From the IMG/VR virus record IMGVR_UViG_3300032213_002933: DNA of 64,000 bases. The stretch is one strand, 5' to 3'. The DNA is from an uncultured virus (IMG/VR IMGVR_UViG_3300032213_002933) (Duplodnaviria > Heunggongvirae > Uroviricota > Caudoviricetes). Made by a program: the position numbers and the translations under genes. Each line of letters begins with the position of its first letter. Position 1 is the first letter of the stretch. This document shows positions 1 to 64,000 of this stretch, piece after piece. A model generated the notes under the pieces. That model made no database searches, was not told the origin of the DNA, and saw only the letters and a list, made by a program, of their open reading frames with translations.

Positions 1-522
1 CGTTGAACCTTGGGGGCCTGTTGCACCTTGCGCTCCTTGTGAGCCAACTGCACCTTGAGGACCGACGTCTCCCTGCGGTCCAGTAGAGCCCTGAGATCCA
101 GTCGATCCCTGAGATCCTGTGGCCCCTTGTGAACCAGTGGCTCCTTGAGATCCAGCAACTCCCTGAGGACCTATATCTCCTTGAGCTCCCGTAGATCCTT
201 GGGCTCCAGTTGAGCCTTGAGCTCCTGTTGCACCCTGAGATCCAACACTGCCCTGAGGGCCCTGAGAACCTGTTGCCCCTTGTGAGCCAGTGGCACCTTG
301 GGGACCAACGTCACCTTGAGGTCCACTGCTACCAACTGACCCTTGGCTGCCCTGCGCTCCAGTAGCACCCTGAGGTCCCGTTGCACCTTGGGTGCCAGCT
401 GAACCTTGTGGGCCCTGAGATCCAGTAGCTCCCGTTGCACCTTGGGGTCCAGTGGCTCCCTGAGAACCTATAGCTCCTTGGGAGCCTGTGGCTCCTTGAG
501 GGCCTTGTGGACCTTGTACACC
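1..522 (-). repeat. Gly-X-Y collagen triplet repeat coding region
   Basis: 9-bp periodic, GC-richer sequence (e.g. cccttgagg, ctccttgag, caccttg) encoding G-X-Y. Confidence 0.9.
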
Positions 523-984
523 AGCAAGAAGACTGGTACCAACACCATTGCCTCCGGTAGTTATGTCAAGATAAAAACCTCTTGCATTTCCACCTTGCTC
601 AAAGAAACGAAGTCTGTTTTGCCAAACGTCAATAGTGACTCCACCAGTAAGGGTGGTGTTGGTGACTGCTTTCTTTAGGAAAATTTCACCACCCTCATCG
701 CCAGATGAGTTGTTGGAGATGAGGTTGCCTCCAGCAGCTATATTGCCAGAAACTGAAACGGCGGATGGTAAGCTTACAACAAAAGAGCCAGATGTTTCAG
801 TTACGGTAACTTGATCTGTAGTGCCAGTAATCCCGGTAATTAATTTAGAGCCAACAATAGTATTAGATACGTTCTTATAGAACAGCTTGCCATCTGCGTA
901 GTTTAATGCTAGTTCACCATGAGTCATAGAAACAGGTACAGACGTAGTCGTACCTGAATTCTTAACTAGAATAGTATTAGCCAT
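1..984 (-). CDS. Collagen-like tail/virion fibre protein (3' end runs off the window; not in the ORF track)
   Basis: Manual translation from ATG at 984: [38 protein letters not shown]..., a typical phage fibre N-terminus. Continuous Gly-X-Y triplets ([15 protein letters not shown]) follow from about 520 to 1. Confidence 0.9.
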
Positions 985-1038
985 GTAAAAACCTCTATAG
1001 GAATATAAAATAAGCGCTTATGTTAATAGTAACATTTT

Positions 1039-1836
1039 TTATTCTGTTGTGCCAGAACAAGATTCTAAATCTTCAAAACGTTTAGTAATTAAATTATCGT
1101 ATTTAGCTGCGATTTCTGCAACGTTGTGTTGGATTAGAGCGTTACGTGTACGCTGTGCAGTGGAAGGACCAATGTGTTGCTTGTAAATCATCTTGGGAAT
1201 ATAATTAAATTTAGTAATTAAAAAAGTTCTAACAACTAAATCAAAATCATCTGCTACAGTAAAACGAGGATCATGTCCATTTAACTGCCTATAGACACTA
1301 GCTCGCCATGCACGTACATGATTAGGTGCCGAAACGATATGTCTAATAGTAGTGGGATTGACTTCTGGAGCACGCATTGTCCAGACTTGATGTTCTTCAT
1401 CCCAGTAATCTGAACCATAACCAAAAGCCCAACCGTCTGGATATCTTCCGGATTGACCATCAGGTAAAATTTCACACCAATCAGAATAAACAAAACCAAC
1501 TTCAGGATCAGTAAATGCGTCAGCAATTAACTGTAGTGCGTCGGGCATTAATTCATCATCGTGGTCTAACTCTACTAGAATGTCACCTTCGGCTGCCATC
1601 ATACATTGACGCTTAACTCTACCGATACTTCCGGAATGGACGTGTGATTTATGCGCCATCAATCTAAATCTTTCATCAGATGCTAAACCATAAATTTGAT
1701 TCCATGTATTATTATTAGTAGAGTCATCCCAAACAACCCATTCCCAATCAGTATAAGTCTGAGATTTAAGACTTGCCCAAGTTCTAGCTAGAATACTTGG
1801 ATCAGTATTATAAGTTGGTGTACAAATAGAAATCAT
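1039..1836 (-). CDS. Glycosyltransferase family 2 (GT-A fold)
   Basis: ISICTPTYN start, WVVWDDS, ELDHDD (DxD), ADDFDL. Confidence 0.9.
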   Translation of the reverse strand: MISICTPTYNTDPSILARTWASLKSQTYTDWEWVVWDDSTNNNTWNQIYGLASDERFRLMAHKSHVHSGSIGRVKRQCMMAAEGDILVELDHDDELMPDALQLIADAFTDPEVGFVYSDWCEILPDGQSGRYPDGWAFGYGSDYWDEEHQVWTMRAPEVNPTTIRHIVSAPNHVRAWRASVYRQLNGHDPRFTVADDFDLVVRTFLITKFNYIPKMIYKQHIGPSTAQRTRNALIQHNVAEIAAKYDNLITKRFEDLESCSGTTE

Positions 1837-1867
1837 TTAAACCTCAATGTCAATAAAATATATTTAT

Positions 1868-1897
1868 ATATTATCACAATAATTTCTAGTGTGTCAA
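1868..1897 (-). promoter_or_regulatory. Putative sigma70/SigA-type promoter for the GT2 gene
   Basis: Minus strand TTGACA (1897-1892) followed by TGATAATAT (extended -10). Confidence 0.5.
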
Positions 1898-1960
1898 TAA
1901 TCTACACTCTTATTTAGGGACTTTAGTCTTACTATTTTATCGAGGATGGGAGTCTTTATC

Positions 1961-4579
1961 ATGCGGAATTTTATTGGTAACTTATTTAGGTTTTCTACTA
2001 TATCACTAGCTATTGTTGGCTTTTTTGCACCACTATCCAGCGCGCACGCAAGCAACTTATTAGTCAACGGAGATTTTAATGGATCTTCGGGATGGACTGT
2101 CTCTCAAAATGGAGGCTCTGGAGTTTTATTCAATGGCGCTTTGCAATTTTCCTATCAGACCGGCGAAGTATTCCAAGCTATCACTGTTACACCAGGGGAT
2201 ACTGTAACTCTTTCATTTGCTGTTGACAATAGCCTGACAAATAGCGTAGGCCAAGGTGTTATATCAGACACCTGGACAGCAACGCTATCTTCTAATTCTC
2301 CTTCTCCCGCCTCAGCCACAGTCACTAGATCTGTTGCTCATGATCTTGAAAACTTCAGCCTGTCCATTACCATTCCGCAAAGTGCAACAACCGCTACAAT
2401 AACCTTTAGTGGTATGGACAAAGGTTTTTGGAGTGGGCACTACGGTCCAATCATTGATAATGTTAATTTATCTATAACTCCAGCACCAACATCATTAGTT
2501 GTCACAAGCTTAGAAGATACGAATACAACAGGAACTTTACGCTGGGCAATTAATCAGGCAAACTCTATATCTGGTGGAATTTATGATTCTATTACTTTCG
2601 GGATTAATGGAACAGTATCGCTAACATCTGCGCTTCCGCAAATTACACAGTCTGTAACAATTACCGGAAATGGAATAGCAAATACAATTATTGATGGTAA
2701 TAATTCCCACCGACTATTTGATGTTCGTACAGCGAAAACTTTAACTGTGTCTAATATGACCCTTAAAAGAGGTCAATCTACAAGCGGTGGATTAATCTAT
2801 ATTAATAATGGCACAGTAAACGCTTCCAATATGCGTTTGACTTCCATGACTGGCGGAAGTGCGGTATTTACAAGTAACAACTATTCATACGCTACTTATA
2901 CAGATTCAACATTTGACAACTTGAGTGTTGGTATTGCCGGGGACTGGGGAAATACTCCATCCCTAGGCAATGGAGTAACTTCTTGGGATACTTTTGATGA
3001 CTCTGGTTTCTCAAATAGAACTTATGTCGTTCGTGGGCAGTTCCTCAATAATACATACGCGATTAATAATTATAGATTTACAAAAATTGAAGACTCCACA
3101 TTCACAAATAACACTTACGCTGCATTAATCACTGGATGGAACAGGTCTCAAATATACGATTCTACATTTAGCAATAACCTCGTAGCAATCTATCACACAG
3201 CAACCATAACCGGTGGAGCAAATATGGGTGTAGATAATCGTATTATTGTTGGAAATACTTTTGTAAATAATACTTCCGCAATAATTCTATCTGATCAATA
3301 TCAAGTTGGCGGTATTATGCAAAAAAATCAGAACTCAGCAAAAATATCTGGTAACGCATGGGATACAAATGATTTACCTGGGGCAACATACATAACTTAT
3401 TACCAATTCCCAAACAACACCACACCGTTATATGCCTTGCCAGACTCTTCCGATGTTCCGTGGTCGGGCACTGGCAACAGTGTTGTTACAACAACAACAA
3501 CAACTACAACAACAACCACTACTACCACTACGACTACCACAGAAGCCCCAACTACAACCACTGAGCCAGAGACTACAACAACAGTTCCCGAAACAACTAC
3601 AACTCAAGCCCCTGTTGTAACTGAACCAGAAACGACAACTACAACTGAGCCAGAAGTAATTCCTCCTGTAGTTATTCCTCCAGATACAGAACCACCAGTG
3701 GTTGATACTGAACCAGAAGTTATAGAACCAGAAGTTATAGAGCCAGAAGTTATAGAGCCGGAAGTTCCTGAACCCGAAACTACAGAGCCAGAAATTATTA
3801 TCCCTGAGCCAGAAGTTATAGAGCCAGAGCCAGAGCCTGAGACTGTAATTCCAGATGACATATCTAATCAAGTAGATGAAATTTTATCTGGAGATTTAAC
3901 TGAAGAAGAATTTGCTAATGCCGTAGATGAAATTTTAACTTCAGCTGATAATGAAGAAGAATTAGTTGCTGCAGCTACGGAATTATTATCTGGTGACCTA
4001 TCGGAAGAGCAGTTCACAGAGGTTATTGATCAAGTGTTTGCGGAAGAATTAAGCGATGAAGCGTTTGCTGAAGTGCTTGATACCGTGTTCGAAGAACCAC
4101 TAAGTGACGAAGAATTTACTGCGGTGTTAAGTGCAGTATTGGATCAGCCATTGAGTGACGAACAATTTGCAAGTTTGGTTGACGTGTTGAGTAGTGACAC
4201 AGTTACTGATGAGCAAGTTCAGGAAGCTGTCGATGCAATTATAGAAAATGGAATCACGGAAGATCAGGCAACTGAGATTGCTACAAGTGCAGAGGTACTA
4301 TCATCTATCAATGGAGATCAGGCAGCAGAAATCTTTGCTGAGATCCCTATTGATGACATAACAGAAGAGCAAGCGTTGGAAATTATTGCTGCGGTACAAG
4401 ACGCTCCAACAGAAGTCCGTTCTTCATTCGAAGAAGAAATAAACATATTTGGTTCCGGAAGCTTAAATACTTACGTGCCATTAGGTTCCAATATAAATGT
4501 GGGACAAAGAAGAGCGGTCATAGCTGCGGGAGCACTTATAGCTGTTGCTCCAGTAGCTGGAGCCTCAAGAAGAAAATAA
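1961..4579 (+). CDS. Large secreted/surface protein: signal peptide, jelly-roll/CBM-like domain, pectin-lyase-like beta-helix, Thr/Pro/Glu linker, acidic helical repeats, C-terminal hydrophobic anchor
   Basis: Signal peptide ending AHA-S. NLLVNGDF...W motif, then VVTSLED..GTLRWAI (beta-helix start), a poly-Thr run, EPEVI repeats and ~17-aa LS(D/E)E(E/Q)F repeats. Ends VIAAGALIAVAPVAGASRRK. Alternative start at 1946. Confidence 0.75.
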   Translation: MRNFIGNLFRFSTISLAIVGFFAPLSSAHASNLLVNGDFNGSSGWTVSQNGGSGVLFNGALQFSYQTGEVFQAITVTPGDTVTLSFAVDNSLTNSVGQGVISDTWTATLSSNSPSPASATVTRSVAHDLENFSLSITIPQSATTATITFSGMDKGFWSGHYGPIIDNVNLSITPAPTSLVVTSLEDTNTTGTLRWAINQANSISGGIYDSITFGINGTVSLTSALPQITQSVTITGNGIANTIIDGNNSHRLFDVRTAKTLTVSNMTLKRGQSTSGGLIYINNGTVNASNMRLTSMTGGSAVFTSNNYSYATYTDSTFDNLSVGIAGDWGNTPSLGNGVTSWDTFDDSGFSNRTYVVRGQFLNNTYAINNYRFTKIEDSTFTNNTYAALITGWNRSQIYDSTFSNNLVAIYHTATITGGANMGVDNRIIVGNTFVNNTSAIILSDQYQVGGIMQKNQNSAKISGNAWDTNDLPGATYITYYQFPNNTTPLYALPDSSDVPWSGTGNSVVTTTTTTTTTTTTTTTTTTEAPTTTTEPETTTTVPETTTTQAPVVTEPETTTTTEPEVIPPVVIPPDTEPPVVDTEPEVIEPEVIEPEVIEPEVPEPETTEPEIIIPEPEVIEPEPEPETVIPDDISNQVDEILSGDLTEEEFANAVDEILTSADNEEELVAAATELLSGDLSEEQFTEVIDQVFAEELSDEAFAEVLDTVFEEPLSDEEFTAVLSAVLDQPLSDEQFASLVDVLSSDTVTDEQVQEAVDAIIENGITEDQATEIATSAEVLSSINGDQAAEIFAEIPIDDITEEQALEIIAAVQDAPTEVRSSFEEEINIFGSGSLNTYVPLGSNINVGQRRAVIAAGALIAVAPVAGASRRK
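3488..3541 (+). repeat. Poly-Thr codon run (about 18 ACN codons)
   Basis: acaacaacaacaacaactacaacaacaaccactact... Confidence 0.9.
3581..3642 (+). repeat. 62-bp repeat copy A (inverted copy at 13814-13875)
   Basis: acagttcccgaaacaactacaactcaagcccctgttgtaactgaaccagaaacgacaactac matches the reverse complement of 13814-13875 at 59/62 positions. Confidence 0.95.
3710..3769 (+). repeat. 15-bp tandem repeat (EPEVI x ~4)
   Basis: gaaccagaagttata gaaccagaagttata gagccagaagttata gagccggaagttcct. Confidence 0.85.
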
Positions 4580-4594
4580 CAACAGGGAGATATA

Positions 4595-4783
4595 ATGAAA
4601 AAATTTATAACTAAATTAATAGCTGCACTTTACGAGCAGGCCTGGACAATAGCCGGAACTATATTAGTTCTTATTACTTTGTCTGGCGATATACAATCAT
4701 GGGGAATTAAGATCAGCATTGCCACTTTAGTAATAGTATTATTTGGTGCTGTAATCAAAAAAGAAATGGATGAGTCTGATTAA
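4595..4783 (+). CDS. Small two-TM membrane protein
   Basis: Two hydrophobic segments; GGGAG ribosome-binding site upstream; directly follows the large surface protein. Confidence 0.75.
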   Translation: MKKFITKLIAALYEQAWTIAGTILVLITLSGDIQSWGIKISIATLVIVLFGAVIKKEMDESD

Positions 4784-4785
4784 TC

Positions 4786-5376
4786 TTATTCTTCTAAATA
4801 TTCTTCCTCTAAAGCTTCTTCAATAGCTTGGCATAGGGCATCATACTCAGCCTCTGGAGAGCCACAATATCCATCTTCAAACGCATAATTAAGAAGCACG
4901 CCGTTGGCTAGTCTAGTTATTCTTTTTCCATTTTTTGATACTAGGAATTTTTCAAAGTTACCGTTGATTGGCGCAGATTCACCATCAGGATTTAATGTTT
5001 GATATAATTGATGAGGATTTTTTTCAGGTTCATTCCCTCTATTGTCTCTAGATATAACTAACTCAGTAAATAGATAGGTAACATTCCATTCTGATCTGGC
5101 GTACTCTTCAGCCATTTTTCCATTATCTATACCATTTTCATAAATTCCATAAGTAATCTTTGGTCCGCAGTAGTCATTGGTTGGAACAGCGACTACTTCA
5201 AATCCTCTATCTTTATATTTATCATATATTTTTTGTATAATTCCAAATTGGGGAGCGTTACCACAGTGTCCAGTAACATTAATAATTAAAGTTACCTTTC
5301 CTTTAAACTGTTGTAAAAAATTTTCCTCACCATTAACACCATGAAGTTGAACTTCATATATATTTTTTTGATTCAT
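4786..5376 (-). CDS. Glutathione peroxidase family protein (Cys-type)
   Basis: FKGKVTLIINVTGHCG, GFEVVAVPTNDY, NFEKFLVSKNG: the GPx signature motifs. Confidence 0.88.
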   Translation of the reverse strand: MNQKNIYEVQLHGVNGEENFLQQFKGKVTLIINVTGHCGNAPQFGIIQKIYDKYKDRGFEVVAVPTNDYCGPKITYGIYENGIDNGKMAEEYARSEWNVTYLFTELVISRDNRGNEPEKNPHQLYQTLNPDGESAPINGNFEKFLVSKNGKRITRLANGVLLNYAFEDGYCGSPEAEYDALCQAIEEALEEEYLEE

Positions 5377-5377
5377 A

Positions 5378-6130
5378 TCAAGTATTTCCTTCTCTTACCC
5401 CTCTTGGTTGAGGGCCGTCATTCCAAGATTCTGGAAACATTTTTTTCTGATCATCAGTTAATACGTCCCATAAATTATGTATAATACTATGCATCATAAT
5501 CAACTTAGGTCTAGCAAAATGTGTTAACAAATTCCATCTAGTACCATTCTTGACTTCGTACACGGCGTGGTTGTATTCCATAGTTCCCGGAAAAAATACT
5601 AACTGACCAGGATTATGCTTAATGACTATATCGTACTCTGGAAAATATAAATGTCCTGAATCATAATCATTATTAATATATATATTTGCAGAAAACTCTA
5701 TTATTGCAGGTTCATATAAATGATTAGGTGAATATTCCGGCAAATATATTGCCCCATTTCCACAATATCCCTCAGAGTCGGTGTGCCCTGGACAAACTCC
5801 ACCCTCTAAAGTTTGGTGTCTATTAAAGTTAAATATGGGAACAACTTTTCTGCCAGCTTCGTAAGATATTACATCTGCAACTTTGTCTATATAATGCTTT
5901 AGGAGGGGATGTTTATTTCTTCTATACTCCACTAATGACGCCTCACAAGTTTCTTTATATTTTCCAGTACAATGTTCGGTATACTCTGGACCTGGAAACT
6001 TATGGTACCACCATTCTTCTAGGCTTGGATTTTCTAAAGATTTTCTACATAGATCATGTATTATATTTACATGTTCTATATCCATAAAATTTTCTATAAC
6101 TTTTATGTTATTTGGATTAGCTGTTGTCAT
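5378..6130 (-). CDS. 2OG-Fe(II) oxygenase, prolyl-4-hydroxylase-like
   Basis: HTD...YINNDYDSGHLYFP...GQLVFFPG..YNHAV..VKNGTRW. Confidence 0.88.
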   Translation of the reverse strand: MTTANPNNIKVIENFMDIEHVNIIHDLCRKSLENPSLEEWWYHKFPGPEYTEHCTGKYKETCEASLVEYRRNKHPLLKHYIDKVADVISYEAGRKVVPIFNFNRHQTLEGGVCPGHTDSEGYCGNGAIYLPEYSPNHLYEPAIIEFSANIYINNDYDSGHLYFPEYDIVIKHNPGQLVFFPGTMEYNHAVYEVKNGTRWNLLTHFARPKLIMMHSIIHNLWDVLTDDQKKMFPESWNDGPQPRGVREGNT

Positions 6131-6848
6131 CAATTTCTCCAATAGGATAATTAAAAGATTTAAAAGATAAAAATGATTCAGGAATATTATTTCTAGTAAA
6201 TATCTGTTTGTTATTAGCGGTGTGTTCTGCCGTTAAATTAATATATTTAATATCCCCTGGGTGTGAAACGAAATATTTCCACATATATTTTAACTTAGGT
6301 GTAGATAAAAAGTTTTGCATCACGTATCTATTTCCTGAGGTAACCTTTTTTACTCCGTGCATATAGTGCTCAGAGCCTGGGAAAAATATTAATTCTCCAG
6401 GTTCTGGTTTAATAATTATATCATAATCTGGAAAATAAATCTCTCCACCCTCATAGTCATCATTTAGGTAGGTCAATGCTGCGCACTCAATAAATATTGA
6501 AGTAAAATTATTGATTGCAGTCATTCTTGCGGTATCATATTCATCTATATGAAATATAGATTCACAGTCAGAATGTGGATCTTGATACTCTCCGGAAAAC
6601 CATTTTCTAAAATTTGTTCCAGACAAATCAGAAAAAGAATAACCGAATGAATAAGTAGTTTGTTGAATTACGCGATCTAAATATATTCTAGATTTATCAA
6701 AAGCATACTCATCAGACAACGGCGTATGCATACAGCGTTCTGACTGCTGATTAAATATATTATCCTTAAAGTAATTTAAAAAATAATCTATATCATCTTT
6801 TGATAAGAAATTTTTAATTCTATGAATATTATTTGGATCGCACAACAT
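6117..6848 (-). CDS. 2OG-Fe(II) oxygenase, prolyl-4-hydroxylase-like
   Basis: HSD...YLNDDYEGGEIYFP...GELIFFPG..YMHGVKKVTSGNRY. Confidence 0.9.
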   Translation of the reverse strand: MLCDPNNIHRIKNFLSKDDIDYFLNYFKDNIFNQQSERCMHTPLSDEYAFDKSRIYLDRVIQQTTYSFGYSFSDLSGTNFRKWFSGEYQDPHSDCESIFHIDEYDTARMTAINNFTSIFIECAALTYLNDDYEGGEIYFPDYDIIIKPEPGELIFFPGSEHYMHGVKKVTSGNRYVMQNFLSTPKLKYMWKYFVSHPGDIKYINLTAEHTANNKQIFTRNNIPESFLSFKSFNYPIGEIDDNS

Positions 6849-6854
6849 ATAGAT

Positions 6855-6863
6855 ATTGTATCA
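6855..6863 (-). promoter_or_regulatory. Extended -10 promoter, leaderless transcript
   Basis: TGATACAAT, 6 nt, then ATG at 6848. Confidence 0.65.
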
Positions 6864-6866
6864 TAA

Positions 6867-7211
6867 TTATTTAATCAGATCTTCAGGAATGATCCATAGC
6901 TTACACACAGCATTGGGCTCTATCTTTCCAGCTACTATTTCACAACCTTGACCACCCATAAAGAAAACACAGTTAGAACAAATCATACCCTGCTGAATAA
7001 AAGGGTTAGCTTTAGCCGGAGCATAGTGTGCTCCGTTAGCTTTTGATGTCTGATCAAACTTGCCAAACATCTCTATGATATGCTCATAATGATCGTACAT
7101 CATTCTTTGGCGAGGATTTAACTTTTCTTCGGGATCATCTGGATCCGTAGAATCTTCAGGCATTTCTTCATCGTCTGGAGAATGATATTCTGATAGCCAA
7201 TAGTTATTCAT
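6867..7211 (-). CDS. HiPIP-like four-Cys (putative 4Fe-4S) protein
   Basis: CSNC-x8-C-x12-CKLW. Confidence 0.6.
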   Translation of the reverse strand: MNNYWLSEYHSPDDEEMPEDSTDPDDPEEKLNPRQRMMYDHYEHIIEMFGKFDQTSKANGAHYAPAKANPFIQQGMICSNCVFFMGGQGCEIVAGKIEPNAVCKLWIIPEDLIK

Positions 7212-7536
7212 TGCCATCATCTTTCTTTGAGCTATCTACTGCTCCATCCCAAATGGCAGCTAATCTACAATAGCCATTATCTTCTACTGTCTGAGCCACG
7301 ATCTTGCAAACACCATTGCCTTCATACAGAGCACAGTTCGCACACTTGACACCAATAGATAAATTATCATTTTCAATTCCCGGTACATATCCCACCCAGA
7401 TACCGTTACCATCATTATTGGAAAGCTTGCCATACTTACCCACTATCCCTATCAGGGCATTGGCGTATTCTTGTTCTGCCGGAGGAAGTTTATTATCCAT
7501 TTGTTCTAAAAATTCAGCTAACCAATAAATTGACAT
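7204..7536 (-). CDS. HiPIP-like four-Cys (putative 4Fe-4S) protein, paralog of the adjacent gene
   Basis: CANC-x8-C-x12-C with GYC. Confidence 0.6.
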   Translation of the reverse strand: MSIYWLAEFLEQMDNKLPPAEQEYANALIGIVGKYGKLSNNDGNGIWVGYVPGIENDNLSIGVKCANCALYEGNGVCKIVAQTVEDNGYCRLAAIWDGAVDSSKKDDGNE

Positions 7537-7592
7537 TTTTCTCCTAAAAGATAGTTACTATGTATATATAATAGCATGTTTTGAAAACTTAT

Positions 7593-7796
7593 TCAGCCTA
7601 TGCAGTTTCTTGAGCAGAACTTTTCATTATTATGCTCATAAACTATGCCACGTTGCAGTTCTCGACTGCATGCGGGGCAGATAAAGGATCTACCTTTTAA
7701 TCCTACATATAGGATTGGCTTACCTGGTTGTTCTACTTTGAGAGTAGCTACAGGTGAATTCGAAACATTTTTCTTTGCGGGCTTTTTACCGGCCAT
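7593..7796 (-). CDS. Small Zn-finger protein with basic N-terminus
   Basis: CPAC...FCSRNC; AGGAG ribosome-binding site. Confidence 0.65.
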   Translation of the reverse strand: MAGKKPAKKNVSNSPVATLKVEQPGKPILYVGLKGRSFICPACSRELQRGIVYEHNNEKFCSRNCIG

Positions 7797-7837
7797 TTTA
7801 ACTCCTTAAATATTCAAGATATCTAGGAGTATAGTAA

Positions 7838-8380
7838 TTAGATTTTAGTTGCAATCACACCAAGGTTTGGCATGTGTGTGCCAAAGTCATTCTGTGTTTC
7901 TTCTGGAAGGATATCATCATCAATATCATAACTCCAGAATCCAGCGTCAAAGGCTTCAGCCTTCATCCCAAAAGCCTCAAAGTCTTTAATTAATTCCTCC
8001 TGGGACCACATACTCTGATGCTGCTGGAGTATATTGGATTCACATCGGCTTGCTGGTGTGAATATTGGAGCTCTCATGCCTCTAAATGAAATGCTACCAT
8101 TAACCCACATTTGAATCAGTTTTCCTGCATCTGTTTGAATGATGCGAATACCTCCACCAACCTTAAGCTTTCTAAGCATATGAAGAATGAATTTTTTATA
8201 ATCAGTTACCGGTATGTGCTCTAAGGTATGGGACAAGAAGAATTCGTCAACAGAATTATCATCACAAAAAGAATCCAGATCCATAATATTAGCTTTAATG
8301 TCACACGTTTCTGCTAAATTAACTGTCTTATATTCTGAACCACACCCAATCCCACCTAAGTTAAATTTTACTTCATTCAT
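7838..8380 (-). CDS. SAM-dependent methyltransferase (Methyltransf_11-like)
   Basis: NLGGIGCG, DNSVDEFFLSHTLEHI, LKVGG. Confidence 0.75.
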   Translation of the reverse strand: MNEVKFNLGGIGCGSEYKTVNLAETCDIKANIMDLDSFCDDNSVDEFFLSHTLEHIPVTDYKKFILHMLRKLKVGGGIRIIQTDAGKLIQMWVNGSISFRGMRAPIFTPASRCESNILQQHQSMWSQEELIKDFEAFGMKAEAFDAGFWSYDIDDDILPEETQNDFGTHMPNLGVIATKI

Positions 8381-8381
8381 A

Positions 8382-9101
8382 TTAATCTTCTTTCTTGTGT
8401 AGGTTTAGGCATAACCAGCCCATGTGATAGAGCGTTTTCGGGAGGATGTCTGGTTTAAAATCATATTTCCATAAACAATATGGAAAACTTACCTGATCCT
8501 GATAGGACCACTTGAGATTTTGTTCGTGCCACAATTCGCCAATTTGTTTTACTTTTTCATTTGTCATATCTCTTGCGGATAATCCGCAGGCATAGAGTCC
8601 GTAGTCTTCTGGGAATCCTTCAGATTTATAAAAATCACATTGAGCATCTAGGGGTTCATTCGCATACTTTGGTGGCCTAATCGTAGCTTCTCCGTATGCG
8701 CAGTATCTTCCATTTTCAACAGCGGCATCTGGGTGTAGCGATGCAACGAAGCCATTATCCATATAGCTCATCATTTCTTCGACGAAGTTTGAATTAAGGA
8801 TTTGCATTTCGCCATCTATCCAAATTACATATTTATAATTATTCAATACTGGTATTGAGTGTGGATTTAATTTTGGTCTTTTTGATCTGCGTCTGCTATC
8901 TAAATGGCTGTCATACTCAGGTAAAAATTCTACCTTCCATGGACTTGGAATTTCGTTTGGAGAATTTCCATCTGTAAAAAATATATAGTCAACTCCGGGC
9001 ACTTGAATCTGAGGAAATGCGTAGTCATACCCTCCGGTTACAGCTGTGCATATAACTGTGTTGCCAAACCAATCTGTTCTCATGTTGTCACTTTCTTGCA
9101 T
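8382..9101 (-). CDS. DUF616-like glycosyltransferase
   Basis: TAVTGGYD, YIFFTD, KLNPH, IWIDG, QDQVSFPY. Confidence 0.75.
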   Translation of the reverse strand: MQESDNMRTDWFGNTVICTAVTGGYDYAFPQIQVPGVDYIFFTDGNSPNEIPSPWKVEFLPEYDSHLDSRRRSKRPKLNPHSIPVLNNYKYVIWIDGEMQILNSNFVEEMMSYMDNGFVASLHPDAAVENGRYCAYGEATIRPPKYANEPLDAQCDFYKSEGFPEDYGLYACGLSARDMTNEKVKQIGELWHEQNLKWSYQDQVSFPYCLWKYDFKPDILPKTLYHMGWLCLNLHKKED

Positions 9102-9124
9102 CTATTCTTATTGGATTCATTTTT

Positions 9125-9790
9125 TTACCTATAATTTTGCGTAATTGGATACGGCATGGCTTTTAATATCTTACTTGAGTTAAAGAAACATAGTGGGTGA
9201 AATATTTCTAATAAAATCTCACCCCATTCGATTGGATAACCTGTATGAACTGTATCAGCTGCTTCTCTTGAATGTTTAGCTGGACTTTTAATTAGACTTT
9301 CTAATTTAGAATCCATTATTCCTAATAATGTTTCATACCAAACTTTAGTAAAAAATGTATTTGGTTTAAATATATACAAATCATTAGTCACTAAGTAGGG
9401 CCAATATTTTCCTAGCCACGGACGCTGCTTTACGGTTACTGATAGTTCTCCCTCATCTTCTGGGGCACCAATGCCAAATGCGTCAGAAGATTCAAGTTGA
9501 TCAAAGTATGGGTTCCAGTCCCAGGCGCATGGCTTAATATCGCTATACCCTCCACCATGGTGGTGCATAAAGTATGTTCTTAAGTAGTCTGCCTTATGAA
9601 CATCCGAAAGGTATCTGAATCCCTCATGGAGAGGATGCTCTGGAAGAATGTAGTCAGCAAGATTGTCATTATCAACTAATATAACATTTACTTGAGAATT
9701 ATTAATTAATGAGTTTAATCCATTAACTCTATTTTCATTCATAACTGTATTATTATGGCCGACCCAAAAACAATATATATTTCTTTTCAT
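9125..9790 (-). CDS. GT32 / capsular polysaccharide synthesis-type glycosyltransferase
   Basis: IYCFW start, HKADYLR...HHGGGYSDIK. Confidence 0.8.
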   Translation of the reverse strand: MKRNIYCFWVGHNNTVMNENRVNGLNSLINNSQVNVILVDNDNLADYILPEHPLHEGFRYLSDVHKADYLRTYFMHHHGGGYSDIKPCAWDWNPYFDQLESSDAFGIGAPEDEGELSVTVKQRPWLGKYWPYLVTNDLYIFKPNTFFTKVWYETLLGIMDSKLESLIKSPAKHSREAADTVHTGYPIEWGEILLEIFHPLCFFNSSKILKAMPYPITQNYR

Positions 9791-9808
9791 TTTTTATCCT
9801 TTATTTTG

Positions 9809-9899
9809 CGGAGAGGGTGGGATTTGAACCCACGGGTACCTTTTCAGATACCGACATCTTAGCAGGATGTTCCATTCAACCGTACTCTGGCACCTCTCC
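9809..9899 (-). tRNA. tRNA-Ser (anticodon GCT), long variable arm, CCA not encoded
   Basis: Acceptor stem GGAGAGG/CCTCTCC with discriminator G; anticodon arm ACATC-CTGCTAA-GATGT; T arm GTGGG-TTCAAAT-CCCAC. Confidence 0.95.
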
Positions 9900-9907
9900 T
9901 AAATTAA

Positions 9908-10666
9908 TCAGGGAACTAGGCCAGGCTTTTCTACGTCTTCTACCATTCTAGTTCTGCTCCACGCTCCACATGAATTACAGTACCACTGTTGATAGGTGGC
10001 TACCTGAGTGTATCGTTGTCCACGACGCTGCAGATCATCTGATCCACATGTTGGACAACAGCTTTCTCCGGAGTATACATTAAGGTTTGGATGATTGGCC
10101 ATCCATGGTCTCAGCTTCATGTATACATTACGCAACAAGTCAACGTCTTGCTTCGCATACTTTGTCATTGTCTTCCATGCCTTCATGTCTCCACGCATGC
10201 ATCCAGCCCATGTAGCAAAGCCGCCTGTATCTACCTTAGCACCTACACCTAGGTGCTTGCCAAGGTTATCCAATTTATTGCTATTGAACATAAAGTATCT
10301 TCTAGCAGATTTCAACGTATCAATTTGTTTTACTGGCGAGACCGGTCCAAAATTATGGTACACGAATCTTGCATTAGCTTTGCGCATATCAAATCTATCG
10401 CCGTTGTGTGCAATAACAATATCAGCTTCGTCTAAAAGGTCCCACAATTTCTTTGCAACGTGCACGTCATTTTCTGGATCTTTTGCGTAGGTATCTGGGA
10501 AGTCTACTAAAGCACAGACTTGTGTTTTAGTTTCGTGCTCCCATCTATAGGAGACGCATAGTAAATACCATTCACGTTCATGTTCAATAACATTTTGTTC
10601 AAAGTGCCCCCAAACATAACTCAAGTTTGGTGCAGTTTCTATATCATAATAAAGTATCTTTGCCAT
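9908..10666 (-). CDS. DnaQ/RNase H-like (YprB-type) 3'-5' exonuclease with C-terminal Zn ribbon
   Basis: YDIET, AHNGDRFD, IDTL, YAKQDV; CPTC...CNSC. Start taken at MAKILYY. Confidence 0.8.
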   Translation of the reverse strand: MAKILYYDIETAPNLSYVWGHFEQNVIEHEREWYLLCVSYRWEHETKTQVCALVDFPDTYAKDPENDVHVAKKLWDLLDEADIVIAHNGDRFDMRKANARFVYHNFGPVSPVKQIDTLKSARRYFMFNSNKLDNLGKHLGVGAKVDTGGFATWAGCMRGDMKAWKTMTKYAKQDVDLLRNVYMKLRPWMANHPNLNVYSGESCCPTCGSDDLQRRGQRYTQVATYQQWYCNSCGAWSRTRMVEDVEKPGLVP

Positions 10667-10724
10667 ATATGCCTGTTTCAGTCTGGCTTGCGCATTAAAT
10701 TGCTCTAAACTATTATAACACAAA

Positions 10725-10763
10725 TGGTGGCGCAGTGCTCTCTAAAGTCACACCGCACCACCA
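10725..10763 (-). terminator. 13-bp GC-rich hairpin with G-U pairs (terminator or small RNA)
   Basis: TGGTGGTGCGGTG / CACTGCGCCACCA followed by TTTGTGTT. Confidence 0.5.
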
Positions 10764-10778
10764 CTTTATAATAGTAAT

Positions 10779-10988
10779 TTATTTATTAACTGTTTTTAAA
10801 ATTAAAAAGAATAATTTCTGTAGTTGTTCTTCGGTAGTGCTAAAAATCATTTCTTGATTATCTCCAAACGTCAATTTTATCACATGCCCCTTGATTAATC
10901 CACCCTCTGTTGTTATCATTGAAGTTGATGGAGTAATTTCTATATTCTTCATTGCTGGCATAAAACCAGCGAAGGTCATGTCATCCAT
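10779..10988 (-). CDS. Hypothetical protein
   Basis: ORF translationally coupled (TAATG) to the upstream peptide. Confidence 0.65.
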   Translation of the reverse strand: MDDMTFAGFMPAMKNIEITPSTSMITTEGGLIKGHVIKLTFGDNQEMIFSTTEEQLQKLFFLILKTVNK

Positions 10989-11149
10989 TATTTTTTCTTT
11001 TTTCTAGCTACCGCCATATTATCAATTAAATTTGGATAAGGTCGGCCAGCTGCCTTAGCTCGAGCTTTAGCTTTAGCTTTTAGTTTAGTTCCTAATTTTT
11101 TTGATTTCTTAATGGGAGATGGAGTATTCCAAATTTTTTTCTCTGCCAT
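10988..11149 (-). CDS. 53-aa Lys/Ala-rich basic peptide (not in the ORF track)
   Basis: MAEKKIWNTPSPIKKSKKLGTKLKAKAKARAKAAGRPYPNLIDNMAVARKKKK; TAATG overlaps at both ends. Confidence 0.8.
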   Translation of the reverse strand: MAEKKIWNTPSPIKKSKKLGTKLKAKAKARAKAAGRPYPNLIDNMAVARKKKK

Positions 11150-11265
11150 TACTTTTTTCTTTTCTTTAAATTTTTTTCATAATCATCTTTATAAAACTGA
11201 CCTTTGTTTTTTTTATCTTTTTCAATTTCTTTTTTAATTTTATCAGATGCTTTTTTCGCTGTCAT
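11149..11265 (-). CDS. 38-aa Lys-rich peptide (not in the ORF track)
   Basis: MTAKKASDKIKKEIEKDKKNKGQFYKDDYEKKFKEKKK; fills the gap exactly, TAATG coupling. Confidence 0.7.
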   Translation of the reverse strand: MTAKKASDKIKKEIEKDKKNKGQFYKDDYEKNLKKRKK

Positions 11266-11267
11266 AA

Positions 11268-11573
11268 TTAACTCTTATCTTGATCGTAAATTTGATATCC
11301 GCTATCTGTAGGTTTTGTTTCCTTGTCCTTCAAACCATTTGCTGCAAGAACTCCTGACAAACATCCTGAAAGGAATAGAACTATTGGAACTAACAGGGAA
11401 TCAATAAAAGCTTTGTCATTGGGACTTTGTTGGTCAATCGGCTGGGTAACGAATACTAAAGCATACATTACTCCACAAACAATAACCATAAATGTAAATG
11501 CTAAAGTTGCACCCACAAATAAAACCATACGAGCTTTTATTTCACTATTTGTATATCTTTTCTTTTCATTCAT
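11268..11573 (-). CDS. Two-TM membrane protein (holin-like, lysis cassette)
   Basis: Two hydrophobic helices; ATGA overlap with the upstream lipoprotein gene. Confidence 0.65.
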   Translation of the reverse strand: MNEKKRYTNSEIKARMVLFVGATLAFTFMVIVCGVMYALVFVTQPIDQQSPNDKAFIDSLLVPIVLFLSGCLSGVLAANGLKDKETKPTDSGYQIYDQDKS

Positions 11574-11761
11574 TGAGGAACACTCCCATATATATCTTCT
11601 GGACATGTTCCAGAAGCTGTACAAATTGGTGGTTTACAATCCGCACTCTCCCAATTAGTTGGATCCTGACATGGATACCTATACGAATCACTGCATCCGC
11701 TTAATAATCCCATGCAAAATGCACCTAACACAGCTGCTAATAGTAAAATTGCTCTACGCAT
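11570..11761 (-). CDS. Small Cys-rich lipoprotein
   Basis: MRRAILLLAAVLGAFCMGLLSG-C lipobox; four further Cys. Confidence 0.7.
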   Translation of the reverse strand: MRRAILLLAAVLGAFCMGLLSGCSDSYRYPCQDPTNWESADCKPPICTASGTCPEDIYGSVPQ

Positions 11762-12573
11762 CAGCCAAACATCTTCTTCCAAGTCACGGGACCCACGGAG
11801 CCGTCGGCAGTTAGGCCGTTAGCAGTCTGCCATGCCTTGAGCGAGGCAACGGACTTAGGTCCGAAATCGCCATCGGCTTTTGCGCCAATGATTGCCTGAA
11901 CCAAAGAAGCTGGTGCGCCCTTAGATCCAAGACCTACTGGAGTGCCTGGATAATCAAACTTCATGCCACCACCAGCGGGTGCTGGTGCAGCAGGGGCTGC
12001 TGCCGGAGCAGCCTGTACTGAACCGTCTGGTGATGCATCACCGAGGCAGTACTGCCAGTGCCAAGCTTCAAACTCTTTAGAGGCAGGGTTATCTCCCTGA
12101 AGGTAGAAACCATACTTGGGGGCGTTTTCGCACATCCATTGGAAGGCAGGGACATTAAGGCCAAATGAAGCGGTCTTACCACCCTGGTCGTAACCAAGGT
12201 CAATGGCAAGGCCCCAACCGTGGTTAGAACCCTTAAGACCAGTTGGGTCTGGAGCAGCTGAAGGAGCTTTGCCCTTCTTCAACCACCAGGTCTTACCTTC
12301 ATATTGACGGGTTACGCCAGTGCCAGTATCAGTTGTCACATAACGATCCATAAACATTGACAACTGGCCCTGGAATGAACGATAGTCGCCAACGTTCTTT
12401 AACTTGATTCCAGCAGCAAGTGCAGCATCATATAGCTTATTGAATTCTGCTGCGACTGGTGCATACATCTTTCCGCCGGTTTTGATTGAGGCAAGAACAC
12501 TGTCAGCCAATTGGCCATTCTTAAACTGCTTAAGAGCAGTGGGTACTACAAGTTTGATAAAAGGTAAACTCAT
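11761..12573 (-). CDS. Endolysin: M15/VanY-type D-Ala-D-Ala peptidase plus C-terminal peptidoglycan-binding domain
   Basis: YRS..Q, SNHGWGLAID, EAWHWQY; DGDFGPKS...WQ..NGLTADGSVGPVTW. Confidence 0.9.
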   Translation of the reverse strand: MSLPFIKLVVPTALKQFKNGQLADSVLASIKTGGKMYAPVAAEFNKLYDAALAAGIKLKNVGDYRSFQGQLSMFMDRYVTTDTGTGVTRQYEGKTWWLKKGKAPSAAPDPTGLKGSNHGWGLAIDLGYDQGGKTASFGLNVPAFQWMCENAPKYGFYLQGDNPASKEFEAWHWQYCLGDASPDGSVQAAPAAAPAAPAPAGGGMKFDYPGTPVGLGSKGAPASLVQAIIGAKADGDFGPKSVASLKAWQTANGLTADGSVGPVTWKKMFG

Positions 12574-12689
12574 TTATTAATCTCCTATTTTGGTATCTAT
12601 TATAATAGTAGTGCATTATTCAAAAGTTGGCCAAGTGGTTACTGTACGATATTTTGACCAAGCTAACGTGATCATTTTGGCATAAAAAT

Positions 12690-13391
12690 CTATATACGTT
12701 TTAATATTTCAGTAACTTTTCGCGTTGGTGGAATAACTGGCGCAAATATCCTAGTCCCTAGTGCGTACGCATTAGATCCTGAACCTATTAGCTCAACAGA
12801 GTGCCAGTAAAGTTTGAAATAAGCTCCTATTGATACGTTTAACTTAGACTCTAGCTGTTTTTGATTTTTCACTGAATCTGGGGACATTTCCACATGTATG
12901 TGCTTAAGTCCCACGCTATCTCCACCATGACTTCTATGGGACTCTAGGTTCCACCGTTTCCAGCCGGTAGGAGCAAATGCCTCCTGGACGTTATCTCTAC
13001 TGCATCTGTATCCTGCGCCATAACCTAAGGAACTACCTCTACCACTGCCATCATATCTGGCCATTGTTCCCCATACATATAGTCCAATATAATCATGAAT
13101 CTCTTCTACTCCAAGATAATCTCTATACATATACAAGTAGTTGATCAGATTCCAATTTCTTTCCTCAAAACCACTTGAGAGCCATGTATTAGTATTGTAG
13201 TCATAGCAACGAATGTCGAAGCATCTTCCTGTAGCATGAACTGAAGTTATAGAGGAATCTGCGCTTACTGTGCCAACTTTCTTCATACCAAAAAAATAAC
13301 TAAGAAAATTAACCATACTTTCCGTAGCAGGGTTCTCTCTGCTTACCCTACCTTTTAAGTCAGTAGTTCCAGTGTATTTTCTTACAGCCAT
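12690..13391 (-). CDS. Second M15-like (Hedgehog/DD-peptidase fold) Zn peptidase
   Basis: SVHATGRCFD and HIHVE metal-ligand motifs. Confidence 0.65.
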   Translation of the reverse strand: MAVRKYTGTTDLKGRVSRENPATESMVNFLSYFFGMKKVGTVSADSSITSVHATGRCFDIRCYDYNTNTWLSSGFEERNWNLINYLYMYRDYLGVEEIHDYIGLYVWGTMARYDGSGRGSSLGYGAGYRCSRDNVQEAFAPTGWKRWNLESHRSHGGDSVGLKHIHVEMSPDSVKNQKQLESKLNVSIGAYFKLYWHSVELIGSGSNAYALGTRIFAPVIPPTRKVTEILKRI

Positions 13392-13394
13392 AAA

Positions 13395-13601
13395 TCATTT
13401 CTTCTTTTTATTAGTGATTTTCTTTAATGTCTTAGCGAGATTTGCCTGCTGCACAGTTAGTTTGCTGTATCTGCCTGGATTTTTAGTAACTGCCGTAGCA
13501 AATCCTGCTGGAGTTTTACCAGCTTTTTTAGCTTTAGCAGTGAATGCTCCAGGTCTTTTAATGGCTTTTTGAATCCATTTTTTATCAGCTGGCTTTGCCA
13601 T
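13395..13601 (-). CDS. Small basic protein
   Basis: KWIQKAIKRPGAF...ANLAKTLKK; very Lys/Ala-rich. Confidence 0.75.
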   Translation of the reverse strand: MAKPADKKWIQKAIKRPGAFTAKAKKAGKTPAGFATAVTKNPGRYSKLTVQQANLAKTLKKITNKKKK

Positions 13602-15000
13602 ATTTTCTAGTCCTTCGATTAAATATAAATATTGCTATACCTATAGTAATCAAAAACGCGCCGATACTCATAGATGAACTACCGTCTTGCCCTGTTGTTG
13701 GAAGTGGGCTCTGCGGAGTATCTTGTGACCCATGATCATGACTACTGTGGTCGTGAACTGTTGTTGTGGTTTCCTCCACGATTATTTGTGGTACTGTTGT
13801 AACATTAATAATAGTAGTTGTAGTTTCGGGTTCAGTTACGACAGGGGCTTGAGTTGTAGTTGTTTCGGGAACTGTAGCTAAGGGGATAGTCGTGGGAGCA
13901 ATTGTCGTTGTTGCGATAGTAGTAGTGGGGGCTGGTGCATTCCATGAAACCGTAATTGACACAACTTTAACTACACCATTAACCGTTGCACTAGCTGTGT
14001 AAACAGCTGTGCCCTGTGATGCAGTATTAACGGTAATGTTAGCCACTCCACTTGCGTTAGTTGTTGCGGTAAAAGTTTGCCCTAAATCTGGACCAGAGAA
14101 AACTGTCATTGATACTGTAACGCCAGCCTGAGGAACGCCAGCTAAAGTTTGAGCCGTTGCTGTAATAATAATTGGCTCACCTGCACGAGGGGTTGCAGGG
14201 CTGTAAGAAAGAACAAAAGAACTAGGAAGGGAAACACTTCCTCCACCAATAGAAACAGCCTTTCTAGAGTCAGACGCTTCTGGATATGGGTAGTCGACAA
14301 GAGTCTTTAATGTTCCTACATTGCCGGTGAAATACCCATGCCAGCATGCAGCTACAAGTGTATTTGTTAAACCAAAATCGTTTACCCCATCAGTTGTGGC
14401 TTCTGGTCCACCATTGCACCCTCCATTGTTATAGATAGCGCCAGGTAAAAGTGCAGTCAGCCAACCGTACGATCCCATGTTTGCGAACAGACCGCCACCA
14501 CCATTAACAAAGTCAGCTATTTTTTCTGCATTGGCTGTAAATATGGCTTCAGTGCCGGATGAGCGACTCCAGTTATCTGGTATCCATAATACAGCTGGAG
14601 GATTAGAAGTAATTGTAGTACTGAAGAAAGTGCTTATTTGTGAATCTGTAATATAAAAATCAATTATAGGAGCAGTAGGAAATTCAGCTAAAAACTGTGC
14701 ACTTAATTGACTGGCCCAGTTAGCTCCACATGAAGTGGTTGTTGCGTTAGATCCGACAATTGCAATGTGACCATTGTTTAGATTTCGCGCACCATCATGA
14801 ACCTTTTTAAGAACCTTGGCTATGTATTGCCCAGTGCTTTCCCACCCTGAGTGACAAACTGGATCCATTCCATCCAATACGATTGGTCCACCGCCGCCAC
14901 TAGTAGCCAATGCTACTGATGAGTTGCTAGCTGGATTTAAAAATAATCCAATACCTAGAATGATTAATAATACTGATAAAATATTTTTGAATTTAGACAT
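13585..15000 (-). CDS. LPXTG cell-wall-anchored surface protein with Big_1-like Ig domain
   Basis: N-terminal signal peptide; Ig-like segment (ITATAQTLAGVPQAGVTVSMTV...TNASGVA); Thr-rich stalk; HDHSSHDH; LPTTG followed by a TM helix and RRTRK. Confidence 0.85.
   Translation of the reverse strand: MSKFKNILSVLLIILGIGLFLNPASNSSVALATSGGGGPIVLDGMDPVCHSGWESTGQYIAKVLKKVHDGARNLNNGHIAIVGSNATTTSCGANWASQLSAQFLAEFPTAPIIDFYITDSQISTFFSTTITSNPPAVLWIPDNWSRSSGTEAIFTANAEKIADFVNGGGGLFANMGSYGWLTALLPGAIYNNGGCNGGPEATTDGVNDFGLTNTLVAACWHGYFTGNVGTLKTLVDYPYPEASDSRKAVSIGGGSVSLPSSFVLSYSPATPRAGEPIIITATAQTLAGVPQAGVTVSMTVFSGPDLGQTFTATTNASGVANITVNTASQGTAVYTASATVNGVVKVVSITVSWNAPAPTTTIATTTIAPTTIPLATVPETTTTQAPVVTEPETTTTIINVTTVPQIIVEETTTTVHDHSSHDHGSQDTPQSPLPTTGQDGSSSMSIGAFLITIGIAIFIFNRRTRKYGKAS
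13814..13875 (-). repeat. 62-bp repeat copy B (inverted relative to 3581-3642)
   Basis: Encodes the same peptide TVPETTTTQAPVVTEPETTT; three synonymous differences from copy A. Confidence 0.95.
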
Positions 15001-15052
15001 ATCTCCCTCAATTTTTTAACTTGTCCGCAGGAGATATAGTAATGGCACAAAT

Positions 15053-15085
15053 AAAAAAAAGGGCTATGACATGTAGCCATAGCCC
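15053..15085 (-). terminator. Intrinsic terminator
   Basis: GGGCTATGGC-TACAT-GTCATAGCCC followed by T8. Confidence 0.85.
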
Positions 15086-15106
15086 TTTTCAGTTAAAACG
15101 ATTAGA

Positions 15107-15241
15107 TTACATCTTCTTCTTTTTCTTAGCTATTGCAGCCTGAATAAAGGGTGGAAGTTTCTTTTGTGCTGCTGTAAGACCAGCTGTCTTTTTTGAAGCT
15201 GTCTTCTTAGGTGCAGCTGCTTTCTTTTTCATCATTGCCAT
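15107..15241 (-). CDS. 44-aa Lys/Ala-rich peptide, histone-H1-tail-like composition (not in the ORF track)
   Basis: MAMMKKKAAAPKKTASKKTAGLTAAQKKLPPFIQAAIAKKKKKM; AAGGA ribosome-binding site. Confidence 0.8.
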   Translation of the reverse strand: MAMMKKKAAAPKKTASKKTAGLTAAQKKLPPFIQAAIAKKKKKM

Positions 15242-15282
15242 AATTTTATTCCTTTGTCTTAAACTAAGACTGAAAATCAATT

Positions 15283-15399
15283 TCAGTACATTTTATTTCT
15301 GCCCATTTTCTTAGAACCACTCATTTTCTTTGAGCCGTTCATTTTTTTCGGAGCACCCATTTTCTTGGAACCCGCAGCTTTCTTTTTCATCATTGCCAT
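15283..15399 (-). CDS. 38-aa Lys/Met/Gly-rich repeat peptide (not in the ORF track)
   Basis: MAMMKKKAAGSKKMGAPKKMNGSKKMSGSKKMGRNKMY; GAGGGG ribosome-binding site. Confidence 0.75.
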   Translation of the reverse strand: MAMMKKKAAGSKKMGAPKKMNGSKKMSGSKKMGRNKMY

Positions 15400-15401
15400 A
15401 A

Positions 15402-15668
15402 TTACACCCCCTCTACTTTCTTCTTTCCTTCAGTAGATTTCTTATAATGCCACATCATGTGACCCTGCATTTGATCGTCAACTTTGTCGACCTGCTCATC
15501 TACGTGATCTATTTTTGAATGAAGATCAATGATTTGATCCTTAACCTCTAGTAAGACAGAAGCTACTGTGTTATGATCACTTTTATTTTCTTTACGACTT
15601 CTTTGAATGAGTACAACTAGTGGCCCCAAAATTACAGCTGAAATGATTGTAGACCAGAAAGCTGACAT
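15402..15668 (-). CDS. N-terminal TM plus coiled-coil protein (possible holin or lysis accessory)
   Basis: Hydrophobic N-terminus, heptad-like C-terminal half. Confidence 0.6.
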   Translation of the reverse strand: MSAFWSTIISAVILGPLVVLIQRSRKENKSDHNTVASVLLEVKDQIIDLHSKIDHVDEQVDKVDDQMQGHMMWHYKKSTEGKKKVEGV

Positions 15669-15671
15669 GAT

Positions 15672-15959
15672 TCACCACTTTACTTTATTGGCCCAAAAGG
15701 CAGCAGAGAGCTTACCTTTGGCAATGTTTGCTGCGTGGCGTGCTTTGAAAGACTTTCTTCTAGCTGCGTTCGATGCAGATTCACCCTTTTTTGCGGGGGA
15801 ACCAGATACGCCCTGCTGTCCAAAGCGGATAGTCTTAACTTGATCTCCAGACTTAGCCACAACTACATGTGACTTAGTAGGGTGACTTGGCGTTCTTTTA
15901 GGCTTATTATAACCAGTAACGCCAGCTTTAGTTAACCGTGAATCTTTTTTCGCCGCCAT
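15672..15959 (-). CDS. Basic phage protein of a widespread family, function unknown
   Basis: YNKPKRTP..KSHVV..K..RFGQ...RRKSFKARH...SAAFWA..W pattern. Confidence 0.75.
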   Translation of the reverse strand: MAAKKDSRLTKAGVTGYNKPKRTPSHPTKSHVVVAKSGDQVKTIRFGQQGVSGSPAKKGESASNAARRKSFKARHAANIAKGKLSAAFWANKVKW

Positions 15960-16069
15960 TATTTCTTCTTTCTAGCTTTACGTTTTTTGCCTAGAACTGG
16001 ACCAGTGCTTTTTTGGTTATTTGTACCCATGCGAGGACCACTAATATAAATTGACTTTTTAAAAGCCAT
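15959..16069 (-). CDS. 36-aa basic peptide (not in the ORF track)
   Basis: MAFKKSIYISGPRMGTNNQKSTGPVLGKKRKARKKK; TAATG coupling to the next gene. Confidence 0.7.
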   Translation of the reverse strand: MAFKKSIYISGPRMGTNNQKSTGPVLGKKRKARKKK

Positions 16070-16071
16070 AA

Positions 16072-16221
16072 TCACTTCTGCTTTTTAGCGTTTTTCCAGT
16101 GATCTGAATACTTGGTATCTGTCTTTGGAAAATCTTGGACATTCATTACTGCGTCCTTTAGATATTTGTACTGATTTTTTTCTGAAGAAGTTTTACTTCC
16201 CCACCCTTTATCCTTAGCCAT
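16072..16221 (-). CDS. 49-aa peptide (not in the ORF track)
   Basis: MAKDKGWGSKTSSEKNQYKYLKDAVMNVQDFPKTDTKYSDHWKNAKKQK; AGGTAGG ribosome-binding site; first gene after a TTACTAT motif. Confidence 0.7.
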   Translation of the reverse strand: MAKDKGWGSKTSSEKNQYKYLKDAVMNVQDFPKTDTKYSDHWKNAKKQK

Positions 16222-16271
16222 GATGACCTACCTTGTATAATAGTGTAATATGTATAGTAATCCCATATAGC

Positions 16272-16294
16272 AAAAAAGAGAGGCAGCGCCTCTC
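16272..16294 (-). terminator. Intrinsic terminator
   Basis: GAGAGGC-GCT-GCCTCTC followed by T6. Confidence 0.75.
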
Positions 16295-16312
16295 AATTTT
16301 GTTTGTAATATA

Positions 16313-16639
16313 TTACTTTTTATTTGGTGGAGACTTCTTAGGGGCTTGAGCCTTGCTCTTGTCAGATGTTGACCCACCCTTTGGTCTTCCGGCCTTTTTC
16401 TTTTGTGGCACTTTGTCCACTGAAGGCGCAGCCTTAGCAACTGGGGATGCCTTAGATGAGTCACTGGGTGTGATCTTAATGTCTGCAGCCTTAGAATTCA
16501 CCGAGGTAGTAGGAGTTGTCCATATGATCGGCTTATCTTCCTTGACGTTAGTCTTGTCATCTAAATCATATCCACCAAGTTTTGCAGGTGACTTTTTAAA
16601 TAGTATTTTTCTTGCCATTTTTTTAATTAGTTTTATCAT
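16313..16639 (-). CDS. Lys/Pro-rich disordered basic protein with an AT-hook-like KKAGRPK motif
   Basis: Composition and GRP core. Confidence 0.6.
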   Translation of the reverse strand: MIKLIKKMARKILFKKSPAKLGGYDLDDKTNVKEDKPIIWTTPTTSVNSKAADIKITPSDSSKASPVAKAAPSVDKVPQKKKAGRPKGGSTSDKSKAQAPKKSPPNKK

Positions 16640-16681
16640 TATTTTTGTCCTTTTTTTAGTATGTTAGCTAACTTTTATTTA

Positions 16682-17002
16682 TTATTTACCTTGTTGAGAT
16701 TCTTTGATTAACTGATATCTTTCGCCAGTCTCTTTTGAGACAATTGAAAAGCCATAAGAAGCTGCAGCTTCTATGATCTCAGTTAGTTTATCTTTATCTT
16801 CCAAGGAAACATCATTTAAGGGCAAGGTAATTCCAGCATAGACGTCTATGTTTTCAAAATTACCAATATTAATCTTTCTATTTACTCCACATATAAATAC
16901 TGGATTAGTTGAAATAGATATTTCTGAACTCAAAATATTCACCACCTGGTCTATGGGAGAGTCAATTGACTGCTCCATTGCTGTTTTTGTTATCTTAGGC
17001 AT
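16682..17002 (-). CDS. Hypothetical protein
   Basis: RKINIGNFENIDVY motif; overlaps the stop of the kinase gene. Confidence 0.65.
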   Translation of the reverse strand: MPKITKTAMEQSIDSPIDQVVNILSSEISISTNPVFICGVNRKINIGNFENIDVYAGITLPLNDVSLEDKDKLTEIIEAAASYGFSIVSKETGERYQLIKESQQGK

Positions 17003-17780
17003 ATACGTCCGTAAGGGCTTGTACAATCTTAATTGTTTCTGCGGTTTGCTCTTCTATTGTTAGGTTATCAGTATTGATAATAGCTGATGCCATGTCCTTG
17101 ACTAGGTCTATCTCTTGTTCGGATTTATGATTCATTTGAGCAGATGTCATTTTGTATCCGTCTCTTTTCATCATTCGTTCTCCCCTAATATCTTCGGAAG
17201 CCTCGTAACATATTATCATGCCATTTGGTTGCTTGAGTATAGACTTTGCCTCGTTCTCAAATCTAACATCCGATATTATAACACACAAGGGATTATCATT
17301 GTCTACATATTCGGGAGTTTTCATGTACTCTCTATATATTTTATTAGACTTCAATACACCCCACTTAGCAAAGCATTGTTCGTCATGCTGACGACATAGG
17401 TCTCCAGCCTTCTGCAGGAAAGTTCTTGGCTTAATTCCCTCTTCTTCTATCGGAAGTTCGTATATATCATTAACTAGCTTTGTGAAAGCCTCATATGAAG
17501 GGATGGAACCAATGGCATTGGATCCAAAGATATCATAAACAATTTCGTGTATAGAAAAGAGTTGTCTATCTTTTTGGCGGACACCAAGTGTGTTCTTTTT
17601 GACCGAAGCTAATTCATATAATGGGAGAGCAAAAAAGATATGATCCCAGACTATGTGGTTGCTAACGCTATTTATTTGGGCTTTTGGTACTATTTTTTCT
17701 GCTACTGAAGTTTTTCCAGTAGCAGCCTTGCCAGCTAAGCCTATGACTATTGGGTAATCTTTGTGATATTTTTTATCCAT
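16995..17780 (-). CDS. Deoxynucleoside monophosphate kinase (T4 gp1-like)
   Basis: IGLAGKAATGKT P-loop, FALPL, PRTFLQ..G, ISDVRFENE, HKSE. Confidence 0.85.
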   Translation of the reverse strand: MDKKYHKDYPIVIGLAGKAATGKTSVAEKIVPKAQINSVSNHIVWDHIFFALPLYELASVKKNTLGVRQKDRQLFSIHEIVYDIFGSNAIGSIPSYEAFTKLVNDIYELPIEEEGIKPRTFLQKAGDLCRQHDEQCFAKWGVLKSNKIYREYMKTPEYVDNDNPLCVIISDVRFENEAKSILKQPNGMIICYEASEDIRGERMMKRDGYKMTSAQMNHKSEQEIDLVKDMASAIINTDNLTIEEQTAETIKIVQALTDVYA

Positions 17781-17786
17781 ACGTAT

Positions 17787-17795
17787 ATTATAGCA
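17787..17795 (-). promoter_or_regulatory. Extended -10 promoter, leaderless transcript
   Basis: TGCTATAAT, 6 nt, then ATG at 17780. Confidence 0.7.
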
Positions 17796-17796
17796 C

Positions 17797-18231
17797 TTAA
17801 GATTTACTAATGTGCTCTTTTCTTATCTCTAATCCATTTAAAAATGCGTTTGCTAGAGCGTCTGGCTCCCATACAAAAGACCTTTTAACCTGTACTACTC
17901 TAAAATTAAATTCATCTCTTATTTCTTCAATGGTCATTAATAGGGGTATGAGTGCGTCGTTCTTACATTTCCATCTGCCATTAACTTGGTTTGCCACAAC
18001 GGCGGAGTCGGTATATATTATTGGATCCACCAAGTCTGCCATTGAGCATATTAATAGTCCGGCTATTACGGCTTCGTACTCTGCTTCGTTATTAGTTCTG
18101 GGACCTAGTCCTCTAGCGAACTGTGCAATCTTTTTTCTATTCTTATAGACGACAGCTGAACAAGCTGCTTCACCAAACTTCTTCTGCCCTTGCCCTCTAG
18201 ACGCACCGTCACAAAATACTTCTATATTCAT
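17797..18231 (-). CDS. rnhA: Ribonuclease HI
   Basis: FCDGASRG, TNNEAEYEAVIAGL, TDSAVVANQV, DALAN. Confidence 0.9.
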   Translation of the reverse strand: MNIEVFCDGASRGQGQKKFGEAACSAVVYKNRKKIAQFARGLGPRTNNEAEYEAVIAGLLICSMADLVDPIIYTDSAVVANQVNGRWKCKNDALIPLLMTIEEIRDEFNFRVVQVKRSFVWEPDALANAFLNGLEIRKEHISKS

Positions 18232-18267
18232 AATATTAGACACCAATCTTTTATTGATAATACTTAA

Positions 18268-18489
18268 TTAGCTGATGGTGTTCGGGTCAATTTTAACATC
18301 GCATTCTATCCCATGCCTAGAGGCAGTTTCTTTGAGGTTTCTCTCTCCGCTTAGGGTAACCTGAATAGTCTTTCCAAGAAGATATCTATCCCCCTTATAC
18401 TCTACTTGCATGGGGAAATTTAAATCTTCTCTTTTAGAGGAATAAAATTCTTTAGAAGAATTGACACTCTTATAGTAACCTATAAACAT
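18268..18489 (-). CDS. Hypothetical protein
   Basis: ORF with AAGGA ribosome-binding site, within the operon. Confidence 0.6.
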   Translation of the reverse strand: MFIGYYKSVNSSKEFYSSKREDLNFPMQVEYKGDRYLLGKTIQVTLSGERNLKETASRHGIECDVKIDPNTIS

Positions 18490-18507
18490 ATAATATCCTT
18501 TTAACTA

Positions 18508-19023
18508 TTAGTAGGTGCTGAAATCTGAATCTAAATAAGATCCTTTATCTTCCCGATGTGCTGCTATTTGCATTGACTGGACTTTATCCATTATTTTTCG
18601 AGCTGACTCAGATGCTATTCTTGCAGAAGCCTCCATCGCTTCAGCCAAGGAAACGATAGCTTCGCAAGTAACTAGGGCGAAATACTCATCCTCTGCTGCA
18701 TCCATGGCAGCAGCTTCTCGCTCAGCTTCATTCTTGCCAACTCTATTGGACTTATATATCTTTTTATATTTTCCTTCTAGTATCTTATATTGAGCTCTAG
18801 CTATCCCGGCAAAGCGTGCAGAGCGACCATAAACATTGGAGGTTCTAGCTACTAGGGATGCTATTTTTTCTATACCAAGATCTACAATATCTGTTTCTGG
18901 TATCTCAATAAAGTATTTGTAATTGTTGTCATTATTAGTGTACGCGTCTATAACTTCTTTTAATTGAGGACCAAGAAAATTTTCAAGAAGTTCCTGTAAT
19001 TTTTCTAAAGAGTATGAATTCAT
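18508..19023 (-). CDS. Helical/coiled-coil hypothetical protein
   Basis: Ala/Glu-rich helical C-terminal half; ATGA overlap with the sigma-like gene. Confidence 0.65.
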   Translation of the reverse strand: MNSYSLEKLQELLENFLGPQLKEVIDAYTNNDNNYKYFIEIPETDIVDLGIEKIASLVARTSNVYGRSARFAGIARAQYKILEGKYKKIYKSNRVGKNEAEREAAAMDAAEDEYFALVTCEAIVSLAEAMEASARIASESARKIMDKVQSMQIAAHREDKGSYLDSDFSTY

Positions 19024-19895
19024 TCCGTCTCCGTTTTGAATAGGAAGAAAAGTTCTTCCATGTTTTCTTCTTTCATTATTTCTTTTACTTTTTGCTTTAT
19101 TTTATTTATGTGTTCTCTTACAGTATTGGGATGCTCATTAATGATTAGGGATATTTGACTAGATCTTTTGAGATCTGCATATCTCCATTTTAACAACTGC
19201 CTTTCCTGCACGGACAGTCTATCAAAGGGAGGCTGAGCTTTGTCGCCTAGAACCCAAAATTCATCAATTGAATCAGTAGCCAAGAGCTCTTCCATGCTGT
19301 GCTCGATTGGGTCAGCCTTAAAGCCAATAACAAAGTTTTCATCCCCTTCATCATTTGTTGCGTCGTCATCTAGGAGTGGGAATGTTTTTCTGCCTAACTG
19401 ATCTATTAAAAATGTGTCTACGTTTTTTTTCAGTAGGTAGAAGAAGTAGCTGTACAGAAATCCGCTAAATGGAATTGGCCCTTTGGCTGAATCTTTTCTT
19501 TCATACCTGTATATGCACTGAAAGAATGTCATATAGACGGTCTGTCTAATGTCTTCTTCATCTCCATATCTTTTGGTCATATAATGAATTCCCCTCATGC
19601 ATTCATTTATGATTTTTAGATTGTGGCTGTTCATTTTATTTTTCATCAGGGCAAAACGAGTTGATGGGTCTTTTATGAAAAGGGAAATAAACCTCCTGAT
19701 ATCATAATCATTTAAATTAAATTTTCCGTAGTACAGTAGTGATACATACTTAGTTAAAAAATTGCTAAAAACTTTTAATAACTCTTCTTGAGCTTTCGAT
19801 GATCCCTTTTTTGTCTTGGATATTAAATCTTGCATTTCTTGCTCCGCTAAGGAGTAGTATTGTTCTTTGTAACTCGTCACTTTTTTCCTTCCCAA
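19020..19895 (-). CDS. Phage RNA polymerase sigma-factor-like protein
   Basis: LI...KKG...AQEELL N-terminus; region-2-like DEEDIRQ...FFQCI.RY...PFSGF; region-4 HTH LSVQERQLLKWRY...QIS......NTVREHI. Confidence 0.7.
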   Translation of the reverse strand: MGRKKVTSYKEQYYSLAEQEMQDLISKTKKGSSKAQEELLKVFSNFLTKYVSLLYYGKFNLNDYDIRRFISLFIKDPSTRFALMKNKMNSHNLKIINECMRGIHYMTKRYGDEEDIRQTVYMTFFQCIYRYERKDSAKGPIPFSGFLYSYFFYLLKKNVDTFLIDQLGRKTFPLLDDDATNDEGDENFVIGFKADPIEHSMEELLATDSIDEFWVLGDKAQPPFDRLSVQERQLLKWRYADLKRSSQISLIINEHPNTVREHINKIKQKVKEIMKEENMEELFFLFKTETE

Positions 19896-20443
19896 TTTAT
19901 AATATATGGGCTATAATAATCTCTTATGTCTTCGTAGAAGACTATTTTAGAAACTTCTATTTCTGCCATGAAATTTTTAGCTTCGTTTGAATACTTGCTT
20001 ATCACACATGTTAACTTTGCAAATTCATCAGGATAATATCTTTTGAATCTTTTTAGTTTTATCTTACTTTTGTCATCAAGGTAACCTTTAATTTCTATCC
20101 ATTCATTATTTCTTACTAAAAAGAAATCAGGAGTATAGGCTCGGGTTCCTCTTTTGATTGGAAATGGAAAAACAGTTGGCTCAAATTTAAAATCTATTTT
20201 ATAGATATTTAGAACCCTAACAAAATTAGCTTCCCAGCTAGACCTAACATTCAGATCAATATCTTTCCTGTATCCGGTCCTTGTGTACTGGTATGCGTTG
20301 CCCTTTTTCCTGGCAATGACTCCGTCATTTTCTATGACTTCAGAGTTGATTGATTTATTCCTAATGTTATTAAGATTAGGATGTTTCTTGAAGGAAGATT
20401 TTTCCAAAAAAAAGTCTTCCGGTTTGACAACTTCTATGTTCAT
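19877..20443 (-). CDS. PD-(D/E)XK endonuclease
   Basis: RSSWEAN, FEP, YTPDF, IEIKG. Confidence 0.8.
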   Translation of the reverse strand: MNIEVVKPEDFFLEKSSFKKHPNLNNIRNKSINSEVIENDGVIARKKGNAYQYTRTGYRKDIDLNVRSSWEANFVRVLNIYKIDFKFEPTVFPFPIKRGTRAYTPDFFLVRNNEWIEIKGYLDDKSKIKLKRFKRYYPDEFAKLTCVISKYSNEAKNFMAEIEVSKIVFYEDIRDYYSPYIINWEGKK

Positions 20444-20480
20444 TCGATATCCTCTACAGGGTAAACATGTGGTGATATAA

Positions 20481-20555
20481 ATTATACACCATAAAAATAA
20501 AAAAAGCAAAATGTTTGCAATTCGTGTTGCAAATACAAACAGGAAGAGATACACT
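20481..20555. promoter_or_regulatory. Back-to-back divergent promoters with an intervening palindrome
   Basis: Minus: TTGCTT (20509-20504), 17 nt, TATAAT (20486-20481). Plus: TTGCAA (20527-32), 17 nt, TACACT (20550-55). Palindrome TTTGCAA-N6-TTGCAAA at 20514-20533. Confidence 0.7.
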
Positions 20556-20562
20556 GATCATC

Positions 20563-20739
20563 ATGAACACACTAAAGACAATCATCAACAGTATCAATCA
20601 GAACATCAATGAAGAAATCATTGAAGACTTAACCTCAACTTTGGGATTCAATCATGGAACCGCAGTCAAGATGGTTACTGAATTCGAAGATTTCAACCTT
20701 TGGTTGTCAGCTGAAGAAAATCCAGTTACTGACTTCTGA
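20563..20739 (+). CDS. 58-aa acidic hypothetical protein; lone plus-strand, leaderless gene
   Basis: ATG 7 nt after TACACT; has its own downstream terminator. Confidence 0.7.
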   Translation: MNTLKTIINSINQNINEEIIEDLTSTLGFNHGTAVKMVTEFEDFNLWLSAEENPVTDF

Positions 20740-20764
20740 TCAATACTTAAAATAAAAAAGATTT

Positions 20765-20790
20765 GGGGCCGAGAAATCGGCCCCTTTTCT
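20765..20790 (+). terminator. Intrinsic terminator (probably bidirectional, between convergent genes)
   Basis: GGGGCCGA-GAAA-TCGGCCCC followed by TTTTCTTT. Confidence 0.85.
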
Positions 20791-21591
20791 TTATCTAAAG
20801 TTATTCTTCTTATTTCTAAAGACACCAGTTCCACAAGCTTCACTTTTTGCATGATCACAATAGCTACACGCTCTTGTATTGGCGGTTGGTAAAAAGTTGG
20901 TGTCGGTAATTATATTATTGATAGCTTTCAATATTCTGACTTTTACATTTTCTATATCATCTAAAGAAAATAGATGACCTTTCTTCTTTCCAGATCTCAG
21001 ATAATATAGTTCTGCATATATCTCTTTTTCAGGAAAGATGTTGTGCATGGCAAGCGCATATATGCCCAACTGAAGATTGTTGTGAATATCCTTTTGCGTA
21101 GCTTCCCATTTACCGGTCTTATAATCGGTGATATGAACCCTATCTCCAATGATGTCAACTCTATCTATGAAACCTATGATTTTATATATTCCAATAATGA
21201 AATTAAAGCTCATTTCTTTTTCATAGATATTTAATTTCTTGTCTGCGTGTTGGTCATAGAATTCATCTATGATTACTGATCCGACCGATAGCAACTCTGA
21301 GGGAATTAAGTTGTCGGGATCCCAGATGGGAATATTTTTTTCGTATTCATTTCTAAGATCTGTTATGTCTAATGTTTTTTCATTGTCTAAAATATTTTCT
21401 AAAACAGAGTGAACTATATTGCCAAGAACAGCAGGTGGATTAAATTGTCTAGGCTCTTTTAAGATGTAGGAATAAAAATACTTAGCTGCGCACTGTGTAT
21501 AGGTGTCTATTCTTGAATAAGAAAAATCAACTACTCCTAATTTTTGTAAGTCGTTTAAACTATCATAGTTTTTAATTGATATAGAACTCAA
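20791..21591 (-). CDS. RecB/Cas4-like PD-(D/E)XK exonuclease with Fe-S staple cysteines
   Basis: SYSRI..Y.QC, GNIVH, GFIDRVD, TDYKTG, QLGIY, CSYC..C. Confidence 0.88.
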   Translation of the reverse strand: MSSISIKNYDSLNDLQKLGVVDFSYSRIDTYTQCAAKYFYSYILKEPRQFNPPAVLGNIVHSVLENILDNEKTLDITDLRNEYEKNIPIWDPDNLIPSELLSVGSVIIDEFYDQHADKKLNIYEKEMSFNFIIGIYKIIGFIDRVDIIGDRVHITDYKTGKWEATQKDIHNNLQLGIYALAMHNIFPEKEIYAELYYLRSGKKKGHLFSLDDIENVKVRILKAINNIITDTNFLPTANTRACSYCDHAKSEACGTGVFRNKKNNFR

Positions 21592-21599
21592 AAATACTC

Positions 21600-21767
21600 C
21601 TACTTCTCTTCATTGGGGTCATATATTAATCGACCATTTTCATCGAATTCTCTTCCGATTTCATCTATAGTATGATTATTATATTTATTCATATAGGCGC
21701 CTTGCCCGATTGATACCCAGCCAGTTTCGCCTAATTCCATATGATCATCCTCTTCATAGGGCCACAT
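21600..21767 (-). CDS. 55-aa acidic hypothetical protein (not in the ORF track)
   Basis: MWPYEEDDHMELGETGWVSIGQGAYMNKYNNHTIDEIGREFDENGRLIYDPNEEK; fills the gap, GGGGG ribosome-binding site. Confidence 0.65.
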   Translation of the reverse strand: MWPYEEDDHMELGETGWVSIGQGAYMNKYNNHTIDEIGREFDENGRLIYDPNEEK

Positions 21768-21984
21768 GTTCGCCCCCTATGGATACCTTAACGTCTGTAA
21801 GTTCTTCTGCATGCAAGTAATAACTAACTACCGTATATAGGTCCTTCAGTTCTTTTTGCGTCAGGTAGAAACCAACGCACGTGCATTGAAGAAATAACTT
21901 ATCGTCATAATTATATGTCGAATCGGTATATTCGGTTAACTTAATATTGCCTTTTTCTACTGTTGCTGGAACATTTGCTAGCAT
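21754..21984 (-). CDS. Hypothetical protein
   Basis: GAGGAG ribosome-binding site; within the operon. Confidence 0.6.
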   Translation of the reverse strand: MLANVPATVEKGNIKLTEYTDSTYNYDDKLFLQCTCVGFYLTQKELKDLYTVVSYYLHAEELTDVKVSIGGEHVAL

Positions 21985-21987
21985 TTT

Positions 21988-22353
21988 TTACTCCTCGTAA
22001 ATACCTATTGGATTCCAATTTGGATTATCTAATTTTTCTCTCATATCTTTAACATAAGAATCCCAGTCTCGTTCATCTTCTGTTATTCTTTCATACTTCA
22101 CTTGACCTTTGAATGGATTTGTCTTAAACTTGGTAGTTATCAAGCGACCTTGCTGAGTCTTCCATCTAAGTACGCCATTTTTACAGTCGCAAAAATCATC
22201 ATTGTCTGCAGTAACTTTTAGATCAGGGTCATAGCGCCCACTGCAGCCATTACACTTTGTGTATCGCCCTTTATCCTGGCACCTATTGCAGGACGGACAA
22301 AAAACCCAACACCATTTATCGGTTGGGTTTACTGATGGGTTTACGTTAGGCAT
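21988..22353 (-). CDS. Cys-rich (Zn or Fe-S) hypothetical protein
   Basis: CWVFCPSCNRC...CNGC...CDC. Confidence 0.65.
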   Translation of the reverse strand: MPNVNPSVNPTDKWCWVFCPSCNRCQDKGRYTKCNGCSGRYDPDLKVTADNDDFCDCKNGVLRWKTQQGRLITTKFKTNPFKGQVKYERITEDERDWDSYVKDMREKLDNPNWNPIGIYEE

Positions 22354-25300
22354 TTTGTTTCTCCATTCTAATGATTTCTTCTATAAAACTTTTAACTTTT
22401 TCAGATGTATTATTTTTAAAGTTATAAATAAATTTATGCGCACCGTCTTTTATTTGCAAAAAGACTGGTTTGTCACCTTTTGACGATTCAATTATATCAT
22501 ATATTTTTTGAATAGTTAAAGGCGAGATGCTTTTATCGACATCAAATATTAAAGCTTTCCCACTGGAAAATACATGTGAATCTATTTTTTCTGAACTATT
22601 ATAAAACAATCTTACGATAGAGCCTTCTTCATCGCTCTCTCTATTTACGGATCCTGACATAATAAAAATGTCTCCCTTAACAAAGGGATCTTCTCCCAGT
22701 TGTTTGGCGGAGTTGGGAAATATAACAATTTCTAGGTCTGAAGATATGTCCTCTAATAGGATCTTATACATCTTCGTTCCCTTTTTTGTAATTATACTCT
22801 TCACGTCTGTCACAATTCCCCCAACTCTTACTGGGGTTCCATTTGCAACTTCCGCTAGATCAATAATTTCGTAATCAATTTTTTTAGATAATATATCCCA
22901 TATGCCATTAACTGGGTGATCTGTTACGTACATCCCAAGTTCTTCTTTTTCTTTTTCTAAAAGTTGTATTTCTTGTATCCTATTAATTTCTAAGTTATCT
23001 CTATAGTCAAATAACTCATCAAAGGCTCCAGCGTTTGCAAGATGTTCTAGCGTTGTTTTCTTAAGTGTTGACGGATCACATCTTCTAAAGAAATCATAAA
23101 TACTAGTATATGGACGATTTAAATCTCGAGCATTGACGATTGCATCTGCGATAGAAACGCCTATTCCATTAACAGCTGATAGACCAAAAACTATTGCACT
23201 ATCTCCATCAACTTCAAAGTCGATTCCAGAATAATTAACCGATGGAGGAAGTACATTTATTCCTAGTTTTCTACAGTCAGCTAAGTAAAAGGATTGCTTT
23301 TCTTTATTACCAACCACTGAAGACATTAGTGCTGCCATGTATTCAACTGTATAGTTAGCCTTAAGATAGGCTGTGACATAGCTAATCATAGCGTAGCTAG
23401 CTGCGTGTGCTCTGTTAAATCCATATCCTCCGAAGTATTCAATATCTGAGAATATTTTATTAGCTAAAGATGCAGTTAAGCCGGATGTCTTTTGGCAACC
23501 TTCCACGAACTTTGAGCGTATGCTTGCAATTTTGTCCATTAACTTTTTGCCGATGACTTTTCTAAGATCGTCGGCTTCAGCAGATGTAAATCCAGCTAAT
23601 TCTCTTGCCACTCCCAAGACATCTTCCTGGTATAGCATGATGCCCAGGGAGGGTGCTAGAACCTTTTCTAGCTTCTCGTGCTCATACTTAACATTACTAC
23701 GACCGTGCTTTCTGTCGATGTACTCTTTGTCCATTCCAGAGCCCATTGGACCAGGTCTGTACAGGGATATTAGGGCCATAATGTCTTCAACATTGCGTGG
23801 CTGTAGCTGCATCATCAGCTGTCTCATTCCAGATGATTCAAGCTGGAATACTCCTGCGCAGTTTCCCTTGCAAAGCTCATCGTAAGTTTTGCTGTCGTCT
23901 AAGGGAATTGAATCTATATCTACGTCTATACCTCTATGTTTAAGAACTAATTTAACACATGAATCAATAATGCCAAGATTTCTAAGTCCAAGGAAGTCAA
24001 TCTTAAGAAGTCCGCATTGCTCAACTCTTCCCATGTCCCATTGAGTTACTAACGGGTTGTCGGCACCTTTTTTCATTACTGGAAGATATTCAGTAAGAGC
24101 TTCGCGAGAAATAACAATTCCAGCGGCGTGAATGCCAGTTTGTCTAACCAATCCCTCTAGTCCAAAAGCTGCGTCAATAATATTTTTAGCTGTTGAATCT
24201 TTATTATAAAGTTGGTTGAAGTCTTCAACGTCCATACACTCAGAAAGGCTCTTGGACACACCAAGAATAGGAGGTGGAACTAACTTTGCAACTGAGTCAC
24301 CAGTAGTAAAATCATGCCCTAGTGCTCTCGCAGCATCTCTGATTGACTGTCTGGCACCGCTTCTATTGAATGTGCAGATATGTGCAACGTGGTCCGATCC
24401 ATACTTTGATCTGGCGTAGTCAATAACTTCGTCTCGATGTCTATCATCAAAGTCGAGGTCGATGTCAGGCATCGACTTTCTTCCCTCAACTAAAAATCGC
24501 TCAAACATTAAACCAAATTTAATCGGATCAAGATTAGTAATCTTAAATGCATACGACAAAATACTTCCGGCAGCGGATCCTCTACCCCATCCAACCCTAA
24601 TGTTATTATCTTTAGCCCAATTCACTAAATCAGAAACAACCAAAAAATATTCCGGGAAGCCCATATCCTTTACGACTCTCATCTCATAGAGAGCTCTGTC
24701 TACAATATGCTGCGGGAGTGGGTCGCCATATCTTTCCTTTAATCCGCTCCAGGCTAATCGCTCAAAATAATCTATGGAAGATTCACTTGTAGGAATAGGA
24801 AAATTAGGAAAATAAATATTTCCAAAATTAAGATTAACGTCTACCATGTCACATACATCCATGGTATTTCTCAGCCACTCTGAACTAAATCTTCTCTCCA
24901 TGTCATCATAGGACTGTAGATAGAACTCATCGCCACTAAAAGAGAATCTATTAGGAGTGTTGATATTGGCGTTAGTGGCTACGCATAACATGATGTCATG
25001 CGCTCTAGCGTCGTGCTGATGCACGTAATGACAATCACCACTAGGAACGACTTTGGCGCCAATTATGGATGCAATTTCGATTAGCTGATTGAATACTTTT
25101 CTTTGCTCGGATAAGCCGTGATCTTGAATCTCAATGAAATAATTCTCTTTTCCTACAATGTCTTGCATCTTTTTAGCAGACGCCAGTGCGTAGTTGAAAT
25201 CATCTCTCAATAGGGCTTGAGATACTTCTCCGTTAAGGCATCCAGACAAAACAATAATGCCATCAGAATGTTCCGATATGAGATCATGATCAACTCTTGG

Positions 25301-25681
25301 CTTAACATAATACCCCTCAATAAAAGACCTAGAGGACATCTTAATTATATTATTGTATCCGGCGTTGTTCTTCGCTAAAATAGTTATGTGATAGGGGCCT
25401 CTTTGTTCCCACTCATTTTTAGCTGGACCTGATCTTTCTTCTTGATCTTTATCAAATCTACTTTTTCTAGCTTGATAAAATTCAGAACCTAAAATTGGCT
25501 TAACCCCAGTAGCTACTCCAGCGTCATAGAAATCTAACCATGAATGGATGTTTCCGTGATCGGTAGTCGCTAGCCCCTTCATCCCAAGGGACTGCGCTCT
25601 ATCCAGGTACTGTTCTATTCGACCATGACCATCTAACATAGAATAAACTGTATGGTTATGTAAGTTTGTCCAGTTTTTCAC
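22346..25681 (-). CDS. dnaE: DNA polymerase III alpha subunit (family C)
   Basis: PHP domain LHNHTVYSMLDG/TDHGN; GRGSAAGS; MPDIDLDF; HAAG; KIDFLGLRNL; YGFNRAHAASY; C-terminal OB fold. Confidence 0.97.
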   Translation of the reverse strand: MKNWTNLHNHTVYSMLDGHGRIEQYLDRAQSLGMKGLATTDHGNIHSWLDFYDAGVATGVKPILGSEFYQARKSRFDKDQEERSGPAKNEWEQRGPYHITILAKNNAGYNNIIKMSSRSFIEGYYVKPRVDHDLISEHSDGIIVLSGCLNGEVSQALLRDDFNYALASAKKMQDIVGKENYFIEIQDHGLSEQRKVFNQLIEIASIIGAKVVPSGDCHYVHQHDARAHDIMLCVATNANINTPNRFSFSGDEFYLQSYDDMERRFSSEWLRNTMDVCDMVDVNLNFGNIYFPNFPIPTSESSIDYFERLAWSGLKERYGDPLPQHIVDRALYEMRVVKDMGFPEYFLVVSDLVNWAKDNNIRVGWGRGSAAGSILSYAFKITNLDPIKFGLMFERFLVEGRKSMPDIDLDFDDRHRDEVIDYARSKYGSDHVAHICTFNRSGARQSIRDAARALGHDFTTGDSVAKLVPPPILGVSKSLSECMDVEDFNQLYNKDSTAKNIIDAAFGLEGLVRQTGIHAAGIVISREALTEYLPVMKKGADNPLVTQWDMGRVEQCGLLKIDFLGLRNLGIIDSCVKLVLKHRGIDVDIDSIPLDDSKTYDELCKGNCAGVFQLESSGMRQLMMQLQPRNVEDIMALISLYRPGPMGSGMDKEYIDRKHGRSNVKYEHEKLEKVLAPSLGIMLYQEDVLGVARELAGFTSAEADDLRKVIGKKLMDKIASIRSKFVEGCQKTSGLTASLANKIFSDIEYFGGYGFNRAHAASYAMISYVTAYLKANYTVEYMAALMSSVVGNKEKQSFYLADCRKLGINVLPPSVNYSGIDFEVDGDSAIVFGLSAVNGIGVSIADAIVNARDLNRPYTSIYDFFRRCDPSTLKKTTLEHLANAGAFDELFDYRDNLEINRIQEIQLLEKEKEELGMYVTDHPVNGIWDILSKKIDYEIIDLAEVANGTPVRVGGIVTDVKSIITKKGTKMYKILLEDISSDLEIVIFPNSAKQLGEDPFVKGDIFIMSGSVNRESDEEGSIVRLFYNSSEKIDSHVFSSGKALIFDVDKSISPLTIQKIYDIIESSKGDKPVFLQIKDGAHKFIYNFKNNTSEKVKSFIEEIIRMEKQNA

Positions 25682-25887
25682 TAAATTCCTCTACTTTTAT
25701 CTGAACCATCTAAGGCTCTATTTCTTGTTTGACGATAAGTAATAATGACTACTCCACCACAAAACTTACAAGGCACTGACTTTCCCTCTTGGGCAAATGG
25801 ACTATTGTACATATATTTTTCTGGTTGATCTGATTTGCATTCAGAACAAACACCAATCACATCGTCTACTTCATTGTTCTCTTCCAT
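25681..25887 (-). CDS. Small Zn-ribbon protein
   Basis: CSEC...CKFCGG; GGAGG ribosome-binding site. Confidence 0.7.
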   Translation of the reverse strand: MEENNEVDDVIGVCSECKSDQPEKYMYNSPFAQEGKSVPCKFCGGVVIITYRQTRNRALDGSDKSRGI

Positions 25888-27082
25888 GTTCACCTCCTTT
25901 GCTGAGAGCTGCGTACGCAAATCTGATCGGAGATGGAGCAGATTGCTCTTGAGTTTCCATAAATTTATCCCCTACTTTTACCCATTTATTTCTCTTATCT
26001 AAAGAGCATTGGCCGCATCCTACTCCGGCTGCATTTGCTCTTTCGCAAGTATAGGGTCTTCCACCAATTCCTAAGTTTCTTCTCTTGACCCAATCATTAA
26101 TGTGGCTATTAGTTTTCTCCACATTATAATCGTCACAGTTACTCAGTATACCGTGCAAGAATTCAATAGACTCTTGATTGTAGGTTAGGATTGAGCACAG
26201 GAACAGTCTAGCCTCATGCTCTAAATACTTACTGTCAATAGCCTGTTGCCATAATCTTTTAATGGCAGAGCAGCTTTCCAGTAATCTTTTTGGGGTAAAA
26301 TCTTTTTCTTTTTCTTCTACTGTCTTAAAGGCTGATGACCCATGCCTATTGAAGTATCCAATAAAATCCTTAGATCTTTCTTTATCTATTTCTAAGTTAT
26401 ATGTAAACTCTCTAAACCATTCATTTGCTTTAGCGTTAAAGGACTGTTCTTCTATTTTATTTTCGGATTGATCCTTACAGTACTCTAATATGTCTGCAAT
26501 TCCCTTATTTAATATCTGGAGTGGAATTATGTTTTTATAAAGACCAGTGTCTTGATGTTGACTTCCCTGTAGTCTCCACATTCTTCTTGCGTCATATACG
26601 CTAAAGTCCAAAGAGGTAAGGCTAAGCTTTTCCTTTAGGGAAGTGGCAATGAATCTAAATATGTTTGGAAGATTATTAGATGGACTTATGCCCAGAGTGA
26701 CAGCTTCGCATTCGATGTGAAATCCTTTTTTGCCCGTAAAGTAAACTATTATGGCAGATTGCGGAATATACTGCAATAGGTATTCATATAACTTCATACA
26801 CTCTACGTAAGATATTTCTTGGTCTTTATTATCAATGTCAAAGTATAAAGACCCTAGTCTAACCGCCTCTTCTAGATCCTGAGAATTATAGGACCAGACA
26901 GATGTATAGAGTCCAGTGTTTTTATTCTCTGCTCTAAAAGACTCGATATCATTAACGTCTATGAGGACTGGTTTATCGCCATTCTTAGAACGTATTACTC
27001 TAGAAAGAGAAGGTACATATCTAGCTATCTCTACATACTTCCAAGAAGACAAATATTTAGAATCATCATCTGGTATTCTCAT
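25871..27082 (-). CDS. Archaeo-eukaryotic-type primase with fused PriL-like (putative 4Fe-4S) C-terminal domain
   Basis: YFDID, FTGKKGFH, LDFSVY..RRMWR; C-terminal C...HEAR.FL...PYTC......CGQC. Confidence 0.78.
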   Translation of the reverse strand: MRIPDDDSKYLSSWKYVEIARYVPSLSRVIRSKNGDKPVLIDVNDIESFRAENKNTGLYTSVWSYNSQDLEEAVRLGSLYFDIDNKDQEISYVECMKLYEYLLQYIPQSAIIVYFTGKKGFHIECEAVTLGISPSNNLPNIFRFIATSLKEKLSLTSLDFSVYDARRMWRLQGSQHQDTGLYKNIIPLQILNKGIADILEYCKDQSENKIEEQSFNAKANEWFREFTYNLEIDKERSKDFIGYFNRHGSSAFKTVEEKEKDFTPKRLLESCSAIKRLWQQAIDSKYLEHEARLFLCSILTYNQESIEFLHGILSNCDDYNVEKTNSHINDWVKRRNLGIGGRPYTCERANAAGVGCGQCSLDKRNKWVKVGDKFMETQEQSAPSPIRFAYAALSKGGEHGREQ

Positions 27083-27264
27083 AGTATTTTAGCCTTACCT
27101 TCTTCACAGTTAATATCAATTGTGGCTATTTTTTCTTCTACAATACTGCCAGAATGTGATCTATAGTAAATGGACTCTTTTATTATATCATCTAGGTGCG
27201 ACAGAATAAACATCCTATTAACTATTCTCACTTGCTTATTTCGAAGACTTTCTCCACTGTTCAT
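27079..27264 (-). CDS. Hypothetical protein
   Basis: Short ORF bridging the HD and primase genes; start uncertain. Confidence 0.45.
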   Translation of the reverse strand: MNSGESLRNKQVRIVNRMFILSHLDDIIKESIYYRSHSGSIVEEKIATIDINCEEGKAKIL

Positions 27265-27910
27265 TCATTAACTCGCTATCTTCAATAACTTTGTGAATTT
27301 TACTTGCAACGTTGTCTGCTATATGAACAATATAATCCATATATGTTATTGGGCAGGTCTCTGGAACTGGAGACCAGGGACCAAGGTGACATCTTATCAG
27401 GCGCAATATAGTTTGAGCCACATCTTCTGATATAAATAGACTAGTAGATTGGGAGTCATTTCCGTACTCCTTATCATGCATCTGGCATTTAGATATAAAA
27501 TTACCTACTGTATAGGGGTGCATTGGATCATAATTAAATGAGGTTAAATCTTCAGAGGCAATGCCTTTTGTTATATCATGAAGTATACACGCGGCGATAA
27601 TTATATCTCTCTCATCTTCCGACAATGAATAGGAGTCACACATTATCGAGGCGACTCTGACCACACGCTTAGTGTGAAGAACATTGCCTCCGGCATTGTG
27701 TTCATCCGGCGGATGATATTTTCCAGAAAAACTAGATGGTATATTCCAGAAAATCTCTGCCTTAAGTAAAATTGATCTAACGAAAGATGCTATTGAGTCA
27801 TCATTGATAAGATTAATTTCGCTTAAAAGTTCAGATAAAATTTCATTCTCATTTGAGATGATATCACTCTTATCTTCTTTTAGTATTTCATCTAATATAT
27901 TCTTAGCCAT
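27236..27910 (-). CDS. HD-domain phosphohydrolase
   Basis: SGKYHP...GGNVLHTKRV, ILHDITK, HLGPW, HIAD. Confidence 0.85.
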   Translation of the reverse strand: MAKNILDEILKEDKSDIISNENEILSELLSEINLINDDSIASFVRSILLKAEIFWNIPSSFSGKYHPPDEHNAGGNVLHTKRVVRVASIMCDSYSLSEDERDIIIAACILHDITKGIASEDLTSFNYDPMHPYTVGNFISKCQMHDKEYGNDSQSTSLFISEDVAQTILRLIRCHLGPWSPVPETCPITYMDYIVHIADNVASKIHKVIEDSELMNEQWRKSSK

Positions 27911-28686
27911 TACTTCCATCCATTCCATTTTGAGCAAGGAGCATCGAATGGACACTTCTTGCAGTATTGTGTCAAGCCTCTTCTGGGGACAAAAACTTCT
28001 TTAGATTCTATGGCGTCGCACCAGTATTCTATTGAGTCTATATCTTGCTGAGTTATCTCATATTCATTAAATGACAAGTTGTTAGACAATAAATCTATAT
28101 ATCCAAATTTGGTATTTTTTATTTTAGCTGGATGCAAATTCTTAAATGCAAGATACATGGCCGCAAAATCCATTTGATATATGTGTCGATAATTATTTTT
28201 ATAGTTAAACATTAATTTAACTACATAATTTTCATTATCTTTTCTATATATGACATCAAATTTATCTTCTATTCTGGTGCCGTTATTGACTGTAATGATA
28301 TAGTCATCATAGATAGATAAGGGTATCACATCCATTTGGCTATATGTTTCATGAAACCTTAATAGTAACCCAGCTGCCTGCGTTGTAAGGCTCGCTGCAT
28401 TGCCGTAGGCGCTTTCATGCTTTTCCGTAGTTATGTCATAGTGACTAGTATCTTTTGGAAACCAAATTTTTTCCCATCTATTTAATAGAGAGGCGTATGA
28501 CGGGGTGATGCCACCTTGTTTTTTAAACCAGAAAAAATGTATAATGCTTTTTATTGTTGCTTCAAATCTAGAAGTATATATATCTCTAGAGTAAATAGTT
28601 TCTGGAAGCTTTTCTACATACCTATAATCATATAGTCTTTCGCATGTCTGGAAATCTTTAATTGAATTCACATTAAGGTTGATCAT
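27910..28686 (-). CDS. PD-(D/E)XK/Cas4-like fold protein, probably catalytically degenerate
   Basis: Keeps FQTCER and YCKKCPFDAPC cysteines but lacks the D-x-K motif (KFDVI...VVKLMF). Confidence 0.6.
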   Translation of the reverse strand: MINLNVNSIKDFQTCERLYDYRYVEKLPETIYSRDIYTSRFEATIKSIIHFFWFKKQGGITPSYASLLNRWEKIWFPKDTSHYDITTEKHESAYGNAASLTTQAAGLLLRFHETYSQMDVIPLSIYDDYIITVNNGTRIEDKFDVIYRKDNENYVVKLMFNYKNNYRHIYQMDFAAMYLAFKNLHPAKIKNTKFGYIDLLSNNLSFNEYEITQQDIDSIEYWCDAIESKEVFVPRRGLTQYCKKCPFDAPCSKWNGWK

Positions 28687-30149
28687 TAATCAAATCCTTC
28701 TCCACTTAATAGGTTTTGTAAGTCTGTTTCATCAGAATATGAATTCTTAGAAACATGTTCATATTCTTCATATATTTTCTTTTCATCATTATATCTAACT
28801 AAAGGTGGATCATACATGAATGCTGAGCCAGTAATTCTATTCTTAGGTATTTGAAGCTGCATTACGTGTTCGTCTTCAGTTTCATCACTTGACGCCAAAC
28901 GTTTTTCCGTAATGAAAATCGTTACTGCACACTTTTGCTGAATAGCAAGGGATCCGCCTGTATCAGATTGCTGAACGACTTCTCTTTTTTCTTTCATTCT
29001 ATTTGAGTTTTCCTGCGCTGTAATAATTAGTGCACAGTTCATATCTCTAGCTAGCTTTTCTAGGCGCACCATCATCTCTTCAAATTCACCCCAACGTGGT
29101 TTACCTTTTCCTGCACCTCTGGTAAACATGGATTGTATTGTGTCAATAATCAAAACATCTGGAATTTTATCTCCATGGCCTATTAAATCTCTTAACCATA
29201 ATTCAAGGTCTTCAAAGTAGGGCGTGTCCGGATCATGGCGAACCATTAAGCGATCTCCCCATTCCTCAAGCTTAGCCTTAAACTGATTTAAGTACCCCTG
29301 CTTTTCGGTCTCAGTCCACTTATCTGATTCTGAATAAACGTTTTTGCCAATAATTTGAGTCATAAGGATTCTCTCCCAATGGCCAGTAGCTTCTTCAAAG
29401 TTTACGAAAAGAACCCTATGCCCAGTATCCAGCCAATGATTTGCTAGGCACTTTGCGAAGGTACTTTTGCCCTTGCCAGAGGCAGCTATGATCGCGTGTA
29501 CGGCGCCCTTAAAGAACCCTCCTTCGTCAGTGTACCCCATTGCTCTATTGAGTGATTTAAACTGGGTAGACATAAAGTTGGGAATGTCCAAAAGGCCATC
29601 AACTCTTGCCAGAATATCATTGGCGGTTGTTAATTTATCTAATGGATTATATTTAATTGAGCTTTCTAGTTCCTTAATCTGAGATGTAACTTCGGAAATT
29701 CTATCTACATCTTCTATTGACTTTAGGCCCTTTTTATTCAAAAGCAGTTGAAGCTCGTGTAAGTAATTAATTTGCTTACGTTTATTTGCCTTATGCTTGA
29801 GCAGTTCTAAAACGGATTCTCTACTGGGAGTATCGACACCCAAAATATAGTCCAGCATAATTGATATGCCAGCACCGCCGCCTAGGGCAGAGTAGATATC
29901 TGTTTCACTTTCTAACCAAGACTTAAAGGCTATTGGATTAACTATGTCTAAGTTAGTGGCCCTATGAAAAGATAGTAAAGCTTCATAAAATTCATGAGTT
30001 CCTTTTTCGCCATGTATTAATCCAACTATATCCGTAGGTAAGTTGTCATTAAAAAAGGATATTGCCCCATGCTCTTTTAGGCATAGGGCAAAGGCCTGAT
30101 ACTCTAACGGTGAATTTTCTGACTCAGAGATTTCTTCTATTGTCATCAA
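28686..30149 (-). CDS. dnaB: DnaB-like (SF4) replicative helicase
   Basis: AASGKGKST Walker A, LIIDTIQ Walker B, ITAQ.N, KNR. Confidence 0.85.
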   Translation of the reverse strand: MMTIEEISESENSPLEYQAFALCLKEHGAISFFNDNLPTDIVGLIHGEKGTHEFYEALLSFHRATNLDIVNPIAFKSWLESETDIYSALGGGAGISIMLDYILGVDTPSRESVLELLKHKANKRKQINYLHELQLLLNKKGLKSIEDVDRISEVTSQIKELESSIKYNPLDKLTTANDILARVDGLLDIPNFMSTQFKSLNRAMGYTDEGGFFKGAVHAIIAASGKGKSTFAKCLANHWLDTGHRVLFVNFEEATGHWERILMTQIIGKNVYSESDKWTETEKQGYLNQFKAKLEEWGDRLMVRHDPDTPYFEDLELWLRDLIGHGDKIPDVLIIDTIQSMFTRGAGKGKPRWGEFEEMMVRLEKLARDMNCALIITAQENSNRMKEKREVVQQSDTGGSLAIQQKCAVTIFITEKRLASSDETEDEHVMQLQIPKNRITGSAFMYDPPLVRYNDEKKIYEEYEHVSKNSYSDETDLQNLLSGEGFD

Positions 30150-30780
30150 TTTTAGAACCTTTTATTTTTCTGTATAGACTTTTTCTATACTCAGAGTTTT
30201 TCTTTTTTGCTTCGTTGTAGAATGGGTTGTCTGTAAGTGATTTTTTTTGCTTCTTATCAGAGATATAATCGCTGGATCTAATGGCCTCTAGCATTCTATT
30301 ATACACGCTGTCTTCAGTTAGGGAGTCATTATAGCGAAAAACTATTAGGGCAATACCATTATCTTTGCAGTATTGAACTTTCTTTTCATCTCTTTTTTGA
30401 GCTTCTTCAAACTCATATTTAGATTCAAAAAATCTACTAGTGTAAAAAAAATGTTGACGTCCGTGATATTCTGCCGCAAGCTTATAAGAAGGACAATAAA
30501 CGTCAAATCTTAATCTATCATCAATGTGATACTCATTTACTATTTCTTCACCTGGAAGAATCTTTTGCATGATCTGAGTTAGAGCTGTTTGACCTCTAGA
30601 CATTTTTTTTCTAGATTCTTTTAACCAAGATAAACCTAATTGATTTATTTTTTTGTTGACTTCATTAACTGAAACGTCTAACTGTCTAGCTATTGCACTA
30701 ATCGATGAATTTGTTTCTAGCAAGAGATCGATCAAAAACTGTACATCATCTTCTTCTAGTTTATTTTTTTTATCTTTCAT
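30124..30780 (-). CDS. HTH plus Vsr/DUF559-like endonuclease
   Basis: SISAIARQLDVS HTH; LRFDVY...AAEYHGRQHF...RDEKK..YC. Confidence 0.75.
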   Translation of the reverse strand: MKDKKNKLEEDDVQFLIDLLLETNSSISAIARQLDVSVNEVNKKINQLGLSWLKESRKKMSRGQTALTQIMQKILPGEEIVNEYHIDDRLRFDVYCPSYKLAAEYHGRQHFFYTSRFFESKYEFEEAQKRDEKKVQYCKDNGIALIVFRYNDSLTEDSVYNRMLEAIRSSDYISDKKQKKSLTDNPFYNEAKKKNSEYRKSLYRKIKGSKIDDNRRNL

Positions 30781-31418
30781 GCTACTGGCTGAGGATATGT
30801 AACCTTACTCAAACTAAGTGTTTTACCAAAATCTATGGTCGACATATTTAAGTTTTCCCATACCTTAGACATTAAGGCTAGCCCCAATACTCCACAGTCC
30901 ATAATGCAATAGTCGACTCCGCCTTCAAACTCTGCGAGTTGCGCATATATGTTATCAATCTTTTCATAATAATTAGTATATGCTACGTTGATAATATGAG
31001 TATTGTTTCCAAAGTGTTTTTGAATTATCTTCTTATCATGAAAAGTAATAACAACACTAGGAGTATTCTTAATGTAGTAATTAACTGTTGAATTATATAT
31101 CTCTTTATTATTCATGTAATAATACTCAAAGATATTAGAGTAGTAATACTCTCCGTTTTTATGAAGACCTATTTTGTAATGCTTACCATCTTCAATATCA
31201 GATACTAGCGAATGCGAGATTGCTTTCATTACATTTGGATCTGTATTTTTCAATGATGAGACTACGCTTTTTGCAAAATGACTTGGAAAAGAATTATCCG
31301 AGTTTTTACTTAGCGCAATTATTGCTGATTTTGGAACATTGATGTATGAAAATTTTTTCTTCTTTTCCATAGCAGATGTTACGTTGATGATGGACTGTGT
31401 TTGATTTAAAAATGTCAT
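30777..31418 (-). CDS. GT-D-fold (DUF1792-like) glycosyltransferase-like protein
   Basis: C-terminal CGVLGLAL...STIDFGK matches the GT-D C-terminal motif. Confidence 0.5.
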   Translation of the reverse strand: MTFLNQTQSIINVTSAMEKKKKFSYINVPKSAIIALSKNSDNSFPSHFAKSVVSSLKNTDPNVMKAISHSLVSDIEDGKHYKIGLHKNGEYYYSNIFEYYYMNNKEIYNSTVNYYIKNTPSVVITFHDKKIIQKHFGNNTHIINVAYTNYYEKIDNIYAQLAEFEGGVDYCIMDCGVLGLALMSKVWENLNMSTIDFGKTLSLSKVTYPQPVA

Positions 31419-31427
31419 ATTTTCCTA

Positions 31428-32120
31428 TTAAATTCCAAATGTTTCCCAGTCGATTAAGACTGGGTTAGTGTCCAATATTGAGTTGATATGGCTAAGATTA
31501 TGAAACTCTCCACCATCTATTTCTGTATATCTTTCATGCTTTATTTGCTTATCTTGATCTAAAATGTACCCTAGATGTTGCATTACCAGTTTAGAGTCTT
31601 TCCAAAAGTTACCTTGTCTCATCCAGTCAGCTACATAAGTAGGTTCTGAACCGCAAGCCAATTTTCTATTTGCAAATCCGCCACCCTCTAAAAATCTAAA
31701 AATTCTAGAACTATTATTTGGCGCCCAAAGCTTATCTACTCTATATTGATTTTCGTTCCACATATGATAAAATCTTACATTGACTACATCTTGTGGAGAT
31801 TGACCTAGTACTGTTCTAATGTCAATATTTTCTAAGTGAAAAAGCTTTTCATCACAGTCGATTGCAATGATCCAGTCACCTTTTTTGGCAAACTTTTCCA
31901 TATTACCCCAGGCGTATGCTCTAAGCTTAGCTTCGTGAACCTTAAATAGTGGCTCTGGCGACTGAAAAACTTCTGCGTACTTTGCTGCTATTTCAGGAGT
32001 ATTGTCAGTGGAGCAATCGTCTGTAAATATAATTTTATCAACTTGACTACTAAGTTTTTGAAGAACATCTTCTAAGAATCTAGAAGACTCATTGCGGCCT
32101 ATCATTTGTGCGTAAATCAT
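31428..32120 (-). CDS. Glycosyltransferase family 2
   Basis: GRNE, DDCSTDNT, WIIAIDCDE, HLGY. Start taken at MIYAQM, just after the terminator. Confidence 0.85.
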   Translation of the reverse strand: MIYAQMIGRNESSRFLEDVLQKLSSQVDKIIFTDDCSTDNTPEIAAKYAEVFQSPEPLFKVHEAKLRAYAWGNMEKFAKKGDWIIAIDCDEKLFHLENIDIRTVLGQSPQDVVNVRFYHMWNENQYRVDKLWAPNNSSRIFRFLEGGGFANRKLACGSEPTYVADWMRQGNFWKDSKLVMQHLGYILDQDKQIKHERYTEIDGGEFHNLSHINSILDTNPVLIDWETFGI

Positions 32121-32135
32121 TATTGTCCTAAGGGT

Positions 32136-32171
32136 AAAAAAGATTGAGGGGAGGATCTCTCCCCTCAATCT
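32136..32171 (-). terminator. Intrinsic terminator
   Basis: Perfect 13-bp stem AGATTGAGGGGAG/CTCCCCTCAATCT followed by T5 on the minus strand. Confidence 0.85.
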
Positions 32172-32197
32172 ATATTGAATAAGATACGAAGACTATA

Positions 32198-32392
32198 TCA
32201 GTTAACTAGTTGTTCGCGAGCTTCAATAGCAGAAATTCGCTCGATCTCTACATCGCTGCAGATGAGTTCTCCGGAAATACCAGAAGTACGACGACCGTTG
32301 CTCATTGCAATTTTTTGAGCTTCAGCCTTATTGTTTGCCTTGACTACTGATGTTGTTGTTACTGTGAAATACTTGAACTTATTTTCTGACAT
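32198..32392 (-). CDS. Hypothetical protein
   Basis: AAAGGA ribosome-binding site; within the operon. Confidence 0.65.
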   Translation of the reverse strand: MSENKFKYFTVTTTSVVKANNKAEAQKIAMSNGRRTSGISGELICSDVEIERISAIEAREQLVN

Positions 32393-32408
32393 TTTAGTCC
32401 TTTCTAGA

Positions 32409-32813
32409 CTAATTTGATGGATAATTGACTGCGATATATTCTATCGCATCTTGCATTGATGGTGCAAGCTTTGTTGCCATGTATTTTAGATAGACTCTAT
32501 TCTTATTGGAGTCACAGCAAAAAACTACTGCTGGTTGATTATTGAATTTAGCCCAAGCTAACTCAAAGTCAGTACCTATATACGCGCGATCTTGTAACAT
32601 ATATTCTACCAGAATGATATCTGCTCTGCGTTGCATGAACAAATTTTTCTCAACAATTTCTTCTGGTTCTTGATAGCCTACATCTACAATACTAGTTGGA
32701 TCCAATACGTCGTAGCCTGCAAGGTGTAATCCTTTTGTTGCGGACTTGCGCCAAAAGCGACCATACTCTTCAACGCCCTCAATTGCTCCGGAAAGAAATA
32801 CTTTTATAGCCAT
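32409..32813 (-). CDS. Nucleoside 2'-deoxyribosyltransferase / nucleotide N-glycosidase family
   Basis: VFLSGAI, WR, LDP, ADIILV, GTDFELAWA. Confidence 0.8.
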   Translation of the reverse strand: MAIKVFLSGAIEGVEEYGRFWRKSATKGLHLAGYDVLDPTSIVDVGYQEPEEIVEKNLFMQRRADIILVEYMLQDRAYIGTDFELAWAKFNNQPAVVFCCDSNKNRVYLKYMATKLAPSMQDAIEYIAVNYPSN

Positions 32814-33751
32814 TATATAATCTCCAATTCATCATCATCATAGTGTAAATTTTTATTCATAATATAATTGTCATATGGTATATTGTACAATTTTGTCAAT
32901 AGGCCTGAGTATAGTTTCTCACCACTGTCCACATCTATTCCCACAAGGTTGTGCCCATCAGATTTTTTTTTGGCTATTTCAAGCCATTCTTTTTCTCCAT
33001 ACTTATTTTGACCATTATACCATTTCTGATGACCACGCTCAACGCTATGCTTTATGTACATTCTAACTAAAAATTTATTACCATTTTTTACGGTGTTCAC
33101 CGAATGGAAGTAGGGTTCACCGCCAGGATAAAGTGGAGATCCAGATGGAAAAACAACTATTTCTCCTGCTTTTGGTTTATATGGAATTACCTTATCTTTT
33201 ACTAGGAATACAATTTCTCCACCGTCATAATTATCGTTTATGTATGTTGTAGCTGTAATTAAAAACTTTTCTCCTGGCCAATACCATTCCCCAATGCCAT
33301 AGTCTGTATGGTAATTCATTGACTTTTTTAGACCACTAGCTACATCTACACCTGCTTCATATCTAGCTATATTTTGATCTGTTATATATGAATCTTCTGG
33401 TAACTTTACATTATTTAATGCTATATAATGAGAGATGGCTGAAGTGACACCCTGATTTATGCGCATACTTAAAACTGCTTCATTAACAATGGTTTGAGAA
33501 TCGTAATCACTTTTTAAAGAAACTGTTTTTATAATATTTTTAATTGCAGAATCCGCGAATCTTGAATGACAATATTTTCCAAATATAAACCAATCTGTCC
33601 ATTTACTTAAAAATGATTCATCTAAAGAACTTTCTTCAGAGTCCTGCATTATGCCATGCAGATTTTCATGGTCAGGAAATAGATTATGATACACAAAAAT
33701 TTTTGGATATATTTCTGTATATTCTAAATTAATTGTATTAAAGTGTGTCAT
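32813..33751 (-). CDS. 2OG-Fe(II) oxygenase, P4H-like
   Basis: YHTD, YINDNYDGGEI, KPKAGEIVVFPS, FHSV..V..G.K. Confidence 0.85.
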   Translation of the reverse strand: MTHFNTINLEYTEIYPKIFVYHNLFPDHENLHGIMQDSEESSLDESFLSKWTDWFIFGKYCHSRFADSAIKNIIKTVSLKSDYDSQTIVNEAVLSMRINQGVTSAISHYIALNNVKLPEDSYITDQNIARYEAGVDVASGLKKSMNYHTDYGIGEWYWPGEKFLITATTYINDNYDGGEIVFLVKDKVIPYKPKAGEIVVFPSGSPLYPGGEPYFHSVNTVKNGNKFLVRMYIKHSVERGHQKWYNGQNKYGEKEWLEIAKKKSDGHNLVGIDVDSGEKLYSGLLTKLYNIPYDNYIMNKNLHYDDDELEII

Positions 33752-34158
33752 AATTTATTTGGCCAATAATATTCTAAATCATTTGGTTCATCAAAATATT
33801 GTGAATAATATCCAAAGTCTTTACGAAGAAGATTTGATCTATGAGATCTATGAAATTCTTCATTGCCAAACCAAAATGGCATAACTGCTGAGTTTGGTTC
33901 TATTTCTTCATAGGACATATTATTATTATATCCTCTACGAACCCATTCTCTTATGGTTATATTTTGATAAAGTTTTAAGGCGGATTCGTAACCGGTCCAC
34001 ATTAAAGTAACGGGATGGTTGCGCCATCCTTTGGTTTGAGTTCTATTTAATAGAACATTCAAAACTTGGAAACTTTCTACACGTTGTTTTCCAAGGCGAC
34101 GATAATCCAATACTTCTACAGACTTTTGAAAATCTGCATATGGTAGAAATGTTTGCAC
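33748..34158 (-). CDS. MSMEG_6728 / pyrimidine-dimer DNA glycosylase (endonuclease V)-like protein
   Basis: MQTFLPYADF...LD..RLGKQRVE, WRNHP...MW.GY, HRSHRSNLLRKD. Confidence 0.85.
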   Translation of the reverse strand: MQTFLPYADFQKSVEVLDYRRLGKQRVESFQVLNVLLNRTQTKGWRNHPVTLMWTGYESALKLYQNITIREWVRRGYNNNMSYEEIEPNSAVMPFWFGNEEFHRSHRSNLLRKDFGYYSQYFDEPNDLEYYWPNKL

Positions 34159-34159
34159 T

Positions 34160-34561
34160 TTAATCCTTTTTGAATTCGGTAAATGTTTTGTCGCCTACGC
34201 CAAAATATTCTCTAGCAAGACCAGATGCTATTATATCATCGTTTAGGCATTCTCCAACATTATTCCAAACTCTTCCAAGAATTCTGCCATACTTTTCATT
34301 CTTATCAAGGATTGTTTCAATCTTGATTTTATGACCAGCCTTGGTTAACCATTGGTCTGTAAATTCTTTAGCGGCTAAACCCATCTTTTTTTCTTCAAGA
34401 TTAGATGTTCTGCTTTCCGGCGTATTTACCCCATACAGCCTAATGCTTTTTGGGCCGAACTTAACTTCAAATCCCAAATCAACAACGACCTTAAGGGTAT
34501 CTCCGTCGACGACTTTGATGACTTCTGCATTGTAAAGGTACACATTAAATTTATCTGACAT
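34160..34561 (-). CDS. Thermonuclease (SNase-like)
   Basis: VVDGDT, IRLYGVNTPE, KYGRILG, LN...GLA. Confidence 0.9.
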   Translation of the reverse strand: MSDKFNVYLYNAEVIKVVDGDTLKVVVDLGFEVKFGPKSIRLYGVNTPESRTSNLEEKKMGLAAKEFTDQWLTKAGHKIKIETILDKNEKYGRILGRVWNNVGECLNDDIIASGLAREYFGVGDKTFTEFKKD

Positions 34562-34562
34562 A

Positions 34563-35354
34563 TTAATCTCTTTCTATTCCTATATAGTCGCACGCTTTGC
34601 GAAATATTGCTTGACTTTCTCTGAACTTAGAATCTGCTTCTCCACCAACTACGGAAGATTTATGCCAGCTATGACCAATGGAGACACTTCCATCATAAAC
34701 TACATTATACCCTAAGTGTCTTGCAAAGTATGAACACCAGGTCTCTTCGTAGTAATGAGGAGTGGGTAGGAATGCTCCAATTGCACCGGGATACATTTCT
34801 TGATACTTCGGATGACTTGTCAGCGCATTCCATACTTCTCTTCGTATAAAATATGCTGAACCTGAAACCGTTACACAATTGACTCTATCTCTATGTAGTG
34901 AGTCCTGAAGATCAAGTTCATGCCAACCGCGATGCTTAGGAGCGGTATTTGTACCGACAATTCCAGCATGCGTTATGTGTCCGCTTTCATTTCTTTGCTT
35001 CGGACCCAAGATATGAATGTCTGGATTTTCATCAAATATATTCTGGATTTCAACTAGACTAGAAGTGCTCATCCATACATCTGCATTTAATAAACAGATT
35101 ATATCTGCCGATCCTTTTGCAGCTAATTGATTACATGCTGCTGAGTAACCAATATTGCGATTATGATAAAATTCTTTAATTTTGTAACGTTGATAATTAT
35201 ACTTTAGCCATTCAACGCTATCATCTTGAGAGTCATTGTCTGCTATATAAAGGTTCCACACTTTAGGATTCTTGTGCGCATCGTTGTGCAAGCAATCTAG
35301 AAATCTATTTAGAAGTGGTCTTGTATTATAGTTAACTATACATAGATCTATCAA
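34563..35354 (-). CDS. Glycosyltransferase family 2 (WbbL/rhamnosyltransferase-like)
   Basis: IVNYN, DNDSQD, NIGYSAACN, LLNAD, VSGSAYFIRR, YYEET. Confidence 0.88.
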   Translation of the reverse strand: MIDLCIVNYNTRPLLNRFLDCLHNDAHKNPKVWNLYIADNDSQDDSVEWLKYNYQRYKIKEFYHNRNIGYSAACNQLAAKGSADIICLLNADVWMSTSSLVEIQNIFDENPDIHILGPKQRNESGHITHAGIVGTNTAPKHRGWHELDLQDSLHRDRVNCVTVSGSAYFIRREVWNALTSHPKYQEMYPGAIGAFLPTPHYYEETWCSYFARHLGYNVVYDGSVSIGHSWHKSSVVGGEADSKFRESQAIFRKACDYIGIERD

Positions 35355-35608
35355 TTTAATTCTCCATTAAAAGTGATTGACTCAAAAGCCATTTCCGGAC
35401 TCATTCCAAAATCAATTAAATTAAAAAATTCTTGTTCGATACTTTCTATTCTGTCTTCATTAAAAAATTCTTTAAACCTATTTAGATATTGATGTAAGGT
35501 TGGATTTTTTCTGTGTTCTTCTGACATTTTTTTTGACCTATTTTGACCTAATGTATATCCAATTGCAAGTAAATTAACAAAAAAAAATAACTTATTACCA
35601 CTCTTCAT
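35351..35608 (-). CDS. Hypothetical protein with N-terminal hydrophobic segment
   Basis: ORF within the operon; start uncertain. Confidence 0.55.
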   Translation of the reverse strand: MKSGNKLFFFVNLLAIGYTLGQNRSKKMSEEHRKNPTLHQYLNRFKEFFNEDRIESIEQEFFNLIDFGMSPEMAFESITFNGELN

Positions 35609-35828
35609 AGTCATCATCCGTAGAGTCAAAATAATTTTCTATGGCCTGCATTCTAACGGTGTCAGCTACTCTTCTGAAGGACTCTGCATGTTCGTTTTCA
35701 TTTTCATTAGCAAGGTAATCATATGTTTCAGCGATATGCATAGCTGTTTCATAGTCTATTACTATGGCAGTATCTCCAATTGATAGTTTGACGCTTAGCT
35801 TTTTTTTATTATTCTGTTTCTTTGACAT
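35595..35828 (-). CDS. Hypothetical protein
   Basis: ORF within the operon, overlapping its neighbours. Confidence 0.6.
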   Translation of the reverse strand: MSKKQNNKKKLSVKLSIGDTAIVIDYETAMHIAETYDYLANENENEHAESFRRVADTVRMQAIENYFDSTDDDYEEW

Positions 35829-36027
35829 TAATTTCTTCCTTATTATTTACTCTATGTATTGCAAGATTATCAGTATCTGGCTCAAATGTTACAAAAAAAA
35901 TATTCTTATCCTCTAAAGAATAGCCTTCAGGAGGAGGGCTATCTAATGCTATTTTCTTGGAAGAGGAACCATAGACTTGGCTATGATTTTTGTATACTAC
36001 TAAATAATTTAACTTAGCTGCTGGCAT
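35809..36027 (-). CDS. Hypothetical protein
   Basis: GGAGG ribosome-binding site; within the operon. Confidence 0.6.
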   Translation of the reverse strand: MPAAKLNYLVVYKNHSQVYGSSSKKIALDSPPPEGYSLEDKNIFFVTFEPDTDNLAIHRVNNKEEINVKETE

Positions 36028-36469
36028 GGTTTGCCTCCAAAACTTCTACGGAACACTCAGACAAAAACTTCTTCACTTTAGGCCATTCTTTATAGGACTG
36101 ATCGGATAGGCAATAGACTGTATCTACTGTTGAGTTAGCAATTAGTTTAGCACAAGAAAAGCACGGTGGTCCATTGATATACATTTTTTTTGCTCTTGAG
36201 GAATAGTCAGAGTGCAGTAGCGCATTTGCTTCTGCATGAATTGCTATACAGTTATCATAGATGGAACCATTTTCGGAACCTTCCGTTAGTCTGGGGCATC
36301 CGCCCTGATCACAGTGAGTCACTCCACTGGGGCCACCGTTATAGCCAACTCCAACTATATGTCCATACTCATCTACTAAAATAGCAGCGTACTTTCTTTT
36401 GGCGCACGTTGAAAATATCTCAGATATGGAGCTACATAACTCCATGTATTGTTCATCTTTTCTATTCAT
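36014..36469 (-). CDS. dCMP deaminase (ComEB-like)
   Basis: STC.KR, GYNG, HAEANA, PCFSC. Confidence 0.92.
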   Translation of the reverse strand: MNRKDEQYMELCSSISEIFSTCAKRKYAAILVDEYGHIVGVGYNGGPSGVTHCDQGGCPRLTEGSENGSIYDNCIAIHAEANALLHSDYSSRAKKMYINGPPCFSCAKLIANSTVDTVYCLSDQSYKEWPKVKKFLSECSVEVLEANHASS

Positions 36470-36476
36470 TAGACTA

Positions 36477-36635
36477 TTACTTCACCATTAAGGCTGCAAC
36501 TATGCCTGAAACTAGACATAAAAGAATTGCAACTGTTTTTTCTTTTCCTTTTGGAAGAGATTGATTTAAAATTTGAAGTGAAACGCACCAATTAATAACA
36601 AAAGTAAATACTAAGATTTTTAATATGTCAATCAT
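36477..36635 (-). CDS. 52-aa two-TM membrane peptide (not in the ORF track)
   Basis: MIDILKILVFTFVINWCVSLQILNQSLPKGKEKTVAILLCLVSGIVAALMVK; fills the gap between thyX and the deaminase. Confidence 0.65.
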   Translation of the reverse strand: MIDILKILVFTFVINWCVSLQILNQSLPKGKEKTVAILLCLVSGIVAALMVK

Positions 36636-36636
36636 A

Positions 36637-37338
36637 CTAACCTCTAGTGAGGAGTTCTATGCAGATTGGGAATTTATCCATAATAAGAGTATGTATCGCT
36701 CTTGCATATTCCTGTATTTCTTTTTGCGAATCTTCTGCTAATCTCTGATTTAGGAAAAGAGCTACAGATTGTAGGCTAGCAGACCATCGGTATACAACAT
36801 GCATTCCATAGGCTGGTAAAAATAATCTAGCTTGTTCTGCCGCAACACCATTCTGCATAGCCATAGAGTAAAGTGCTTCACCTTGAGCAATATAATCCTG
36901 TAATTGCTGAGTTAAAAGTGATCCTGTCCATGGGTCTATTGGTCCACCAGATCCTTGCTTTTTATTATCCGGAGCCAAGCGCCATTGCTCATTGGTCGGA
37001 ATGTAGAACTCCGGATCCATAGTAATATATCTTCTACTAGACTCATTCCATGAGTCCATTGTGTGATCAGAGCCTACTACATACTTCCAGTGCTGACGAG
37101 CAACCATGAGAGGAGCCTTCATTTCAAACGTCATAAAAGCGTGACGAAATGGAGACATATGATTTTCTCTTACTAGAAAATCCAACAGTCTTCCATCGTT
37201 GACTGTCATTTCCTTAGATTCTTTAGCAAATGACGCTCTTGCAGCATTTACGACAGATAGGTCGGAACCCATAACGTCAACTAATCTAACGTATCCGTTA
37301 TTTAATACCGTAATTAATTTATCTTCATTCTGTTCCAT
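36637..37338 (-). CDS. thyX: Flavin-dependent thymidylate synthase
   Basis: VVNAARAS, HMSPF, VARQ, NESSRRY, EQARLFLP, QKEIQEYA. Confidence 0.93.
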   Translation of the reverse strand: MEQNEDKLITVLNNGYVRLVDVMGSDLSVVNAARASFAKESKEMTVNDGRLLDFLVRENHMSPFRHAFMTFEMKAPLMVARQHWKYVVGSDHTMDSWNESSRRYITMDPEFYIPTNEQWRLAPDNKKQGSGGPIDPWTGSLLTQQLQDYIAQGEALYSMAMQNGVAAEQARLFLPAYGMHVVYRWSASLQSVALFLNQRLAEDSQKEIQEYARAIHTLIMDKFPICIELLTRG

Positions 37339-37681
37339 CTTCAAAATCCTCATCTTCATCATCAATGATTGTAAAAGAGATAAAGCTATCTGTCATGCAA
37401 TCATTAAAATCTTCTGATATTTTATACAACGAACCAAGTATATCAGATATTTCGCTATCTGGCTCTCCGAGCATATTTTCTCCGTCCAGAGAAGCTATGA
37501 TCACTTCTGTGATATTGGAAATATTATCAGCTAGCGCCTGTTGAATTAATAGCAGTTCTTTTGCCCCGAGCTTTACCTCGGTAGCAAAAGAATCTGATAT
37601 CTCTTTTAGTTCATTAGAATTAACTATTTCAGAAAATTTCTTTTCAAAGTCTTCATTTTCAAACTCATTTTTTTCGGACAT
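37325..37681 (-). CDS. Acidic hypothetical protein
   Basis: ORF between nrdJ and thyX. Confidence 0.6.
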   Translation of the reverse strand: MSEKNEFENEDFEKKFSEIVNSNELKEISDSFATEVKLGAKELLLIQQALADNISNITEVIIASLDGENMLGEPDSEISDILGSLYKISEDFNDCMTDSFISFTIIDDEDEDFEDGTE

Positions 37682-37685
37682 AGTA

Positions 37686-39620
37686 TCACTTGATCGGGCA
37701 AGCTCCGCCTTCGCACTCAAGACTATCTATTAAATCCACATTGCCAAAATCGGTGAAGTTAATTCCATCTTTAATTTTTGACTTTAGTTTATTATACATT
37801 TCTTCAGTTATTTCTTCATATGGAGCAAGAGTAAATCCATGCTCACTGTGTAGTAAGAATGATACTGATTTCACTTTATTCTTATAATTCTTTTTCATCC
37901 ACTCTTGTATTTCTGGCAATTCTTGTTTCTTGTAATAAACGGTAACACTTACGTTGTTATCCGCCCATGCTGATTGAGCCTTAACTACCCATTCAAGTTG
38001 ATCGATTGCAGTTATTTGACCTGCAAGGGTAGCGTGATCAGGAGTTTTGCACGGGAAATCAACAACACAAATGGTATGATTTTCTTTGCCATCTAAGCCT
38101 ACATCGTACTGAACCTTGTGTCCCTTGTCTCTACAGTAATTCACTAGTGGATCATTACTGCCCATGCGTACGCGACGAATATAATATTGTGCGTAAGCCG
38201 GATGGATGCCAGGTGTTACCCCAGCTAGCAGACTTAAGGTGCCACTTGGCTTTACTGTTGTTAACTTAATTGACTTATTTATCCCTAGCGTAGCGGACCA
38301 CTTTTCGTCAATCTGCTTAAGGTTTTTATATGCTTCATCAATCCATGACAACTGCTCTTCTGTGGCCTGCAGCCAACCTGTAATGCCCTGGCCTAATCTT
38401 CGATTTCTCTCAATAACATCTTGACTCTTCTTATACGGGTAAGCCAATGTCGTTATTGCCTTCTGAGTCTTGTAGAGAAGCATGCTCACATCAAAAAGCT
38501 CTTCCTTTGAACTGATATTCGGAAGGAAAATTTCAGCTAGATTACAGGGCTCTCCATCTTCAAGTCCGATTTCCCCACAAGGATTAGTTCCAATGACCTT
38601 TGAGTCATTAGCCTTTTCACCCAATCTGCCATTCTTGCGAATAAGATTTCTATTGATCAAACCATAGGGTTCACCTGACCCGTCATAGCCCTTCCAGAAT
38701 TCGTCAATAATCTCTTCGTACGCGTCGGCATAGATTGAATTATTTGAGTTGCCACGCCAAGCGGGAATGTCACCCTTGCCCCAATTCTTCGCCTTTAAGA
38801 AAAGGAAATCATCAGGGTCTCCGATAGCTATTTGGGCAGATCTTCGAGCAGAGCCAGCTACAACTATCTTTCCGATGATGTTAGCTATGTCCAATGCGTC
38901 GATTGAACGAATTTTTTTTCCGATACGAGAATTCAGAATATCACAAATATTCTTAATGCCCTCGATAAGAACTTCGGGACCAGAGGCTGTTCCTCCAAAC
39001 GTTTTCAATGGTGCGCCATACCCTCTAACTAGAATGGTACTGTAAGTAAACGATTCGCCAGTTTCAAAATAGCTTCTCAAAACTTTTCCGAGCAGTGCCG
39101 ACCAACCTTTTCTTGAGTCGCCAACGATAAAGTCGGCGTCGTTGGTTTTTTCATGTCGAATAAATTGAACATTTTGAACCTTGGGGAAGTCGTGAACATT
39201 CGCTCGCTCTACGGTGAAGCCAACGCCACCACCCACCATTAAATGATCCATTAAGAATTGGAAGTCTTCTACCTTGGAGATTGTTGTCATCCAACAGTTT
39301 ACCAAGGAGACGCCACTCATCTGCTCCACTAAAGGCGTGCCCAATTGCCATAGGCAACGTCCGGCAAATATGCCCTTAAGATTAAAAATATAATCGAATA
39401 GTCTTTCTGCCTCTTCTTCTGTGTAGCCTGCCCCTATTTTCTGAGCGCCGTCTATACAACGTGCTATAGTCTCATGCCAATATTCTTTTCTACCTAAGGA
39501 CTCTATTTCTCTAGAATAAGTTCTCCGATATACTATTTCCCCTAGACCATTAAATCCCCAAGGAGCTACCTTGTTTGCATATGAGTTTACAAAGTCTTTA
39601 GAAAGAATACTGTTTTCCAT
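37686..39620 (-). CDS. nrdJ: Class II (adenosylcobalamin-dependent, monomeric RTPR-type) ribonucleotide reductase
   Basis: RTYSR, GRCLW, NC, GGTASGP, TNPCGEI, VKPSGT, C-terminal ECEGGACPIK. Confidence 0.93.
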   Translation of the reverse strand: MENSILSKDFVNSYANKVAPWGFNGLGEIVYRRTYSREIESLGRKEYWHETIARCIDGAQKIGAGYTEEEAERLFDYIFNLKGIFAGRCLWQLGTPLVEQMSGVSLVNCWMTTISKVEDFQFLMDHLMVGGGVGFTVERANVHDFPKVQNVQFIRHEKTNDADFIVGDSRKGWSALLGKVLRSYFETGESFTYSTILVRGYGAPLKTFGGTASGPEVLIEGIKNICDILNSRIGKKIRSIDALDIANIIGKIVVAGSARRSAQIAIGDPDDFLFLKAKNWGKGDIPAWRGNSNNSIYADAYEEIIDEFWKGYDGSGEPYGLINRNLIRKNGRLGEKANDSKVIGTNPCGEIGLEDGEPCNLAEIFLPNISSKEELFDVSMLLYKTQKAITTLAYPYKKSQDVIERNRRLGQGITGWLQATEEQLSWIDEAYKNLKQIDEKWSATLGINKSIKLTTVKPSGTLSLLAGVTPGIHPAYAQYYIRRVRMGSNDPLVNYCRDKGHKVQYDVGLDGKENHTICVVDFPCKTPDHATLAGQITAIDQLEWVVKAQSAWADNNVSVTVYYKKQELPEIQEWMKKNYKNKVKSVSFLLHSEHGFTLAPYEEITEEMYNKLKSKIKDGINFTDFGNVDLIDSLECEGGACPIK

Positions 39621-40338
39621 TTTTATCTCCTGAGTTGATTTCTATTGTTTTTATGTATTTATTACTAGTTTTAGCTAATTCAGCTAATTTTATTTTCTTA
39701 ATTTGTTCTACTGAATAGACTTTGTGTATTTGCTTTTCAAAAAAGTAACCGCTTCTCCAGTTGAAAACTTTATCCACATTTGATTTATGGTTAATGAATA
39801 TGTTACATATAACAGCTCCACCGTATGCCTTGACTAGATTAGTCAGCTTGGCATTTAATAGTGATATGTCTATCTTGGACATGTCTTCGATCTCTTCAGC
39901 TTTTTGATATAACCAATTATATGCCTGTCTTGTAATCGGAGATATGTCTATCGGATCTATTATACCTAATCTTATGATTTCATTTCTTGTTTCATTAATT
40001 TTTATGTCTTCTTTTAAGATATCTAGGTAAAGACTAAACCAATCATTCTTGCCGAATTGAGCCCATCCTGTGCACCAAAATAATAGATTAGTAGCTGGAT
40101 CGGGGATAGTTGTTTTTTCCATCAGAGGAAGTATAGTAGCACAGCTGATTGCCTTCTTCACATGCTCTTTTGCGGCTTCTTGATTTTGTATTTTATTAAT
40201 GGAATTTTTCCATAAGGTTGCTATTGCGTCCTGCCAAGACACATCCGCAACATAGAGCTTAAGGTACTTTTCTGCAACGTTAATGGGTAGCGAGTTGTTA
40301 TCGATAGCCTGTTGCACTTCTTGTATAGACATCATCAA
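39598..40338 (-). CDS. Hypothetical protein, first gene of the replication/metabolism block
   Basis: 246-aa ORF with AAGGA ribosome-binding site. Confidence 0.7.
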   Translation of the reverse strand: MMMSIQEVQQAIDNNSLPINVAEKYLKLYVADVSWQDAIATLWKNSINKIQNQEAAKEHVKKAISCATILPLMEKTTIPDPATNLLFWCTGWAQFGKNDWFSLYLDILKEDIKINETRNEIIRLGIIDPIDISPITRQAYNWLYQKAEEIEDMSKIDISLLNAKLTNLVKAYGGAVICNIFINHKSNVDKVFNWRSGYFFEKQIHKVYSVEQIKKIKLAELAKTSNKYIKTIEINSGDKNGKQYSF

Positions 40339-40341
40339 TCC

Positions 40342-40443
40342 TTAATAGTTCCAGATAAAATTATGTAAACATATATACTTGTCCAGGGAAACAGACAACC
40401 CCGCCTCATGTGGACGGGGTTGTTGTAACAATGGCTTTCTCAT
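40342..40443 (-). CDS. Putative leaderless 33-aa leader peptide (uORF) containing a strong hairpin
   Basis: TGCTATAAT, 6 nt, ATG; MRKPLLQQPRPHEAGLSVSLDKYICLHNFIWNY; stops 3 nt before the next ATG. Confidence 0.4.
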   Translation of the reverse strand: MRKPLLQQPRPHEAGLSVSLDKYICLHNFIWNY

Positions 40444-40449
40444 TCCTGC

Positions 40450-40458
40450 ATTATAGCA
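40450..40458 (-). promoter_or_regulatory. Extended -10 promoter driving the replication block
   Basis: TGCTATAAT. Confidence 0.65.
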
Positions 40459-40486
40459 TGAGAGTACCAGATTATGTTCTATTGAC

Positions 40487-40687
40487 TTAGTCTTTTATTG
40501 TTGCTGCGCTTTCAGGATTACCCATTTTCGTTGCAACTAAACCTTTAACTACACTTATTGCTGCTGCGACTGCAGCTGTGGCTGCTGACTTGATTTCATC
40601 AACACCACCTACTGTATAGACAGCAATAAAAGCTTGCGCTGCTGTCCAAATAGCTCTTTCTAAAATATCTTTTTGTAATTTATTCAT
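40487..40687 (-). CDS. Holin, r1t-like
   Basis: ERAIWTAAQAF...AAAISVVK pattern; two hydrophobic segments. Confidence 0.7.
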   Translation of the reverse strand: MNKLQKDILERAIWTAAQAFIAVYTVGGVDEIKSAATAAVAAAISVVKGLVATKMGNPESAATIKD

Positions 40688-40697
40688 GGTACCTACC

Positions 40698-40976
40698 TTA
40701 GGAAAAATTCTTTCTAATTAGCTTCTCTATAAGAAGATGAAAAGTTAAACCTAGCCACACTCCTGTGAATATACTTCCTGTTATTTTATTTTCTGTATGC
40801 CTCCAAAAAGCTCGAGTTAGTGTCTCAATTTTTTTGGACTTTATAGCATATATGTCATACGCTATAATCCCCAGGGCCAAGCCGCCCCAAGCTATGGTCC
40901 CACTTTTTTTATCATCTTTTTCTAAGATGAGCGGAGTACCAAATATTTTAGAGAGCTTTAGCGGAAGGAACTCCAT
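40698..40976 (-). CDS. Small membrane protein
   Basis: Two hydrophobic segments; ETLT..F and HLL motifs. Confidence 0.6.
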   Translation of the reverse strand: MEFLPLKLSKIFGTPLILEKDDKKSGTIAWGGLALGIIAYDIYAIKSKKIETLTRAFWRHTENKITGSIFTGVWLGLTFHLLIEKLIRKNFS

Positions 40977-41580
40977 TGAATTCTTTGACCTTTTCGCGAC
41001 CGTAATCTCCAGTAGTATTTGCCTGACCATAACCAGCAACAAATACTACAGTACTTGTGACACCATTGAATTGAGTCGGTTGGAAGAATCCAAACGAAGC
41101 AGCTGCGCCAGCAGCATCTGTGCGCTGAGCGTGGCCAGTGTTGGCAAAAATATCAGCAGAAGGTACACCGTCAAATATGCTGTTATCATATAGGGCATAA
41201 TCGTTAACTCTGTTGTATGCGTGTCCAAACGTTGAGGGGAATGCAGATGCGCCAGCTAAGCCTTTATACTCTTTCGGCTTGAATCTAGCTCCATCATATG
41301 TTGCAGAACCGTCAGGGAACGTGCCAGAAAGAGGATGTACATATAACGTAGATCCGTTAAATAACTGGGACAGGAATCTGTTTCCAGGGAACTGACCGGT
41401 GCCAGGAGCAAAATGATTGTCTGGCGCACCATCTAGAACGTGACTGGTGCTATATAGTGGATAAAAAGAATATGTACCAGTGCCCTTGGCTTTGCCGGTC
41501 ATTGAGACATATGGGTTAACCATTCCAGCTGTTGTTCTGCCCTTTAATACTGGTCTGGGCCCTTGGTAAAATGTTGCCAT
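40948..41580 (-). CDS. Gly/aromatic-rich putative virion protein
   Basis: AAGGAG ribosome-binding site; preceded by a TACTAT motif; at the end of the structural module. Confidence 0.65.
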   Translation of the reverse strand: MATFYQGPRPVLKGRTTAGMVNPYVSMTGKAKGTGTYSFYPLYSTSHVLDGAPDNHFAPGTGQFPGNRFLSQLFNGSTLYVHPLSGTFPDGSATYDGARFKPKEYKGLAGASAFPSTFGHAYNRVNDYALYDNSIFDGVPSADIFANTGHAQRTDAAGAAASFGFFQPTQFNGVTSTVVFVAGYGQANTTGDYGREKVKEFNGVPSAKAL

Positions 41581-41643
41581 TTATTTTCTCCTTATAAAAA
41601 GATACGTGTCCTTATAGTACACCCAAAATGTTTTTTTTAAACC

Positions 41644-42909
41644 TTAGTTGTATTGAATAATTAAATCAGACAAAACTGGAGCTGTTGTGTCATTTGCCAC
41701 ACTTAAGGTGACTTCAATCCATACATGATTATTGGCGCCCGGATTTTCCAAACTATATGTTCCACCATTGTCATATATAATTCTATAGTCAAAAACATTG
41801 CCTATTTGACTTAGGGGTACATTATATATTTTTGGCGTAACGTTAGTTATTTCCTCAATTACATCACCAGTCTTTGGAGTATACTTTATTATTGTTCTTC
41901 CGATTGGTAAGAATTTGTCATACCTTATGTCAAGATCAGAAAGGCCATAAGTATATATATAATTTCCAAGTTCTGTAAAGTAATTCTTTTGATTAAATTT
42001 TATCCTTATAGCAGTGATGTCTGTACTGGGGAATTGATAACATAGTGGTCCTGAATTCTTTACCGAATCCGTCCCAGCTGTATTCCACCCACCAGGTGGA
42101 ACCTTACCTATTGCAGAAATATCTCCATCATAGTACCCTTTGGAATTAAGCGGTATCCATGTATCGCTATCTGATAATGATGGATCTGTATTAGTGGTGT
42201 ATTCTATTGAATAAATTTCTACCCCAAATGCTGGGAAGGGATTAAGTTTAATTGCATTTGTCTTACTTGATCCTGATATTTCTGGAGACACTCTCACATA
42301 GAGCATCATCTGAGCTCCAGTTACTGGATTACTAGGTGAGATTACTGTTCTTTTCCAAACCTTATCAGGAGAGTCTAGAATAGCATTGTATACGGGAGTG
42401 GAGTCAATAATAGCCCCATTGGTGTCTACTCCGGCAAAACTGAGACTTAGCATGGTCTTAAAGTAATCGGGGACAATCTGTCCGACACCCGGCTGCCCAA
42501 ATTTGAGTTTTGAAAAAGATCCGCTAGACACTTTAGGTAGGGAAATTACGTTATACGTTGGATCAAAACTTAGTAATTCAGTCCCTGCTAATGAAAAACT
42601 TGTCCCAATAAAATTAGAATAATCCAACTGAGAGAATGAGTGAATGGATAAGGTGTTACTCTCGGATTCTAAAGCTTTAATTCTATCAGAAATATCATTG
42701 ATTGCATTTGATAAAAAGGCGTGATCCTTGAGAACTCGCTCGAAGGCGTCTGACAGTTTTGTGTCAACCATATTTGATTTATTATATAAATATACTAAAT
42801 CTTGATAGTTTTCTTCTATTCTAGAATTATAATCAGAGCTGTCAACGGGTCCGTTATACTTATAATCTCTTTTTTTGGTTTTTAAAATATCTGCCATTTC
42901 AGTTGCCAT
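41644..42909 (-). CDS. Virion structural protein (baseplate-associated paralog 4)
   Basis: N-terminal coiled coil plus beta-rich domain; YTYGLSDLDI motif shared with upstream genes. Confidence 0.65.
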   Translation of the reverse strand: MATEMADILKTKKRDYKYNGPVDSSDYNSRIEENYQDLVYLYNKSNMVDTKLSDAFERVLKDHAFLSNAINDISDRIKALESESNTLSIHSFSQLDYSNFIGTSFSLAGTELLSFDPTYNVISLPKVSSGSFSKLKFGQPGVGQIVPDYFKTMLSLSFAGVDTNGAIIDSTPVYNAILDSPDKVWKRTVISPSNPVTGAQMMLYVRVSPEISGSSKTNAIKLNPFPAFGVEIYSIEYTTNTDPSLSDSDTWIPLNSKGYYDGDISAIGKVPPGGWNTAGTDSVKNSGPLCYQFPSTDITAIRIKFNQKNYFTELGNYIYTYGLSDLDIRYDKFLPIGRTIIKYTPKTGDVIEEITNVTPKIYNVPLSQIGNVFDYRIIYDNGGTYSLENPGANNHVWIEVTLSVANDTTAPVLSDLIIQYN

Positions 42910-43294
42910 TTTCTAATAGTGAAACTTTGTAAAATAATCTAGCTAATTTACCACTTAGCTTATTCATGGTATCTACCTCAAATGCATTCTCGATAGAATC
43001 TATATCATCTATATAGATACCTACGCCATCAATGGCATAACTTATTCCATCGTCTAGTTTTGAGTTTTCGTTATAATCTATTATATCTCCGATAAGATAC
43101 GTTATCTTATCTAAAACCGTTAAATTTACTGTTGTAAGTTCATTTAATATTCTTGCAAAGTCAATTTTTAATAAATTACTCTCTAAGTTTTCAGACAAAC
43201 TATTTCTTGGAGACTTAAATTTTACTCTATTTAATTGAAATAAAGGTTCTTTAATTCTATTTTTATTTTCGGTCTTATTAAAAGTAATAGCCAT
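42899..43294 (-). CDS. Putative virion structural protein
   Basis: Within the structural operon; helical. Confidence 0.55.
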   Translation of the reverse strand: MAITFNKTENKNRIKEPLFQLNRVKFKSPRNSLSENLESNLLKIDFARILNELTTVNLTVLDKITYLIGDIIDYNENSKLDDGISYAIDGVGIYIDDIDSIENAFEVDTMNKLSGKLARLFYKVSLLENGN

Positions 43295-43295
43295 T

Positions 43296-45440
43296 TTAGC
43301 CTTCTTCGCTATGCTTAAATTTAACTCTTATACTATCTATCGATGGTGATACTAACGGGTTGCTTGACCTATATAAATCTGCCCTATATCTAATTGCATC
43401 AATGGGTCTAGTTATCTCTGAATAATACTTAATCTGAGACACGCCATGTAGATATTGTGATGCAATGATTTCTCTAGAACCCAATACATTATCTATAGTA
43501 AATGTAAAAGATGAATCTGATACACGTTGCCTAAATTCATATGGATCTAGATAGGTAAAATAATCTAAGAACAAAGTTCCATAGTCAGATATTGATTTTC
43601 CAGACATGATATTGAAAGTTATTAACCCTTCAAAATTTTTATCATACGCAATTTTTATAAAGTTTATTCCTTTTTTAAAGTTCCATTCAACATCTTTACT
43701 AAGTGTTCCGCTAGGAAGATCAGCTATTAGGGTATCATTAAGGTATATGGCTAAGTTAAAATCTTCCCTACTCTTTGTCACTACATGTACAGCGTTGTTT
43801 TCTGAATCGCAGTTAATCTTAGCGTCTAGCAGGCCTGAGCATATACCATAAAAGCCTGGACTAATAGAACTTAATTGGTTTACTATTGGGGAGCTAACGG
43901 TTACATCTGATCCATTGGCAGCGTTTACTTTTTCACTCCATACATTTAATGCCCTGTATATTTCTACTGCATTTACGGATGATGATCTTACTATCGAATA
44001 ATTTTTAAATGAATTTATTCCAGACAAAATAAATGGCTGTTTCATAACCTCTGTGCCAACTACTGCTATTCTGTAAACGCTCTTATCAAAATATACAGAC
44101 GTATTGGGATTCAACTCATTTACATTAAGGGATGTTGTATTCAAGTCAATTAACTCAAGTCCACCCTTATTTAGCCCACCATCCTCTATGGTTTTCATAG
44201 ACTTAGTTGAAGATTGTAGGTTAACGGATGTTGGATTTGAATTATTATTTGCGTTTATTGGATCAATCGCTATCCAGTTAAAGTTTTCGATTCCAACAGC
44301 GGATGGATTATCTACTGCTATAAAATAACTTATATCATAGCCGGATCCTGTTTGGTGACTTACGTCAAGCGCAACTGATTCTATCGCCAGTAAACCATTG
44401 TCAGTGACTGGAATTGATAATGGTTTAGATATTAGGGTTGCTCTTTTGTCATGATATTTTGCACCTATGAAAAGGTCCCTTAGCCCAAAGGTATACGTAT
44501 AAGGTTTGTCAGAGTTATTAGAAGTTTCATCAGGATATGTTTTAAATAAAGTTAATTTAATTCTAGAATATTTTAATGGATTAAATGTAAAAGAAAATCT
44601 ATCATAATCAGATCTTGAATTTTTAACTTTTATTTGCTCTGGAATTGAAGAATCATTTGGAGTTGCTGTTACGATTATAGTGACTGGAGTTGTTGTTAGT
44701 AAGCTTCCTTCAATTTTAGATATCGTAAAATTATTATTAATAGGGATATCAATGTCCATTGAAGTCAAGGACGATTGTGCTGATTGATGTTTGTAACTCC
44801 AATAAGTATCGGTTAATCCATCTAAAACATTATCAAAATCACCAATAGAGGTATTACTGTAAACCTCTGCTCCATTTTCAAATATTGAAACCTTTACAGA
44901 CTCAATATTTACTATAGACGAAGATATCATATCAAATATACCAGAGCTAATTTTTGGAATAGTTACATTCCCTATAGATGTGTCAACAAAGGCGTCAGTT
45001 AATGACATATCTATGTCATTTGTATTTGAAAAATGATCAACTAAAGAATAAAAAAATCCATCTGAATTTAAATTAGAAAATATTAACTGATCTACTTTTC
45101 CTTCTAGCTCTCTTCTTTTTGTTTTTAAATTTGACAATCTTTTATTCAGAGAAGTTATTGTTGACATTAATTCATAATTATTTTCGTTAAGGCATTCATA
45201 TAGAATTTCTAGATTAAATAGAGAAGTTATCATTAACTCATTGAGATCAGAGTGATTGATTACATCAGACTGATTTAAGGCATCGTAGTCAACTGAAATG
45301 GGAATGCCAAGTCTATTGCTTGAAAAGTATATATTAAATATTTTTCTTATTTCTTGTTCTGAGGGTTTATTGCCAGACGAATAAAATAGTTTATATATAT
45401 TGTTTAAAAATTTTCTTTTTTGTATTGTTGCTATGTTCAT
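43296..45440 (-). CDS. Virion structural protein (paralog 3)
   Basis: Coiled-coil N-terminus; YTFGLRDL, WIAIDP, SPSIDS motifs. Confidence 0.65.
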   Translation of the reverse strand: MNIATIQKRKFLNNIYKLFYSSGNKPSEQEIRKIFNIYFSSNRLGIPISVDYDALNQSDVINHSDLNELMITSLFNLEILYECLNENNYELMSTITSLNKRLSNLKTKRRELEGKVDQLIFSNLNSDGFFYSLVDHFSNTNDIDMSLTDAFVDTSIGNVTIPKISSGIFDMISSSIVNIESVKVSIFENGAEVYSNTSIGDFDNVLDGLTDTYWSYKHQSAQSSLTSMDIDIPINNNFTISKIEGSLLTTTPVTIIVTATPNDSSIPEQIKVKNSRSDYDRFSFTFNPLKYSRIKLTLFKTYPDETSNNSDKPYTYTFGLRDLFIGAKYHDKRATLISKPLSIPVTDNGLLAIESVALDVSHQTGSGYDISYFIAVDNPSAVGIENFNWIAIDPINANNNSNPTSVNLQSSTKSMKTIEDGGLNKGGLELIDLNTTSLNVNELNPNTSVYFDKSVYRIAVVGTEVMKQPFILSGINSFKNYSIVRSSSVNAVEIYRALNVWSEKVNAANGSDVTVSSPIVNQLSSISPGFYGICSGLLDAKINCDSENNAVHVVTKSREDFNLAIYLNDTLIADLPSGTLSKDVEWNFKKGINFIKIAYDKNFEGLITFNIMSGKSISDYGTLFLDYFTYLDPYEFRQRVSDSSFTFTIDNVLGSREIIASQYLHGVSQIKYYSEITRPIDAIRYRADLYRSSNPLVSPSIDSIRVKFKHSEEG

Positions 45441-47632
45441 GATCTTTTAACCTTAGCTATTAATTGGTAAGAATATATACTTGGAGTGAAATTTATTCTA
45501 TTTTTTTTAACTATTTTTATCTTAACTAAAATATTTTTTACTTCTTTTGGTATTGTGGGATAGCTGAGGTATGATCCGCCAGATAGCCTATATTCATTCA
45601 GAACTGATTGATTAAAGAATAAAACTTCTGGTACACCTGAAAAGTCTAATTGTATAGGAGATATTTGAATCCAATTGCTGCCATTGTCCACTGAGATATA
45701 TCCTAATATAGATACATTTTTTAGCATTTCTTCATCAATATTGGAATCAATATCTAGCATTACTGACTCTACGGGAAAATCAAAACTGAATGGTAACGAA
45801 ATTATTTCCAATTGTGAATTAAAGGTTTCTTTATAAACTTCTATATCCCTTAACCCTATACACCAGCGCTTAGCCGGATATCTTTCCTTGGCTGTTTGCA
45901 CTGGTACTCTATAGTTTTTTACCCTTTCCTGTGCAGTAAAGGATTGCTCCACTACGGTTATCATATTGACGGTACTTCCGTCGTCTAACAGCGTCGGGGT
46001 GGCTTGATCTACAAGATAAATATTTATTAAATCGTCAAAATCTTGTTGGGCGGCTTCAATCGTGTCATAGTTTTTATTTTTTATTTCATCTTCGGTAACA
46101 TCTATAGAATCTAGAAATCTTGGAACTCGTACCACTATGAAATTGCCATTTGCATCTCTGTCGGAAGAATTTTCTGAAAACCATCCTTCGAAATATGCTT
46201 TTACTTGCTGGTTAGATGGGTTGGTTATGCTAACTTCTATGACGTAGAATTTTCTTGCAACTGGTTTCTTTTTAATGGAAACATCAACGGACTTAAAAGC
46301 CTGCCCTAATTTTGAATATTCTGTTGGATTTGAGATTGTAGGAAGAAGACTGTACTTATTATATTCTACCTTTTCATATATATCTTTATTTAAGGCGTCG
46401 GGGTTAAAGCGTTCCAAATTTACAAAAGGGTTATCCCTGTTTGAAGAGGTTGGCTTCCAGTATACATGTTGAATTTCTATATTGGAATATTCTGGCTGTT
46501 TAAATGAAACTTGAATTTTAAAAACTCGCTTCTCGGCAAATCTTATTGTTGCCTTGCTATAGAAGTATGACTTAGCCATTTGTAGATTAAGCGGAACCAA
46601 TGAAGATCCTATGTATATCGGAGCATCAAGCGCTTCTTGTGATACCCCATCTTTTCCGTATACTAATACGCTAGTAACTTCTACGTATTTCATTGAGCCA
46701 AAATATGGGGTAATATCTATACTGTTGGCAACAGCGCTATTGGAGGAAACTAATTCTAGATCAAGCACCAGGGGGTCTGCGGTGTTGTGAGTCGACCAAT
46801 CTATTAAATCACTTTCACTAGTATTTGAGCTGCTAAATTCAGATTTAATATACTTAAACTCATTTTCCCTTGCCGGGATAGAAGGTTGGGGTGTCGGTCT
46901 ACTCTTATCGACATTCAATGCTTCGTATTCAAAATATGTTAGAGGATTAGAATCTTTTAAACTGGTAAGATTATTTAAAGTAGAACTATTTTGATATATA
47001 TATTTATATTCACTACTTTCTTCCGAATCTATTGCCTTGGTTACCTGGTGACTATTACCGATAAAACCTCCGGAACTTAGAACCTTTGCTGCATTAGCGT
47101 TCCATTTTTGAGTAGCGGATACCGGCAGGGTCATTACTCCATTTTTAATTAATGGATTTAGTCCAGCTTGTATTTTTGAATAGTCTATCAAGTCATCATT
47201 ATCGAAAGAGTCTCCTACGTAAAAAATGTCATCAGCTGGACTTCTAGAGTACATCTGTAAAATTTTAGATTTTGATGCTATTCTTTCTGAAAATCTTTTT
47301 TCATTTTCTATTTCTGTTGAAAACAAATTAAATATACTGATTGACTTTGCGTTCAAAAGATCGACTTGACTAGCTATAGTGTTGAGATCAGTTGAGCATC
47401 CGTCAAAAAATAGATTAATCTTTGAGGATATTGGTGGCTCACCTTTAATGAATGGATCATACTGAGTTAAGGGTGCACCTATTTGTTCCTGCACTTCAGT
47501 CAAAATGTTTGAATACTCACTAGCTATTTCTTCTTTAGAAAAAATTCCCGTAGAATTAACTATGCTAATCAATCTAGATACTTTGATTAATAATTGCTGA
47601 TACGATAATAGGTTTGCAGATAATTGTGTCAT
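45437..47632 (-). CDS. Virion structural protein (paralog 2)
   Basis: WCIGLRDI, WIQISP, TPSIYS motifs. Confidence 0.65.
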   Translation of the reverse strand: MTQLSANLLSYQQLLIKVSRLISIVNSTGIFSKEEIASEYSNILTEVQEQIGAPLTQYDPFIKGEPPISSKINLFFDGCSTDLNTIASQVDLLNAKSISIFNLFSTEIENEKRFSERIASKSKILQMYSRSPADDIFYVGDSFDNDDLIDYSKIQAGLNPLIKNGVMTLPVSATQKWNANAAKVLSSGGFIGNSHQVTKAIDSEESSEYKYIYQNSSTLNNLTSLKDSNPLTYFEYEALNVDKSRPTPQPSIPARENEFKYIKSEFSSSNTSESDLIDWSTHNTADPLVLDLELVSSNSAVANSIDITPYFGSMKYVEVTSVLVYGKDGVSQEALDAPIYIGSSLVPLNLQMAKSYFYSKATIRFAEKRVFKIQVSFKQPEYSNIEIQHVYWKPTSSNRDNPFVNLERFNPDALNKDIYEKVEYNKYSLLPTISNPTEYSKLGQAFKSVDVSIKKKPVARKFYVIEVSITNPSNQQVKAYFEGWFSENSSDRDANGNFIVVRVPRFLDSIDVTEDEIKNKNYDTIEAAQQDFDDLINIYLVDQATPTLLDDGSTVNMITVVEQSFTAQERVKNYRVPVQTAKERYPAKRWCIGLRDIEVYKETFNSQLEIISLPFSFDFPVESVMLDIDSNIDEEMLKNVSILGYISVDNGSNWIQISPIQLDFSGVPEVLFFNQSVLNEYRLSGGSYLSYPTIPKEVKNILVKIKIVKKNRINFTPSIYSYQLIAKVKRS

Positions 47633-47642
47633 GTAGGTCTCT

Positions 47643-50240
47643 TTATCTTAGATTAGAATTTAATTTTCCATAGTATGGATCATAGTTTATTGTTTTCATT
47701 TTTAATATTAAACTATCTATTGATATTGGATTTGTTGATTCAGTTATGTTTTTTCTTAGAATTATTCTAAATCTTAAGTCATTTGGAATATATTGATACA
47801 TTACCTTAAAGGGAGTATTTATATTTTTGTTAAAAACAATTCCCTGTCCATTGTGAATAAAAATAGTATTATTAGTGTCATAGAAATTACTTTGCTGAGA
47901 AGTGGAAGTATAGTTGGTTATATTGAGAGCATAAGACCCGTCCGATAATTGAATCTTTACGGGAGAATAGCCAGCAAAGTTGCCCGAAAAACTAGTGCCA
48001 TTAACCCTACTATAGGAGGCATTGGTTGTGGCTCCAATATGGGGAGTATACGACAATCTAATGTAGCCATTGGAGTCAGTTTGACTAAATTGTTCACCTG
48101 GTCCATTTTCTGTCCCAAAAGATTTAACTGATTCAAGAAATATATTTTGTCTAATAAAATCAATTTCGTCTGGTGAAGACGAGGAATAGTCTAAGGAGTA
48201 ACTAGCCACATAGGTATCTGCTTGATTGAAGGATTCAACAGACAATGTAATTGTTTTATTATTGTTTGAATAAACATAGCTAGCACTACCTCTTCGCATG
48301 AGCATGCCGTTCCTATAGACATTTATAGAATTACCTATGGCATTAAAGCGAAGAGTTGCTTTTTTAGATGCGGGATCAAAAAATAATATTTCAGATTCTA
48401 TAAAAGAAACACCGTAAGGAACTATGGGAGTCCAATCTGACTCTGAATTGGGGGCAGGTTTATTGGAGATTGACACCTCACAAGATGCCGCAGATCTTAA
48501 GTCTAACGCAGAAGGCACTAGTGCGAGGGAATTATTTACCTGATTAAGCTTTACCTTTAGGGCTGTTATTTGCCCATCTACTGGAATTTTTTTACTAACA
48601 AAAACAGCCTTATTGCTTGCTTGACCTAAGGTTTCGATGAGTTCTATGGATTTTAGCGAAAAAGAATACTCGTAAGATTCTTCAGATTCTGCAATTTGAG
48701 AATTATTAACTGCATTAATATTAGGAAAAGAAATTATTGGATCAGAAAATTGATTACGGTAATCCGCTATTCTGTTTGACGCATTATATTGAGTAAATCC
48801 GGTTTGATTGATTTTACTTGTAACCCTGCTATTCATTCCCATTTCTAAATATTCTTTGTTGTCAAAGATATTTAATTTACCAGAAAATCCATCTAGCATT
48901 GTGTTAACTAGGTTTATAAATATTGGAGTATTGGAAAATACATTTTTATCTTCCATAATTAGAGAATTAAAATCTTTAATTTGTTCGTTTAGAGTTGAGA
49001 TATATGAACTAAACTCAGAAGGAAATCTATAAGTATAGTAATCATTATCTAGGTAGCTATTTTTGGATAGGCCAGCTATTGTATTTTTTCTAACAAAGAA
49101 CCAATAAACTATATCTTGAAATTTACTAAACCTTTTAGCTCTATCATTAATTATCCCCCTAACAAAAGAGTCTAATACTTTTGCATTTAGCTCTGAGGAT
49201 AGGGGAGTCTTATTCGACCTAGTGTAATTTGATTGATTGAAAATGAATATAATTTTTTTTACATTTTTTTGATCAAACCTTAATTCAAAGACTCCATTAA
49301 TTAGTCTAGGCTGATCTAATAGGGTTGTATAATTTTCTGCGGCGTTTATATTATTCGACTGCTGTGGCGAACTATGAAATACCACTACTTGGAGAAGTTG
49401 AAAGTTATTAGATTCATTTGGATTAAATCTAATGGTATCAATATTTACGCTACGCTGTAAATCAATTTCGGCGGATGTGACTGCGCCTTTGAGTAGCGAG
49501 TAATCATACTTAATATATTTTAAAAATTCTGTGATTTGAGAGTCAAGTATAACCGGACTCTTGACAGTTATGGTCCATGAGTCTGATAGATTATCATTAA
49601 ATAAATTAAAAAAATCATTATTAGTAGTTATGTAGTTATCATAATTTGTTTTAATATTAATATTTTTAATATTTCTAATTATATTTTTTGTATCTTGAGA
49701 ATTGCCAATCTTAAAAACTCCAAGAGATCCATCCACAAAGGCATTTCCGTTTTCTCCAAATTTAATATTATCTCTATCAGGAATATTAAATGTAATATTA
49801 TCTGACCTGTAGTTATTAATGAGACTATCAAATTTTTCTATATAGTTAGCATTGAAGAGATCATCTTTGCCAGATATAAATTCGTAATTATCAATAAATA
49901 ATTCTAATTTATCTAAATCATTTTGAACTTTATCTATTTCTGAAGAAAAAATATCTACCATAGACGAGAGGACTAGGCCATTAGCATTTGCTGCAGAGAA
50001 GAGCTGTTGCTCCCTTAGGTACAAATTTCTAAATGAGTCAATTAATATTTCTTTTGAGATTACAGAAAATGTTGGTATCCGTGACGCTGAAAAGTTTTTA
50101 TCAACTACATTATTATTCATCTTATCTACTAGTGATGATAGCTCTACTTTAGAAATTTTCATACTTTTAATTAAAGAAGAAATACTAGTTCTAGTTGAAG
50201 AGGAGTACTGATTTATGGTTTCTGGTAAATAATTTAACAT
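47643..50240 (-). CDS. Virion structural protein (paralog 1)
   Basis: YSFSLKSI, WTPIVP, PISIDS motifs. Confidence 0.65.
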   Translation of the reverse strand: MLNYLPETINQYSSSTRTSISSLIKSMKISKVELSSLVDKMNNNVVDKNFSASRIPTFSVISKEILIDSFRNLYLREQQLFSAANANGLVLSSMVDIFSSEIDKVQNDLDKLELFIDNYEFISGKDDLFNANYIEKFDSLINNYRSDNITFNIPDRDNIKFGENGNAFVDGSLGVFKIGNSQDTKNIIRNIKNINIKTNYDNYITTNNDFFNLFNDNLSDSWTITVKSPVILDSQITEFLKYIKYDYSLLKGAVTSAEIDLQRSVNIDTIRFNPNESNNFQLLQVVVFHSSPQQSNNINAAENYTTLLDQPRLINGVFELRFDQKNVKKIIFIFNQSNYTRSNKTPLSSELNAKVLDSFVRGIINDRAKRFSKFQDIVYWFFVRKNTIAGLSKNSYLDNDYYTYRFPSEFSSYISTLNEQIKDFNSLIMEDKNVFSNTPIFINLVNTMLDGFSGKLNIFDNKEYLEMGMNSRVTSKINQTGFTQYNASNRIADYRNQFSDPIISFPNINAVNNSQIAESEESYEYSFSLKSIELIETLGQASNKAVFVSKKIPVDGQITALKVKLNQVNNSLALVPSALDLRSAASCEVSISNKPAPNSESDWTPIVPYGVSFIESEILFFDPASKKATLRFNAIGNSINVYRNGMLMRRGSASYVYSNNNKTITLSVESFNQADTYVASYSLDYSSSSPDEIDFIRQNIFLESVKSFGTENGPGEQFSQTDSNGYIRLSYTPHIGATTNASYSRVNGTSFSGNFAGYSPVKIQLSDGSYALNITNYTSTSQQSNFYDTNNTIFIHNGQGIVFNKNINTPFKVMYQYIPNDLRFRIILRKNITESTNPISIDSLILKMKTINYDPYYGKLNSNLR

Positions 50241-50241
50241 T

Positions 50242-53016
50242 TTAGTTCCAGTCTTCTCCGCTCATATCCTGGAGGTCAAATACAACTCCAGCTGTAAGGT
50301 TATTTTGAATTATACTATATATTTCTTTTTCATTAATAAAATTATCTTTGACTTCTTCTGGTATTCTGATTATAACATATCCACCCCTACTATAGGCGTC
50401 TCCTTGCGCAGGATATGTATCCCAATAGGAAAGTATTTCATCTATATTTTCAACGATTTCTGAGTTTTGGATAGATGCCTTTACTCCGCCACCTCTTAAC
50501 CTTAAGTCTGACAATTCTGGATTTTCTCTATTGGGATTATTTGTTGCATAGATAATGGCTATCATTAAAGCAAATGGATCATAGTTGATGGAAAGTATGT
50601 CAAAAATTGTTGGATCATAAGTAAAGTTTATACTCTGCGCATAATCATGATCTAATACTTCTGTATATTGAACTGGCTGTGAATTCGCATTGCTATATGT
50701 TTTCTTGTATATGTTTTTTGGAGTTATATATATAAAAAGTGGTTTGTCAAACTCAATAACGTCTGCATTTAATAGGGGGTTTAAGGGAATGGGATTTCCA
50801 TCTACTTGCCTTAATAAAAGATTTTTATTTTCGGTTGTATAAGAGACCTTGATAAGAGAATTGCTTGACGGCACTAATGGACGCTTAAAAGTAATCACGC
50901 CGGTATAGGAGTTTATATCTTTAATTAATCGATATGGTATTTCAGCCCATTCACTATTTGCTGTTTCCTTTGTAAATACTTTAATTTCACTTTTAATTAG
51001 TCCAGCTATGGATGATGCATAACTTGTAGGGTGATTCCAGTTTAATATTGGAGTTCTTTTTACTTTTATATTTTTGCTATCTAATATTATAGGATATTCA
51101 TCTGTGACATCATAGTAGCCATGACCATATATTTTTGACCAAGAAATATTTTGCTGATCCAATGTACTGTATTGCGCCAGTAAGGACTGACCTTTATAGT
51201 CTTTCTTCCAGTCAAACCACTGATTCTTTTCGGAAATATATATTTCTTTTGAAAAAGCGCCGGGCGACACGGGCAGTTCCCATGAGTCAAATTTAGATAG
51301 ATTTGGACTTATTTCATTAACTTTAATTGAGCTTGAAGAATTATATTTTACAGAATATACTGGAACCAGATACTTTAACGGGACTCTACTTGGTATAAAT
51401 GTACTAGAATTATTAAGACCAAAAAACTCATTGTCACCAGGTTTTCCATCAGCATCTAATGCACATATTCCAATAAATATATTTTCAACATTTCTGCTTA
51501 AAGAATTTTCTGACCTTGAATAAAAGTCAACATAATTTAAATAATTTCCTAAGAATTCTTTTTTCTCTATATCATAAAATCCATACTTGATGCCATCGTC
51601 TGGAAATTCACTAGTAATTGAAAAGTATCCATACTGCAGGTCCCTTTCTTGAAGATCTATTGTATTTTGTAATGACATATCCTCGATGGCGGATCTTATT
51701 TGAGCAATAGTTGGAATTCCTATTGGCTTACCTTCTCCATTACAGAAGAGCAAGACTCCATCCCCATAGTTTATGGTATTTTTATCGATTGCAGATAACA
51801 TAGTTCCTGACACTGTTCTCATTCGATTGGCGGACAAATCAATTGAACTTGTTGCCACTATTGAATCACCATAATATGTTGCCGATGTTTCAACCTTAAG
51901 TATGTTGTTATTGTTGGAAACGGAAACTGGGGTGCCTTCCAATATGTCTTGACCTGCAGATGTAACATTCTCCAAAGATATATTAGACAATACGATAGGC
52001 TGATCTGTGTCAATGTTAGAAAATGAATTAACTCTTATGTCATTATTTTCGTAACCAGTTGTATTCAATGTCTTTGCATCGCCGGAAGTAAAAGTAATAG
52101 ATGTATTGACTCCTTCTACTTTTGAGGGATATTCAATTTTAGAAATATAATGATTACCGTTCCTCAATGAAGTCAAAGATTTAAGATTATCTAGACTATT
52201 CAGTGCCACTAACTTTGATGTGCTTGGGGAGATATTTTCAACGGCACCGGATATTGAAACACTAACGGTAATTGGCAGAGGGGAATAAACAGTATCAGTT
52301 CGCGGAACTGTCAAGGGTCCAGGTTGAACTATTCCATCTACGTCTATCCTTGCAATGGAGAAGCCTTCAGCCTCTCCAAAGCCAGGTATCTTACTGCCGA
52401 TAAGAGTAATGCACATATATTTTGCGTCCGATATACTTCTGCCATTCATCGGAATTGTTACAGTACCAGATTGTGCTGATAAATCTAATAATTCAGCCCC
52501 ACCAAATTTTAAAAGATCAGTCTGGTAAGTGGACGACCAATAAATAGTAATTACTTTAAATTGTCTCCATTTAGGATCTGAATCCGCTGTAATAATAATA
52601 TTGTTTATCTTTAATATATCATCTGGTATTTCAAAGAAAATATAATCTAATGCTATAGAGGGACCTACTGTTCCACTAAAACTTAACTTTTTATACGATT
52701 TATTAGAATTAATTGACGAAGTAGTTCCTATATTTTCTACGGCGATAATGTACTTTCTTATATCCTCCGAAGCAAAATCCTTCCAGCCTTGAAATAGTTC
52801 TGGAGTTGATGACTTCATATTCAACCAGAATTTAGCCAAGTACCATTTAGTTTCGCTATCTACTTTGCCATCAATAAATCTTTGATTATTATTTGTTTGA
52901 AAGACCTTAACAGAGGCTTTTGTATTTGGACCATATAGCCCATCTATAGCCTTAGAATAATATCCATTAGCTGCTAATGTATACTGTATATATTTTACGT
53001 ATTCATGTGATGACAT
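50242..53016 (-). CDS. Virion/baseplate protein with N-terminal peptidoglycan-binding domain
   Basis: VKYIQYTL...IDGLYGPNTKASVKVFQ...IDGKVDSET; C-terminal DLRLRGGG. Confidence 0.7.
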   Translation of the reverse strand: MSSHEYVKYIQYTLAANGYYSKAIDGLYGPNTKASVKVFQTNNNQRFIDGKVDSETKWYLAKFWLNMKSSTPELFQGWKDFASEDIRKYIIAVENIGTTSSINSNKSYKKLSFSGTVGPSIALDYIFFEIPDDILKINNIIITADSDPKWRQFKVITIYWSSTYQTDLLKFGGAELLDLSAQSGTVTIPMNGRSISDAKYMCITLIGSKIPGFGEAEGFSIARIDVDGIVQPGPLTVPRTDTVYSPLPITVSVSISGAVENISPSTSKLVALNSLDNLKSLTSLRNGNHYISKIEYPSKVEGVNTSITFTSGDAKTLNTTGYENNDIRVNSFSNIDTDQPIVLSNISLENVTSAGQDILEGTPVSVSNNNNILKVETSATYYGDSIVATSSIDLSANRMRTVSGTMLSAIDKNTINYGDGVLLFCNGEGKPIGIPTIAQIRSAIEDMSLQNTIDLQERDLQYGYFSITSEFPDDGIKYGFYDIEKKEFLGNYLNYVDFYSRSENSLSRNVENIFIGICALDADGKPGDNEFFGLNNSSTFIPSRVPLKYLVPVYSVKYNSSSSIKVNEISPNLSKFDSWELPVSPGAFSKEIYISEKNQWFDWKKDYKGQSLLAQYSTLDQQNISWSKIYGHGYYDVTDEYPIILDSKNIKVKRTPILNWNHPTSYASSIAGLIKSEIKVFTKETANSEWAEIPYRLIKDINSYTGVITFKRPLVPSSNSLIKVSYTTENKNLLLRQVDGNPIPLNPLLNADVIEFDKPLFIYITPKNIYKKTYSNANSQPVQYTEVLDHDYAQSINFTYDPTIFDILSINYDPFALMIAIIYATNNPNRENPELSDLRLRGGGVKASIQNSEIVENIDEILSYWDTYPAQGDAYSRGGYVIIRIPEEVKDNFINEKEIYSIIQNNLTAGVVFDLQDMSGEDWN

Positions 53017-53044
53017 ATCTGTTAACTCTCATGTACTAGTATTT

Positions 53045-56000
53045 TTAGGGGTTGTAACTTATAAATCTTGCCGGGAGGCTACCCAAACCTAGGCCATATA
53101 ATTGCGTTTGAGTTTGATTATATAATGTTTTTACAAGACTACTGGACGTATTGTAGAAGAAAAACTCTATATTATATCTGCCGAATTCGCCTTGATTAGC
53201 TAGCTTATATATTATAAAGTAACTATATGCTGCTAAGCCAGAACCTGTTAATATTGATCCACTCTTCCATCTCGTAAAAGTTATTATGGCAGGATTAGTT
53301 CCCGGCGTTATTGCCCGTGAGGGCAATATGTTTATAGAGTCTGGTTTACTTGTCGTTGAATCGGTAATCGGAACGACAGGTGGAACTATAGTGGTGTCGG
53401 GTGGAAGACTGGCAATATAGGCGGCTATGGCTGCCCAGTCTATTACGTCTTCATCTTCACCATCACCACCACCATCTACTGTCTGCTGCCATATCGCTGT
53501 AATTCCATGTATATCTATATCGCCAGTATATGGAAAAACATTTGTACTTTCTGAAACATTAGTACTGCGTTGCAAATTAAGGTCATCAATTGCAGATTGC
53601 CAATTTTCAGTTCCTACGATATCAGGTCTTTGCGCCTGATTTTCAAGTTCATACCAAGTTATTAAATTTTTACTTTCTCCATTAATTGCTACTGTAGCTG
53701 TTAGCGAGAGATTACAGTCGAATCCATAAGGTAAGTCTATTCCTTCAAATGATGTAAACTTAGAAGATAATTTAAATGGATAAGAATTGAATCCTGAAGA
53801 AAATCCTATTAATGAGTTAAGGTTTCTAGTAGAGGATGTTCCAGTTGGCCTTTCCACTAATAAGTGAGGACCAAGTCCGCTTAATCTTTGTAGGGATGGA
53901 GAATATTTTTTAGTATAGGCAAGCAGGGGGGCATTCGGTGCGTTTGATGCTACAACTTTATGAAGTGAATAAGACGATGGTATATTCTCAGTTGTGTCCG
54001 GATTATCTATTACGTCGGCATCTTTGAATGCTACGTCGGGATTTGTGGCTTCTATATAAAAAGTAATATCCTCAACGCTAAGTTCAGCTAATAAATTACG
54101 TTGAAAGTCTGGCAATTTTTCTGACATTTTTGTTTTTAAATAAGTGAAAATACTAGAAGTATTTGAGGATATATCTGTTGTCAGATTTCTAGCATAGACG
54201 CTCTCAGATGGCGACAAAGATACAATTTCAAATAAAGTTTTTTCAGAATCCTCTAGAGCATCTGAATACATCACCCAAGATGAATCCCAGTCTGTGACAA
54301 AATTAATTAAAGATGAAGCCACAGTTACATCTCTTAGTGATTGAGACTTGCAGTATATCCCATAGGAGACAGCATTAAAAAATAACTTAAATGGCCCTTC
54401 AACGATTGCAGAAAAAACGTTGTTGTCATTTTCAATGCTACCATAGTGAGATGAGTCGTTATTATAATTGATTACTTTCTCTGAGTAAGCTAAGTCGTAT
54501 ACTGAGTTGCAATATGCCAGTAAATTAAATGTTGTAGCAATAACATTACCTTTTGACAAAGTGTCTACATTGGTAGATGCGGGGATAATTGCTCCTATTG
54601 GATATTGCGAAGAAGTTGTGGGTCCGGCTTTAAGAAAAATATTATTATTGGCTAGATTTGAAAAATATTTATAAGTTTTTGGCAGAGTAGTGTCGCCGTT
54701 TATAAGTCTTGATCCGAAAATTCCATAATAGTCTTTTTCAAAAATGTTATCTAGCAGGGACCATCCGCCATTTTTGGTAGAATCTATAAGATAATTGTTA
54801 TCTATCATATCCACTGTATTTGCGGCAACTGGATTTGACATCACTAATTGAGTACCAGCGTTTAATTTTGAAGCGTCTGGGCATAGCGACAGATCTAGTA
54901 TTACTGTTCCAAATTTATTAGCTGTGAAGTAGTTGATCTTTGCTGCTTGATCAGGCGTAATAGCTGCATCGGGTGACCAGACTAAAACATCATACTGACC
55001 CATGTCTGAAATAGATATAGTATCTATATTCATTTTCCAATAGTTAGCTTGATTTTTAGTTATGCCATTTTGTGCTAACGGATTCGTAAATTTTAGACGA
55101 GTAAGATTGAAAGGAGAATTTTCAAGTCTATATATTGCGTATGGATTGGTATTGGCACTACTTGAGTCGGTGCATATAACTGCTGCTTTTACAGTTCTAG
55201 AAAAATTTCCCGAAGATATGTCAGACTCAACGCCATAGTAAACTTGATTAAAATTAAGGTTTCTTTTAATTCTTCCTATTATTCGCCAGTTAAAAACTTC
55301 ATAAGTTCTATAATCTTTAATAGCTTTACTGGGCACTATGACTTGGTAGCCGTTTTCTATCGGTTGATTATTTAGATTAATATTAGTATATTTTTGATCT
55401 ATTTTTTTTATAGAAAAATTCTTTGAGCCATAGTAGTTGGGATCGATTACAAACGACTCTTCAGGCAATTCTTTAAAATACTTAACGGGATTTATTGTTT
55501 CAGCGTACCGCAGTTGAAATCCAAATATATTTCCAAGTTCATCTGATTCGACTTTATTGTACATTAGTTTTAAGTTGATTGGTTCTTGTGGATCTAGAAA
55601 TACTAAAATTCTATAAGGAATTTCGGGGAGGGAAGTGTTATTCTCTGTCCTGAATGGTTCTAATAAAATTTTATATTTTCTTTTATTTGTAATTGGATTA
55701 ATATAATCTTTTCCAAATTCATCCAATACCTTTATGCCCAGACTAATGATTATATCATCGCTAATATAATCATCTAAAGATATTAAAGAAATGGATGACG
55801 GAGCTATCGCAAAGTATCTACTTACATAGAAGTAATGACTAAATGAATCTGGATTTACTTCATTTAAATCTAACATTTCAGAGACTGTTTTCTTGTGCAC
55901 AAAAGAATTACTAATCGTTATATTTTGAGTTGCAATAGAAGATGAGCCATTTAATCTTCTTAAAATGCCCAGCTCATCTGCATACATTATCTCTGATGAG

Positions 56001-56182
56001 GACGTTTCTTTAATTTTATTTTCTATAATTAGTTCTGAAACATCTGTAATAAATACATTTTTTGCTGGACTAATTGATTCTGAAGTAAACCAAGATATAC
56101 CCGCAGCGTGCAATGGAACCTTGGTCCCTATCTTTGTTGCTTTTTCCTTGCCAGAAGTAGTTAAATTGTCAAATATTTCCAT
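53045..56182 (-). CDS. Large virion structural protein
   Basis: 1045-aa ORF, TAATG-coupled to the upstream baseplate gene. Confidence 0.65.
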   Translation of the reverse strand: MEIFDNLTTSGKEKATKIGTKVPLHAAGISWFTSESISPAKNVFITDVSELIIENKIKETSSSEIMYADELGILRRLNGSSSIATQNITISNSFVHKKTVSEMLDLNEVNPDSFSHYFYVSRYFAIAPSSISLISLDDYISDDIIISLGIKVLDEFGKDYINPITNKRKYKILLEPFRTENNTSLPEIPYRILVFLDPQEPINLKLMYNKVESDELGNIFGFQLRYAETINPVKYFKELPEESFVIDPNYYGSKNFSIKKIDQKYTNINLNNQPIENGYQVIVPSKAIKDYRTYEVFNWRIIGRIKRNLNFNQVYYGVESDISSGNFSRTVKAAVICTDSSSANTNPYAIYRLENSPFNLTRLKFTNPLAQNGITKNQANYWKMNIDTISISDMGQYDVLVWSPDAAITPDQAAKINYFTANKFGTVILDLSLCPDASKLNAGTQLVMSNPVAANTVDMIDNNYLIDSTKNGGWSLLDNIFEKDYYGIFGSRLINGDTTLPKTYKYFSNLANNNIFLKAGPTTSSQYPIGAIIPASTNVDTLSKGNVIATTFNLLAYCNSVYDLAYSEKVINYNNDSSHYGSIENDNNVFSAIVEGPFKLFFNAVSYGIYCKSQSLRDVTVASSLINFVTDWDSSWVMYSDALEDSEKTLFEIVSLSPSESVYARNLTTDISSNTSSIFTYLKTKMSEKLPDFQRNLLAELSVEDITFYIEATNPDVAFKDADVIDNPDTTENIPSSYSLHKVVASNAPNAPLLAYTKKYSPSLQRLSGLGPHLLVERPTGTSSTRNLNSLIGFSSGFNSYPFKLSSKFTSFEGIDLPYGFDCNLSLTATVAINGESKNLITWYELENQAQRPDIVGTENWQSAIDDLNLQRSTNVSESTNVFPYTGDIDIHGITAIWQQTVDGGGDGEDEDVIDWAAIAAYIASLPPDTTIVPPVVPITDSTTSKPDSINILPSRAITPGTNPAIITFTRWKSGSILTGSGLAAYSYFIIYKLANQGEFGRYNIEFFFYNTSSSLVKTLYNQTQTQLYGLGLGSLPARFISYNP

Positions 56183-59100
56183 TATTCTTCCTCATGGTCT
56201 GGGTGCAGTTGCGAGTAGTCAGATATATAGTACGGAGTAGATCCCATCAATCCCATTTGATATTGATCATATCTATTTAATGGGACCCACTTAGGGGGCA
56301 GCCAGTTGGGCGTAGAGTTATATGGGTAAATAACCTCTGCATTGGAGTGCTCATAGGCAAAGCTGGGAGTTGCGAGTATTTGTGAGCCTTCTTGCCTATT
56401 TATTGTATATATATTTGGTAAGGGTATATTATTTTCATAGCTATACTGAATAGAGTCATATGACTCGTACCAGTAGACAACATCTCCAGATATAGTAACG
56501 TCATTAGATAAAGGAACTTCTCCACTAGAAGTTAAGATAGATGCAATGGCTTCTTCATTGGAGATATTTACCCGAGCAAACCAATATCCCGGCGTACTTG
56601 AGTCACTAGCTGTGATTTCGTTAGATATAGTAAATTCTCCATTTGAATTAGTATTTATCACATGATCTGGTGTAGCTGCAAACAAGTCTTTTAATGTCCT
56701 GCCGACATTCCAGGAAAGCTGGACTTCGTTATTAAATGGTTTATTCTTCCAGTAAATTTTTCCAGATATTGATATCTTACTGATGCCGTCTGCATTTATA
56801 TTAATGTCTGATGCAGCTGCTTTAACTGACAAATGAAATGGGTCATTTCTACTTATTTCGAATGGCACCTTTAGGCTATAACCTTCAGAGGAACTATTTT
56901 CTCCACCATTTGGAGTAGCAGATCCTATTCCAATGATATCAATTACTCCCTCACGATATACTGCTGGTATATCGCCATTGTATCTAATGATGGATGTTGC
57001 TAATCCATTATCGCTTGTTGTTATAAACGATGGCGTAGCTGAAATTAAATCACCAGAAATAGCAAATGTTTGACCTGGCTTTAGATTATATTGATTATCG
57101 TGAGATACCAAAGATAAATACATTAAATCTGAAGTAGAGTCAGAGATGTATGCTGGTGATAAATGAGCTTCAACATGCGAAAATGGATAATCTTCTTTAC
57201 TGACATATATGTATCCTTCATCTATCGGATTTAAGGATGAATTCAGATATAAATCAATTGGATATGTAATGTCGTTAATTGAATTTTCATAAGTAATATT
57301 ATATGAAGAATTTGAGTTTGGAGTTGAGCTGAAATAAATTACTGAATTATATGCGTCAGCAATAGGGTCATAAACGTCATTATCCAGATACCATGCATTA
57401 TTTACCTTATATGAAACTAGGTATTCTCTATCGTATATGAATGGTGTGGCTGCACTTTGGGGTGTAGCTTCATTGGTCAGTGTAATTTGATTTTCGCTTA
57501 CAAGTATAGTATCTAATACTTCTTTGCCAGTATAATTATCTAAGACTGATACATTAGTTATGTCTTTATACGCTAAATAAATTATTTCATTTGCGCTGGC
57601 ATTAACTATTTCAGAGTTTTCAAAAGTTAATTTTCCAGGAGTAGCGGCGTCTTCAAATGCCATATTTCTATAGTTCTGACCATCAACATCAACAAGTACG
57701 GGGGCGCCATTCCTAGGCGTATTTAAAAGGTTGACACTGAAGAATCTTCCACTAGAAGATTCCGTAACTGGATTTGCATATATGTAATAATCATTTTCGT
57801 CTAGATATATCCAGCCCGTATGTAGTGCTGATCGTTGTTCTTGAATTAAAAACTTATCCTTTTTAGCGTGTATGTCTACGGACGTTTCTATGTCTTGACT
57901 GAATGAGGAATTTAAATTATTTAAAAGCGCATCTTGAGATTCGACGTATGCTAAAACTGAATCTTGTGCAGTATTTAATGTAGCGTCCTTTATAATATAT
58001 ACATCATCTTGAAGAAGACCAAAAGAGTCTTTACTTAAATAAATTTTACTCAAAAAGGAATCAGCATTGAAATAGGAATTTAGGGGATCTTCGCCCGTCT
58101 CATATACATTATCTAACGAATCTATATATCCACTAAAGAGATTTGGAGTTGCCTCCGCCGTGAATGATTCGTACGCGTTAAAGTATATAGGATAATAACT
58201 TGATGTAGCTGATTCAATTAGTATGTAGTGCGGTGTTGACGCATAGTTTATTGTTGCAGAATCGAAATAATCAGCTGCCCCAATAGACGCGTTCGAAGAA
58301 TTAAAAGGCTGCCATAATATGTTTGGTGATGATGGTATTAGGTACTGGGAATTGTCATCTGGATTAGTGGTTCTTCCGCCAATAATATTTCTTTCCATAT
58401 CTTCTGACCCAAAGTATCCCACCCCATTTGGAGCGCTAACGTCCACATAAAGATATCGAGGCGTTGCGTCAAATGGTAAAATTACTCTATCTAACATCTC
58501 ATTAACGTAGATAGATTCTGTTAAAATTCCTGAAACAGTAGGGTCATTTTGGGAATTTAAGACAACTGTAGATTGTAATGGGCTCGTGTTTAAAGATACT
58601 ACTTTTGTTGCGTAGTTTGTAGATCCAATTTTTATGTTTGCATCTTGTGGGCGCCTATTAGGAGTGGTCATTGATGTATAGGAGTTTGCAGCGGGGTTAG
58701 TATAATAGGTTGGACTAGCAGTGGAAAATGAAGCCCAATAACTTGCCGTAGCGAGAGAAGTGTCATATGCTTGAGAAGCATAATTCCATCCCCCGTTGGA
58801 AAAAGTTATTTTAACAGAGGATGCGTCATAAAAATTAATATTATTACTTGTCGGAGTTGCTTGAGTATTTAGGTAGATCTGATTATATACCTTATCTCTA
58901 AATACTATATCAGGAATTGTATTACCTTCCTGGTCAAATATTCTAATATAGTTAAATTCAGGACTAGCAGAACTTGTAGCTGGAAATCTATTTCCAACAT
59001 AAAAATCATCTCTATTGCTATAGTTTAAGTTTGAATAGAATGTAGAAGGAGTAGCATAGTTATCATGTGGCGGCATTATTATTTCATATGTCAGCCCTAC

Positions 59101-60804
59101 TCCAACATCTTGAACTACTCCAGATTTTCTTCTGCCCGCATTATAATCCTGAACAGTCCTTAGGTAATTAACATACCATGAATAGTCTACAAGGATTGGT
59201 GTGTAGGCGTACTCTATTCCGGTCTTGTGCACTCCAGATATAGACATTGACCCATTGAATGATATAGTGGATTTCTCTAATGATTCTAGAATGAATCTTC
59301 CGTCAGAAAAATCTCCAATACCTGGCTGATAATATTCCGATAGGGGAGATGTGTCCGTGTCATATATAGCGGGTATTCTAGAGACACCTTCTCCATCCAT
59401 CCCAGAGTAATCCCAGGTTCCCTCACCCCATTTAACGTATCCTATATTAGATGGATATCTATTATTTAAGTCTTCTACTAGATCTTTGAACATTTTTTCT
59501 GGCTTACCAGAAGGGGAAAAATACGGTGTTGTTTTTTCTAAGTCTGAAATTTCATAAATATACGGAAAAGCTTGAGTACTGTCAGAGTCTACATCTACGC
59601 CATAAGCTTTCCATATGTCCAATTCTCTTCTTAGTGTTCTCTTTAGTCCGTCGCTATGGATTCCTGGAATATTCTTAGATACATCTAATATTCTTTGCTT
59701 GTATCTAGAGTTAGTTTCTTTATATAGTCTCTCTAGGCCTACTCTTGCGCCAAATTCATCAAAGTTATTAAATATATTAACTGCATATTGCTCGTAAGGA
59801 GTTCCGTTTACGGAAAGTGTTACGTATTCTCTCATGACAAGAATCTGTTTATCCATTGGGTTATAATAATAAACATGATCTGTTATTTTACTTCTGTGAA
59901 AATCTGATAAAGAATTTACAGGCGAAAGGATAACGTCATCACCTACTATGGTCTGCAGATTTGTTGGAACATCATAGGACACGTAAGCCCACGCAAGCAT
60001 ATTTTCATCGGCACTATTGATATAAGCATTGATGTCTCTTAGGTCAATCTCTGAAACAATCGCATCTATGTTTTCTTGGACTAATGCTGTTAAAAATTTT
60101 CCACCCGTAGATTGCGGAATAGCTAAAGAAGGGGTGGCAGGCTCTAGTGAGTCATCAAATAATTTTGTCCACGTTGGAAATCTTCTTAGGATATTCCTTG
60201 CTGAATTTGATATTACTGGAGACGTGGGTTCGTGTATGCCTATTTCCAAATAGAATAGCAATCCGAGCGTCGATACATCTATATTTTCAGAGAATATTTC
60301 AAGTTCTATTTTTATCCATGGCTTAGCGTTCCTGATGAATATAATATTAGAATCAAACGATAACGAAGACTTTAGCCATGGACCATCTTCCATATCGGAC
60401 TCATGCATCTGAATGTTAAAGGATGGTACTTCAAATCCTGGTAAGTTTGTAAAGGTATGCTTATAGGCTAGAATATCTATTCTTGAGCTAGTATCCAAGA
60501 AGCGTATTAAGTCAGGTGTGGCTGGCTCATAAACTATTTCACCGGCGTTAGTTACATACAGTGCGTTTGGACTAAGGGGGGTTGACATATCATTGGAATA
60601 TGATGGCGAGGTGACCTCTGTGCCCACGTAAGTGTTATCGCCAATTAAATTAAGGCCATAACGAGATCTAGTATATGAGTAATTATTGTACTGGCTATTG
60701 CTATATAGGTTTACGGCACTGCTTGTCCATAGCGGATTTCCCGTTAAAGCGTCATATGTTTTAGTGAAATCTCCACTTTTAAAAAGTAACAAGTACTGCT
60801 TCAT
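56182..60804 (-). CDS. Giant baseplate wedge-type protein (1540 aa) with dispersed ATP/STP tripeptides
   Basis: FDEFGARVGLER..ETNSRYKQRIL wedge-like motif; directly follows baseplate J. Confidence 0.7.
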   Translation of the reverse strand: MKQYLLLFKSGDFTKTYDALTGNPLWTSSAVNLYSNSQYNNYSYTRSRYGLNLIGDNTYVGTEVTSPSYSNDMSTPLSPNALYVTNAGEIVYEPATPDLIRFLDTSSRIDILAYKHTFTNLPGFEVPSFNIQMHESDMEDGPWLKSSLSFDSNIIFIRNAKPWIKIELEIFSENIDVSTLGLLFYLEIGIHEPTSPVISNSARNILRRFPTWTKLFDDSLEPATPSLAIPQSTGGKFLTALVQENIDAIVSEIDLRDINAYINSADENMLAWAYVSYDVPTNLQTIVGDDVILSPVNSLSDFHRSKITDHVYYYNPMDKQILVMREYVTLSVNGTPYEQYAVNIFNNFDEFGARVGLERLYKETNSRYKQRILDVSKNIPGIHSDGLKRTLRRELDIWKAYGVDVDSDSTQAFPYIYEISDLEKTTPYFSPSGKPEKMFKDLVEDLNNRYPSNIGYVKWGEGTWDYSGMDGEGVSRIPAIYDTDTSPLSEYYQPGIGDFSDGRFILESLEKSTISFNGSMSISGVHKTGIEYAYTPILVDYSWYVNYLRTVQDYNAGRRKSGVVQDVGVGLTYEIIMPPHDNYATPSTFYSNLNYSNRDDFYVGNRFPATSSASPEFNYIRIFDQEGNTIPDIVFRDKVYNQIYLNTQATPTSNNINFYDASSVKITFSNGGWNYASQAYDTSLATASYWASFSTASPTYYTNPAANSYTSMTTPNRRPQDANIKIGSTNYATKVVSLNTSPLQSTVVLNSQNDPTVSGILTESIYVNEMLDRVILPFDATPRYLYVDVSAPNGVGYFGSEDMERNIIGGRTTNPDDNSQYLIPSSPNILWQPFNSSNASIGAADYFDSATINYASTPHYILIESATSSYYPIYFNAYESFTAEATPNLFSGYIDSLDNVYETGEDPLNSYFNADSFLSKIYLSKDSFGLLQDDVYIIKDATLNTAQDSVLAYVESQDALLNNLNSSFSQDIETSVDIHAKKDKFLIQEQRSALHTGWIYLDENDYYIYANPVTESSSGRFFSVNLLNTPRNGAPVLVDVDGQNYRNMAFEDAATPGKLTFENSEIVNASANEIIYLAYKDITNVSVLDNYTGKEVLDTILVSENQITLTNEATPQSAATPFIYDREYLVSYKVNNAWYLDNDVYDPIADAYNSVIYFSSTPNSNSSYNITYENSINDITYPIDLYLNSSLNPIDEGYIYVSKEDYPFSHVEAHLSPAYISDSTSDLMYLSLVSHDNQYNLKPGQTFAISGDLISATPSFITTSDNGLATSIIRYNGDIPAVYREGVIDIIGIGSATPNGGENSSSEGYSLKVPFEISRNDPFHLSVKAAASDININADGISKISISGKIYWKNKPFNNEVQLSWNVGRTLKDLFAATPDHVINTNSNGEFTISNEITASDSSTPGYWFARVNISNEEAIASILTSSGEVPLSNDVTISGDVVYWYESYDSIQYSYENNIPLPNIYTINRQEGSQILATPSFAYEHSNAEVIYPYNSTPNWLPPKWVPLNRYDQYQMGLMGSTPYYISDYSQLHPDHEEE

Positions 60805-60882
60805 TTAATCCTCAGTTTAACTAAAATTAATGTTTAAATAAAGTATATTATAGTATATATTTTATTTATAAATAACTTATTT

Positions 60883-62052
60883 TTAATAAGTTGTAGATCC
60901 CATTATAACAGAATTTATACTAACAGTTCCAGCTGATATGTACTTTTTAATGCCCTGTAACGAAAAATCTTGTAGTGGCAGTTCTTTTCCGTCGGCGGTA
61001 ATGCTGGATATAATTGTATTTCTTATATAATCAGAAGATCTGTTAATTTGGTTTTCAATTTGGGTCAAGGACATAGTGTCGCCTATGGTTAGTGAATTTA
61101 GATACCTTTTAACGAATAATGATGCCTGATTTACAATACCAGAAGCCAAGGTTTCCGATACGCCCATAGGGATTCTAATGGTAGCTGCGACTGAAACTGT
61201 AACTTTTTCTGCTATTCTAACATTAAATTTAACACCTACTGGCTTGACCGCATTAACTGCCAGTAAAATATTTTGAGGAAGATTACCTAATCCACTACTT
61301 GTTTCTGGGACTACTACAATATCGCAAGATCCTATTCCATAAGAGCCTTCTCTAATTCTAACATCTCTTACGCCCCTCACTCCTAAGGCAGCAAACCTTA
61401 CTGATTCTGCACTGCCTACTGCCTTTGACTTAATTGACGCAATTATTCTTCTTCTAAAATTAGAATCAGATTCTGAATTTATATTAGAATATACTTCCTT
61501 TGGATTATTGCAAAATAGAATTACTCCCGCTGGGGAAAAGAAATTGTGCTTTGTCAAAGAGTTAACTGGAGCTACATACGCGTTGTCGGAGAAATTCGGT
61601 TCCACCCTACCATAGGCTCTAGTCGAACCTGTTGGAATTACGACATCACCAGCTAATTTAAAGCCATATTGTTTTGATATAAAATTTGACACATCGTTAT
61701 AGACTAGTACGTCTTTTGGAATGGTTATAGCCGAGCTATGGGCTTTGTTTATGAAGAATTCTATATTGAAAGACTGTCTATCTTCAGAAGCGTAGTCTGT
61801 TATGCTCTTTCTTGTTATCCCGTAAAGATCGCCAATCAGATCTAGATTCCTACCAGAGGCACTAGATAGATCTCCCTGCGTTATATTAAATCTCAGTGCC
61901 TCATAAAGATCTGATATTTCAGAACTAAATGCCTCTGCGAAAGCTCTGGCAATGGATCCTGGATACACTGCTGATATCGCTGCGTCTTTTTGTAAGGAAT
62001 TTAATATACTTACTAATATATCTGATTTGCTTTTAATACCATAAACGGACAT
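60883..62052 (-). CDS. Baseplate J-like (T4 gp6-related) wedge protein
   Basis: PGSIAR, ASGRNLDLIG..YGITR, ESDSNFRRRI, VKPVGV. Confidence 0.85.
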   Translation of the reverse strand: MSVYGIKSKSDILVSILNSLQKDAAISAVYPGSIARAFAEAFSSEISDLYEALRFNITQGDLSSASGRNLDLIGDLYGITRKSITDYASEDRQSFNIEFFINKAHSSAITIPKDVLVYNDVSNFISKQYGFKLAGDVVIPTGSTRAYGRVEPNFSDNAYVAPVNSLTKHNFFSPAGVILFCNNPKEVYSNINSESDSNFRRRIIASIKSKAVGSAESVRFAALGVRGVRDVRIREGSYGIGSCDIVVVPETSSGLGNLPQNILLAVNAVKPVGVKFNVRIAEKVTVSVAATIRIPMGVSETLASGIVNQASLFVKRYLNSLTIGDTMSLTQIENQINRSSDYIRNTIISSITADGKELPLQDFSLQGIKKYISAGTVSINSVIMGSTTY

Positions 62053-62055
62053 TTA

Positions 62056-62436
62056 TTAATCTCCTAGATTTTGACTTACTGATAACATGATGGGTTCGTC
62101 TATATCGGATACTATGTGGATATCAAATTTAATAGTATCCCTACTGGTTGGAACGGCGGTAATCTTAATGTTGCGCCCCTTGAAAAGGCCTTCTTTTTGA
62201 AGCCCAGCCATAATGAGAGCTTTGCCAAACTCTGCTGTTTCTTTTGTCTGTGGCAGTCCATAGAGTCTAGATAGGTCTATTCCAAGCTGTGGATATATGT
62301 AAAAATCCCCAGGCTCCGTCATTAGTCTTAGGTAGATTTGCTGGATATCTTCATGCAAAGAAGATGGAGCCAATCCGAGATCCCTTTTTCCATCGATAAC
62401 AAAATCTCCATCTAAGGTAAAATATAGGTCACTCAT
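62056..62436 (-). CDS. gp25-like baseplate wedge / sheath initiator
   Basis: DL.....GD, QQIYLRLMTEPGD...P.LG.DL. Confidence 0.75.
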   Translation of the reverse strand: MSDLYFTLDGDFVIDGKRDLGLAPSSLHEDIQQIYLRLMTEPGDFYIYPQLGIDLSRLYGLPQTKETAEFGKALIMAGLQKEGLFKGRNIKITAVPTSRDTIKFDIHIVSDIDEPIMLSVSQNLGD

Positions 62437-63073
62437 TCATTGCCTCTAATGCTAACTGGTGTGCTTGTTCGAAGAATGTTCCCTCTTTCATAAGACTTAT
62501 CATATACAGGATATGCTCTTTGGAGTAATCTGATTGATATATTTCCAGTAAACCTATTTGCTCATTTGTCAATCCGTCTATACTATACTCTGATTGATAA
62601 TTTTGCTTTAATTGGTCCACTACTGGAGCAAATCCATACTCACCAGTTATAGTAATGGGCTTTTGCTTTTCCTCCTGGTCATATTTCTTAGCTATATCTA
62701 AATAATAGCTAACGCCATTCTGGGCAGAGTGTATCGATTTAGTATTTATTTTCACTAAAGTTGGCTCAATATAGGACGAGGCTGCGTAGTTAAAATTGTA
62801 ACTATTCCACCTAAGGCCATCCTCTTTTGTGTGCATCCTGACAGAATCGCCAAAAAAGGAAATTGACTTTGATCTTGCGCTAATAATTATTCCTATACCG
62901 GGAGCAGCAAATATTTCTATATCTCCTTCGTCATTTAGTCTAATAAAACTAGATAAGTCGGGGTGCGTTAGTCCAACTTCTCTATCGGAAAATTCTTTTC
63001 TTTTTTTAATTTCAGAAGATACAGGTAGAGCTGGATCTTGGTAGTTAATATTATTTATTGACGCTCTGCTCAT
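62429..63073 (-). CDS. Putative baseplate protein
   Basis: Lies between the spike-like and gp25-like genes; HP..SFIRLNDEGDIEI beta-strand motif. Confidence 0.55.
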   Translation of the reverse strand: MSRASINNINYQDPALPVSSEIKKRKEFSDREVGLTHPDLSSFIRLNDEGDIEIFAAPGIGIIISARSKSISFFGDSVRMHTKEDGLRWNSYNFNYAASSYIEPTLVKINTKSIHSAQNGVSYYLDIAKKYDQEEKQKPITITGEYGFAPVVDQLKQNYQSEYSIDGLTNEQIGLLEIYQSDYSKEHILYMISLMKEGTFFEQAHQLALEAMNE

Positions 63074-63441
63074 TAGTGGACCATAAACCTTGGTATTCCA
63101 GTATTTACCCTATATTGATAGGCTCTATTGTATCCAGAATTGGTATCGTCATAATAGTTTATCACATAAGGTTTTGCTTCATTATTATCTCTGAAACCTA
63201 TTAGGCACCTAGAGCCTGGAACTGGAGCAACAATCTGAACCCCTCTAACACTGGGGCATACTACGTCTTTAATTATATTTCCTACATTTTCTGAATGATG
63301 ATCTTCCAATACTACAACTGCAGTGTTGTTACTATTATTATAAGACATGATTACTCCAGGCCTTGATCTAGATCTTTGCATCTGAGATAGGTCAATTTGG
63401 TCTTGTATTTTCTTGTCAAATTTTGGATAATTAACTGGCAT
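63073..63441 (-). CDS. Baseplate spike OB-fold (gpV / gp5 N-terminal-like) protein
   Basis: GVIMSYN...TAVV...P.PGSRCLIGF...PYVI. Confidence 0.6.
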   Translation of the reverse strand: MPVNYPKFDKKIQDQIDLSQMQRSRSRPGVIMSYNNSNNTAVVVLEDHHSENVGNIIKDVVCPSVRGVQIVAPVPGSRCLIGFRDNNEAKPYVINYYDDTNSGYNRAYQYRVNTGIPRFMVH

Positions 63442-63471
63442 AAAAATCTCCTTACTTATAGGCTATTGCGC

Positions 63472-64000
63472 TTAATCATTTACTAATTCTGCGCCATCTA
63501 GCCATTGGTCGATATACTTAGCAGAATTCTGGCCTTGTGTACTGGCACTTAGGGAATATACGTCTTTAACCCATTTCTTTAATGCTGCTCGAGTTCCTCC
63601 GCCACCTTCATAAACTTCCACAGCGGCGTTAAATGTGACTGAACCCAACCATCCATATGGGTCTTTATAGTTATCGCCCCATGCCGCAAATACATATCCG
63701 GCTTCTGGCGTAGCTCCCAATTTTGGAAAACCATAATATGGGGTTTGTCCGGTTACCAAAGTCCAGAACATATATGCTTGGTTTAGTGGTATCCAAACCC
63801 TACGATCAACTAGTTCTCTGAGTTTTTCAACAGCGCCGTTGTGACTGCCTCGATAAAATACTTCTAATTTATATTTTTCATTTAATTTTTCATTATAATT
63901 ATCTATAGTAGGAGGTTGTTCTCCAGGATAAACTGTAGTCCAATTTTTGCTTGCTAGTTGCCATCCTTGCATCTGCTCTTTAGTTGTTCCCTCTGTTAAT
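63472..64000 (-). CDS. C-terminal part of a probable tail/baseplate hub protein (5' end outside the window)
   Basis: Frame stays open upstream of 63972 to the window edge; sits upstream of the spike gene. Confidence 0.55.
   Translation of the reverse strand, partial: LTEGTTKEQMQGWQLASKNWTTVYPGEQPPTIDNYNEKLNEKYKLEVFYRGSHNGAVEKLRELVDRRVWIPLNQAYMFWTLVTGQTPYYGFPKLGATPEAGYVFAAWGDNYKDPYGWLGSVTFNAAVEVYEGGGGTRAALKKWVKDVYSLSASTQGQNSAKYIDQWLDGAELVND

Follow-up and report, generated by a model that had tools for sequence, protein, structure and literature searches.

The stretch of uncultured viral DNA analysed here (64,000 nucleotides; hereafter the window) encodes a very large protein in a baseplate context, directly downstream of a Baseplate_J gene:

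56182..60804, minus strand: gene for the tagged baseplate-module protein (P0001), an ORF of 1540 amino acids
60883..62052, minus strand: Baseplate_J gene (gp6-like wedge), PF04865 at E 5e-9 and phrog_6, baseplate wedge subunit, at E 2e-34
62056-62436: gp25-like ORF, on the upstream side of Baseplate_J at the P0001 locus

The succession of gp25-like, Baseplate_J and P0001 genes is the order expected of a baseplate wedge or arm protein in the gp7 or gpI position. P0001 consists of an N-terminal beta-sandwich, a conserved core, Ig domains and a C-terminal tail that is conserved but modelled with low confidence. The Ig domains, which are invasin/intimin-like and arranged in tandem, span residues ~1195-1400; Big_1/Invasin_D3 were recognised in P0001 homologs, and Foldseek matched the C-terminal half to intimin D0-D1 (E 2e-9), that is, to intimin/invasin Ig domains. 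For the N-terminal half, Foldseek gave no match at E ≤0.001, and VIA-align scored phage tail protein beta-sandwich domains at Z ~8, within the usual range for unrelated chains. The protein is also distantly similar to ORF162 of Bacillus phage 0305phi8-36, which is annotated as a virion protein.

A preliminary description of this locus had drawn attention to Ala-Thr-Pro tripeptides scattered through P0001. The translated ORF gave the same counts and exactly reproduced the ATP contexts listed there: 13 ATP, at residues 95, 223, 584, 649, 780, 885, 1054, 1113, 1119, 1256, 1296, 1377 and 1478, and 6 STP, at residues 74, 856, 1160, 1403, 1497 and 1522 (one-letter code; together, the tag). Among all tripeptides of the protein, ATP was by far the most over-represented. 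Composition predicts 0.35 ATP (Poisson P 1.3e-16), in agreement with the earlier estimate of under one, and 0.68 STP (P 8e-5). In 20000 shuffles of P0001 the ATP count never exceeded 5, so the enrichment passed the shuffle check that had been proposed, and for [AS]TP the shuffles averaged 1.03 and peaked at 6, against the 19 observed. A or S precedes 19 of the 24 TP dipeptides (binomial P 6e-11). The tags stand singly, spaced 6-361 residues apart, and their codons vary at all nine positions, which rules out a DNA-level motif. The adjacent 1045-aa and 924-aa proteins contain no ATP, with no STP and one STP, respectively; codon variety and ATP-free neighbours had both been noted before, and both were borne out. 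No window ORF of at least 80 aa other than P0001 had more than one ATP or was enriched. These results support an enrichment that is real and selected at the protein level. An origin in composition, in codon usage or in some motif at the DNA level has a negligible probability and was rejected on the shuffles, the codon variation, the 0-1 copies in neighbour genes of the same composition and the retention of the tag in proteins down to 25% identity, with no point found in its favour.

We then located the tags on AlphaFold models. As the preliminary description had anticipated, the sites mapped to loops: 17 of the 19 tag Thr lie in coil or loops, compared with 48 of the 88 other Thr. Tag Pro were in coil about as often as other Pro (17/19 vs 56/67), and five tags fell in low-confidence segments. 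The sites, from the N-terminus, are:

60577..60585, minus strand: STP 74-76, coil in the model; family column T in 96/121 aligned sequences
60514..60522, minus strand: ATP 95-97, coil, 4 residues ahead of a strand; T in 106/114 aligned sequences
60130..60138, minus strand: ATP 223-225, T just ahead of a short helix starting at Pro; T in 166/189 aligned
59047..59055, minus strand: ATP 584-586, coil immediately ahead of a strand
58852..58860, minus strand: ATP 649-651, coil
58459..58467, minus strand: ATP 780-782, strand opening with T and P
58231..58239, minus strand: STP 856-858, coil
58144..58152, minus strand: ATP 885-887, long coil
57637..57645, minus strand: ATP 1054-1056, inter-strand loop; T in 146/185 aligned sequences
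57442..57468, minus strand: two ATP, 1113-1115 and 1119-1121, in one long loop; block pLDDT 53
57319..57327, minus strand: STP 1160-1162, inter-strand loop; T in 88/88 near homologs
57031..57039, minus strand: ATP 1256-1258, within an Ig-like domain (Big_1 in homologs), at a short strand end
56911..56919, minus strand: ATP 1296-1298, Gly/Ser/Asn-rich linker past an Ig-like domain
56668..56676, minus strand: ATP 1377-1379, coil with a helix on one side and a strand on the other
56590..56598, minus strand: STP 1403-1405, coil, 2 residues ahead of a strand
56233..56373, minus strand: C-terminal tail with ATP 1478, STP 1497 and STP 1522; pLDDT <50, family-conserved columns

The contexts are non-repetitive, as first described: hhalign of 120-aa segments of the family, with every 80 residues sampled on one side for pairs starting at residue 481 or beyond, gave an internal-repeat probability of at most 8.6%, and the best segment alignments paired the tags with one another over 7 residues. 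The tag as a marker of a homologous repeated domain was rejected on this result.

These positions could suit an intrinsic structural element, in which a small residue followed by Thr-Pro forms a favoured start of a strand or helix after a loop and aids a beta-rich fold of ~1500 residues, with no reader involved. The predominance of coil fits this reading, as do the 10 of 19 tags with a strand or helix no more than 4 residues further on and the placement of T224/P225 at a helix start. However, the contexts are heterogeneous, with 0-31 residues between a tag and the next element. We rate the structural reading as rather unlikely on balance, and the family data given below bear on it in both directions.

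Among 193 full-length homologs, 182 carried at least 9 copies, 5 carried 3-8 and 6 carried 0-2, a bimodal distribution with a median of 17 [AS]TP against an expected median of 1.0; the motif density is thus kept in homologs, as had been suggested. In 92 related loci, fetched with protein alignments, the P0001 homolog was the sole enriched protein, and giant neighbour proteins (1000-2100 aa) had 0-2 copies. The baseplate protein of a 193.9-kb relative (92% complete) has 19 tags vs 0.93 expected (P 8e-19) and alone is enriched among 217 ORFs, the remainder holding jointly 34 copies vs 29 expected. Distant cultured relatives and short homologs had 0-1 tags, which argues against a structural need. 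Across the family, ~23 alignment columns are fixed in position down to 25% identity, as expected of a structural element, while many further sites turn over. The earlier proposal that positions shift among homologs therefore applies to the latter columns and not to the former. Likewise, selection of the sites at the protein level and their repeated gain agree with the view that they are independently selected, but the ~23 shared sites show that they are not fully independent.

The tag follows a strict grammar. At the 23 shared sites Thr occurs more often than any other residue, and where TP is present there (n=2339), position -1 holds A 1463 times, S 645 times, T 164 times and other residues 67 times. 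This restriction to A/S/T has no known structural reason. The extended logo is weak (G/S at -2, N/S/D/E at +2, hydrophobic at +3 and +4), a point in favour of the structural reading. Tags occupy 164 columns of the alignment, and parsimony gives 397 gains vs 44-126 for nine control tripeptides, counts that are inflated by alignment error; invention at so many columns, 3-9 times more often than the controls, speaks against a purely structural origin. Swapped-in accessory domains of 32 clade I proteins contained 11 copies in 11,681 aa vs 8.5 expected (hand sums of computed rows), compared with ~11 tags per 1000 aa in the core. The tag thus goes with the conserved core, which is what a structural element would do.

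The six tag-less proteins (including P0150, P0159, P0202 and P0186) align over 0.82-0.92 of the family profile. In a 91-sequence tree, midpoint-rooted and without printed support values, they are nested among tagged ones, with P0186 placed apart from the other five, indicating that block loss took place at least twice. At 12 sites conserved in the clade, the tag-less proteins retain Thr in 6/66 cases, which is background, Pro in 32/66 and A/S in 32/66; the corresponding values in fourteen tagged relatives are 123/155, 128/155 and 131/155 (cell totals are hand sums of computed rows). That Pro and a small residue persist at roughly half of these positions would suit a structural element. Against it, two or more nested lineages have shed the Thr of every site yet retain the fold, Ig-like domain included. 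The residue standing in for Thr at lost tags can be nearly anything (E, V, Y, H, K, L), so there is no local need for the Thr hydroxyl, and no substitute tripeptide takes the tag's place. Since the tag is kept by relatives and a few have dropped all copies together, Thr probably has a reader. Judged from these alignments, the combination of block loss and decay specific to Thr suggests that such a reader acts on this residue.

Potential readers were sought among the enzymes encoded by the phages. The window has three PF00535 genes, one GT-D-like gene and one TOD1-like gene, among which the following are of interest:

34563..35354, minus strand: GT2-A, soluble family-2 glycosyltransferase of 263 aa, PF00535 at E 9e-15; candidate enzyme
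31428..32168, minus strand: GT2-B, soluble family-2 glycosyltransferase of 246 aa, PF00535 and PF13704; candidate priming enzyme
30777..31418, minus strand: GT-D-like protein of 213 aa, adjoining GT2-B, PF22882 at 34.9 bits vs a cut-off of 27

Of 15 tagged records, 14 had a GT2-A ortholog (55-82% identity) and 13 a GT2-B ortholog (55-76% identity); over the same genomes, baseplate protein identity falls to about 25-31%. Both genes occur in all six tagged records with a completeness of 90% or more, in keeping with the co-occurrence with particular glycosyltransferases envisaged in the preliminary description. The GT-D-like gene has homologs beside GT2-B in 11/15 records and represents a variable third transferase of the cluster; a third GT2 stands in its place in G016, one clade II record. 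GT2-A resembles generic polysaccharide and lipid-carrier GT-A enzymes. The best solved relative of GT2-B is the GmaR glycosyltransferase domain (E 3.9e-7 with a single sequence and 1.8e-9 with a profile; next match 8e-5), with similarity over ~110 residues only, in the nucleotide-binding half. PF00535 and PF13704 are the sole Pfam domains of GT2-B, with no TPR or other substrate-binding domain. The link of the tag to GT2-A and GT2-B is one of co-presence only, and many core genes are equally universal. Moreover, both genes lie between ThyX/dCMP deaminase and DnaB helicase in 3/3 genomes (the window, G006 and G016), a position within the replication module that would suit a DNA or host-envelope substrate. 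Along known routes to a DNA acceptor, ThyA-type hydroxymethylase was found in 0/15 records and TET/JBP above cut-off in 0/15.

A reader other than the phage GT2 enzymes might also explain the block loss, the Thr decay and the repeated gains. It could be a host enzyme (kinase, glycosyltransferase or other), a chaperone or prolyl isomerase of phage or host that acts while the protein folds, or a partner docking on the loops, with block loss following a host switch or loss of the partner. The replication-module location of the GT genes and their link by co-presence are compatible with this, and a single tagged protein suits a dedicated partner or chaperone. However, no candidate partner with ~20 repeated modules was identified, and a three-residue docking site within folded loops would be unusual. 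As for kinases, eukaryotic proline-directed sites take the form [ST]-P and resemble the tag in having a hydroxyl residue followed by Pro in loops. Here, Hanks-type Ser/Thr kinase (PF00069) was found in 0/15 tagged phage records, Thr is strongly favoured over Ser (at the 23 shared sites Ser makes up less than one third of Thr replacements), and the replacements show no acidic bias (13% D+E vs 12% at control Thr columns); these results speak against a proline-directed phosphorylation site. Overall, we consider some other reader unlikely.

We tentatively favour, at a little under even probability, the reading that [Ala/Ser]-Thr-Pro is a Thr-directed modification sequon, most likely of a cytoplasmic O-glycosyltransferase, with GT2-A and GT2-B as candidates. 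We infer the existence of the modification, its being a sugar and the role of the glycosyltransferases as its makers. Under this model, ~20 copies of a short recognition tag would be displayed in surface loops of one baseplate-arm protein and read by a trans-acting factor, with Thr as the functional centre. GT2-B (GmaR-like) or GT2-A may transfer the first sugar onto Thr, recognising a small residue at -1, Pro at +1 and an exposed loop, during or after folding, and other transferases could extend the glycan. The glycans might serve folding, solubility, stability or protection of a very large core and would not form a general virion coat. The fuller scheme is one of dedicated, sequon-directed cytoplasmic O-glycosylation in which two conserved soluble GT-A enzymes and a lineage-variable third transferase serve a single baseplate-arm protein throughout a large group of uncultured aquatic phages (~150-240 kb); we regard this as possible and hold it more tentatively.

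Such a system would have partial parallels. Mycobacteriophages glycosylate their virions with phage-encoded glycosyltransferases, the glycans being placed at the C-termini of capsid and tail-tube subunits (Freeman et al. 2023, as cited in PMC12619734). The likeness, as far as that citation goes, is a tailed phage with its own soluble glycosyltransferases, which are proposed to act on a structural protein of the virion while in the host cytoplasm. Here, in contrast, ~20 strict-grammar tripeptides are dispersed over one baseplate protein, neither the capsid nor the other proteins are enriched and the glycan is only proposed. GmaR of Listeria monocytogenes, a cytoplasmic GT-A enzyme, adds O-GlcNAc to flagellin (PMC9638930). 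By that account it is soluble and modifies Ser/Thr of one structural protein before assembly, as GT2-B might, but GmaR has TPR and anti-repressor domains, whereas GT2-B has a catalytic domain only. The GT-D fold (DUF1792) was described from an enzyme that extends the O-glycan of the Fap1 adhesin (PMC5063993). In Fap1 and other serine-rich-repeat (SRR) adhesins, as portrayed in that source, several soluble transferases (GT-A and GT-D) build a glycan stepwise on one adhesin in the cytoplasm, and the window likewise has GT2-A, GT2-B and a GT-D-like gene. The SRR sites, however, lie in long low-complexity Ser-rich repeats, whereas the tags stand as single tripeptides on the loops of folded domains. 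Priming in SRR adhesins is performed by the GtfA/GtfB pair.

To our knowledge, almost no sequons are defined for cytoplasmic O-glycosylation in bacteria and their viruses, and we know of none of the [Ala/Ser]-Thr-Pro kind in flagellin. Because of this scarcity, sites are difficult to predict and enzymes difficult to match to substrates. Should the fuller scheme hold, the tag would be the first defined linear O-glycosylation sequon used by a virus of bacteria, with the tag-less lineages as a natural knock-out series. If the tag is a sequon, it offers a three-residue rule, one dedicated substrate and few candidate enzymes, besides lineages that have lost it. It would be testable by co-expression in E. 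coli without phage culture and would assign a role to glycosyltransferase genes in the core set of widespread large aquatic phages. If purely structural, the tag would still be an unusually sharp case of one tripeptide repeatedly invented within one fold.

As an alternative to Thr O-glycosylation, the preliminary description had proposed that phage P4H-like 2OG-Fe(II) oxygenases hydroxylate the tag Pro ahead of glycosylation, either route giving a glycan-shielded baseplate. Plant and algal Hyp-O-glycosylation uses AP/TP/SP glycomodules, and the likeness lies in Thr-Pro/Ser-Pro dipeptides and in P4H-family genes: the window has three PF13640 oxygenase genes (5378-6142, 6117-6848 and 32813-33751), and 12/15 tagged records have at least one and up to nine. 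However, these genes are absent from three of the 15 records: G015 and two of the six that are at least 90% complete, namely G006 (100% complete, with terminal repeats and 19 tags) and G016 (22 tags). At tag loss, moreover, Thr decays and Pro persists, so that Thr, not Pro, depends on a reader, and the tags are isolated in folded loops, with no clustered X-Pro modules. We therefore judge the hydroxylation route highly improbable. The shielded baseplate did not hold either: with accessory domains at background, neighbours at 0-2 copies and all other proteins of the 194-kb relative without enrichment, that description is too broad. A simpler substrate for the oxygenases is available in the window, a collagen-like protein at 1-984. 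Its gene lies beside a GT2.

The open reading frame at 56182-60804 (- strand) translates into a protein of 1540 amino acids (P0001) with 13 ATP and six STP tripeptides, hereafter the [AS]TP tag. The counts, residues and contexts given in the preliminary description were all confirmed in this translation, and the observation proved stronger than had been supposed there. The composition of the protein would give 0.35 ATP (Poisson P = 1.3e-16) and 0.68 STP, and 20000 shuffles of the sequence yielded at most five ATP, with a mean of 1.03 and a maximum of six for [AS]TP. Alanine or serine precedes 19 of the 24 Thr-Pro dipeptides (P = 6e-11). The tags are written with varied codons for each of their three residues, which places selection at the level of the protein, not of the DNA. 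No other ORF of at least 80 aa in the window was found to hold more than one ATP, and the two adjacent giants are, as had been claimed, free of it (1045-aa protein, no STP; 924-aa protein, one STP).

Ahead of the gene for the 1540-aa protein lie a gp25-like ORF and a Baseplate_J gene. Residues ~195-530 show distant similarity to ORF162, a virion protein of Bacillus phage 0305phi8-36, and to virion proteins of other large phages. In homologs, the stretch matching residues ~1195-1290 is a Big_1/Invasin_D3 Ig-like domain. We utilized AlphaFold2 to model the protein from a 50-sequence alignment in two pieces, residues 1-850 (pLDDT 79.9) and 831-1540 (pLDDT 78.6). The predicted fold is mostly beta, with low confidence in residues 451-527 and the last ~90 residues. 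In a Foldseek search the C-terminal half resembled tandem intimin/invasin Ig domains (E = 2e-9), while the N-terminal half matched nothing at E ≤ 0.001 and had no clear solved relative. PDB sequence searches returned nothing, or marginal invasin and coat-protein matches only, and an ESM Atlas search gave no named neighbour. We read the protein as a putative baseplate-arm or fibre-like protein, with gene order and weak homology pointing to the baseplate. Accessory modules (Lcl-C/DUF1566, FG-GAP, CBM) enter the homologs at two or three hot spots. These modules span 170-1100 aa (PF07603, PF14312, PF02018 and PF17164, in homologs P0004-P0096, at profile residues ~560 and ~945), and different lineages use the same two or three core insertion sites, a pattern that looks like modular exchange of binding domains. 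A peptidoglycan-binding domain (PF01471, E = 1e-11) opens the 924-aa protein of the baseplate module (50242-53016), which may be a cell-wall-binding or lytic protein associated with the tail.

We analyzed the conservation of the tag across homologs. A word-indexed search listed 120 of them at 95-35% identity, and an exhaustive one, run with residues 341-1540, retrieved 198 representatives, the best 150 of them listed. The 193 members of at least 1200 aa hold 0-26 tags, with a median of 17 where 1.0 is the expected median. Tag density is thus kept, as the first reading had proposed to check: 182 of the 193 carry at least nine copies, five carry 3-8 and six carry 0-2. Across all 92 related loci retrieved by means of protein alignments (in sets of 80, 5 and 7), enrichment was confined to the baseplate protein, the giant neighbours having 0-2 tags each. 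In a whole related record of 193,906 bases (92% complete), 217 ORFs reach 100 aa or more; the baseplate protein, with 19 tags against 0.93 expected, was the sole outlier, and the remaining ORFs totalled 34 tags against 29 expected. A 260-aa ORF of that genome, at G002:C1:32411-33193, has three tags against 0.18 expected (P = 8e-4), which is not significant after 217 tests. Distant cultured relatives have 0-1 tags. A full-text literature search found no paper describing an [AS]TP tag.

In the family-profile alignment of 193 sequences, 23 columns hold the tag in at least 20% of members. Nearly fixed columns include those of residue 224 (Thr in 166 of 189) and residue 413 (Thr in 161 of 191); at the latter the window's protein reads AFP and has lost the tag. 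The distant clade (clade II, <30% identity) has 10-24 tags, yet only 4-9 of the 23 shared columns, and many sites are therefore clade-specific. The expectation that positions would shift among homologs accordingly held for these sites and failed for the 23 columns common across the family. On a 91-sequence tree the tag was present in 164 columns, and parsimony counted 397 gains of it; nine control tripeptides gave 44-126 gains, and alignment error inflates all these figures. Conservation reached 2.46 bits at Thr and 2.69 at Pro, with 1.7-2.1 in the flanks and a mean of 2.04 over all columns. The -1 residue was Ala, Ser or Thr in 2272 of 2339 cases. As a fraction of Ala plus Ser at this position, Ser reached 0.31-0.39 for clade I, the near clade, and 0.14 for clade II, and TTP made up 10% and 3% of TP dipeptides, respectively; this difference could reflect altered reader specificity or background composition. 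Deletions were somewhat more frequent around tags (0.080 vs. 0.056), a borderline excess that 5% of random site sets equalled. No phosphomimetic replacement signal was found at the tag Thr.

The six full-length homologs with 0-2 tags (P0150, P0157, P0159, P0186, P0202 and P0206), derived from ENA and Logan assemblies, align over 0.82-0.92 of the profile and share 23-27% identity with P0001, equal to tagged clade II members. The 91 sequences of the tree, chosen from the aligned 193, were the representatives of 50% clusters together with 16 proteins of the first search; the tree was computed with FastTree, midpoint-rooted and read without support values. P0186 grouped with tagged P0178 and P0180, and the other five formed a grade also holding tagged P0146, P0149, P0176 and P0210. 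Since tag-less proteins thus stand at separate places among tagged ones in this midpoint-rooted tree, at least two block losses are indicated. Twelve sites are conserved across 14 tagged proteins of clade II. Of the 66 cells that the tag-less six have at these sites (sums by hand), 6 still hold Thr, 32 hold Pro and 32 hold Ala/Ser; in the tagged proteins the corresponding figures are 123, 128 and 131 of 155. Nearly any residue stands in for Thr, and no substitute tripeptide was found enriched in the tag-less proteins. An alignment scan of viral, metagenome and genome contigs for tag-less relatives returned tagged ones only, or a 2.8-kb fragment, and tblastn against GenBank phages returned distant Bacillus and Moorella phages only. 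Overall, the tag is best read as a Thr-centred recognition tag, and some trans-acting reader probably recognises it.

The AlphaFold2 models place the Thr of 17 of 19 tags in coil, compared with 48 of 88 other Thr, in line with the loop location that had been expected; the Pro is likewise in coil in 17 of 19 tags, close to 56 of 67 other prolines. The structural contexts vary: roughly every second tag is followed by a strand within 0-4 residues, and the others comprise one helix start, long loops, a Gly/Ser/Asn linker and the low-confidence tail. A purely structural element is a less likely alternative to the recognition tag. Segment-by-segment hhalign found no internal repeats (probability ≤8.6%), consistent with the earlier argument that the tags do not mark a repeat. 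The preliminary description had further proposed a glycan-shielded baseplate. The inserted accessory domains of 32 clade I homologs, 11,681 aa in all, held 11 tags where 8.5 are expected (summed by hand), compared with ~11 per 1000 aa in the core. Because accessory domains are at background and the enrichment is restricted to one protein, the tag is tied to the conserved core and does not look like a general coat.

We next surveyed candidate readers in 15 IMG/VR records with tagged homologs.

Enzyme genes in the 15 tagged records (six of them at least 90% complete, here "complete")
Any family-2 glycosyltransferase (PF00535): 14 of 15 records, 6 of 6 complete
34563-35354, GT2-A, soluble family-2 glycosyltransferase, 55-82% identity: 14 of 15, 6 of 6 complete
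31428-32168, GT2-B, soluble family-2 glycosyltransferase, 55-76% identity: 13 of 15, 6 of 6 complete
GT-D-like neighbour, by sequence: 11 of 15, 5 of 6 complete
P4H-like oxygenase (PF13640): 12 of 15, 4 of 6 complete
1039-1836, GT2: 3 of 15, 2 of 6 complete
TOD1-like: 4 of 15, 2 of 6 complete
Pkinase (PF00069): none found in 15, 0 of 6 complete

Where GT2-A or GT2-B is missing, the record is a fragment or the gene pair falls at the end of a contig. Baseplate and GT2-A matches paired by base count (the best 120 of 749 GT2-A matches) gave seven tagged contigs and no tag-less one. The leading candidates for the reader are the conserved phage GT2 enzymes, which would act by O-glycosylation, a tentative proposal; that readers other than these enzymes serve the tag is rather improbable. 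GT2-A looks like a generic glycosyltransferase. The best solved relative of GT2-B is the GmaR glycosyltransferase domain (E = 3.9e-7 with a single sequence; 1.8e-9 with a four-sequence profile, next match 8e-5). GmaR is reported to transfer GlcNAc to flagellin (PMC9638930), and GT-D enzymes to extend the Fap1 O-glycan (PMC5063993). As universal partners, the GT2 at 1039-1836 (3 of 15 records), the TOD1-like gene (4 of 15) and the GT-D-like gene (2 of 15 by Pfam model, 11 of 15 by sequence search) were rejected; one clade II record that was read, G016, has a third GT2 in place of the GT-D-like gene.

The GT genes are flanked by ThyX/dCMP deaminase on one side and DnaB on the other in the window, G006 and G016; such a position would suit DNA glycosylation and counts against a link to the tag. 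Neither a ThyA-type hydroxymethylase nor TET/JBP above cut-off was found in any of the 15 records, and these are the known routes to a DNA acceptor. The cluster formed by GT2-A, GT2-B and a variable third GT is conserved and spans 30777-35354 in the window, 8082-11212 in L176 and 6787-10112 in L177. SNase and pyrimidine-dimer glycosylase genes interrupt it in the window and G006, and in the window a 2OG oxygenase gene and a deoxyribosyltransferase-like one add further interruptions.

Hydroxylation of the tag Pro by the P4H-like oxygenases, also put forward initially, is disfavoured: PF13640 occurs in 12 of the 15 tagged records but only four of the six complete ones, and no P4H-like gene was found in tagged G006 (terminal repeats, 100% complete), G016 or G015.

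PF13640 forms arrays of 6-9 copies in some relatives (noted in G004, G005, G008, G009, G011, G012 and G013; for example G009:C1:185691-197977), is absent from others, and is a paralog family strongly expanding and contracting among relatives. A collagen-repeat protein (PF01391, E = 3e-28) at 1-984 (- strand) runs off the window; its gene adjoins the GT2 at 1039-1836, near two P4H-like 2OG-Fe(II) oxygenase genes (5378-6848). For those enzymes, Pro/Lys hydroxylation and glycosylation of the collagen-like kind would be a simpler task than the baseplate tag. The window also carries the gene for a complete DNA polymerase III alpha subunit of the bacterial type (22346-25681), with PHP, polymerase, finger, HhH and OB domains.
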